Below, in pieces: positions 1-44,374 of a stretch of DNA of 44,374 nucleotides. The translations under genes were made by a program, and so were the position numbers. The DNA is from an uncultured delta proteobacterium (GTDB taxonomy: Bacteria; Desulfobacterota; Binatia; UBA9968): assembly GCA_963840855.1 (NCBI GenBank), contig CAWJBB010000036.1, forward strand, positions 1 through 44,374. Direction: 5' to 3'. Under the pieces are notes generated by a model that saw only the letters and a list, made by a program, of their open reading frames with translations, was not told where the DNA came from and did no database searches. Within the stretch, counting starts at the first letter, position 1. The number at the start of each line of letters is the position of its first letter.

Positions 1-105
1 TGTTCCGGAGGTTCGCTGCGCCAACGATTCCAAAGGCCGCGCTACGCCAGGTGCAGCGTGTCGGCGCAGCGCGTGCGTTGCCGGGCGCTGACATCGCCTC
101 TCGTT

Positions 106-1149
106 TTAGTAGCCATAGCGTTCTGCGATGGCATGAGCCCGCTGATACTCCGGTTCCAGTTCCTTTTGGCCTCTGAGCTCCTTATAGGCCTCCGCGACCA
201 GATCCTGAGCGCACACATTCGCGATGGCAGGCACGTCGTACTCCAGGCCGCCGATCAGTTTTTCGTCCCGCAGCATGTCCTCGAATCCGCTTGCCAGTCC
301 GTCGAGCGGAAACGGCTGCGACTCTAAGAACGGTATCGTATAGCGGCGCGGGTTGTGGATCCGTTCTTCAGGGTCCGCGGTTCCCAACCGAAGCCGCTTG
401 TCGAGATTATAGAGAAACTCGAAATTCTTCGGCATATCGCGCACGAACCAATAGGAGCGAATCAGGCCTTTGAGAAAGTTCTTGACCAAATCCGGGCGCT
501 CCTCGAGTATACGCCCCGTAGCCGCGATTATCCGCTGCGGGAAACCATTCGGGTACTGATCCCTCGGTACGACGAGGACATTGCAGCCCTCCTTCTTCAG
601 AGATTCCGACGTCCGTACGGATACCGGGGCGCATTCTACCTTGCCGTTCTTGAGGGCCTCCTCGTGGAGATGTTCCGAGACGCCGATTCTCACGAACTCT
701 ACATCCCGCTCGATATCCAGTCCGGCCTTGCCCAACTGGATCTGTATTCCCCAGTGGCGCAGGCTATTGAAATCGCTGATGCCGACGCGCTTGCCCTTGA
801 GATCCTTAAGCGACTTGATATGCGGCGGGCCGACCCAGGCGACGGTGTGCTGGTTTCGCCATCCTGCGATGATGTAAACATCCGCGCCCCGCGATCGTTG
901 AAAAAATACCGTGCGCGACTGGACATCCAAGGCAATGTCGATGGACTTCTCTTTCATCGCTTGGGAGATGCCCAATTTCTCCAGTCCAAACGGCACCATC
1001 GCGTCGCGCAGGACCTGATACCCAAGCGACCCATCGGCGGTCTTGAGACCGGCGTCGTAGAAAAAATTCATCTCGTGGGCCGCCATCACCGGCAGCAGAT
1101 GAAGCACATGATAACAGGTCGGAGCAATTCTCAATTTTCCGTCTAGCAT
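106..1149 (-). CDS. ABC transporter substrate-binding protein-like (NitT/TauT, SsuA/THI5 family), no obvious signal peptide
   Basis: IKSLKDLKGKRVGIS motif and PDLVKNFLKGLIRS helix typical of NMT1/SsuA family. Start moved to ATG 1149, preceded by GAGGAG RBS. Confidence 0.8.
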   Translation of the reverse strand: MLDGKLRIAPTCYHVLHLLPVMAAHEMNFFYDAGLKTADGSLGYQVLRDAMVPFGLEKLGISQAMKEKSIDIALDVQSRTVFFQRSRGADVYIIAGWRNQHTVAWVGPPHIKSLKDLKGKRVGISDFNSLRHWGIQIQLGKAGLDIERDVEFVRIGVSEHLHEEALKNGKVECAPVSVRTSESLKKEGCNVLVVPRDQYPNGFPQRIIAATGRILEERPDLVKNFLKGLIRSYWFVRDMPKNFEFLYNLDKRLRLGTADPEERIHNPRRYTIPFLESQPFPLDGLASGFEDMLRDEKLIGGLEYDVPAIANVCAQDLVAEAYKELRGQKELEPEYQRAHAIAERYGY

Positions 1150-1304
1150 AAGTTCTCCTCTACGAAAAAATTTTTGAGCTTTATCATCAAAACATTTGCC
1201 CACTCCAACTTTGGCAAAATCCGCGCGCGCAATCACCCGGCTACGCGACGATCGGCTCGGTTACCGGCAGATGACTGGCGATCTCGCGGCGTATGACCCA
1301 ATCT

Positions 1305-2300
1305 CTAACGTTGGATCGTTGTAAAGAAACCCTCTTTTTCAATTTCTTTCAGCAACGCAGTATCGGTAAACTCCCGGTCATTTAGCTTGAGCTCCGGGTT
1401 CGCGGCGTTTATATCTTCAATCGCTTGTTTGATTGATTCTTCGGAAGGATAGGGTTTACTGGGATAATCCAAAGCATTGTTTTTGTGCATAACCTCCACA
1501 AGTCTCGTATCTTCGATCTTCAAATACTTTCGCAACACCGCGCCGAAAACCGCTTGATTTCTCTTTGCCACCCACATCCCTTCTATCATGGCCTTCAAGA
1601 ACGCCTTCAGTTTCGCCGGATTCTCTTTCAAGAATTGCCGTTTCGTTGCAATATCACCGCTCGTCACGTAAACGCCATTTTCCACGGCATCGGCCAAGAC
1701 GCTCAGCTTCTGGCCTTTCAATTCATAAAGCGCCACGGTATCGGAGCTGCCGAGCGTAGCGTGAATCCTTCCCTCGAGTACCAGCAACACTTTCTCGATG
1801 GAACTCTGGATTCCCGTCGTAAGAAAAGAAACGTCTTTACCCGGAACTAGCCCAAGCTTCGGCAGCATGCGCCGCAGCGCGAAATAATCGCTGCCGGCCG
1901 GGTTGCTGATGCCGATTGTCTTTCCTTTGAGCTGTTGCAGTGAAGCGATCGAGGAGTGCGCGAGCATCTTGTAGTCGTTATGTCCGGAAGTAGCTATGAT
2001 TACGACGGGAGCGCCTCTCCCTGCCACAGTGACCGCGGCGGCTCCAGTCACGTAAATGACGTCGATATCTCCGCCGACGAGGGTTTGCATCGTCGTGGCG
2101 CTGCCTCGTATAGAGACTAGATTCACATTCAAGCCATATTTTTCAAAAAGTTTATTCTCCTTGGCAATCCATAGGTACGCAGTTCGGGGCGTGGCTGATG
2201 CGTACGCTATGTTTAGACGGCCCAGTTTTACCTCTTCGCTATGCGCGATAGCCGAACACCCCAAAAGAAAAAGGGACAGCAGGAGAATTCTCGGTATCAT
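1305..2300 (-). CDS. ABC transporter substrate-binding protein (NitT/TauT family)
   Basis: Signal peptide MIPRILLLSLFLLGCSAIAHS, FEKYGLNV, LKGKTIGIS, C-terminal LLKEIEKEGFF. Start set at ATG 2300. Confidence 0.85.
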   Translation of the reverse strand: MIPRILLLSLFLLGCSAIAHSEEVKLGRLNIAYASATPRTAYLWIAKENKLFEKYGLNVNLVSIRGSATTMQTLVGGDIDVIYVTGAAAVTVAGRGAPVVIIATSGHNDYKMLAHSSIASLQQLKGKTIGISNPAGSDYFALRRMLPKLGLVPGKDVSFLTTGIQSSIEKVLLVLEGRIHATLGSSDTVALYELKGQKLSVLADAVENGVYVTSGDIATKRQFLKENPAKLKAFLKAMIEGMWVAKRNQAVFGAVLRKYLKIEDTRLVEVMHKNNALDYPSKPYPSEESIKQAIEDINAANPELKLNDREFTDTALLKEIEKEGFFTTIQR

Positions 2301-2354
2301 GTTTTTACGCCGTTGCGAGTGCCTGTTCCAGTCGTTCACAAAGGACGTCACGGT

Positions 2355-3425
2355 TTAAAAGGGTTTTCGCTTGCCGAGCCCTTGCATTAGCCCCGGCTGC
2401 GCGCCCTTATTCAAAGACTCAGCCAGCTCGCGCAAATATTCTTCCTGTTCTATGGCCTCGTATAACGCCATTGAGCCGTCATTCTTGAGCGGTTTGCCAC
2501 CCATGAAGTGAAAAGAGTGACAGTCCCAGTCGTAGAACTCATCGCCGCGCGCACAGATCTCTTTCCACCTGAGGCCCACGGGACTGCGATGCAAACCCGT
2601 GCGCGCTGGAAGCGCCTCTTGTTGTTCCAGGGAAAGATTCAGGTCCGCCTTATAACCCGCTTCTTCGGGAATTCCTTCCCACATGCGCCGGTAGTTGGGC
2701 AGGAACTCTTCGGCGCGAACCGTCAGCGCCGTGTGCATGTCCCACCAGGTTCCATGGCCGGAAACGCGTTCGTCGACCCGGTCAACCAGCTTGTAGACGA
2801 GCCGGGCGCCCGCTCTCAGTCGCAGTACGAGGGTTCCCTCGGCAGTCATAGAATTTTGCGCCGGTTGGATGCCGCAATATTTTTCGAAGAAAGCCGCGGT
2901 TTTTCCCAGGTCGCGGGCGCCGTAAACCGCGTGACTGATACGGCCGACTTTTTCGGAGGTCGAGATCTCCATGGCGCCTTCGGGCATATGCACGGGCGCC
3001 CAGAACTCATACTGGTTGCCGTCCGGATCGGCTAGATAGATGACGGTGCCTTCGTCACCGTCGGCGGCTGTCTTTACCGGGTCGGTGTGCGGAATTTTGT
3101 GTTGATCGAGCCTGCGCAGGTGCGCGTCTATGTCTTGCGGGCGGATATAAAAACCGCAGCGCGGCAGATCCTCGCCCAGAGCTTTTGCCGGCGGGTAGAT
3201 CTCAGGCTGAAGGAACGCGCCGATGCGGCATGATCCACCCTCCCACCACAAAAAACAGGTTATCTTAATATTCCTTTTCCGCGCCGCAGTTGTGAGTCCG
3301 ATGAGCGGTCTTCGAGTAATGCCTGTGGCATTAACCGCCCAGTCGGCCCAGGCGCCCATATCGTTGGTTCCGACCACGAAGTGATCGATCCAATGAACTG
3401 CCCCACGAGGTTCAACGTCTGACAT
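2355..3425 (-). CDS. Two-domain VOC (glyoxalase/bleomycin resistance/extradiol dioxygenase) family protein
   Basis: IDHFVV, YLADPDGNQYEF and RISHAVYGARDL motifs of repeated VOC modules. GGGGG-type RBS upstream. Confidence 0.75.
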   Translation of the reverse strand: MSDVEPRGAVHWIDHFVVGTNDMGAWADWAVNATGITRRPLIGLTTAARKRNIKITCFLWWEGGSCRIGAFLQPEIYPPAKALGEDLPRCGFYIRPQDIDAHLRRLDQHKIPHTDPVKTAADGDEGTVIYLADPDGNQYEFWAPVHMPEGAMEISTSEKVGRISHAVYGARDLGKTAAFFEKYCGIQPAQNSMTAEGTLVLRLRAGARLVYKLVDRVDERVSGHGTWWDMHTALTVRAEEFLPNYRRMWEGIPEEAGYKADLNLSLEQQEALPARTGLHRSPVGLRWKEICARGDEFYDWDCHSFHFMGGKPLKNDGSMALYEAIEQEEYLRELAESLNKGAQPGLMQGLGKRKPF

Positions 3426-3442
3426 AAATAATTCCCCCTAAC

Positions 3443-3490
3443 TTCCAAGCGTTCAATTCGTTCAAAACGTTCAAACGGTTTAAGCCGTTT
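3443..3490. repeat. Degenerate 9-bp tandem repeat (TTCAA-N4 units)
   Basis: ttccaagcg ttcaattcg ttcaaaacg ttcaaacgg tttaagccg read directly from the sequence. Confidence 0.8.
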
Positions 3491-3511
3491 GGCCGAACAG
3501 ATCGCATGTCA

Positions 3512-3650
3512 CTAGTGAACTGTAGCGGCTGGTTCGCGTCTAAGTTCGAAGAACCCTTCGACAAGCTCAGGGTGAACGGTAAGGCACAAGCCGTTCGTGG
3601 TGGCTCTCGAACCATGAACGGCAAACCCTATGCAGCGTTACTGCCACTAG
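3512..3650. mobile_element. MITE/REP-like element, copy 1 (CTAG ends, imperfect terminal inverted repeats)
   Basis: Begins CTAGTGAACTGTAGCG and ends CGTTACTGCCACTAG. Core AAGTTCGAAGAACCCTTCGACAAGCTCAGGGTGAACGGT is shared with 38279-38413. Confidence 0.7.
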
Positions 3651-3814
3651 TACGTGATAGTCGTCCCAACATTAGTCCAGCTGCAAGTTAGCTTCAAGTT
3701 GCAATGACAACCGGTTATCAAATATTCTCTAGTCCCTAATCCAATGCCGTGTTCTTATGGGCAAGTTTCAAGACAACTTTCATTTATCAATGAGCAGTAC
3801 CGTTTGGAGGTGCG

Positions 3815-5177
3815 ATGCAGAACTTAGACTCGGTGGTGAGTGATATCATTGTCATCGGTGCCGGGGGGTGCGGCCTCATGGCCGCTCTGGTGGCTGCCAA
3901 GAAGGGGGCACGCGTCCTGCTCCTTGAAAAGACGGACAAGCCGGGAGGTGGCACGGCTTTCTCTTCCAGGGGCATCCGCGCTGCTGGAAGTCGATGCCAG
4001 CGCGAGGCGAGAAATCGAGGACAGTCCGGAGCTGTATGCCGAGGATATCCTGCGTAGGAACAATAATGAGAGCGATGTCGCCCTCACCAGGCGTTTGACG
4101 GAAATGTCCGGGCGAGTGGCTGATTTCTTGGCCGATGCGGCTGGCATCGAATTCCAACTCGGCGAGTTTGCCTTTGGCCACAGCGCCCAGCGGTCTCACT
4201 CATGGAAGGCGGAAAAAAACATAACGGACTTCCTCTTCGAGGCAGTTGAACGCGAAAGGAACATCCAGGTGTGCTTCTCGACGCCGGTGCTGTCTCTCAG
4301 TCAGGAGGCGAGCGGGGCAGTGACAGGCGTGGTGACGGACGAAAAGGTCCTCACGGGTCGTAAGGTCATCCTGGCCTCCGGCGGATTCGGGGCAAGCCGG
4401 GAGCTGTTGTCGCAGTATATACCCAAAGCTGTAGACATCCCCTTTCCAGGTCACTTTGGCAGCACCGGGGATGGAATCAAAATGGGTTTGGCGGCGGGAG
4501 CAGCGACGGAGAACATGGGTGCCTTCCAACCATACCCCGCCTACATTGGTCCGGGAAAGCGCGCGGTATCTCCCGAGGTTGCTTTATCCGGCGGCATCAT
4601 GGTCGACCTTGGCGGAAAGCGCTTCGTTGACGAGACTAAATATCCGGGCGGCCTTGGTACAAAGATGCTCGACCTTCCGGGCAAGCAGGCGTACGAAATT
4701 TTCGACGAGCGTATCTACCAACTGCACTCAAACATCTCGGGACTAAGAAATCTGGCAAGCTTGTTCGACTCGGGGATTTTGAAAAAGGCGCAGACCGCGG
4801 AGGAGCTCGCAGGCAGATTGGGAATCGATGCCGGCGGCCTGAAGCAGACCATCCAAGACTACAACAGCGCGGCGAGCGGCGGCAAAGACGCTTTTGGGCG
4901 CACACTGCCGGTACCTTTCAGTTCCCCATTTTACGGAATCAAGGTCACAGTCGCGCTGTACCACACTCAAGGTGGGCTCAAAGTAAGCCCGGACGGCCAA
5001 GTCCTTCGCCCCGATGGCTCCATCATCCCCAATCTGTACGCCGGTGGTGGCGCCGCTGTCGGTGTATCCGGCAAGGGTTTGGAAGGCTACCTACCCGGCA
5101 ACGGGTTACTGGCTTCTCTCGGTCTGGGCATGAGAGCGGGGGAGCACGCAGCCGAGTCGCTGAAGGTGGCGGCCTAG
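3815..5177 (+). CDS. FAD-dependent oxidoreductase (flavocytochrome c/fumarate-reductase-flavoprotein-like), one frameshift near 4010
   Basis: DIIVIGAGGCG...LLEK dinucleotide fold in frame 3815. VILASGGF, STGDG, YHTQGG and IPNLYAGG in frame 3840. GGAGG RBS. Confidence 0.85.
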
Positions 5178-5230
5178 TCTGGCTTTCGGGGCTAACCGTT
5201 CTGCCGTGGCATTCACGGTCGACGTTCGAA

Positions 5231-6412
5231 TTAAATTTTTTGGCGGTCTCGCTGGATAACATCCAGATACTTTAGACCGCTCGCGGTGTTGAACATCAGA
5301 ACCTCGTCATCCGGTTTGATCCATCCATTATCAACCAGACGGCGCAGCGCTGCGACGCAAGCCGCGCCTTCGGGGCAGAAAAAAATACCCTCTGCTTTTC
5401 CCACTCGGGAAATTTCCACAAGCATCTCATCATCGCTGACGCTCAATGCCGTGCCGTGGCTATCGCGGATGGTCTGCAACATTAAGAAATCACCGACCGC
5501 CTGGGGCACGCGCAAACCGGAGGCGACGGTGTGCGCGTTTTGCCAGGGCTCCGCTGTCGCCTTGTTTTCGTCGAACGCTTTGACGATGGGCGCGCAGCCG
5601 CTGGCTTGAACCGATACCATGCGCGGTCGCGCGCCGTCGATCCAGCCCAGTTCTTCGAGCTCTCCGAATGCCTTCCACATGCCGATGAGACCCGTGCCGC
5701 CGCCGGTGGGATAGATGATGACATCCGGGAGGCGCCAATTGAGTTGTTCGGCGATCTCGTATCCCATGGTTTTCTTGCCTTCGATCCGATAGGGCTCTTT
5801 CAGCGTTGAGACATCAAACCAGCCTTCAGTGACTTTCTTCTCGGCGATAATCCGGCCGCAATCATTAATCAGGCCATCTACCAACGTCAGCCTGGCGCCG
5901 TACTGCGCTACTTCGATTTGATTGGCCATCGGAGTATCGCGCGGCATGAACACATGGGCTTCTATGCCCGCGCGCGCCGCATAAGCCGCAAAAGAGCCGC
6001 CGGCGTTTCCGGCGGATGGAATGGCGGCTTTTTTTACGCCTAGCTCTTTCGCCCGGGAGATCGCCAGCGAAAGACCCCTATCCTTAAACGAGCCGGTCGG
6101 GTTTTGCGCTTCGTCTTTGATCCAAAGCCGCCGTAAACCAAGCTCACCGCCGAGTGTCTTAGCGTCCAAAATCGGCGTATAGCCTTCTCCCAAGGAAATA
6201 AGATTGGCGTCATTCTGCAGCGGTAAAAGCTCGCGGTAGCGCCAGAGCGAAGCGACTCGAGCTTCGAGGGAAGATCTGACGAATGCGGTTTTCGCTTTCT
6301 CGAGATCGTAGCGGACCATTAGAGGCGAGCCGCAAGGGCAGAGGTTCAGCAACTCTGATAGCCCGAAGCGCTTCAGGCAGCGCGGGCAAACGATTTCCTG
6401 TGCAAACGACAT
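5231..6412 (-). CDS. thrC: Threonine synthase (PLP-dependent)
   Basis: SLGEGYTP, NPTGSFKDRG (PLP lysine), PSAGNAG, PYRIEGKKT, PTGGGTG. Confidence 0.85.
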   Translation of the reverse strand: MSFAQEIVCPRCLKRFGLSELLNLCPCGSPLMVRYDLEKAKTAFVRSSLEARVASLWRYRELLPLQNDANLISLGEGYTPILDAKTLGGELGLRRLWIKDEAQNPTGSFKDRGLSLAISRAKELGVKKAAIPSAGNAGGSFAAYAARAGIEAHVFMPRDTPMANQIEVAQYGARLTLVDGLINDCGRIIAEKKVTEGWFDVSTLKEPYRIEGKKTMGYEIAEQLNWRLPDVIIYPTGGGTGLIGMWKAFGELEELGWIDGARPRMVSVQASGCAPIVKAFDENKATAEPWQNAHTVASGLRVPQAVGDFLMLQTIRDSHGTALSVSDDEMLVEISRVGKAEGIFFCPEGAACVAALRRLVDNGWIKPDDEVLMFNTASGLKYLDVIQRDRQKI

Positions 6413-6432
6413 GCGGGCTCTTTGGCAAGAAA

Positions 6433-7425
6433 CTATCTCAACGTCTGGATGACTTTGCGAACAACAGTAAAGTCGAATACCTGCTCCGGAAGCACCGGTT
6501 GCTTGGGTTTGATTCGAGCCGACGCGTCCGCGATCATTTGGCGCTGAACGTCTTCGCTCACCGAGCCATTTTCCAAAAGCGCCGGCCCGGCGATGTCATA
6601 CACGCGGGCGGCGATTTTTTCCGGGTCCTTGCCGATGTCCAACCACGGTCCCTTGATGAATTCAATGCCATACTTCCGATCGGATTTGATCAGGCGGATC
6701 GCCTTCATCATCGCGCGCACAACCTTGGTCACCAATTCGGGCTGCTCGGTCAGCAGAGCTTTGGTCGTCGCGAGACCCCCCTGCACCGATCGATAGACAT
6801 CGGCAGCGGACACCAGCTTGCGAAACCCTTCATCTTGCGCGGTGAAGGTCAAAGGCATCTGGAGCGGGGCGGCGTCAATGACTTTGGCTTTTAAGGATAG
6901 ATAGGTCATATGGCTTGGGCCCGTTGCAAGAATAACAGCTTCTTCGGGACGGACATTGTGCGCTTGGAGTATCCGGCGCGCGAGAATTTCCGCCAAAGAG
7001 CCGACACCGCCAGTGCCGATTTTTTTTCCGCGCAACTGTTGAACGCTGGTAATGTTCGGCTGGACTATAAGGTCGAATGACGGCTGGTCAGTGACGGCTA
7101 AAATGACCCTGATGTCGGCGCCGCTAACGGCGGAACTAACGGCCGATCCGGTTGCGGATGCGAATTGCGTGCTGTTCCCCATCGTCGCCTGAATCGTTTG
7201 GATCGCCTGCATCACGATGAGCTCGACTTCCAAACCTTCCTCGCGAAAAAAGCCCCGTTCCTTGGCGACAAAAAAGGGCATGGAAGTCGTGCTCCTGGCT
7301 GCTAACCCCATGCGTACGCGGGTAAGGTTCGCGGCGCCGTCCGCGGAAAGAGCGGTTCCGGCCGCACCAAACAAGAAAGTGACGACCGCTCCGAAAACCA
7401 TTAAATTTTGTTTGGTTCTAGTCAC
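6433..7425 (-). CDS. ABC transporter substrate-binding protein (NitT/TauT family)
   Basis: Signal peptide, VAKERGFFREEGLEVEL, LRGKKIG. AGGAGG RBS before GTG start. Confidence 0.85.
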   Translation of the reverse strand: MTRTKQNLMVFGAVVTFLFGAAGTALSADGAANLTRVRMGLAARSTTSMPFFVAKERGFFREEGLEVELIVMQAIQTIQATMGNSTQFASATGSAVSSAVSGADIRVILAVTDQPSFDLIVQPNITSVQQLRGKKIGTGGVGSLAEILARRILQAHNVRPEEAVILATGPSHMTYLSLKAKVIDAAPLQMPLTFTAQDEGFRKLVSAADVYRSVQGGLATTKALLTEQPELVTKVVRAMMKAIRLIKSDRKYGIEFIKGPWLDIGKDPEKIAARVYDIAGPALLENGSVSEDVQRQMIADASARIKPKQPVLPEQVFDFTVVRKVIQTLR

Positions 7426-7654
7426 CGCGTCCTCCTTGCGATTTCATCGACTTATCGGCATGACGTGCACGTCCTCATTTCTACGTTCAAATTACGCCGG
7501 TTTTCCCGGGTCCTAAGTCAAGTGCCGCCGAATCGTTACTGGGCTCCGCTCAACTAGTGAGATCGTCTTTGACAAAGTTACAATAGAGTTTCGTCGAGGG
7601 GAAGAATACTGGAGGAACGGGAGCGCGGTAACATTGGCGTTCGGAATGCTCCGG

Positions 7655-7726
7655 TCCCTTCTTGCCGTAGAGGGAATCGATGAAGCCTTACTTTTCGAGC
7701 GCGCGGACGATCCGGTCGTCGATGAC
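7655..7726 (-). pseudogene. C-terminal remnant of a NitT/TauT-type binding-protein gene
   Basis: Minus strand reads VIDDRIVRALEK*GFIDSLYGKKG, resembling the family C-terminus (compare FTDTALLKEIEKEGFF in 1305-2300), with an internal TAA. Confidence 0.5.
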
Positions 7727-8343
7727 TATCCCGCAGTATCTTGCGCAGCCGGTTCCTTCATCACATGCTCGATCAGCCGTTGCAGTTCGTCATAGGGCTG
7801 TGCGCCGACCATCAGATACTTACCGGCGAGAAACGTCGGCACGGCGTTCACGCCGTAGGCGGCGCAGCGGCGCCAGTCATCGTCAACAGCGTCTTTGAAT
7901 TTGCGGCTGAGCAGCGCGTCGGTGGCTTCGTCCACGGGCAAATCGTTCTCCTCGGCGATCTTGGCGAGGACGTCCGCTTTGCCGATATTCCTGACGTCGA
8001 CGAAGTAGGCGCGGAAAAGCGCGTTGACCACTTCCTCCGCCTTGCCTTTGGTTTCCGCCCATTTCGCCAGCTCCTGGGCCAGCCTGCTGTTGTAGGACAT
8101 GTTGCGTTCGGCGTTGAACGGCAGGCCTTCGCGTTCCATATTCACTTTCATGCGTTGGTTGCGCGCGATGATCTCCGGCCCTCTGACGCTGCCTTCTTCC
8201 GGCGTCTCCGGATGCAGGGGGAATTGAGTGAACTTGATCTCCAGTCCGTAGTTCTTCTTAAGTTTCTCGACACGCCCGGTGACGAGGTAGCACCAGGGTC
8301 AAACGAAATCGGAAAAGACTTCGAGTACGAGTGGTTCGGACAT
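7726..8343 (-). CDS. DsbA/FrnE-like thiol-disulfide oxidoreductase, probable selenoprotein (UPWC motif)
   Basis: GGAGG RBS, then ATG 8343: MSEPLVLEVFSDFV-TGA-PWCYL...FPLHPETP, in frame with the 141-aa ORF (GVNAVPTF, VGAQPY). TGA at 8301-8299 replaces the first Cys of the family motif SDxxCPWC. Confidence 0.85.
8266..8301 (-). promoter_or_regulatory. Candidate bacterial SECIS hairpin following the in-frame UGA
   Basis: UGA + 12 nt, then CUCG-U-CAC [loop CGGGC] GUG-U-CGAG stem-loop with G-rich apical loop. Confidence 0.6.
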
Positions 8344-8365
8344 TTGATTGCCTCCATTTCTATCG

Positions 8366-8452
8366 GTTCCAGTTCAAAGGTTCAAGTCGTTCAAAGTTCA
8401 AGTCCTTCAGACGGTTCAAGTCGTTCAAAACGTTCACGTCGCTCAAATCGTT
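8366..8452. repeat. Degenerate GTTCAA tandem repeat (7-9 bp units)
   Basis: gttcaaag gttcaagtc gttcaaa gttcaagtc cttcagacg gttcaagtc gttcaaaac gttcacgtc gctcaaatc. Confidence 0.8.
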
Positions 8453-8627
8453 GGTGCGTTGTTCCGAGGTAGGGGCGCAGCATGGCTGCGCCCAATTCGG
8501 TTCAAGTTCAACGATTGATTCTAGGGCTGTTGGTGGCGGGAAGTCAAAGGGATTCTGGAAATTCGGTGCGGCGTGAAGGTACGCCTGATATTGACATTGC
8601 GCTAAGCGCTCGGTTAGTTTCAAGCCA

Positions 8628-9422
8628 ATGGCTTTTATAAAAATCGGTGATTGTGTTCACCATTACGTTGTGGAAGGTCAAGCGGACAAGCCGGCGCTGC
8701 TGTTTTCGAATTCGCTCGGCAGCGATCTGCGCATTTGGGATCCGATGGTGCCTCAACTCGTGAGTGACTTTAGACTCATCCGATACGACACGAGAGGGCA
8801 TGGACTGAGCGAAGCGCCGCCGCCACCTTATAGCGCCGGCGAACTTGCAGGGGACGTCGTTGGTCTGCTGGACGCGCTTGAGATCAAGGAAGCCATCGTG
8901 TGTGGATTGTCAGTCGGCGGGGTGATCGCACAGCAGTTGGCAATCCAATATCCCGATCGTGTGCGCGCGCTGGTTCTCTGCGATACCGGCGTCCGGATCG
9001 GCACGGTGGCGAGTTGGGAAGAGCGCATCGAGACGGTCAGGGCCAAGGGGATTGGGGCATTGGCGGCGCCGTCTATGGAGCGCTGGTTCTCCGAAGACTT
9101 CCGCCGGCGCCATAGCGCAGAGGTGCGCGGCTATGCAAACATGGTTGTTCGCACAGCGGCAGATGGCTATGTCGGAACCTGTTGCGCGCTGCGCGATACC
9201 GATTTGACCCATGCGGCGGCGTCAATTGACAAGCCAACGCTCGTGTTATGCGGCGAACAGGACATTGCGACACCGCCGGAGATGGCGCGCCAGCTCGCGA
9301 ATATCGTTCCTAACGCCCGCCTATCGCTCATTCCCCAGGCGGCTCATATCAGTTGCGTGGAGCAGCCGGCGGTCATGGCAACCCGGATCATGCAATTCTT
9401 GCAGGAGGTGCAAATTGTCTGA
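8628..9422 (+). CDS. pcaD: 3-oxoadipate enol-lactonase
   Basis: LFSNSLGSDL, RYDTRGHG, GLSVGG nucleophile elbow, AAHIS. Leads the pca cluster. Confidence 0.9.
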   Translation: MAFIKIGDCVHHYVVEGQADKPALLFSNSLGSDLRIWDPMVPQLVSDFRLIRYDTRGHGLSEAPPPPYSAGELAGDVVGLLDALEIKEAIVCGLSVGGVIAQQLAIQYPDRVRALVLCDTGVRIGTVASWEERIETVRAKGIGALAAPSMERWFSEDFRRRHSAEVRGYANMVVRTAADGYVGTCCALRDTDLTHAAASIDKPTLVLCGEQDIATPPEMARQLANIVPNARLSLIPQAAHISCVEQPAVMATRIMQFLQEVQIV

Positions 9423-9801
9423 CGATCTTTTCGATAAAGGCATGGCGGTGCGCAAGTCAGTCCTCGGCGCTGAATATGTCGCGCGCGCCGAAGCCAACAA
9501 GACCGACTTCGATGCAGACTGGCAGCATTACGCCACCGAGCATGCCTGGGGCGCGGTCTGGACCCGGCCGGGGCTCGAAAAGAGAACCCGCAGCATGCTC
9601 ACCATCGCCATGCTGGCCGCGTTGGGGCGCCATGAAGAACTCGGCGCGCATATTCGCGCGACGCGCAACACCGGGGTGACCCGTGATGAAGTAAAAGAAG
9701 TGCTGCTGCAAGTGGCGGTGTACGCCGGCGCTCCGGCAGCCAATGCGGCCTTCGCCATCGCCAAGCGGGTATATAAGGAAATGGAGAACGAAGGCAAGTA
9801 A
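9415..9801 (+). CDS. pcaC: 4-carboxymuconolactone decarboxylase
   Basis: GMAVRKSVLG, AWGAVWTRPGL, EVLLQVAVYAGAPAAN. TTG start at 9415 after GGAGGT, overlapping pcaD. Confidence 0.9.
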   Translation: MSDDLFDKGMAVRKSVLGAEYVARAEANKTDFDADWQHYATEHAWGAVWTRPGLEKRTRSMLTIAMLAALGRHEELGAHIRATRNTGVTRDEVKEVLLQVAVYAGAPAANAAFAIAKRVYKEMENEGK

Positions 9802-9819
9802 ACCCGCGGGGTCGGCGTT

Positions 9820-10533
9820 ATGAAAATCTCGGAGTACAGCCCGCGTGATTGGAAGTCCCACCCGCCCTATGTTTTCAAGGGGTATGGTTCGTCAATCAAG
9901 CGCGGGCCGCTCAAAAAGCTCGTGCCGATCAAGCAGACTCTATCGGAGATTACCGGGCCGCTGTTCAGCGATATAAAATTGGCGCCGGGTGAGAACGATC
10001 TCACGCGCGACGCTGCAACCGGAAAAGCGGCTATGGGCGAACGCATCATCGTTGTCGGTAAGGTTATGGATGAGGACGAAAAGCCCATTGCCAATACGCT
10101 GATTGAAATTTGGCAGGCCAACGCGGCAGGGCGCTACCATCATCCGGTGGATCAGCATAACGCGCCGCTCGACCCCAACTTCACCGGCGCGGGGCGCTGC
10201 GTGACCAATGAGAAAGGGGAATATCGTTATCTTACGATCAAGCCCGGCGCGTATCCCTGGCTCAATCATCCCAACGCCTGGCGCCCGGCGCACATTCATC
10301 TGTCGATTTTCGGCCCAAGTTTCGCGACCCGGCTGGTGACGCAGTTTTTCTTTCCCGGCGATCCGCTGCTTCCGATGGACCCGATTTTCAATTCGATTCC
10401 GACCAAGAGCGGCCGCCGGCGGCTCATGGCCTCTTACGCTCACGATGTCACGGAACCGGAGTACGCGTTGGGCTATCGTTTCGACATCGTGCTGCGCGGC
10501 CGCAAAGCGACGCCTTTTGCGGAACCGAGATGA
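9820..10533 (+). CDS. pcaH: Protocatechuate 3,4-dioxygenase beta subunit
   Basis: EIWQANAAGRYHH, TIKPGAYPW, WRPAHIHLS (Tyr/His iron ligands). Confidence 0.95.
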   Translation: MKISEYSPRDWKSHPPYVFKGYGSSIKRGPLKKLVPIKQTLSEITGPLFSDIKLAPGENDLTRDAATGKAAMGERIIVVGKVMDEDEKPIANTLIEIWQANAAGRYHHPVDQHNAPLDPNFTGAGRCVTNEKGEYRYLTIKPGAYPWLNHPNAWRPAHIHLSIFGPSFATRLVTQFFFPGDPLLPMDPIFNSIPTKSGRRRLMASYAHDVTEPEYALGYRFDIVLRGRKATPFAEPR

Positions 10534-11103
10534 AGAAGCAAACTCCGTCGCAAACCGTCGGGCCGTTCTACGCCATCGCGCTCACGAATAAAACCATGAA
10601 TGTGTTGGTCAACGAATCGACGCAAGGCCAACGTATTCGCATCGAGGGCCAAGTCTTCGACGGCGGCGAACAGGCGATCCCCGACGTCATGGTTGAGATC
10701 TGGCAAGCCAACGCTTATGGCCGCTATAACCATCCTGAGGATAAACAGGAAAAGCCGTTCGATGCGGCGTTCACCGGCTGGGGCCGTTCCGGTACCGACG
10801 AAAACTGTTTTTACAGCTTCGAGACGATCAAGCCCGGATCTGTGCCGGGCGCGGATGATACGGTGCAGGCGCCGCACTGTAACGTGACGGTCTTTGCGCG
10901 CGGCATGTTGGTGCACGCGTACACGCGCTGTGTATTTCGCCGACGACCCGGCAAACGAGAGCGATCCGGTGTTGAATTCAATCAGGAACAAAGCGCGCCG
11001 CGCCACGCTGATCGCCAATCGCGAAGACAAGAACGGGAAGACGGTTTATCGTTTTAACATCAGGCTCCAGGGGAAGGATGAAACGGTCTTCTTTGATGTG
11101 TGA
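10530..11103 (+). CDS. pcaG: Protocatechuate 3,4-dioxygenase alpha subunit, frameshift near 10928
   Basis: QTPSQTVGPF, EIWQAN, VFARGML, then after one extra base VYFADD...YRFNIRLQGKDETVFFDV. ATGA overlap with pcaH. Confidence 0.9.
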
Positions 11104-11189
11104 ACGAGGGCCAAGCAGGAAATTTGGAGTGATGGACTACTGGAGTGTTGGGGTGAAAACCTGACCATCGAGCGAAATCGTTCTTGAAC

Positions 11190-12542
11190 ATGGCGCCCGT
11201 ACTCGACTCGACAATCTTCGGTCCGCTATTCACTGACGATGAGATTTCCTCGTTTTTCACCGACGCGGCGTACGTTCAAGCGCTGGTCGAAGTCGAAATC
11301 GCTTTGGCGCGGGCCGAAGCCAGGCTTGGCGTAATTCCGGCGAAGGCAGCCCGTCAGATCGCCGCCGCGCGGGCCGATAAGATCGACGTTGCGGCGCTGG
11401 GCAAAGGAACGATCCGATCCGGGTTTCCGATAGTTGCTTTGGTCCAAGAACTGCGTAAGCAAGCCGGCGCCGATGCGGCGCCGTTTGTTCACTGGGGGGC
11501 GACGACCCAGGACATCATGGATACCGCATCCGTGCTCCAGGTGCGCGCCGCGATCGGAACCTTCAAGAGCCGCCTTCGAGAAATTGTCCAGTGTCTGAGC
11601 GAACTCGCTGATAAACATCGCGCTACCGTGCTCGCTGGGCGCACTCACGGTCAGCAGGCTCTGCCGATTACATTTGGCGTAAAAGTCGCTGCCTGGCTGG
11701 CGCCACTGGTGCGTCACGGGCGGCGGCTGGATGAAATCTCCGCGCGGTTGCTCGTCGTCCAGTTCGGCGGCGCCGCCGGCACCCTCGCGGCCCTGGGTGA
11801 CAAAGGGCTTGCGGTGGCGCAGGCGCTTGCCGATGAGCTCAAGCTCACGGCGCCGGAAATGCCCTGGCATGCGCAGCGCGACAACTTCGTCGAGTTCGCC
11901 AGCTGGCTGAGTTTGGTGACGGGGAGTCTCGCGAAGATGGCGCAGGATATTATCCTCATGGCGCAAACCGAAGTCGGCGAAGCGTCTGAATCCGCGGAAG
12001 AAGGTCGAGGCGGTAGCAGCACAATGCCACAGAAGAGCAATCCGATCACCAGCGAGCTGATCGTTGCCGCGGCGCGGACCAACGCTTCTTTGCTTTCGGC
12101 GCTGCACAATGCGCAAATCCAAGAACATGAGCGTGCCACGCACGGCTGGCAAATGGAATGGCTGGCGCTGCCGCAGATGATCATGCTTACCGGCGGTGGC
12201 CTGAAGCATGCGCTCTATCTGGCGCGGAACCTGCAAGTAGACACTGAAGCAATGAGGGCGAACATCGCTCGGGCCAATGACGTCATTTTAGCGGAGGGGG
12301 CGGTGTTCGCGCTGGCCAAATCGATGCCGCGACCAAAGGCGGAAGAACTGGTCAAGAGAGCCTGCGGCGCAGCTGTTTCCGAAAACAAACCACTCATCGA
12401 AGTCGTGAAAAGATTGGCCGGCGATTCGGTCAAAAAGGGCGAGATCGACTGGCAAGCTTTGGCCGAGCCCAGGAACTACCTCGGCGCAACCGAAGAAATC
12501 ATCAACCGCGTGCTCAAGAGCGCGGAAAAGTTTTTCCACTAG
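11190..12542 (+). CDS. pcaB: 3-carboxy-cis,cis-muconate cycloisomerase
   Basis: VHWGATTQD, GRTHGQQA, QFGGAAGTL, GGSSTMPQKSNP fumarase-superfamily signature. pca context. Confidence 0.9.
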   Translation: MAPVLDSTIFGPLFTDDEISSFFTDAAYVQALVEVEIALARAEARLGVIPAKAARQIAAARADKIDVAALGKGTIRSGFPIVALVQELRKQAGADAAPFVHWGATTQDIMDTASVLQVRAAIGTFKSRLREIVQCLSELADKHRATVLAGRTHGQQALPITFGVKVAAWLAPLVRHGRRLDEISARLLVVQFGGAAGTLAALGDKGLAVAQALADELKLTAPEMPWHAQRDNFVEFASWLSLVTGSLAKMAQDIILMAQTEVGEASESAEEGRGGSSTMPQKSNPITSELIVAAARTNASLLSALHNAQIQEHERATHGWQMEWLALPQMIMLTGGGLKHALYLARNLQVDTEAMRANIARANDVILAEGAVFALAKSMPRPKAEELVKRACGAAVSENKPLIEVVKRLAGDSVKKGEIDWQALAEPRNYLGATEEIINRVLKSAEKFFH

Positions 12543-12745
12543 CAGGTATCTCTGAAGTTCGTTACATAGGGCAATCGTCATTCCGGGCAACCCCCGCGAA
12601 AGCGGGGGGCGACCCGGAATCCAGGTCAATCAACAGCGTCTGGATACCCGCTGGAGCTTGTCCTGAGCCCAGCCGAAGGGCGGGCATGACGGTGGGAAGA
12701 CCATCGACTTCTTTCGCGAACTTCCGGGACAGGACACTACACTAG
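12539..12745. repeat. Composite palindromic REP/MITE-like intergenic element
   Basis: CGTCATTCCGGG...CCCGGAATCCAG and CTGGATACCCGC...GCGGGCATGACG hairpins (12576-12691). Outer GAAGTTCG/CGAACTTC inverted repeat. CTAG at both ends. Confidence 0.7.
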
Positions 12746-12751
12746 AGAGAT

Positions 12752-13684
12752 ATGAACAAAGCTGCAAAAGACAACAAACTCTCCTCCATGCGCGAAGCTA
12801 TCGCCGCATACGTAGTCGACGACTGCTCCGTCTGTATTGAAGGCTTCACCGGTTTTATTTCGTTCGCCGCCGGCCACGAGATTATCCGGCAGCGGCGCCG
12901 GGGCCTCACTTTGATCCGCATGACGCCGGATTTGATCTACGACCAGATGATCGCCGCCGGCACGGCGAGAAAACTGATATTCAGCTACACGGGCAATCCG
13001 GGCGTCGGTTCGCTTTACTGCATTCGCCGCGCGGTGGAGAAAGCGGTTCCTTGCCCGCTGGAGCTGGAGGAGTACTCACACTACGGCTTGGTGGGGCGGT
13101 ATGCGGCGGGCGCGACGCGGTCGCCCTTCTTTGCTTTACGGAGCTACGTCGGCTCAGACATGCTGGCGGCCAACCCGCTGATCAAACTGATCGACGATCC
13201 CTACGGCACGGGCAAGATCGCCGTCGTGCCGCCGCTCAACCCCGACGTGGCTATTCTTCACGCCCAGCGCGCGGACCGTCACGGAAACACGCAACTATGG
13301 GGTTTGCTCGGCATGCAAAAAGAAGTGGCGTTTGCTTCCAAGCACGTGATCGTAGCGGTCGAGGAAATTGTCGACGAATCGGTGATCCGCGCCGATCCCA
13401 ACCGTACCTTAATTCCCGGTTTGATCGTCGATGCAGTGGTGCATTCGCCCTACGGCGCGCACCCTTCGTACGTTCAGGGGTATTACGACCGTGACAACGA
13501 ATCCTATCTCGCCTGGGATAAGCTTTCCCAGGAGCACGCAGCGGTGATAGCGTGGCTCGACGAATGGGTTTACGGCCTTGAGAATCATGCGGCCTATCTG
13601 CGCAAGCTAGGTCAGGAGCATTTTGATAAACTCAAGCCGGAGCCTTTGTTGGCGCCGTCGGTTGACTACGGGAGGTATCGATGA
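12752..13684 (+). CDS. CoA-transferase subunit A (glutaconate CoA-transferase-like), probable 3-oxoadipate CoA-transferase
   Basis: EGFT, AAGHEIIRQ, PDVAILHAQRAD, PYGAHPS. Lies directly after pcaB. Confidence 0.85.
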   Translation: MNKAAKDNKLSSMREAIAAYVVDDCSVCIEGFTGFISFAAGHEIIRQRRRGLTLIRMTPDLIYDQMIAAGTARKLIFSYTGNPGVGSLYCIRRAVEKAVPCPLELEEYSHYGLVGRYAAGATRSPFFALRSYVGSDMLAANPLIKLIDDPYGTGKIAVVPPLNPDVAILHAQRADRHGNTQLWGLLGMQKEVAFASKHVIVAVEEIVDESVIRADPNRTLIPGLIVDAVVHSPYGAHPSYVQGYYDRDNESYLAWDKLSQEHAAVIAWLDEWVYGLENHAAYLRKLGQEHFDKLKPEPLLAPSVDYGRYR

Positions 13685-14448
13685 GCGAGCCGACCTACAC
13701 GGAGTCGGAAATGATGATCGCGGTGGCGGCGCGCATGCTGGAAGGGGCGCGCACTGTTTTTGTCGGGGTCGGCTTGCCCAATATCGCCTGCAACCTGGCG
13801 CGCTACACTGTCGCGCCCGATATGGAGCTCATTTACGAGTCTGGTGTTTACGGCGCGCGGCCGGAGCGGTTGCCGCTTTCCATAGGAGATCCGACCTTGG
13901 TGAGCGGAGCGACTTCGGTTGTCTCCATGGCGGATCTGTTCGGCTTGTACTTACAGCGGGGCTTGGTCGAGATAGCGCTGCTCGGCGGAGCGCAGATCGA
14001 CCGATACGGCAACTTGAATTCGACGGTTATCGGCGCATACGCGAAGCCGAAAACACGACTGCCGGGAAGCGGCGGCGCCTGTGAGATCGCCACTAACGCG
14101 CAACGGACGTTTATGATCATGCGGCTCAAACGCCGCGCGTTCGTGGAGAAGCTCGATTTTCTCACCAGCCCCGGTCATCTCACCGGCGGTGACAGCCGCG
14201 CCCGGCTGGGTTTGCCCGGCGGCGGGCCGGAACTGGTGATCACCGACAAAGCGATTTTAAATTTCGCCAATCCTGAGCGCGAAATGCAGTTAACCGCTCT
14301 TTATCCCGGTGTCACACGCGAAGACGTGCAGGCTGAAGTCGGCTGGCCGCTGCGTCTGGCCGACACCATCCAGGAAACCGCCGCGCCGACCACCGAAGAG
14401 CTGCGTTTGATCCGCGAAGAAGTCGATCCCCACGCGATGTATCGGTGA
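13681..14448 (+). CDS. CoA-transferase subunit B
   Basis: FVGVGLP, IYESG (catalytic Glu), GGAQIDRYGNLNST, RLPGSGGA. ATGA overlap with subunit A. Confidence 0.85.
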   Translation: MSEPTYTESEMMIAVAARMLEGARTVFVGVGLPNIACNLARYTVAPDMELIYESGVYGARPERLPLSIGDPTLVSGATSVVSMADLFGLYLQRGLVEIALLGGAQIDRYGNLNSTVIGAYAKPKTRLPGSGGACEIATNAQRTFMIMRLKRRAFVEKLDFLTSPGHLTGGDSRARLGLPGGGPELVITDKAILNFANPEREMQLTALYPGVTREDVQAEVGWPLRLADTIQETAAPTTEELRLIREEVDPHAMYR

Positions 14449-14549
14449 TTCCGAGTCTCCATTCAGACCGTGACCGACCGTTTACTGTCCGGGCGAATTG
14501 CGTAGGCCATCCTTCTAGCAGAGCTTTACGGAATTGAAACGCGTGCTCT

Positions 14550-14675
14550 ATGCTCTGTAAAGGCATACGGCAAATACCGCCGCCCACCACGCCGTTTCTT
14601 TGAGATCACAATTTGTGATCTCAAAAGTTTCACTTCTTCATCTGACAGTTGGAACATGAAATCAGCGGGAAAACG
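14550..14675 (-). pseudogene. Internal fragment of an ORF6N-domain (phage antirepressor-like DNA-binding) gene
   Basis: Minus strand reads RFPADFMFQLSDEEVKLLRSQIVISKKRRGGRRYLPYAFTEH, the conserved ORF6N core, with no start and no normal C-terminus. Confidence 0.75.
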
Positions 14676-14748
14676 GTATTGAACGGTCCGCGGTATTGAA
14701 TAGCGGTTGAACGATCGAAACGGGCCTCGGTCCTATGTGAGGCGTGGC

Positions 14749-14776
14749 TTGACTGGATTTCGGGTGTGTATACAAT
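14749..14776 (+). promoter_or_regulatory. Putative sigma70 promoter of the vapBC pair
   Basis: TTGACT-16 nt-TACAAT with overlapping TGTATACA palindrome. GGGAGG RBS downstream. Confidence 0.5.
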
Positions 14777-14804
14777 TAATTATGATCTGTATAGGGAGGG
14801 AGAC

Positions 14805-14996
14805 ATGCGATCGAATCTAAAACGGAAAAACTACTATCTAGACGAAAAAAAGATTCGCCGGGTACGCACCATTTTGGGTAAGAAGACGGAGACCGAGGCC
14901 ATCGATGCCGCATTGGACTTGGTGGTATTCAAAAAGGAGATTCTTGCATCACTGGAGAAAGTCGCCGGTAAGGGCGGCGTCGAGAAAGTTTTCTAG
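14805..14996 (+). CDS. VapB-like antitoxin (ribbon-helix-helix type)
   Basis: 63 aa, RKNYYLDEKKIRRVRTILGKKTETEAIDAAL. Stop overlaps the start of the PIN gene. Confidence 0.75.
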   Translation: MRSNLKRKNYYLDEKKIRRVRTILGKKTETEAIDAALDLVVFKKEILASLEKVAGKGGVEKVF

Positions 14997-15428
14997 TGGC
15001 CAAACATTTGATCGATAGCGATCTTTACATTGACCTCATCCAAAACCGAGCCACACTGCCTATTTTAAGGGAACTCTACGAAAACGATGCGCCAGGGATC
15101 TATTTTAGCTCGATCGTCATTCAAGAGTTGTTGGCCGGCGCTCGTGGCCCGAGAGCAAGAACCCAGGTAGAAACTCTTTATCGGCCCTTCGAGAGGGCCG
15201 GGAGGATCGTAACTCCGAACCACTCCCAGTGGAAAGATTCTGGCAACATGCAGGCCAAGGCGCTTACAATGCGGCCGGATTTAAAGAATAAGCTCCCGAC
15301 TCTCGTCAATGATTGCCTTCTCGCGCTCAGCGCAAGATCGATTGGCGCGACTCTATATACCAGGAATCGGAGACGATTTCATGGTTCTGAAGCGCCTTCG
15401 TTCGTTCAACTTAGTCGTAATCACCTGA
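14996..15428 (+). CDS. VapC-type PIN-domain toxin, frameshift near 15374
   Basis: LIDSD, SSIVIQELLAG, VNDCLLA, LYTRN(R)DF. Corrected frame ends ...LVVIT* at 15428. Confidence 0.85.
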
Positions 15429-15523
15429 ATAACGTCTGGCCTCAAACAGTCGCCCAATATTCGATGAGGGGCGTCACCCGGTGGTTTCTTTGTTAAAGTT
15501 TTGACAACTGCGAAATAGCCTTT

Positions 15524-15665
15524 TTATTCTCCTTCGCCGAATACCTCGCAGCTTGCTGCGAGGATGAAGGTGAGGAGAACCCTCCGTAGCCTTGGCGAAG
15601 GAGGGTGGAAGGGCTTCGGAGAATTTCGCAAAGATACCTCGGAGCTTTGCTCCGAGGAGCTTCAT
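15524..15665. repeat. Twin-hairpin element (IS200/IS605-end/REP-like)
   Basis: ATA-CCTCGCAGC-TT-GCTGCGAGG (hairpin 15544-15563) and ATA-CCTCGGAGC-TTT-GCTCCGAGG (hairpin 15637-15657) flank CCCTCCGTAGCCTTGGCGAAGGAGGG. Confidence 0.65.
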
Positions 15666-15956
15666 TTTGACGTTTCAGGAACTCCCGACGGACCCTCATC
15701 CAAGTCGTAGCCGTGATAAACGATTTGAACAGGAGCGCAGCGGTTGAACGATTGAAACGTCTGGAACGGGCATCGGTATTGAATAGCCACGACCACGTCT
15801 TTTCCCCCAATTTTATCCTTTTGCCTTTAGCTGTCCTCCTTTGCTATTCTCCATACGCCTCGATCCGGGATGTGGCGCCTTAGACCGGTTTTCCGAGCGC
15901 AAACCCGATTCAAGTTTTGCTTCAGGTTTAGGATCAGTCGATCTCTTTGAGATAAA

Positions 15957-18952
15957 ATGCCGCAAGTCGTCATCGAAAATCCCGTTCTCAACTCCGCCTT
16001 CGATGAACCGACGCGCCATTTCCGATTCACCGACGAAGGCATCACCAACGAGATCGTTGAAGGCCGCCGGACCAGTTCGTATTTCGTTCCGATACCGCGC
16101 CCAAAGAAAAAGGCGAAGCAGCTTGCCTTCGACACCGAGTGGACCCAGGACCGCATCGAAGAGAACAGGCTCGTCAACCGACATCCGCGCGCCGCGTCGT
16201 CCTGTGGCGCAGCGGGGGCTACGTCGGCGTGACGCCCGACGACCGCGCAGCTTGCTCGACTACTGGACCGATCCCGACCGCGAGAAGAAGCTCTTCTTCT
16301 GCCAGATCGAAGCCCTCGAAACCGCCATCTACATCACCGAGGTCGCCAAGAAATACGGCGATGCCTGGATCGAGAACGCGACTTCGCGCGGCCAACGACA
16401 CCTCGAACCCCGGCCTGCCGCGCATGGCGTTCAAGATGGCCACCGGCTCCGGCAAGACCGTCGTCATGGCGATGCTCATCGCCTGGCACACGCTCAACAA
16501 GCTCGCCAACCCGCAGGACGCCCGCTTCTCCGACACCTTCCTGATCGTCACGCCCGGCATCACCATCCGCGACCGGCTGCGCGTGCTGCTGCCGAACGAC
16601 CCGGACAACTACTACCGCCAGCGCGACATCGTCCCGCCGCCACCTGCTGGAACAGCTCGGGCAGGCCAAAATCCTCATCACCAACTTCCACGCCTTCCAA
16701 GCTGCGCGAGAAGGTCGCCGCCGGCAAGCTCACCAAGGCGATTCTCGCCGACGGGCAGCCAAGCACGTTCACCGAGACCCCCGACCAGATGGTGCGCCGC
16801 GTCTGTCGCGAGTTGGGCACCAAGAAGAACATCATCGTCATCAACGACGAAGCCCATCACTGCTACCGCCGCAAACCCGACGGCGAGGACGAACACGCTC
16901 ACCGGCGACGATCGCAACGAGGCCGAAGCAGCGCGACGAAGAGGCCCGCATCTGGATTTCCGGCATCGAGGCCGTGAAAGCCAAGATCGGCGTGAAGGCC
17001 ATCTACGACCTGTCGGCCACGCCGTTCTTCCTGCGCGGCTCCGGCTACCCCGAAGGCACGCTCTTCCCTTGGGTCGTCTCCGACTTCTCGCTGATCGACG
17101 CCATCGAGTCCGGCATCGTCAAGGTGCCCCGCGTGCCGGTGGCCGACGACTCGATGACCGGCGACCAGCCGACCTACCGCGACCTGTGGCTGCGCATCCG
17201 CGAGGACCTGCCGAGGAAGGGCCGCAAGACCGACGCCGTCGAGTGGCGAACCGAAGCTCCCCGTCGAACTGCAAGGGGCGCTGCACAGCCTCTACAGCAA
17301 CTACGAGAAGTACTACCGCCTGTGGGAGCAGAACGCCGAGGCCCGCGGCCGTGGCAGTCTGACGCCGCCGGTGTTCATCGTCGTCTGCAACAACACCAAC
17401 GTCTCCAAACTGGTCTTCGACTACATCGCCGGCTGGGAAAAGCCGATCGGCGACCAGACGATCGTCCAGGCCGGGCAACTGCCCATCTTCCGCAACGACG
17501 ACGGCCACGGCGCCTGGCTGCACCGCCCGAACACCATCCTGGTGGACAGCCAGCAACTCGAATCCGGCGAGGCCATGAGCGACGATTTCAAGAAGATCGC
17601 CGCCCGCGAAATCGACGAGTTCAAGGCCGAATACCGCGCCCGCTTCCCCGGCCGCGATACCGAGCGACCTGACCGACGAAGACCTGCTCCGCGAGGTGAT
17701 GAACACGGTCGGCAAGGCCGGCAAGCTCGGCGAACACGTCAAGTGCGTCGTCAGCGTCTCGATGCTGACCGAGGGCTGGGACGCCAACACCGTCACCCAC
17801 GTCCTCGGCGTGCGCGCCTTCGGCACGCAACTGCTCTGCGAGCAGGTGGTCGGCCGGCCCTGCGCCGCATGAGCTATGCCGCCAACGCCGACGGCCATGT
17901 TCGACCCCGAATACGCCGAGGTCTACGGCGTGCCGTTCTCCTTCATTCCCGTGCAGCGGCTCCACCACAGACCCCAAGCCCGGCCCGCTGCCCACCCGCG
18001 TCCGCGCCCTGGAAGACCGCATCGCCTGCGAGATCACCTTCCCCCGACTGCTCGGCTACCGCTACGACATGGCCGGCGAGCGGCTCACCGCCACTTTCAC
18101 CGACGACTCCAGGCTCGCCCTCTCCACCGCCGACATCCCCACCAAGACCGAGAACGCGCCCATCGTCGGCGAGATCCAGCATCCACACCCTCGACGACCT
18201 CAAACGCCGCCGCGCCCAACGAAGTCGCTTTCCTGCTGGCCAAGCTGACGCTGGAGAAATACTTCCGCGACGACGACGGCAACGACAAGCCCTGGCTTTT
18301 CCCGCAACTGCTCGGCATCGCCAAACGCTGGCTGGCCGAATGCGTCACGCTCAAGGACAACACCTTCCCGCAACTGCTGCTGCTGCATCGAGTTCGCCCA
18401 CGACGCCGCCGACCGCATCTACAAGGCCATCGTCGCCTCGACCGACGGCACGGCGGCGCTCAAGCCGATCCTGCGCCCCTACGACACCATCGGCTCCACC
18501 CGTTATGTCGATTTCGACACCACCCGCGCCGTCTATCGCGACCCGCGCCGACAAGTGCCACGTCTCCCATGTCGTGGCCGACACCGACTCGTGGGAACAG
18601 AAGATGGCCCAAGCCCTCGAAGACATGCCCGAGGTCATCCGCTACGTCAAGAACCACAACCTCGGCTTCACCATCCCCTACACGCTGAACGGCGAAGAAC
18701 AGCACTACCATCCCCGACTTCATCGCCTGCATCGACGACGGCCACGGCCCCGACGACCTGCTCAACCTGATCGTCGAAGTCACCGGCGAGCAGAAGAAGG
18801 ACAAGGCCGCCAAGGTCGCCACGGCGCGCACGCTGTGGGTGCCGGCGGTGAACAACCACGGCGGTTTCGGGCGCTGGGCGTTTATCGAAATCGCCGATCC
18901 GTGGGACGCGAAAAACGCAATCCGATCGACTCTGGGAGCATCCGATGAGTGA
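15957..18952 (+). CDS. Type III-like restriction subunit (SF2 helicase + C-terminal PD-(D/E)xK nuclease), many frameshifts
   Basis: Across frames: [58 protein letters not shown]...LIVEVTG, ending [25 protein letters not shown]. Confidence 0.85.
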
Positions 18953-20335
18953 CCGAATTAAGGTTAGCAGCCCGCTCATCGATCCGATCTACTCGCAGAC
19001 CGATCCGAGCCAACCGATCAACCTGGGACGGGTGGCGGTTCAGTTCGACTATGAAGGCACGACGTACAAGGAGATGGCTAACGTCGCGATGAGGTTCATG
19101 CCCGACGACCGGCTTGAATTCGTCTGCCCGCTGGAAAATAAGTCTCCGATGTTCGGCCTGGGATTATTCGTTGACGATGGCCGCGACCTGAAGCTTACGT
19201 TGACAGATAGAGGCATAAGCTTCGACGTTTTTTGTGCGCCCGTTGGTGGAGACCACAACGGGATCGTCTTCTTGCCAAAAAAATCGGGCGTCGTGGTTAT
19301 GCCTCCATCGAACGCCATCTCAACTGTGACGTTCCATTTGTTCAACTTCCCAGACTTCCGTGGACCTGAAAACTACATTTTTATGACGGGTGAACCACCG
19401 CGGCAAGGCGGTCGAAGCTGCGGTAGGGTCGTGTTCAAAGCAGAAGGCTGGAACATTACCGTCGCGGCCACAGACCGGACAGACAGTCTTACGAAGGCAC
19501 TGAAAGCTCATGGTGGCTATGTCATCACGCACATGGGGCGGATAGCGCGAGAGGATGGCTCGACGTTTTCAAGCGAGCATCTCGACGACCTGCTGAGCTG
19601 CTTGCACTACTTCCTTTCTTTCGCCTTGGGCCGTTGGGCAGGCGTCGCGCTACCGATCGGATGCGATGCCGAGGGGAATAAAGTCCTTGAGCAATGGGGT
19701 TTGAGAATCACCGCAGACGGCCCATGGAAGGGCTCGTCTCATGGTTTGACTTGCATCGTGGGGAATTGCTGTCCCAGGTATTTACTGGCTTCATGTCACT
19801 CTGGACGAAACAACTTTGGCGTAAGCCTTTGCGCGACGCTCTTTACTGGTATTTAGGAGCGTGCGATCGCCGCGTCGGGATTGGCGTCGACACCGGATTG
19901 ATCCTCGCTCAGGCGGCGTTGGAACTGCTTGCGTGGACTTACTGCGTCCTCGACCGGAAGATGGTTTCGCCGGCCGCGTTCAAGCGTCGCGGACTCTCCG
20001 CCGCGGACAAGCTGCGGCTTCTGACATCCTCATTAAACATTGCACAAGAGATCCCACCTAATTTTTCAGCGCTGCACAGTAGGCAGGGAAGGAAATGGGC
20101 GGACGGCATGGATGCGATAACCGCCATACGTAACTCGCTTGTCCATCCGGATGCTCAGACAAAGCTTCCAGGCCATTCATACTACGAGGGGTGGAAATTA
20201 TCGTTGTGGTATATCGACCTGGTTCTCCTGCGACTTTGTGGGCACTACGGGAAGTATGCCAACAGATTGGCTCAACAATGGACGGGCGAAGTTGAATCAG
20301 TCCCTTGGGCTCAGAACGAAGCTGACAAAGCATGA
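18945..20335 (+). CDS. ApeA-like HEPN-domain protein (putative RNase defence effector), frameshift near 19730
   Basis: About 460 aa when joined. Beta-rich N-half, helical C-half with AQAALELL and ITAIRNSLVHP (RxxxxH at 20129-20146). Start overlaps the res stop. Confidence 0.65.
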
Positions 20336-20416
20336 TCGTCGCCGAAAGACGACACAATTGTCAGCGAATCCATCCGGCATGCGCGATGATTAACCAGGCG
20401 TCAAGGAAAACTAGTA

Positions 20417-23071
20417 ATGGCTAAGAAGAAGACCACGCCGAAGAAAGTCGAATCCATGCGCCACAAAGACAAGCGCGCCAACATCCCAACGGAGGAACTG
20501 CGCGACTTTGTAGCCGAGGATGAAAAGGCCCCCAAGACCATGCTCTACCCACGCGACCCGTCGCTCGATCCGCAGCTGGTCTGGAAAGGAAAAGATGAAC
20601 AGGACCAAAGGGATCTCGCGGTCCCGGTCGTGCCAATCTACATCCAGGAGAAAATTCACCCGCAGGCGATCATCGAGAACCTGCCGGCAAACGGCCTCTG
20701 CGGGCAAGAAGCGAGCCGGAGCCAACTGCTCTTCGCTGACTTCAACGGCCTCGACGATGACTTCGACAAGAAAGTCGATTTCTACAAGCACGAGCAGCAC
20801 TGGACCAACCGCATGATCCTTGGCGACTCGCTATTGGTGATGACGACCCTTGCCGAGAAGGAAGGCCTCAAGGGCAAGGTGCAGATGCATCTACCTCGAC
20901 CCGCCCTACGGCATCAAGTTCGGCTCCAACTGGCAGGTGACCACCCGCAAGCGCGACGTAAAGGACGGCAAGGCCGAGGACGCCACCAGCCAGCCCGAGC
21001 AGGTGCGCGCCTTCCGCGATACCTGGAAACTGGGCATCCACTCCTATCTGGCTTACCTGCGCGACCGGCTGACCGTGGCCCGCGACCTGCTCACGGAGAC
21101 GGGCAGCGTCTTTGTGCAGATTGGGGATGAGAACGTGCATCTGGTGCGATGCGTGATGGATGAGGTGTTTGGGAGTGAGAATTTCGTAAGTCTTATCAGT
21201 TTTCGTACAAGAACGTCGAGCCTACGGCGGAGATTTCCTCGGGAACAGCTGCGACTACATCGCTTTGGTACGCGAAAGAACAGTGAACACTTGAAATATC
21301 AGGCAGATGTATCGTGACAAAAGCTACGGAGGAAGATGTTGGCGGACGATACTCGCGAGTGGAATTACCGGATGGAAATCGCCGACGTTATGACGACAGA
21401 GGAAAGGAGACGACATTAACCGACTACCTCCGGGCACGACGGATTTATCGCCATGACAACCTGACATCGCAAAGCGGAACAGAGAACGAGCAAATTCCCG
21501 GTGGTATTTGAAGGAGCGAAGTACATCCTTGCCGCAAGTGGACGACTGGAAAACCAACACCGAAGGGATGCAGCGATTACTTGGCGGCACGCCGCATTGC
21601 TGCGCCAAGCGTGAACTCACTTGCGTATGTGCGCTTTCTCGATGATTTCCCGGCCGCGACATTTATCAAACGTCTGGACGGACACTGCAGTCAGGGGCAT
21701 TTACCGACGATAAGATCTATGTCGTTCAAACTAACACGAAGGTCATTGAACGCTGCCTCCTCATGACCACCGACCCCGGCGACCTGGTAATCGACCCGAC
21801 ATGCGGTAGCGGCACGACCGCTTATCGTCGCCGAGCAGTGGGGCCGACGCTGGATCACCGGCGACACAAGCCGCGTTGCTCTGGCCCTCGCCCGCACGCG
21901 CCTGATGGCAGCGAAGTATCCTTACTATCTGCTGGCCGACTCACCCGAAGGCATCACGAAAGAAACTGAACTAACGGGCAAGCTGCCCCCCGCATATAAG
22001 ACAGAAAGCGACATCAAGAAAGGCTTCGTCTACAAGCGCGTGCCGCACGTGACGCTCAAATCCATCGCCAACAACCCGGATATCAGGGAAGGCATGACGC
22101 CGCGAGCAGACTCGACGCGCGCCATCGCTCGTCACGCCGAGCACCGAAACGCTCTACGATCAGCCCTACGAAGACAACGAAGCGTATCCGCGTGACCGGG
22201 CCGTTCACGGTGGAAAGCCTCTCGCCGCATCGCGTGCTGCGCTGCTAAAGAGAACCACGATGGCAGTGTCACTGAACAGGAAGCGCAAGCAAGCAACAGG
22301 ACTTCGCCACGATGATCCTCGAAAACCTGCGTAAAGCTGGCGTGCAGAACACGAAGAAGAGCGAGCGGCTGAAGTTCGACACGTCTCGACACCTATGCCG
22401 GGCCAGTGGATACACGCCGATCGGCAATTACGCCGAGGCTGACGGCAAGACGAGGCGAGCCGCTATTTCCATAGGCCCTGAGCATGGCACCGTCGGGCCG
22501 CTTCAAGTCAAAGAAGCGGCGAAGGAAGCGGTCAAGGGCGTCGGTTTCGATATGCTGATCGTCTGCGGTTTCGCCTTCGATCCGCATGTTTCCGAAGAGG
22601 CGAAGCGTTACGGTAAGCTTAATGTTATTGCCAGCCAAAATGAACCCGGACCTGGCGATGGGCAACGAACTCTTGAAGAAGACCGGAGCCGGAAACCTCT
22701 TCATGTATCTTCGGCGAACCGGATATCGTTATCACGAAACAAAAGGATGGAAAGATCGTCGCCGAGATAAAAGGCTTGGACGTGTACGACCCCACCACCG
22801 GCGAGATCCGCACGTCGTCAACCGACGACATCGCCTGCTGGTTCATCGACACGAACTACAACGGCGAGAGCTTTTTCGTCCGCCACGCCTACTTCACGGG
22901 AGCCGAAGAACCCTACGACAAACTCAAGCGATCGCTCCGCGCTGAAATCGACGAGGCAGCCTGGTCTGCTCTCTACAGCACGAAAAGCAGTCCCTTCGAC
23001 CTGCCCGAAGACTGGCAAAATCGCGCGTAAAGGTCATCAATCACTATGGCGACGAAGTTTTGAAGATCTAA
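20417..23071 (+). CDS. Site-specific adenine DNA methyltransferase (type III Mod-like, beta class), many frameshifts
   Basis: [16 protein letters not shown] (20898), [26 protein letters not shown] (21793), long C-terminal region ending [13 protein letters not shown]. Confidence 0.85.
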
Positions 23072-23081
23072 GACATGTAGG

Positions 23082-23573
23082 CTAAGCGCTTCGGGATTTC
23101 CGATTAGCGGTATTCCGGTAGAGGCGCTGATCAGCTGGTCTTCTAACCGGCGAGACTAGTTCCTTGAGTTTCTTGGTGAGCTTCATGTTTTCGGAATAGT
23201 TCACCGGGCAATCGATGATCGAAACGGTTTCATCGGCCAGGGCTTGCTTGAGCATCGGCGCGAGATCGGCGGCGCGCTCGACGCGATAACCCTCGGCGCC
23301 GAAGGTCTCGGCGTATTTGACAAAGTCTGGGTTCTTAAAATCGATGTGGCTGGACCTGCCGAAGCGACGAAGCTGGTGCCAGGTGATGAGACCGTACTCC
23401 GAGTCGTTCCAGATCAAAATGATAAAAGGCGTTCCGATCTGGAGCGTAGTTTCGATCTCTTGCGAGTTCATCACGAAACCTGCATCGCCCGTCACCGCCA
23501 CCACTTTGCGGTCCGTATACGCTAGCTTGGCTGCGACTGCGCCAGGCACCGCGATTCCCATCGAGGCAAAGCC
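23082..23573 (-). pseudogene. C-terminal TPP-binding fragment of an acetolactate synthase-like gene
   Basis: GFASMGIAVPGA, TGDAGF...WNDSEYG TPP motif, NPDFVKYAE. The N-terminal two-thirds are absent upstream. Confidence 0.75.
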
Positions 23574-23911
23574 ATGACACAGCTAAGGGGCCAGGTCTAG
23601 AATTGATGCATATCGGCTAAACCACCCGCGGCATCCACTGTCTGGGGAGAAAAAGACGTGTTCGTGAATCGTGGGCGTAGGAAACAGCTTTTCCAGGAAA
23701 GATCAGGGTTCGGCTTGAATATGTGAATGAACAAGTGAACCTGTTAAAGCCAAGCTCGATATTTTATGGCGGAGCGACGAACAATTGTGACGGTCGGATT
23801 CCCTGATCCGCATGTTGTTATTTAGGTAAGATCTCGATTCCGTCGAACAATGCCACGAAATCGCCGTACGCTGCGGTGATTTCAATTAGAAGTTCTATAA
23901 AAGAAACCGAC

Positions 23912-24067
23912 TCAGCGTGAACCCTTTGCTGCCGATTTCTTGCCGTGGCTTGTGATCGCGCGCTCTAGATCGGTGAGTTCTTCGCATTTGAACGAACAAA
24001 TCTCGCGCAGTGCTTTGAGGTCCTTTTCGGCGCTCTTTAAATCACCATTCATGAGACAAGCTTCGCC
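23912..24067 (-). pseudogene. C-terminal remnant of a TPR-repeat protein
   Basis: GEACLMNGDLKSAEKDLKALREICSFKCEELTDLERAI resembles TPR-protein C-termini with a CxxxC cap. No N-terminal part. Confidence 0.45.
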
Positions 24068-24085
24068 GCAGGTTGGTCGCTTTTC

Positions 24086-25290
24086 TCACGCTCTTGTTCT
24101 TCGCAAGCGGTAAAAAAGGGTTGTGGTGACGATCAGCGATAAGCCGGCCGTGAGGGCGATGCCTGCAGGGGCGCCGAAGATAGTTGCGAAGGCGCCCATG
24201 ACCACGGAACCTAGCGAGCGCATTCCCTGGTCCATGTTAAAAACGCTCATCACCCGCCCCAATAATTCCCGCGGCGCTTCGAATTGAATGATCACCCGGC
24301 TGGTGGTGCGAAAACCTACCTGTCCGGCGCCGACGAGAGCGAGCAGTAACACGGAGAGCCACAGAACCGGTGACGCGCAAAACAGCATGAGAAAAACCGG
24401 GGTAAGAGTTGTCATGATCCACAAAAGCATGGCTCGGTTCCAGCGCTCTCCCATCATGGCCAGAAACATCAAGCATGCGATTCCTCCCGCGCCCGGCGCC
24501 GCCATGAGCAATCCCAGTCCCTCGGGGCCGACGTTGAGAACCTCTTTGGCGAAGATCGGCAGGAAGCGCTGGTAAGTGACAATGCAAGTGCTAAAGGTGC
24601 AGGCCGCCACGACGCTGATCAATATCAAGGGAGAGTTCCACACATATCGAAAGCCTTCTTTGAATTCACGCAAAAAGTTTTCGTCCGGTTTCGCCGCTCG
24701 CACGTCCGTCAGATGCATGAGAATGAATCCGAAGCCCGACAGAATTAGGCTTGTGGCATAGATCCAGTAACAACCCCCTACGCCGATCCACAAGACGAGG
24801 ACGCCGCCGATGGACGGACCCACGATGCGAGCGAAATTACCGCCCATCGTGAAGAGCGAGACCGCGTTCATAAGATCCTTATAAGGCACCAACTCCGACA
24901 TGATGGACTGCGACGCCGAAGGGTTGACGGCGCGAATCGCGCCGTTCAAGATCTCCAGCGCGAGCAAATGCCAAAGCTCCAGAGCGTTGAAGGCGTAAAG
25001 GGCGACGAAGACCAAAAGTGGAAAGGCAGTGGCAAACTGGATGATGATCAACAGGCGCTTGCGGTCATAGCGGTCGACCCACACCCCTCCGAAGGCGCCT
25101 AGCAATAGACGAGGAGCCGCGCCGCACAGTCCCAGGATTCCCAACGCCATCGCTGACCCGGAGACTTCATAGGCCACCCAGTAGAGCGCGACCTCCTGGA
25201 CATGATGGCCCAGGGACGCGAGCAGGTCGCTGGACCAGAATAGCGCATAGTCGCGGTACTTGAGGGATTGAAAAATTCGAATGCGCCGGT
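24086..25290 (-). CDS. MFS transporter (DHA3/H+ antiporter-like), frameshift near 25203, exact start uncertain
   Basis: FQSLKYRDYALFW N-terminus in another frame, GGVWVDRYDRKRL motif A, multiple TM helices, APRELLGRVMS. Confidence 0.8.
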
Positions 25291-25653
25291 ACTCCTTCCA
25301 GCCTGGTTCAGGTTAATGCCCGACTACTAACCGATGTTCGTCGGCGATTTTAGTTCTGTGCGTGACGAGTTTCGAGTCTCCCGGCTTGGGATTGTAATTC
25401 ATTTTTCTGAATTCTCGTAGTTTTATATGGAATAGCCAATCAAAGCCGAAACATTTGTCTATCTTAAACAACCCCGCGGGGGATAAATTAGGTTCGGCTT
25501 GGGATTAGATTAGAGGACCGTTGGGTCCATCCTCAAAACTCGTCGGCGAAATCGGCGGCAATTCATACTATCGATCGTCTGGGCGTTGTCACGCAACCAT
25601 TCCAAAACGCTCTCAGCTGATGAATGGCTGAGATTGGATGCCCGGCGCGCCCT

Positions 25654-25688
25654 TGCATTTCGCAATCAGCAAAGCGATGCGCTTTGCA
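25654..25688. promoter_or_regulatory. Two TGCA-N3-TGCA-like putative enhancer sites
   Basis: TGCATTTCGCA (25654-25664) and TGCGCTTTGCA (25678-25688), upstream of the sigma54 box. Perfect copy at 36131. Confidence 0.5.
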
Positions 25689-25748
25689 AATTACAAGGCG
25701 GTTCTCGTTTGTTGGGTCGAAAGCGCAATGATTTCGCAGCGCAAGGGT

Positions 25749-25763
25749 TGGCATTGCGCTTGC
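25749..25763 (+). promoter_or_regulatory. sigma54 (-24/-12) promoter of the kdp operon
   Basis: TGGCAT-TGCGC-TTGC matches TGGCAC-N5-TTGC with exact GG-N10-GC spacing, about 45 nt before the first ORF. Confidence 0.75.
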
Positions 25764-25806
25764 GGTAGTAGTTTGACGCATGACTCTAATTTTAGGAGCG
25801 GCTCAG

Positions 25807-25890
25807 ATGGCGGACGTCATATTTATCGTCATCACAGTTGTCTTCTTTCTAATCTCTTGGTGCTACGTCAAAGGGTGCGACCGTCTATAA
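25807..25890 (+). CDS. 27-aa single-TM peptide preceding kdpF
   Basis: AGGAG RBS, MADVIFIVITVVFFLISWCYVKGCDRL*. Not in the ORF track. Confidence 0.7.
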   Translation: MADVIFIVITVVFFLISWCYVKGCDRL

Positions 25891-25901
25891 CGGAGGGTGT
25901 T

Positions 25902-25991
25902 ATGACATCGGAATATGTCATCGGAATAGTCGTGTCATTTCTTATTATGGACTATTTGATTTACGCGCTTCTTTGGCCAGAGAAGTTCTAG
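25902..25991 (+). CDS. kdpF: K+-transporting ATPase subunit F
   Basis: GGAGG RBS, 29 aa ending YLIYALLWPEKF. Confidence 0.9.
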   Translation: MTSEYVIGIVVSFLIMDYLIYALLWPEKF

Positions 25992-26079
25992 CCTTGAGAG
26001 TCGCGAAGTCGTGAGGGGATTTATAGCAAGGCGAAATTTACCGGAGTAGCTTTGCAGGGGTGCAAAGTCGGGAGAGGTT

Positions 26080-27799
26080 ATGACGACCATTGGATGGATT
26101 CAGATTCTTTTGTTTTCACTCGTTATATTTGCTGTCACCAAGCCTCTCGGAAGTTACATGTTTCGTGTATTCGAGGGCGATCGGCAGCCTTTGCCACGCT
26201 TCTTCGGACCGATCGAACGGTTGATTTATCGCCTCTGCGGCGTTGACCCCAAAGCGCAGCAAGATTGGAAGCAATACGCCCTTGCGATGCTGCTCTTCAG
26301 CGCATCACGTTGCTCGTGACCTACGCTATCGAGCGGTTACAGCACGTCCTTCCCTTAAATCCACAGAACCTAGGTCCCGTGCCGGCTGATCTTGCATTCG
26401 GTACTGCGTCTAGTTTCACCACCAATACGAACTGGCAGGCGTACGGTGGCGAGTCGACGATGAGCTATCTGACTCAGATGGCGGGGCTCGCCTGGCACAA
26501 CTTCATCTCCGTCGGCATCGGCATCGGCGTCATGTTGGCGATCGCGCGCGGCATGACCTATCGCTTCAGCCCGGCGCGCCGAAAACGATCGGCAATTTTT
26601 GGGTCGATCTGAACCGTTCCGTGGTCTATCTCCTTATTCCTTTTTCCGTCGTCATGGCGTTGGTGCTGGTGTGGCAAGGAGTTCTGCAAAACTTTTCATC
26701 CTACATCGAACTGACGACACTGGAAGGAGCGAAGCAAACTCTGGCCATGGGGCCGGTAGCGTCGCAGATAGCGATCAAAGAACTCGGCACCAATGGCGGC
26801 GGTTTTTTCAACGCCAACAGCGCTCATCCGTTCGAGGAGGAACTCCGCTGGCGAATTTCATCGAAATGATAGCGATTTTCGCGATCCCGGCGGCGCAGAC
26901 TTATACGTACGGCCTCATGGCGCGCGACACCAAGCAAGGCTGGATGCTCTTCGGAGCGATGGCGATTTGTTTTTTATGGGCGTGACGACGGCTTATTACT
27001 TCGAGACAAGGCCCAATCCAGTGATGCAAGGTATGGCCGTGGATCAAACGGCCGGCAACATGGGAGGGAAAAGAAGTTCGCTATGGCGTTGCCAACTCCG
27101 TGACTTGGGCGACAGCAACGACCGACGCGTCAAACGGTTCGGTCAATTCCATGCACGATAGTTACAATCCTCTCGGCGGTCTCGTGCCCCTCGCGAACAT
27201 TCAGCTCGGCGAACTGGTCTTCGGCGGCGTCGGCGCGGGGCTTTACGCCATGCTGGTGTTTGTTCTGGTCTCCGTGTTTATCGCCGGGTTGATGGTCGGG
27301 CGCACGCCCGAATATCTCGGCAAGAAAATCGAATCACGGGAGATCAAGCTCTCAATGCTTTACGTGCTGATCTTTCCGTTGCTGATTCTTTATTTCACCG
27401 GCTGGTCGCGTCGTCGCGCCGTACGGCCTTTCATCCTTGAACAACGCCGGACCGCACGGGCTTAGCGAAATCTTATACGCTTATAGCAGCGCCGCGGGAA
27501 ACAACGGCTCCGCTTTCGCCGGACTGAACGCTAACACACCCTGGTACAACGTCAGCCTCGGCCTGACGATGCTTGCCGGGCGCTTTTTGATGATCATTCC
27601 CGTGCTGGCGGTTGCTGGCTCATTAGTAGGGAAGAAAGCCGTGCCGGAAAGTCTGGGCACATTCCCGACCAACGGATCGCTTTTCGTCGTGCTGCTGGTC
27701 GGCATCATTATTATCGTCGGGGCATTGACGTTTTTCCCGGCGCTGGCGCTTGGGCCGATCGTCGAACATTTTTTGGCCAATGCAGGAAAGGTGTACTAA
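26080..27799 (+). CDS. kdpA: K+-transporting ATPase subunit A, several frameshifts
   Basis: [75 protein letters not shown]. Confidence 0.95.
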
Positions 27800-27800
27800 G

Positions 27801-29849
27801 ATGGCAGACACTCGCTTAAAAGAACGTTCACTCTTCGATCCTGAAATCATGCGGCCGGCGATTTGGGAGAGCTTTCGCAAGCTCGTGCCGCAGCACGTGA
27901 TCAAGAACCCGGTCATGTTCGTGGTCGAGATCGGCAGCGTGCTGACCACCTTGATCCTGGTACGCGATCTTTTCGCTCCGACAGCGGGTTCTCAGCCGCT
28001 CTGGTTTACGTTCAACGTTGCTTTTTGGCTGTGGTTCACGGTGGTGTTTGCCAACTTCGCCGAAGCTGTCGCTGAGGGGCGAGGCAAGGCCCAGGCCGCG
28101 ACTCTGCGCAAGATGCGCCAAGAAACCACCGCGCGGAAGCTGACCAATGGCAAACGCGAGGAGACGGTTCCTGCCTCGGCGCTGCGCAAAGGAGATACCG
28201 TCGTCGTGGAAGCGGGGGAAATTATTCCCGGCGACGGCGACGTAATCGAAGGCATAGCTTCGGTCGATGAATCGGCGATTACGGGCGAATCTGCGCCGGT
28301 AATCCGTGAGAGCGGCGGCGACCGTTCGGCCGTAACCGGGGGCACGAAGGTTTTGTCCGACCGCATCGTCGTACGCATTACGGCGAGTCCCGGGGAATCT
28401 TTCTTCGATCGCATGATCGCTCTGGTCGAAGGAGCGGAACGGCAAAAGACGCCCAACGAAATCGCACTCAATATCTTGCTCGCCGGCTTGACCCTGGTCT
28501 TTTTGTTCGCCTGCGTGACGCTGGTACCTATGGCGCTCTATTCGGGCATAGCCAGTATGTCCGTAACAGTTATCGTTGCCCTATTGGTTTGTCTCATACC
28601 GACGACCATTGGCGGCTTGCTTTCCGCCATCGGCATTGCCGGCATCGACCGGTTGTTACGCAAGAATGTTCTAGCGATGAGTGGACGCGCCGTCGAAGCC
28701 GCAGGCGACGTCGATACATTGCTCTTGGATAAGACCGGAACCATCACCTTGGGTAATCGTATGGCGACGGAATTCATTACGCTGGACGGAGAACGCCTAG
28801 CGGAGTTGGCCGATGCGGCGCAGCTTGCGAGCTTGGCAGACGAAACGCCCGAAGGCCGATCCATCGTCGTTCTCGCCAAAGAGCAGTATAGCCTGCGCGG
28901 GCGCAGCGTCGAGCAACTCGGCGCGAAATTTATACCCTTCAGCGCACAAACGCGTATGAGCGGCTGTGATCTCGATGGACGTGTTATCCGCAAGGGCGCG
29001 GCCGACGCCATTATCAACCACGTCAAAGCCCTGGGCGGAAACGTCTCATCCCAACTCGAGGCGATCACCGAACGCATTGGCGATAGCGGCGGGACACCGC
29101 TCGCCGTTTCTGACGGAAATCGGATTCTCGGAGTTATTCATCTCAAGGACGTCGTGAAAGGCGGAATCAAAGAGCGCTTCGATCGTTTCCGCGCCATGGG
29201 GATTCGCACCGTGATGATTACGGGAGACAATCCACGCACTGCGGCGGCGATCGCGCGCGAAGCGGGGGTCGACGATTTCCTCGCGGAAGCGACTCCCGAG
29301 GCGAAGATGCGGTTGATAAAGGATGAGCAGGCCAAAGGCATGCTCGTTGCAATGACAGGCGACGGTACCAACGACGCGCCCGCCTTGGCGCAAGCGGACG
29401 TTGGCGTCGCCATGAACACCGGAACGCAGGCAGCGAAAGAAGCCGGCAACATGGTTGACCTGGATTCGAATCCAACCAAACTCCTGGAAGTTGTTGAAAT
29501 CGGCAAGCAGATGCTTATGACTCGCGGCGTGCTGACGACTTTTTCCATCGCCAACGACGTTGCGAAGTATTTCGCGATCATCCCCGCTATGTTCATGGGT
29601 GTTTATCCGGAGATCGCACCCTTGAACATCATGCATCTGGCGTCGCCGCAGAGCGCGATTCTCTCCGCGGTGATTTTCAACGCCATCATTATTATTCTGC
29701 TCATTCCATTGGCTTTGCGGGGCGTCCAGTATCGACCGATCGGCGCCGGCCCGTTGTTGGCGCGCTCTCTGCTGATTTACGGAGTAGGCGGAGTCGTAGC
29801 GCCATTTATTGGAATCAAGCTCATTGATTTGGTTTTGGAGTGTCCGTAG
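27801..29849 (+). CDS. kdpB: K+-transporting ATPase subunit B (P-type ATPase)
   Basis: [28 protein letters not shown]. Start ATG 27801; the last codons may be affected by an indel. Confidence 0.95.
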
Positions 29850-29933
29850 GACTGGTTGAAAGGCGTGAGGCGCGAGCCGGAGCTGAGGCAAAGTTCTATG
29901 ACGAACTGTGAGATACTAACCCTAGGAGTAACT

Positions 29934-30622
29934 ATGAAAAATACTTGGTATCGCTATAACGAACTACAGTGTACTCTTGTTCTAACCGGACTTCTCTATC
30001 CCTTCGCGATGACCGGACTCGCTCAAGTGCTCTTCCCTTGGCGAGCAAACGGCAGCTTGGTGACAGATGAAAAAGGGTCAAGTCGTCGGCTCGGAATTGA
30101 TTGCGACAGGGATTTGCCAATCCAGCCTATTTTCAGCCAAGGCCGTCGGCGGCCGGAGAGAAGGGCTACGACGCGACGTCTTCGTCGGGCTCCAACCTCG
30201 GTCCGACGTCGAAGAAGTTGCAGGACCGTATAAACGACGATCTCAAACGATTGAAGGCAGAAAATCCGGAAGCCACCGGATCCGTTCCCGCTGAACTTGT
30301 CACTACGTCTGCGAGCGGACTCGATCCGCATCTTTCGCCTGAAGCGATGCTCTGGCAGCTGCCGCGAGTTGCCAAGGCGCGCGGTGTGGCTGCTGAGCGA
30401 GTGAAAGCCGCTGTCGATGCGAACGTGGAAGGAAGAACTTTCGGTATATTAGGCGAGCGCAGGGTCAATGTGCTTCTGGTCAATTTAGCGCTTGATCGGC
30501 AATTCGGCCGGCCGGCTCCACTTCCTCCGGCTCCCGAAAAGAAGGAAACGAAGGATGCGAACAAAGAGGGCGCGACGCCCTCGCCACCGGCAAACCAGAG
30601 CGCTCCGCCTCCGGAGAAATAA
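29934..30622 (+). CDS. kdpC: K+-transporting ATPase subunit C, frameshifts near the 5' end
   Basis: LYPFAMTGLAQVLFPWRANGS, YFQPRPSAAG, SGSNLGP, TTSASGLDPHLS, VNVLLVNLALD. AGGAG RBS. Confidence 0.9.
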
Positions 30623-30762
30623 CGCGCCGATGGGAGGAGTTGATGAAGAAGATTGAAGCGATCCGCTTCAGTGGTAAAGATATGCTTTCCAGCCTATATT
30701 CGCATAGCAGTGGTAATGCGGAGAAGCTTGTCGGCTGCTACTCAAAGCTCCCTCGGATAGTC

Positions 30763-31000
30763 ATGGATTGGCTCACGTTTTTTGGTTTGTTTGCGGTTAC
30801 GGCGATGCTGGTGTGCTACGCATAGAAGATCTACAGCCCTGGTTTATCCTGGCTTCGCCTTGGCATGCGCGCTGGCGTCGGCGTACGGTTTTCTGCAAGG
30901 GCGCCTGGCCCTTTGGGTGGTAGAGGCCATCTGGTGCTCTCGTGCCTACGGCGCTGGTCGGAGAAGAATCCGGTTCGTAGCTTCGTCTGTGAAGAATTAA
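30763..31000 (+). CDS. Small hydrophobic membrane protein (frameshifted)
   Basis: Joined frames give MDWLTFFGLFAVTAMLVCYA...GFALACALASAYGFLQG..W...VVEAIW, three hydrophobic segments. Confidence 0.55.
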
Positions 31001-31044
31001 CGGGACTCGTTCAAAAAAAGACCTGATCGCGGAAAAGATTTGTC

Positions 31045-32203
31045 ATGGCCACGGATCGCAAACGCCCCGAGGATTTTCTCGAGCTGGTCGAGCGCGCCAA
31101 GCGCGGCCGTCTCAAAGTTTATATCGGTTCAGCCGCCGGTGTCGGTAAAACCTACCAGATGTTAGAGGAAGCCCACGCTCTCAAGAAGCGTGGGGTTGAT
31201 GTAGTCCTGGGTTTTATTGAAACGCATGGTCGGCTCGACACCGCGGCGCTGATCGACGGACTCGAGGTGATCCCGCGCCAGCGGGTCGAGTATCGGGGAG
31301 TCGTAGTGGAAGAGATGGACTTGGACGCGGTTCTTAAACGGCGCCCCCAGGTAGCCATCGTCGATGAACTGGCGCACACCAACGCTCCCTTTTGCCGAAA
31401 TAAGAAACGCTATCAGGACGTTCTTGAGTTGCTCGAAGCAGGCATCAACGTGATCTGTGCGTTCAACGTGCAGCATCTCGAAAGCCTCAACGAGATGGTA
31501 AAGCAAGCGACGGGTGTGATGGTTCGCGAAACCGTGCCCGACTCGATCCTTGAAGCGCGCTGACCAGGTGGTCGATATCGACCTCGCGGTCGAAGATCTC
31601 ATCGATCGTTTGCGGGCCGGGAAGATCTATGCGCCGGACAAAGTCGGCTGGGCGCTGGAAAATTTTTTTCAGCCCGAAAAACTTGCGGTGCTGAGGGAGA
31701 TCGCGCTTCGGGAAGTCGCTGAAAGCGTCGACCGCACAGTCTCATCCAATGGCGGCGCCAATGATGCCGCGCGCAGGGCGGCGGCAAGCGAAAGGGTAAT
31801 GGTGTGTCTGCCAACGCGGCACCCGCCTCACGGCGCTATGCTGCTCAGACAGGGATCGCGTCTCGCCGGAAGGCTTAACACGGACTGGTTTGTCGTTCAT
31901 GTAGAGACGAAACAAGAAGCCAATCATCGAATTGACTCGACACTGCAGCGTCATCTCCTGGAGGACGAACAACGAGCGCGGGATCTCGGAGCAGAAGTCG
32001 TGCGCCTGCGCTCCGAAAAACCCGTCGACGCGCTGTTGGATTTCGGTCGCGCTCACGGCGTTCGCCATATCGTCGTCGGGCGCTCGCACAAACCCTGGTG
32101 GCGCCGTCTGTTGGGTCAATCGCCGGTATACAAACTGGTAACCCAAGCTGCCGGTTTCGATCTCCACATCGTCTCCTTAGAAGATCGGGAGAGCCAGGAA
32201 TGA
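31045..32203 (+). CDS. kdpD: Soluble KdpD N-terminal sensor + Usp domain protein (no TM or kinase domain), frameshift near 31550
   Basis: GRLKVYIGSAAGVGKTY, VDELAHTN, NVQHLESLN, VRETVPD, LREIALREVA, Usp-like HIVVGRS...FDLHIV. Confidence 0.85.
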
Positions 32204-34050
32204 ACCTGCACAAAAAAATCCTGCTAGCGGAAGCGCCGTTGGCGATTGCGCTGGCGATTGTCTGTATTGTTTCCGTCGTCGTCATCTCATCGCTGGGATC
32301 GCACTCACAGACGGTCTTGCAACACAACTATCGAAGCGTTCTTGCCGCTCAGCGGATGAAGGAGGCCATAGAGCGCTTGGACAGCGCGGCCCTCTTCATA
32401 GTCGCCGGCGAGCGGCAAAAGGGAATCGAGCAGGCAGAAAAGAATCGCCCGATCTTCGAAGCCGAGCTAAAAGTTCAGGAGGGAAATATTACCGAGGCGG
32501 GAGAAAAGGAATTCACCGAGAAACTGCGTGCTGCATGGACGGACTATCAAGCCAAATTCGATCGTTTACAGAAAACCACCAGTGCCCAAGAGGCAAGACA
32601 AATCTATTTCTCCGAGGTGGAAACCGCATTTCTGCAGGTGAAAACGGCGGCCGATGAGATCCTGGCGATTAATCAGGACGCGATGGTGCGCAAGAGCGAC
32701 GCCGTGCGTCGGACGGCGGAACGCATGAATACCGTCACGTTCACGGTTGCAGCGGCAGCCTTGGTCCTGGGACTTTTCATCTCCGTGCTCTTGACCAGAC
32801 GCATGCTACAACCGCTGTCGGCCTTGAGTGACGCCACCCGCAAGCTGGGGGAGGGGAATTTCGACACGCGCGCCCATGTGCGCGGCAATGATGAGCTGGC
32901 GCAGCTGGCCCGCGACTTCAACGCCATGGCGGGGCGCCTGGCTGAATACCGCAAAAGCTCTCTGGGCGACCTGCTTCAAGCCCACCTCAGCATGCAGGCG
33001 GCCATCGACAGTCTGCCGGACCCAGTGGTCATCTTCAGCGTCAGCGGCGAGTTGCAGAACGTGAACCATGCGGCAGAAACGCTTTTGGGACTCATGGCGG
33101 AATCCGCAGTCAAGGAACCCCTGAAGCGCGTGCATGAATCAGTTCGCGTTGTTCTCGAACGCGTGCGCAGTCACGTTCTGAGCGGCAAGGGCGCTTACGT
33201 CCCGAGAGGATTCGAGGATGCGGTGCAACTTCCTTCTCTAATGGGCGATCGGTATTTTTTGCCCCGTGGCGCGCCGGTTTATGAGACTCGGCGCGTGGTG
33301 ATCGGCGCCACCGTGATCCTGCAAGATGTGACGCGCCTGAGGCGCTTCGAGGAATTGAAGAATGACCTCGTTGCGACCGTTGCTCACGAGTTTCGCACGC
33401 CGCTGACCTCGTTGCGCATGGCGGTGCATTTGTGCACCGAGCAGGTAGCCGGACCCCTAACTGACAAGCAAGCCGAACTGCTGCATACGGCCAGAGAGGA
33501 TTGCGATCGGCTGCAGGCTATGGTGGACGACCTGCTCGACTTGTCGCGCATCGAGTCGGGAAGGGTGGAACTGTTTCCGTTACCCACGGCGGTTAGCCAT
33601 CTCGTGCACAGCGCTTTAGAGGGGCACAAGCAAGAAGCCGCCGAGGCGGGACTAAGTTTAACCCTGGAGTCCGCTCTTCCCGAGGCCAGAGTATTGGCAG
33701 ATCACGAGCGCATCGGGCACGTGTTTTCAAACATGATCGTCAATGCAATACACCACACGCCCAAGGGGGGCAATGTGACATTGGGCGCCCACGCTCTCAA
33801 CGGCTTTATGCGCTTTACCGTCACAGATACCGGGAAAGGAATTTCGCAAGAGTATCGCGACCGGATTTTTGAAAAATTCTTTCGCGTGCCCGACACCGAG
33901 CCCAGGGGAACCGGACTGGGTTTGTACATAGCCCGGGAAATCGTTCGCAGCCATGGAGGCGACATCGGCGTAGAAAGCGAGCCGGGAAAAGGCAGCATGT
34001 TCTGGTTTACAGTTCCAATCGCCGGTCAAACTCCTTCGAAGGGAGGATGA
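32200..34050 (+). CDS. Membrane sensor histidine kinase (periplasmic helical bundle, HAMP, PAS; KinB-like)
   Basis: Two TMs, DELAQLARDFNAM HAMP, VAHEFRTPLT H-box, DTGKG and GTGLGL G-boxes. ATGA overlap with the upstream gene. Confidence 0.9.
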   Translation: MNLHKKILLAEAPLAIALAIVCIVSVVVISSLGSHSQTVLQHNYRSVLAAQRMKEAIERLDSAALFIVAGERQKGIEQAEKNRPIFEAELKVQEGNITEAGEKEFTEKLRAAWTDYQAKFDRLQKTTSAQEARQIYFSEVETAFLQVKTAADEILAINQDAMVRKSDAVRRTAERMNTVTFTVAAAALVLGLFISVLLTRRMLQPLSALSDATRKLGEGNFDTRAHVRGNDELAQLARDFNAMAGRLAEYRKSSLGDLLQAHLSMQAAIDSLPDPVVIFSVSGELQNVNHAAETLLGLMAESAVKEPLKRVHESVRVVLERVRSHVLSGKGAYVPRGFEDAVQLPSLMGDRYFLPRGAPVYETRRVVIGATVILQDVTRLRRFEELKNDLVATVAHEFRTPLTSLRMAVHLCTEQVAGPLTDKQAELLHTAREDCDRLQAMVDDLLDLSRIESGRVELFPLPTAVSHLVHSALEGHKQEAAEAGLSLTLESALPEARVLADHERIGHVFSNMIVNAIHHTPKGGNVTLGAHALNGFMRFTVTDTGKGISQEYRDRIFEKFFRVPDTEPRGTGLGLYIAREIVRSHGGDIGVESEPGKGSMFWFTVPIAGQTPSKGG

Positions 34051-34052
34051 TA

Positions 34053-34703
34053 ATGTCGGAAGCCAAGCCGCGTATTCTCATCGCCGATGACGAACGCAAT
34101 ATTCGCAAGAACCTCGCTCTAGTGCTGGAGGCGGCGGGTTATCTGGTCGAGGTGGCAGAGGATGGCGATAAGGCTTTGGATTTATGCAAGCAGAGCCATC
34201 CTGATATCGCTTTTGTGGATCTCAAGATGCCCAACATGAAAGGACTCGATGTGCTTGCCCACGTTCGAGCGCTGAGCCCAAAAACCGCTGTGGTGATCAT
34301 TACCGCTTACGGTACCGCGGCTAATGCCGTGGAAGCGATGAAGCTTGGAGCGGTCGATTTTCTCGAAAAGCCGTTCGATCCGAAAATTATAGGAATCTTG
34401 GCGGCGGAAATCCTTTTTCGCCAAAGGCTCGGCGGCAGCGCTGCTTTTGATGATCTGATGCATCTCGCGGAGCTGGCGCGCAAGCGCAATGCCGTTATCG
34501 AAGAGCGGGGTTATTTGAAAACGGCGATGGCGCGCGCTCTGGATCGTCCCGAGCCTTACTATTGGCTCGGGGAGTCGTGGGAGCGCCAGGGCGATGAGAA
34601 ACGCGCCATCCAGTACTATTACATGGCGGTAACAGCAAGTCATGATTATCAGCCGGCCATCGATGCTTTGAAGCGTCTGGGTAAGCCGGTCAACGGCCGT
34701 TAG
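34053..34703 (+). CDS. Response regulator with REC + C-terminal TPR-like domain
   Basis: ILIADDE, FVDLKMP, ITAYG, FLEKPF, then PEPYYWLGESWERQGDEKRAIQYYYMA TPR-like helix pair. No DNA-binding domain. Confidence 0.8.
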   Translation: MSEAKPRILIADDERNIRKNLALVLEAAGYLVEVAEDGDKALDLCKQSHPDIAFVDLKMPNMKGLDVLAHVRALSPKTAVVIITAYGTAANAVEAMKLGAVDFLEKPFDPKIIGILAAEILFRQRLGGSAAFDDLMHLAELARKRNAVIEERGYLKTAMARALDRPEPYYWLGESWERQGDEKRAIQYYYMAVTASHDYQPAIDALKRLGKPVNGR

Positions 34704-36075
34704 TTTCATATTTCTTGCGCTTGCGCCAGAGGGTCGAAGCGTCGATGCCGAGAATCGCCGCGGCCTCCTCCAAGGTGGCGCTCCTGGCCAGTACCCGCGC
34801 GATATGCTCTCGTTCGATGCGCTTCCAGGGAGAAGTTACCGCCGATCTGTGGCGCTTCAGCGGTTGAGTGTGCAGATATATGCGCGGGGAACGCCTCCGG
34901 TTCGATGATCTCCGCCGGCCAGAGGATGACCGCTCGCTCGATTGTATTGCGCAGTTCGCGGATGTTTCCGGGCCAGGCATAAGCGACCAGCGCGGCTTCC
35001 GCCGCCGGGGATAATCGCGGCGGTGGCCGGCGCGCTGCTTTGGCGAAGAAGGCCAAAAACCTGCGTGCCAGGCGCAAAGTATCCTCCGAGCGTTCGCGCA
35101 GCGGCGGCAGTTGCAAGTCAATCACATTGAGACGATACAGTAGATCTTCGCGGAACAGGCCCTTGGCGACGTGATCCTCCAGATTGCGGTTTGTGGCGGC
35201 GATCACACGAACATCGGCGCGCCGGGTTCGATTCTCGCCGACGCGCTCAAACTCCTTTTCTTCCAAGAAGCGTAGAAGCTTTGCTTGCAAAGAAGGAGAA
35301 ATTTCGCCGATTTCGTCAAGAAACAGCGTTCCGCCTTCAGCCGCCTCCACGCGCCCGGCCTGGTCTCGCACGGCGCCTGTGAAAGCTCCTTTGGCGTGGC
35401 CGAAGAGCTCGCTCGCCAAGAGTTCTTCGGAAAGGGTCGGGCAATTGACCACGACGAACGGGCCGCGCGCGCGCGGACTCAAGTTATGAATCATGCGGGC
35501 CAAGACAGTCTTGCCGGTGCCGCTTTCGCCGCGCAAGAGAACCGCAACATCCGAAGCCGCGGCTTTGGCGGCGACATCGATGACGGAGCGAACTTTGGGT
35601 GATCCGCTTTCCAAATCGATGTCCGGTGCCGCCTGGCTGAGACGCCCCTCGAGATCGTGAATCTGCCGATGGAGATCCCTTCGGGTGAGATACTGATCGA
35701 CCAGGTGGCGAATCTGTGACGGCGTGAACGGTTTGGCGATATAATCGGCCGCGCCGCGCTTGATGGCCTCAACGGCGCTGTCGATAGTTGCATAGGCGGT
35801 CATGATCACCACCATAAGATCCGGCGCATCAGCAAGCAGTTTGGGAATGAGATCGAGACCGCTTGACTGTCCCAAGCGTAGGTCAAGAAACGCGAGGTCT
35901 TGCCGCTGTCGCGCCAGCGCTTCCAACGCGGCTTGCGGCGGAAGCTACGGCTGGTGACCTCACAGCCGATTTGCTCCAGGCAGAGAGCCAGGGTGGCGCG
36001 GATGTTTTTTTCATCATCGATCACCAACACCCGAAGCCCCTTCGCGGGTGTCAAGCTCGGCTCGTCTTTTTGCAT
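34690..36075 (-). CDS. sigma54-dependent NtrC/AlgB-like response regulator (REC-AAA+-HTH), frameshifts near 35945 and 34820
   Basis: VLVIDDEKNI, FLDLRL, GESGTGKT, GAFTGA, LFLDEIGE, WPGNIREL, AAILGIDASTLWRKRK. Confidence 0.9.
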
Positions 36076-36130
36076 GGAGCTACTTTAAAAGGGTTGGGCC
36101 CAACTCGCAACGGTCAGAGTTTGCCCTGGA

Positions 36131-36141
36131 TGCAGAATGCA
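36131..36141. promoter_or_regulatory. Perfect TGCA-N3-TGCA site between the divergent activator and transporter genes
   Basis: TGCAGAATGCA, same pattern as the sites upstream of kdp. Confidence 0.45.
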
Positions 36142-36215
36142 CAATGACTCGGATGGAGAGCCGTGGTGCTGATTCGGTTAACATTCCGCCACAAACCTGC
36201 TAAGAGACATGAATC

Positions 36216-38226
36216 GTGCTCTCGACGCCGCTTGCCTCGCTCAGGGAGTTGCTTCTCGGCAAACCCAAAGATCCTCTCGATCCGAAAGTTTTCCACCAAA
36301 TATCGCTGGTCGCTTTCCTTGCCTGGGTTGGTCTTGGCGCGGACGGCCTGAGTTCCTCGGCCTACGGACCGGAAGAAGCCTTTCTCGCCCTCGGCGAGCA
36401 CTTTTATCTCGCCCTGCCGCTAGCGCTTCTCATGGCGGTAACGGTCTTCGTTATATCCGCCAGCTACTCACAAATCATCGAGCTGTTTCCTACCGGTGGT
36501 GGCGGTTATCTGGTGGCAACGAAGTTATTGGGGGCGAAGGCCGGGCTGGTGTCAGGGGCCGCGCTGGTGGTGGACTACATGTTAACCATTACAATCTCCA
36601 TCGCCGCCAGCGCCGACGCCTTGTTCAGTTTCTTACCGCCGCCGTACGGGCCTTACAAGATCGTCGCGGAAGTATTTTTGATTTTCGGTCTGATTTTTTT
36701 GAATCTGCGCGGCGTGAAAGAGTCAATCATATTCCTGCTGCCGATTTTCTTGCTGTTTATTTTCATGCACATCGTTGTCATTGCCATGGGTTTACTGCCG
36801 CATCTCGGCGATATGCCAGCTTTGGTCGCGAACTCGTACCGTGAAACGGTGCACGACGTGCAGGGGTTGGGGCTGCTCGCGACATTAGCAATCTTGCTCC
36901 GTGCCTACAGCCTCGGCGGCGGCACTTATACAGGGATTGAAGCGGTGAGCAACGGACTGCAGATTTTGCGCGAGCCGCGCGTGGAGACCGGTAAAAAGAC
37001 CATGGTTTACATGGCTATTTCACTCGCATTCACCGCCAGCGGGATATTGATTTGCTATCTGCTTGAACCGGGTCGCCCATGAACCGGGAAAAACCCTCAA
37101 TGCCAGCTTGTTCGCAATCGTGTACGGCACCTTCTTCGGCGGCGATTCGCCAACCACCGCAGTCCTCGTGATCATCACTTTGATTACGGAGGCCGCGTTG
37201 TTGATCGTTGCCGCGCAAGCCGGTTTTCTCGCCGGGCCGCGGGTGCTTGCTAACATGTCGCTGGATTCCTGGGCGCCGCACCGATTATCCCACTTGAGCG
37301 ATCAGCTGGTGACCCGCAATGGCGTCTGGTTCATGGGGCTGACGTCCCTCGGGTTTCTGATTTACAGCCAAGGCCACGTCAAACTGCTGGTAGTCATGTA
37401 CAGCATTAACGTGTTTCTCGTTTTCACCTTGTCGCAGATGGGAATGTGCCGCCACTGGTGGGAAGTGCGTAGATCGCAAACGCCGTGGCATCAACGACTG
37501 CTTATCGCCGGCCTGGGCTTGCTTCTAACGGGGACGATTTTGTTCGTAACCGTAACCACCAAGTTTGCGGAGGGCGGTTGGGTAACCATTTTCGTCACTC
37601 TCGTTTTCATATCGTTGTGCCAAGCCGTGCGCTGGCATTACGATCGCGTCAGAGAGGCGCTCAAGAGGCTTGATGACACGTTGCTTGGAATTCCTTTTCA
37701 GCCCGACTTGAACGCTGCCGCTCCGGTGAAGAACCCAAGCGCGCCTACTGCCGCGATCATCGTCCGCGATTTCGACGGCATCGCGGTGCATACGCTGCTG
37801 AACATCCAACGTTTGTTTCCCAATCATTTCAAAAACGTTGTCTTTATATCAGTCGGCGTCATCGATACCGGTCAATTCAAGGGACATGCCGAAATCGAGA
37901 ACCTCAAACGCAAAAAGGAGGAGGACCTCAAGAGCTTCGTGGATTTTGCAACCTGTCTGGGTTGGTATGCCGAGTACCGTTATAGTCTCGGCGTAGATCT
38001 GATCGAGGAGTTAGAGCAACTGTGCGACGCGGTGGCCAAAGAGTTTCCGCGGGTAATTTTCTTCTGCGGCACGCTAGTGTTCGAACAGGAAAACCTGTTT
38101 ACCCGTTTGTTGCACAATCATACTCCATTTACCTTGCAACAGCGGCTGCAGTTCGCAGGCCGTGACATGATGATTTTGCCGATTCGGGTTTTTACCAATG
38201 TTACGCCCGCGCAAAAAGCGGCATGA
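36216..38226 (+). CDS. APC-superfamily transporter, KimA/YdaO-like K+ transporter, frameshift near 37065
   Basis: GADGLSSSAYGPEE, SYSQII..FPTGGGGYLVA, LVVDYMLT, NLRGVKES, TGIEAVSNG, KFAEGGW, plus a soluble C-terminal domain. Confidence 0.8.
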
Positions 38227-38278
38227 GTTTTAACACGGGTCTGACTCAGCAGCCCCCGAAGCGCCATTAATCATCACT

Positions 38279-38413
38279 CTAGTGAGCTGCAACAATTGAT
38301 TCGCGTCAAGTTCGAAGAACCCTTCGACAAGCTCAGGGTGAACGGTCAAGGCACAAGCCGTTCTTAAGGCTTCGAACCATGACGACAAATCTATGAGTTG
38401 TCACAGTTCACAG
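38279..38413. mobile_element. MITE/REP-like element, copy 2
   Basis: CTAGTGAGCTGCAACAATT...AGTTGTCACAGTTCACAG imperfect TIRs. Core nearly identical to 3512-3650. Confidence 0.7.
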
Positions 38414-38941
38414 CAACCCACGGTAATAGATTTTCGCGCCTTCCGGATGAGCGAACGGCGGTAGCTTGTGCGCGTGGCAGCCGTTGTCCATAATATGCCC
38501 CACGGACCAGCCTCGGACGAGAAACGCATCCGCGAGCAACTGGCGGTGGCAGCGCCACGGCACGGCTTCGGCGCACATGAACGCGGTTCGTTTCGCGCCG
38601 GCCAATCTTTCCACTTCCTCGACGATGTTGTGAAACTCATCCGTCAGCATGAAATCCGCATAGGCGCGGAAGGCGCCAACTTTCCAGCCGGTGTTGGGCG
38701 AGTTAGGCGCCGGTTTGCGAAACCCGCCGAGATCGCCGCGCCAAAGATAGTCGACACCGGCCTGTTCTAACGAATTCGATAACGCTTCGCGGTGAAATTG
38801 CGGATGGCGCCGAGAGGCGGGCCAGCGGCGTACGTCGACGAGCAATTCGATTTCATGGGCTTCGAGCAAGGCGAGAAATGTCTCGATCGTCCTTGTGGAA
38901 TGGCCGACCGTATGAATCGTTCGCGCCGAATCACAATTCAT
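38408..38941 (-). CDS. DUF488 family protein
   Basis: TVGHSTR, LVDVRRWPASR, LGGFR, MCAEAVPWRCHR. Confidence 0.9.
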   Translation of the reverse strand: MNCDSARTIHTVGHSTRTIETFLALLEAHEIELLVDVRRWPASRRHPQFHREALSNSLEQAGVDYLWRGDLGGFRKPAPNSPNTGWKVGAFRAYADFMLTDEFHNIVEEVERLAGAKRTAFMCAEAVPWRCHRQLLADAFLVRGWSVGHIMDNGCHAHKLPPFAHPEGAKIYYRGLL

Positions 38942-38949
38942 TTTAGCTC

Positions 38950-39015
38950 ACGTTCAAATGGTTCAAGCCGTCGAATTACGGTTTGAACATCTTGAACGAT
39001 TGGAACTCCTGGAAC
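38950..39015. repeat. Inverted GTTCAA/TTGAAC repeat array forming a hairpin
   Basis: gttcaaatggttcaagccgt-cgaatt-acggtttgaacatcttgaac followed by further 9-bp units. Confidence 0.75.
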
Positions 39016-39055
39016 CGCCGTCGTAGATGGCGTATATCGATGCTATCATCGCGCC

Positions 39056-40249
39056 ATGTGGCATTCCATTCCGCTCACGCTGTTCTGGTTCACTTACTTT
39101 GGATCGCTGGGAATCTTTTTTCCTTATTTCAGTTTGTATCTCCGGGAGAACGCGGGCCTCTCCGGGACGCAACTGGGAGTGGTCCTGGCCATTTCTCCGC
39201 TGGTGGGGATGATCGCGCAACCATTGTGGGGCCAGGTGGCCGACCGCACCGGCGCGCGCAGCCGTGTATTGGCGTTTCTCACTCTGGGCACGGCGCTTGG
39301 GTATGCGGGTCTCGGACTAGCGCAGGGATTTGGGCAGATCCTGATCGCGATGGCGGCGCTGGCGTCAGTCGGTACGGCGGTGTTTCCGCTCATGATTTCT
39401 GTCAGCCTGGCAATTCTCCGCGACGAAGGGCGGCACGCCTTCGGCCGCGTGCGGGTGTGGGGAACCATCGGCTACTTCATCCTTATTCTTCTCTTCCCAT
39501 GGTTTCTCAGCTTTTATCAACCGCCCGGCGTTGTGCATTCTACCGGCCGGGAAATTTCCCAACCGGGTCTTGGTCTTATGTTTCCAATTACGGCAGCTCT
39601 GGTGCTCGTTGCCGCGTTCATTGCCTTCGTGTTGCCGCAAAAGGGCGCGGTCGCGCTGCGCGCGCAGCGCGGCGACTGGCGTGAGCTCATGCGCAATGGC
39701 CCGTTTCTGCGGTTTCTTTTCTTTGCGCTGGCCGCCCACTTCCTGATGCACGGGCCCATGTGGCTGTTTCCACTCTTTGTCCGCTCCCGCGGCGGCGATC
39801 TGGAAATGATTCGCGCCATGTGGATATTGATGTTAACCTTCGAGGTTCCGTTGGTGTTTTTGACGGGTAGCGGTCTGAAGCGGCTCGGCGCGCGCGGACT
39901 GCTGGCGGTTGGTGTTTTCGTGGGCGGTTTGCGTTGGACACTATGCGCGGTACTCACCGATCCCATGTTGCTGTTTGCCGTCCAGGCGTTTCACGGCGTG
40001 ACGGTGGTTGGCCTCAACTTGGGAAGCCCGCTTTACCTGGACACGGTCGCCCCGGAACGACTGCGCTCGACCGCCCAGGGGATCCTCTCCATGGTGGGGA
40101 TGGGTATAGCGGGCATCGCGTCGAACACTGCCGCCGGCTGGTTGGTAGACCACGGCGGGACGGACGCGCTTTATTTGATTTGCGGTTTGGGTGCGTTAGC
40201 ATTGGGTTTGCTGACCGGGTGGTTCTTGCCCGCTGCCGGCAACGCGTGA
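39056..40249 (+). CDS. MFS transporter (MFS_1-like; nucleoside/3-phenylpropionate permease-like)
   Basis: PYFSLYL, PLWGQVADRTG, FGRVRVWGTIG, QAFHG, RSTAQG, multiple TM helices. Confidence 0.85.
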   Translation: MWHSIPLTLFWFTYFGSLGIFFPYFSLYLRENAGLSGTQLGVVLAISPLVGMIAQPLWGQVADRTGARSRVLAFLTLGTALGYAGLGLAQGFGQILIAMAALASVGTAVFPLMISVSLAILRDEGRHAFGRVRVWGTIGYFILILLFPWFLSFYQPPGVVHSTGREISQPGLGLMFPITAALVLVAAFIAFVLPQKGAVALRAQRGDWRELMRNGPFLRFLFFALAAHFLMHGPMWLFPLFVRSRGGDLEMIRAMWILMLTFEVPLVFLTGSGLKRLGARGLLAVGVFVGGLRWTLCAVLTDPMLLFAVQAFHGVTVVGLNLGSPLYLDTVAPERLRSTAQGILSMVGMGIAGIASNTAAGWLVDHGGTDALYLICGLGALALGLLTGWFLPAAGNA

Positions 40250-40305
40250 CGACAAACTGCGCGCAGGAAGTGCTGCCGAGCGAGGTATTGCCGTAGGATT
40301 TCGAA

Positions 40306-40965
40306 TTGGAGGCGCAGGTGTTGAAAACGACATGGTCTATGGGGGCTGTAAGCCTGATTATCGCGCTCTTGTCCGTGCCGATGTTTTCCTCGCCGGTGGC
40401 GGCGCAAAATTCTACGGTAAGCGCGTTTTTGGATGGGTTAGGACGCGAGCCGATGCTTGGGTCCGCGGGCGCTCCCGTTTGGATCGTCGAGTTCTCCGAT
40501 TTTCAGTGCGGCTATTGCAAGAGGTTTTGGCGGGATACTTTGCCGAAGCTTAAAGAGTCATATATCGAAAAAGGCACAGTGCGTTTCACTTACCGCCACT
40601 TCGCCGTTCTCGGTAAACCGTCCGAGCAAGCCGCATTGGCCGCTGAATGCGCCGCGGTACAGAAAAAATTCTGGCCATATCACGACAAGTTGTTCGCCAA
40701 CCTGGGGGAATCGCTCTTTACCGAAGCCAATTTCAAACGGTTTGCCCGGGAGGTGGGGCTAGATGCCGATCAGTTCGGCGCCTGTCTCAGCGCCGGCAAG
40801 CACAAGGAAAAAGTAGCACGCGAAACCGCCACCGCGGCTTACCTCGGCGGCCGGGGGACACCGCTGTTTTTCGTCAACCAAAAGCTTTTGCCCGGCGCCC
40901 AGCCATACAGCCTGTTTCAGAAAATCATCGCTGAAGAGCTGGCGGCGGTCAATACAAAGCGGTAA
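40306..40965 (+). CDS. DsbA/BdbD-like thioredoxin-fold protein
   Basis: N-terminal signal/TM, VEFSDFQCGYC, RGTP cis-Pro, GAQPY. Start codon uncertain (TTG 40306 or a downstream ATG). Confidence 0.85.
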   Translation: MEAQVLKTTWSMGAVSLIIALLSVPMFSSPVAAQNSTVSAFLDGLGREPMLGSAGAPVWIVEFSDFQCGYCKRFWRDTLPKLKESYIEKGTVRFTYRHFAVLGKPSEQAALAAECAAVQKKFWPYHDKLFANLGESLFTEANFKRFAREVGLDADQFGACLSAGKHKEKVARETATAAYLGGRGTPLFFVNQKLLPGAQPYSLFQKIIAEELAAVNTKR

Positions 40966-40988
40966 GGCAGCTATCTTTCCGACAAGGC

Positions 40989-41819
40989 ATGGAGCACCGC
41001 CTTGAGTTTTTTCCGCGCCGGTCCATGTTCTGGCGCGTGAATCGCGAGATGGTATCGCTTCTGGCCGGTGGGCGCGCTTTGCTCATGCAGATTGCGCACC
41101 CCAAGGTCGCCGCCGGCGTTGCCGAGCACAGCCGTTTTAAGGAAGATCCGCTGGGCCGCCTGCATCGGACCATGAACACCATGTGGTCCATCGTATTCGA
41201 CGAGGCCGCCGCTGCCCGGGCTTCCCTGGAACGAGTCAGAAGCGTGCACGGAAAAGTACGAGGAGTCGTGGCGCAAAACGAAGCTTCTTTCACCGGCGCG
41301 CGCTACGACGCTCTAGACCCGGATCTGCTGCTCTGGGTGCATGCCACGCTGATCGATTCCGGCATGGTAGCCTACGATAATTTTGTTGCGCCCCTTTCGC
41401 CGGTAGAAGCGTCTCGATATTACGAAGAAAGCAAAATACTCGCGCGGTTATTTGATATCCCTGAAGGACTCGTACCCGCTTCGCTCGCCGACTTCCAAGC
41501 GTACATGAAAGCTATGCTCGCGGGGAATCAAATCGCCGTCGGACCCAGCGCGGGAACGCTGGCAAAGGAAATTCTTTATTCCCTCCCCTGGCTCTTGAAG
41601 CCTGCCGGGCCGCTCTTTCGTTTGATAACCGCCGGATTATTGCCGGCGGAACTCAGGAAAGCTTATGGCTTAGGTTGGAACCAACGGCGAGAAAAAACAT
41701 TCAAGCTTTCAACTCTAACGATTCGGACACTGCTGCCTCTTGTTCCGCGGCCGCTCCGCATCGTGCCCCAAGCACGCGCCGCGGAAAAGCGCGCAAACAA
41801 AGATGGAGTTTTGGAATGA
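40989..41819 (+). CDS. Oxygenase MpaB/DUF2236 family protein
   Basis: GGRALLMQIAHPKVAAGVAEHS, RLHRT, YDALDPDLLLWVHATL. Confidence 0.85.
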   Translation: MEHRLEFFPRRSMFWRVNREMVSLLAGGRALLMQIAHPKVAAGVAEHSRFKEDPLGRLHRTMNTMWSIVFDEAAAARASLERVRSVHGKVRGVVAQNEASFTGARYDALDPDLLLWVHATLIDSGMVAYDNFVAPLSPVEASRYYEESKILARLFDIPEGLVPASLADFQAYMKAMLAGNQIAVGPSAGTLAKEILYSLPWLLKPAGPLFRLITAGLLPAELRKAYGLGWNQRREKTFKLSTLTIRTLLPLVPRPLRIVPQARAAEKRANKDGVLE

Positions 41820-41892
41820 CGGAATATTGGAGTGTCGTGATGTCCAAGGCTTCGGGTTGCGCCTATACCCTTAACCAACGTCTGTATTCTTA

Positions 41893-41933
41893 ACGTCTGG
41901 AACGATTTGAACGTTTTGAACGGCTTGAACGGT
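41893..41933. repeat. Degenerate 9-bp tandem repeat (TTGAAC-N3)
   Basis: ctggaacga tttgaacgt tttgaacgg cttgaacgg between convergent genes. Confidence 0.75.
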
Positions 41934-41943
41934 ACCCGGACCG

Positions 41944-42900
41944 TTACGCGGGCAGACCCGTGCCTTCCGGCGCCCCGAGCATGAGATTCAAGTTCTGAAT
42001 CGCCACCCCCGCTGCGCCTTTGCCGAGGTTGTCCAGCCGCGCCATGAGCAGGACATGACCCGACTGGTGCGGTAGGACCCGCAGAGAGATTCGATTGGTT
42101 TCGTTATTCGCCTGCGGATCGAAGGTAAGTTCGTCGGCGTCGCTTGCATCCGTCAGCGGTTCGACTTCGACAAAAGTTTCTCTTTCATAGCGCGCTGCAA
42201 ACGCGTCCCACATCGCTTCTCCTGTGGTTGTCTTCGGTAAAGTCTTCGCCGGGATCATTATCGCCACCCGCATGCCGCAGCGAAAAGGGCCGACGGCAGG
42301 CAAAAATTGCGGTTCTGCGCTAAGCGCGCCGTGGCGCATGATCTCGGGAATATGCTTGTGGACTTTGTTGATGCTGTAGGGCGCTTCGTGGGCGAGCTTG
42401 AGCAATCCGCGTTTAGGATTCTCCCAGCGCTCGATCAGCGAACGGCCACCGCCCGAGTAGCCGGAAAGCGCGTGGATCGATAACGCTGAATCGGCAGGTA
42501 GGAGCCCGGCATCGACGAGCGGGCGAACGAGCAAAACTACGGCGGACGCATAGCAACCCGGATTTGCCACGCGCGGCGCTGTCGCGATCCGTTCCCGCTG
42601 GCCCGAAACCAGTTCCGGCAAACCGTAAACCCAGCCTTCACTCACGCGGTGCGCGGTGCTGGCATCGAGAATACGCACCGGCGAGTCGGCGAGCCATGCC
42701 GCCGCGTCCTTCGCTGCGTCGTCGGGTAAGCAGAGAAGCACAATGGTGGCGTCACGCAAAGCCTGCTTGCGCGCGTCAGCGTCTTTGCGCAACTCCTCGG
42801 GGAGAGTGATTACCTCTATATCATCCCGCCCCGTGAGCCATTCACGGATGCGCAAGGCCGTCGTTCCCGCCTGGCCGTCTATGTAGATTTTGCGCGGCAT
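41944..42900 (-). CDS. argC: N-acetyl-gamma-glutamyl-phosphate reductase (short type 2 form)
   Basis: IYIDGQAGTT, LCLPD, DASTAHRV, VANPGCY, SGYSGGG, RLDNLGKGAAG. Confidence 0.92.
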   Translation of the reverse strand: MPRKIYIDGQAGTTALRIREWLTGRDDIEVITLPEELRKDADARKQALRDATIVLLCLPDDAAKDAAAWLADSPVRILDASTAHRVSEGWVYGLPELVSGQRERIATAPRVANPGCYASAVVLLVRPLVDAGLLPADSALSIHALSGYSGGGRSLIERWENPKRGLLKLAHEAPYSINKVHKHIPEIMRHGALSAEPQFLPAVGPFRCGMRVAIMIPAKTLPKTTTGEAMWDAFAARYERETFVEVEPLTDASDADELTFDPQANNETNRISLRVLPHQSGHVLLMARLDNLGKGAAGVAIQNLNLMLGAPEGTGLPA

Positions 42901-42925
42901 ATCGGATTTCTTCTTATCTAAGCTT

Positions 42926-43020
42926 GGTTCAACGTTCAAGGTTCAATGTTCAACGTATGCCGGAGTCAAAATTGAACGGCTAAAGTGTTGTTCCTAACTT
43001 TGAACGTTGAACTTTGAACC
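42926..43020. repeat. Inverted 7-bp GTTCAAN/NTTGAAC repeat arrays
   Basis: ggttcaacgttcaaggttcaatgttcaacg ... ctttgaacgttgaactttgaacc. Confidence 0.75.
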
Positions 43021-43031
43021 GGCGTACCCGC

Positions 43032-43577
43032 TTAGATTCCAGGTTCCTTCGGTGGCAGCGGCGGCTTGGCGATATTCTTGGAGATTTCCTCGACATCCCA
43101 AAGTTTCGAGAATTTGAGGGCCCTCGGGCAATGGCTATAAGACTCCTCAACGTCGAGCAACAGACCTTGAAGCACTTCGGCTTTTTCGTCGGGGTCGTGT
43201 ACTTCGAGTTTCACATTCTGGAGTTCAGCACCGTCGATCACTCTGACTCCGCCGTTGACTCGCACCGTCTGGTTGTGGCCTGGTATAAAGAAGACCAAAC
43301 CAACCTTCGGATTGCTTTCGATATTGCCGTAGCCGTGAAACAGTTTGTTTCCCGCGACGTCGGGAATGAAAAGTTGCCTGTCGTTGAGAATCTTCACGAA
43401 CCCAGGCGTGCCGCCCTTCGGCGACGCGTCGCAATTGCCATCGGCGTTGCTCGTCGCCAACACACAAAAGGGCGAGTGCCTGATAAAGTCTTGAATCCAC
43501 GGAGCCATCTGAGGCTTAACTTTACCCGCGGTACGCGGAACAGGATAGCCGAATTTTTCTTGATATTTGTTTTCCAT
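43032..43577 (-). CDS. Pyridoxamine 5'-phosphate oxidase-related FMN-binding protein
   Basis: FIRHSPFCVLAT, DASPKGG.PGFV, PDVAGN, NPKVGLVFFIPG, TVRVNG, HCPRAL. ATG 43577 after GGAG. Confidence 0.85.
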   Translation of the reverse strand: MENKYQEKFGYPVPRTAGKVKPQMAPWIQDFIRHSPFCVLATSNADGNCDASPKGGTPGFVKILNDRQLFIPDVAGNKLFHGYGNIESNPKVGLVFFIPGHNQTVRVNGGVRVIDGAELQNVKLEVHDPDEKAEVLQGLLLDVEESYSHCPRALKFSKLWDVEEISKNIAKPPLPPKEPGI

Positions 43578-43688
43578 TAGCAACTCCGATTGGATGAATA
43601 ACACCCGCGGTCCCCTGCTGCCGTCAAGCCGTAGCATTTCTGGCCAACCCGATTGGCAATTGGGCGGCGAGTGGAAGCAGCAGTTGTG

Positions 43689-43961
43689 TTAGGCATTTTT
43701 TCCCAGCTTTGCAAGTTCCTGGTCAATCTCTGCCTCAATCTCCTCCAATGGAATTCTTTTCGTGCTCGCTGAGCGCTCGTCAAGAAATCGCTGGAATGCC
43801 TGACTTCCCCGCAAAGCTTCTACTTCCCTATCGAAGTCGTCAGCTTCGGCGATACAAAATTCCTTGCCATCTGGTGTCACGAGCAATACCGGCTCTCGGC
43901 GCGCAATCTTAATGACCCCGTCTAAATCCAGTTTTTCTTTCTTCAAGTCGATGGTTTTCAT
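43689..43961 (-). CDS. Putative antitoxin (Phd/YefM-like N-terminus)
   Basis: 90 aa, LDGVIKIARREPVLLVTPDGKEF, acidic C-terminus. AAGGAGG RBS inside the toxin gene, ATGA overlap. Confidence 0.65.
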   Translation of the reverse strand: MKTIDLKKEKLDLDGVIKIARREPVLLVTPDGKEFCIAEADDFDREVEALRGSQAFQRFLDERSASTKRIPLEEIEAEIDQELAKLGKNA

Positions 43962-44251
43962 AGCTGTACCTCCTTGCCCCGGATCAAAAGAACATTGTGC
44001 ACTTTGTGACCGACAGACACAATGCTGACCATCTCGGCCGGTTCATTCACTCCATAAAAGACCCGAAACTTTCCTATCCGCAACTCCCACGACGCTAGTG
44101 GCGTATCCCGTAGAGACTTGGCTTCTTGGTTTCAACCAATGGCTGTTGCGTGAGTTGCTCGCGAATTTCGGACACGATGAGATTCAAAGGCGGTGTAGTA
44201 AGACAGATCAACTTTCGCGTCCTCCGTGACATCGATCCGATAGCTTGCCAT
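43958..44251 (-). CDS. RelE/ParE-family toxin (frameshifted)
   Basis: Joined frames: MASYRIDVTEDAKVDL...IREQLTQQPLVETK..SLRDTPLASWELRIGKFRVFYGV...VSIVSVGHK...EVQL*. Confidence 0.75.
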
Positions 44252-44374
44252 GTAGAAGTTTCTACAGCCGCAAGGAAGAAAAGCAACTAGGAAAGCTTTG
44301 CTTGAATATTGCTAATGTCAGAGTTCACTGGCCCGAGGCCCTGCGGCTTGCCGTCGCCAAGACGCAAAAGGGCG

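Follow-up and report, generated by a model that had tools for sequence, protein, structure and literature searches.

A probable FrnE-like selenoprotein gene with a conserved SECIS-type hairpin, unannotated in an uncultured delta proteobacterium

We analysed a stretch of 44,374 nucleotides from an uncultured delta proteobacterium (hereafter the window) and found on its minus strand, at positions 8343-7726, what is very probably a genuine selenocysteine (Sec)-encoding gene. Its product would be a cytoplasmic DsbA oxidoreductase of the FrnE branch whose CPWC motif has Sec in place of its attacking cysteine. The DsbA-like UxxC selenoprotein family has been known since 2005, and the window gene is probably a further, unannotated member of it. 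The features on which the argument turns are the following.

7726..8343, minus strand: coding sequence of the FrnE/DsbA-like selenoprotein, 205 codons, with the stop codon TAG at 7725-7723; delimited by the frame and the Pfam DSBA match
8299..8301, minus strand: in-frame UGA, predicted to be read as Sec15, the attacking residue of U-P-W-C; TGA in 79 of 80 loci, Cys in 18 homologs
8290..8292, minus strand: TGC encoding Cys18, the predicted resolving cysteine of U-P-W-C; invariant in the alignment of 80 sequences (A4)
8266..8286, minus strand: bacterial SECIS hairpin, with an 8-position stem (8286-8279/8273-8266) and a 5-nt loop, CGGGC (8278-8274)
8351..8355, minus strand: Shine-Dalgarno sequence GGAGG, 7 nt ahead of the ATG at 8343-8341
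8518..8547, minus strand: putative sigma-70-like promoter, TTGACT-18 nt-TAGAAT, 10 of 12 positions matching
8366..8511, minus strand: leader carrying T(T/G)GAAC motifs in tandem (spacing 6-9 nt) and an 8-bp GC hairpin (8493-8473)

The frame opens at the ATG at 8343 and runs through 14 sense codons to a TGA at codon 15 (8301-8299), beyond which it stays open to codon 205 (7726). An initial annotation, made from the sequence of the window, had proposed a good ribosome-binding site and exactly this reading, and all the coordinates agree. The TGA lies in the motif SDFV-U-PWC, within the peptide MSEPLVLEVFSDFV-U-PWCYLVTGR. Under the standard code, the longest listed open reading frame (ORF) in this frame covers positions 7726-8151 and encodes 141 aa. 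The opposite strand carries an ORF at 7741-8472, for which we found no family match. A purine-rich stretch of the GGAG type precedes the start codon in most relatives (judged by eye, uncounted). The sigma-70-like promoter is the sole site of its kind between positions 7600 and 8700; if used, it would give a 5' leader of roughly 165-170 nt. Strings resembling 'tttgact...tagaat' are visible upstream of many of the closer relatives (also by eye and uncounted). The T(T/G)GAAC array of the leader may have no part in Sec function, and a search of positions 8330-8640 against Rfam at a permissive E-value returned three chance-level matches only, far under the gathering thresholds.

The protein obtained by reading through the UGA belongs to the DsbA family. 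It matches the Pfam DSBA profile (PF01323) with an E-value of 1.6e-36 and 126 bits, against a cut-off of 25.6, and residues 7-191 align with positions 2-190 of the 191 in the profile. This full-length match requires read-through of the UGA. None of the NCBIfam models scored above its cut-off, the best being the Rcas_1661 (seleno)lipoprotein model with 34.5 bits versus 190, in the C-terminal half of the protein only. The AlphaFold model, built with 80 aligned sequences, has a pLDDT of 95 and a pTM of 0.90. In this model, a strand at residues 6-11 leads into a helix at residues 16-32, and U15 sits at the N-terminus of that helix, the classical position of the nucleophile in the thioredoxin fold. 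The best matches in the PDB are structures of Deinococcus radiodurans FrnE (5COH, 5CNW, and others; TM 0.84-0.87), and Streptomyces SCO1869 (3GL5) matches with a TM of 0.87 and an rmsd of 2.2. They are followed by YjbH, a putative isomerase of Nitrosomonas, HCCA isomerase, DsbM, and kappa GSTs. Sequence comparison also ranks FrnE first (E 4e-16, 24-26% identity), with its CPWCY aligned with U-P-W-C. The UGA thus falls where the nucleophilic cysteine of a DsbA/FrnE-like CPWC motif belongs, as had been claimed from the sequence of the window, and homologs carry a cysteine there.

Several traits of the protein point to the cytoplasm. The active site is residue 15 and follows the strand at residues 6-11, so that the 14 residues ahead of it leave no room for a signal peptide. 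The window selenoprotein therefore lacks the signal peptide and export that characterise a periplasmic DsbA, in line with the cytoplasmic location that the initial annotation had given it. That annotation had also pointed to a Cys-type DsbA elsewhere in the window, at 40306, and this gene (40306-40965) indeed encodes a hydrophobic N-terminus of about 35 residues, followed by a DSBA/Thioredoxin_4 domain (residues 48-208), and has a CGYC motif. The window selenoprotein ends at residue 205 without a C-terminal CxxxxC, and its only Cys besides Cys18 is C160.

To place the UGA in a comparative setting, we used a DNA scan restricted to one genome per species, which gave 80 loci with 49-91% identity. 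The orthologous frame is intact in all 80 (194-228 codons), and the codon aligned with the TGA of the window is TGA in 79 of them and TGC in the remaining one (locus L041). The titles of these records span Binatia, 'delta proteobacterium', Thermodesulfobacteriota, Syntrophobacteraceae, Alpha-, Beta-, and Gammaproteobacteria, Rokubacteria/Methylomirabilota, SAR324, Planctomycetota, Acidobacteria-type, and other metagenome-assembled genomes (MAGs). Closest to the window copy are MAGs whose titles read delta proteobacterium, Binatia, or Thermodesulfobacteriota. At greater distance, cysteine takes over: full-length proteins with 36-51% identity (P0121-P0126 and others) carry Cys at the UGA column. 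In a protein alignment of 23 sequences (A1), the column holds Cys in 18 and W in one, three sequences start past it, and the window contributes U. A FastTree tree of alignment A4, rooted at the midpoint, nests the Cys-encoding locus L041 among Sec-bearing sequences of the Burkholderiales type and places some of the Cys representatives close to Sec clades. The alternation of TGA and Cys codons expected of a selenoprotein family is thus present, both among the 80 loci and in the 18 more distant homologs.

Bacterial Sec insertion also uses a hairpin that lies within the coding sequence, immediately downstream of the UGA. A stem-loop had been proposed to begin 12 nt after the UGA, and we recover it at 8286-8266 as CUCGUCAC-CGGGC-GUGUCGAG, with seven Watson-Crick pairs and one U.U mismatch. 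Folding of the window sequence gave a mixed answer. A 29-nt segment holding the hairpin alone folds as drawn, with -8.7 kcal/mol and 97% of the ensemble; compared with shuffled sequences, its z-score is -1.48, and 18 of 200 shuffles are equally good. In a context of 71 nt, the minimum-energy fold differs from the hairpin and does not stand out from shuffled sequences, 164 of 200 of which are equally good (z +0.83). The folding check that had been suggested thus supports the isolated hairpin and fails to support it within the longer context. Published constraints for bacterial SECIS elements, as given in the accessible part of PMC13188914, are a loop of 3-9 nt, a stem of 4-16 bp, a spacing between UGA and loop of 16-37 nt, a minimum free energy of at most -7.5 kcal/mol, and a G within the first two loop positions. 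The hairpin lies inside all the numerical limits, with a loop of 5 nt, a stem of 8 positions, a spacing of 20 nt, and -8.7 kcal/mol. The second loop position is a G, followed by G or U (CGGGC in 49, CGTGC in 30, and GGTCC in one of the 80 UGA forms). In being a coding-region hairpin just 3' of the UGA, with a small loop carrying G and then G/U, it resembles the fdhF-type SECIS of E. coli and the bSECISearch consensus. Unlike the fdhF type and the commonest published pattern, its loop begins and ends with C (positions 1 and 5), which cannot pair, and it has no sequence similarity to Rfam families: there were no matches at gathering thresholds in the whole window and none in a permissive E-value search of 8150-8400. 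On its own, the single sequence leaves the hairpin unproven, and it is the comparative data that prove it.

For the comparative analysis of pairing we used 80 UGA-bearing sequences, that is, the window and 79 loci, which collapse to 68 distinct rows; the Cys form L041 was left out. The hairpin cells are paired in 92.3% of cases, and two of the hairpin pairs show compensatory changes. In the 68 distinct rows, pair 19-33 is AU in 45, GC in 18, UA in three, UG in one, and another combination in one, and pair 21-31 is UA in 49 and CG in 19. When the 3' partners were shifted by 1-3 columns as a control, 21-48% of the cells paired and compensatory change disappeared altogether. Several combinations of the variable pairs are seen (GUC/GUC, GUU/AUC, AGU/AUU, AGC/GUU, UGU/AUA, and UGC/GUA), so that more than one inherited change must have taken place. 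The switches of nucleotides that preserve pairing are at the same time coupled switches of amino acids, namely Val...Val, Ser...Ile, and Cys...Ile. The U.U mismatch of the window hairpin is replaced by G.U in 48 of the 68 distinct related sequences, and the 21 nt of the hairpin are identical in the window and in loci L001-L016.

Codon usage bears the same mark. Over codons +5 to +9 after the UGA, the choice of codon is frozen (Leu CTC in 80/80, Thr ACC in 79/80, Gly GGG in 49/49, Arg CGT in 80/80); equally conserved columns of Pro, Leu, Thr, and Gly outside the hairpin use 4-5 codons each. The Cys-form locus L041 is without the conserved nucleotide string of the hairpin. We also obtained a consensus fold with RNAalifold on an alignment of 48 nt; it is weak (-3.9 kcal/mol), its columns are near-invariant, and it shows no compensatory change, which makes it uninformative. 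We set it aside in favour of the hairpin at 8286-8266 because the latter does have compensatory changes. What had been described from one sequence as a SECIS-like hairpin is thus a conserved and covarying element.

If the UGA is not read as Sec in the source organism, four other accounts of the gene can be given, and we take them in the order in which they withstand the data. In the first, the gene is intact, the genome has lost the Sec machinery, and the UGA now terminates translation in a gene heading for decay. The window itself provides no selA, selB, selD, or tRNA-Sec (ARAGORN reported 0 tRNAs, and the domain scan covered 53 ORFs). Against this, signs of decay are absent: the frame, the ribosome-binding site, and a hairpin identical to that of 16 relatives have all been kept. 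We regard the loss of the machinery as unlikely, and Sec insertion in the source organism as the far better account.

A second account holds that the functional product is the downstream ORF only (e.g., 8151-7726, 141 aa) and that the upstream part is untranslated. Gene callers take this view. Among database proteins, the 120 closest share 76-99% identity with the window protein, and 118 of them are N-truncated entries of 141-176 aa that start 3' of the TGA, like the ORF at 7726-8151 of the standard listing; one more (P0001) has an unrelated N-terminus. The initial annotation had foreseen that standard pipelines truncate the gene, and these entries bear it out. A product starting downstream would, however, lack the first strand and the first helix of the thioredoxin fold together with the active site, and the upstream region has both the ribosome-binding site and the ATG, at 8355-8341. 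Moreover, in the 80 sequences the amino acids encoded by the 11 codons ahead of the UGA (-11 to -1) are conserved despite synonymous variation (e.g., Phe is TTC in 44 and TTT in 34; Val is GTC in 37, GTT in 36, GTA in three, and GTG in one), and about 20 codons 3' of the TGA behave likewise. Codons that are conserved at the protein level yet synonymously variable indicate that translation begins upstream and crosses the UGA, and we consider a functional product restricted to the downstream ORF very unlikely.

One can also suppose an ordinary Cys-type FrnE gene in which the TGA arose by nonsense mutation or by an error of sequencing, so that the gene would be a pseudogene or an artefact. The assembly of the window does contain frameshifted genes: kdpA, kdpC, and kdpD are split over several frames at 26265-32203 (kdpA in at least four pieces, kdpC and kdpD in two each). 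Viewed at the level of whole frames, this fits an earlier remark that the other defects of the window are mostly indels. An accident of this kind would hardly recur as TGA in 79 of 80 species-level loci with intact frames, nor would it leave a 21-nt hairpin identical in L001-L016 or a constraint at the nucleotide level immediately 3' of the TGA. The lone stop at the redox cysteine had been judged unlikely to be noise, and with these data we find an error or a nonsense mutation scarcely credible. Finally, reading of TGA as Trp or Gly throughout the organism (genetic code 4 or 25) can be practically dismissed: one database entry (P0002) does carry W at the UGA column (SDFVWPWC), where its source translated the TGA under another code, but TGA terminates 10 of 26 Pfam-supported or listed ORFs of the window and 35 of the 80 orthologs, the homologs have Cys, neither Trp nor Gly, at this column, and a conserved SECIS-type hairpin follows the codon.

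Having weighed these alternatives, we return to the Sec-encoding gene and its surroundings. It is divergent from a protocatechuate/beta-ketoadipate (pca) cluster at 8628-14448, which comprises genes for an alpha/beta hydrolase, CMD, two Dioxygenase_C, Lyase_1, and two CoA_trans proteins, and it is followed by the gene of an NMT1-type binding protein (6433-7425). We surveyed the neighbourhood in 22 of the 80 loci (123 ORFs). Genes of the pca-cluster type lie upstream in seven of the 22: Dioxygenase_C in six (L001, L002, L003, L006, L007, and L009), some with Abhydrolase_1, CMD, or Lyase_1, and Abhydrolase_1 only in L005. An NMT1 protein is encoded downstream in five of the 22 and a pair of DUF488 and MFS genes upstream in three; the other neighbours are unrelated. 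With pca-type neighbours in only seven of 22 loci, a role dedicated to aromatic catabolism is unsupported. The 22 loci show no gene neighbourhood conserved across the family, and hence give no clue to the substrate. The lack of a family-wide operon partner makes a general redox role likelier than a pathway-specific one. A separate, crude search of the window for TGA codons that lie in frame next to Cys, Ser, or Thr gave 274 candidates, mostly meaningless.

Relatives of this gene have been described before. The Sargasso Sea selenoproteome of 2005 introduced, in the part of PMC1088965 accessible to us, a new selenoprotein family of nine sequences, the 'DsbA-like protein' (COG2761, UxxC). The available text of two reviews (PMC9312934, PMC13188914) lists a 'DsbA-like protein (form 1), PF01323, UxxC', and tables in the available part of PMC1794560 name Anaeromyxobacter dehalogenans, Desulfovibrio desulfuricans, and Desulfotomaculum reducens as organisms with a DsbA-like selenoprotein. 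For the Binatia, a literature search and the accessible part of PMC9999580 yielded nothing on Sec use. The Sargasso members share with the window protein the Pfam domain and an N-terminal U-P-W-C, with the motif [FT]DY[IV]-u-PWC (supplementary file 1 of PMC1088965). As seen by eye in that source, two of its entries continue with a downstream peptide like that of the window, PWC[YF]LSTV.IEKLK ... FPLHP[ED]TP.[EG]G, and at least one has a hairpin of the CUCAGUACCGUGCGUAUUGAA type, as in loci L044-L080. The window copy differs from the Sargasso family in its lineage and in its GUC/GUC variant of the stem with the U.U mismatch; nothing of kind differs. The statement that DsbA-like selenoproteins had already been reported thus holds for the family and, judging from the supplement of PMC1088965, for its hairpin. 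With the family and its SECIS both in print since 2005, the window gene is mainly an annotation correction and brings no new kind of biology.

Among proteins without Sec, the closest analogue is FrnE of Deinococcus radiodurans (DR_0659; 5CNW, 5COH, 5CP1), with which the window protein shares the DsbA fold, an inserted helical domain, and a CPWC-type motif at the start of helix 1. DsbM of P. aeruginosa (5HFI), the Spx adaptor YjbH (6GHB), and the HCCA isomerase/kappa GST group (2IMD, 1R4W) have the same overall fold with a TM of 0.67-0.77, a weaker match than FrnE and SCO1869; in sequence, HCCA isomerase is found with E 3e-4. The isomerase/kappa-GST branch is not known to use a CxxC dithiol. 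The available sections of PMC8945050 describe FrnE proteins as predicted cytoplasmic oxidoreductases of the DsbA family with a CP(W/F)C motif, many of which, though not all, have a C-terminal CxxxxC involved in regeneration. According to the same sections, Deinococcus FrnE acts in vitro as a disulfide isomerase and reduces insulin, and the corresponding mutant is cadmium- and diamide-sensitive. The window protein differs from FrnE in having Sec for the first Cys, in its length (205 versus 260 residues), and in its lack of the C-terminal CxxxxC tail, whose proposed task in FrnE is to regenerate the active site (PMC8945050, available sections).

By analogy with the established bacterial pathway and with FrnE, the gene may be expected to work as follows. 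Translation would initiate at the ATG at 8343, and the hairpin at 8286-8266 in the mRNA would recruit SelB and Sec-tRNA(Sec) at the UGA at 8301-8299, so that Sec would be inserted in place of termination and translation would run on to the TAG at 7725-7723. In the protein, Sec15, placed where the first helix of the thioredoxin fold begins, would attack disulfides of the substrates, and Cys18 would resolve the intermediate as a selenenylsulfide. Regeneration would call for a separate reductant, which we invoke because the C-terminal CxxxxC tail of the Deinococcus FrnE type is absent. The enzyme would then be a cytoplasmic Sec-dependent disulfide reductase or isomerase.

A more ambitious joint reading of these observations is rather doubtful as a whole. 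In it, Sec would be near-fixed in this FrnE clade (79 of 80 species-level genomes), and the SECIS would dictate the overlapping peptide L-x-T-x-R-x-E, with the Val/Val, Ser/Ile, and Cys/Ile switches serving RNA pairing alone. The gene of the window lineage would, in addition, be controlled through the tandem U(U/G)GAAC sites of its leader, which recur before several other genes and could form an array of binding sites for an undescribed regulator that recognises RNA or DNA.

Selenoprotein genes are routinely cut short or overlooked by annotation pipelines, as is noted in the accessible part of PMC13188914. Because public protein sets systematically truncate the window gene and its relatives, standard pipelines do not see the redox-active N-terminus of a selenoprotein that is widespread in the environment. 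The set of 80 sequences is an unusually clean natural record of covariation in a bacterial SECIS, in which an RNA structure constrains the protein sequence that overlaps the hairpin. For the organism itself, the selenoprotein gene marks the host as a likely user of selenium.

Tandem T(T/G)GAAC motifs, spaced 7-9 nt apart, occur in intergenic DNA of the window and of related loci, and several of the arrays lie immediately 5' of a gene start, on the same strand as that gene. One of them occupies the leader of the FrnE/DsbA-like selenoprotein gene (Sec gene), between a sigma-70-like promoter and the ATG.

T(T/G)GAAC arrays of the window and elements upstream of the Sec gene
3451-3474, - strand, array
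8366-8452 and 8500-8511, - strand, array in the leader of the Sec gene
8473-8493, - strand, GC-rich 8-bp inverted repeat (GGGCGCAG / CTGCGCCC, 5-nt loop)
8518-8547, - strand, sigma-70-like promoter (TTGACT-18-TAGAAT, 10/12 matches)
38952-38966, - strand, array
38983-39015, + strand, array
41898-41930, + strand, array
42927-42953, - strand, array
43000-43019, + strand, array

The window contains 79 copies of the motif where 43 ± 6 are expected, a count reached by none of 100 shuffles, and TRF describes 8372-8452 as a tandem repeat of period 9/18. The window has clusters of at least three motifs at 6 sites, and 7 of the 80 related loci carrying Sec-gene orthologs, one genome per species, have them as well (L002, L005, L006, L007, L008, L010, and L019). 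In six of these seven loci, a cluster lies immediately 5' of the orthologous Sec gene, as either TGGAAC or TTGAAC. The leader array had no match in an Rfam search. A regulator that binds RNA or DNA could use these repeats as an array of binding sites. The sigma-70-like promoter stands ~175 nt 5' of the Sec-gene ATG, and a comparable 'tttgact...tagaat' string is seen by eye, uncounted, 5' of the gene in many closer relatives. The inverted repeat follows shortly 3' of the promoter, with no U-run after it.

Other parts of the window contain overlapping or broken reading frames:

8628-9422, + strand, alpha/beta-hydrolase ORF (stop TGA)
9211-9801, + strand, CMD-domain ORF

These two ORFs share ~210 nt in different frames. 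The true start of the CMD gene is probably an internal codon of its ORF; alternatively, the overlap possibly reflects a frameshift within a fused pcaD/pcaC-type gene. The kdp genes (26265-32203, + strand) are split over different frames, with kdpA in at least four pieces and kdpC and kdpD in two each, around an intact kdpB (27750-29849), which points to assembly indel errors or to genes in decay. Between 14996 and 21130 (+ strand), ~6 kb of long ORFs overlap one another in several frames:

15841-16977, 16139-17362, 17371-18948, and 18945-19856, + strand, example ORFs

The overlapping ORFs had no Pfam match at E <= 1e-5, and a DNA methylase fragment comes next (20850-21317). This region may be mobile or frameshifted.

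Finally, a DUF488 and MFS_1_like gene pair of the window adjoins the exported Cys-type DsbA (40306-40965, CGYC motif; whole region 38408-40965). In three relatives, L011, L014, and L015, this pair is immediately upstream of the Sec-type FrnE gene. The arrangement could reflect rearrangement or a loose functional link.
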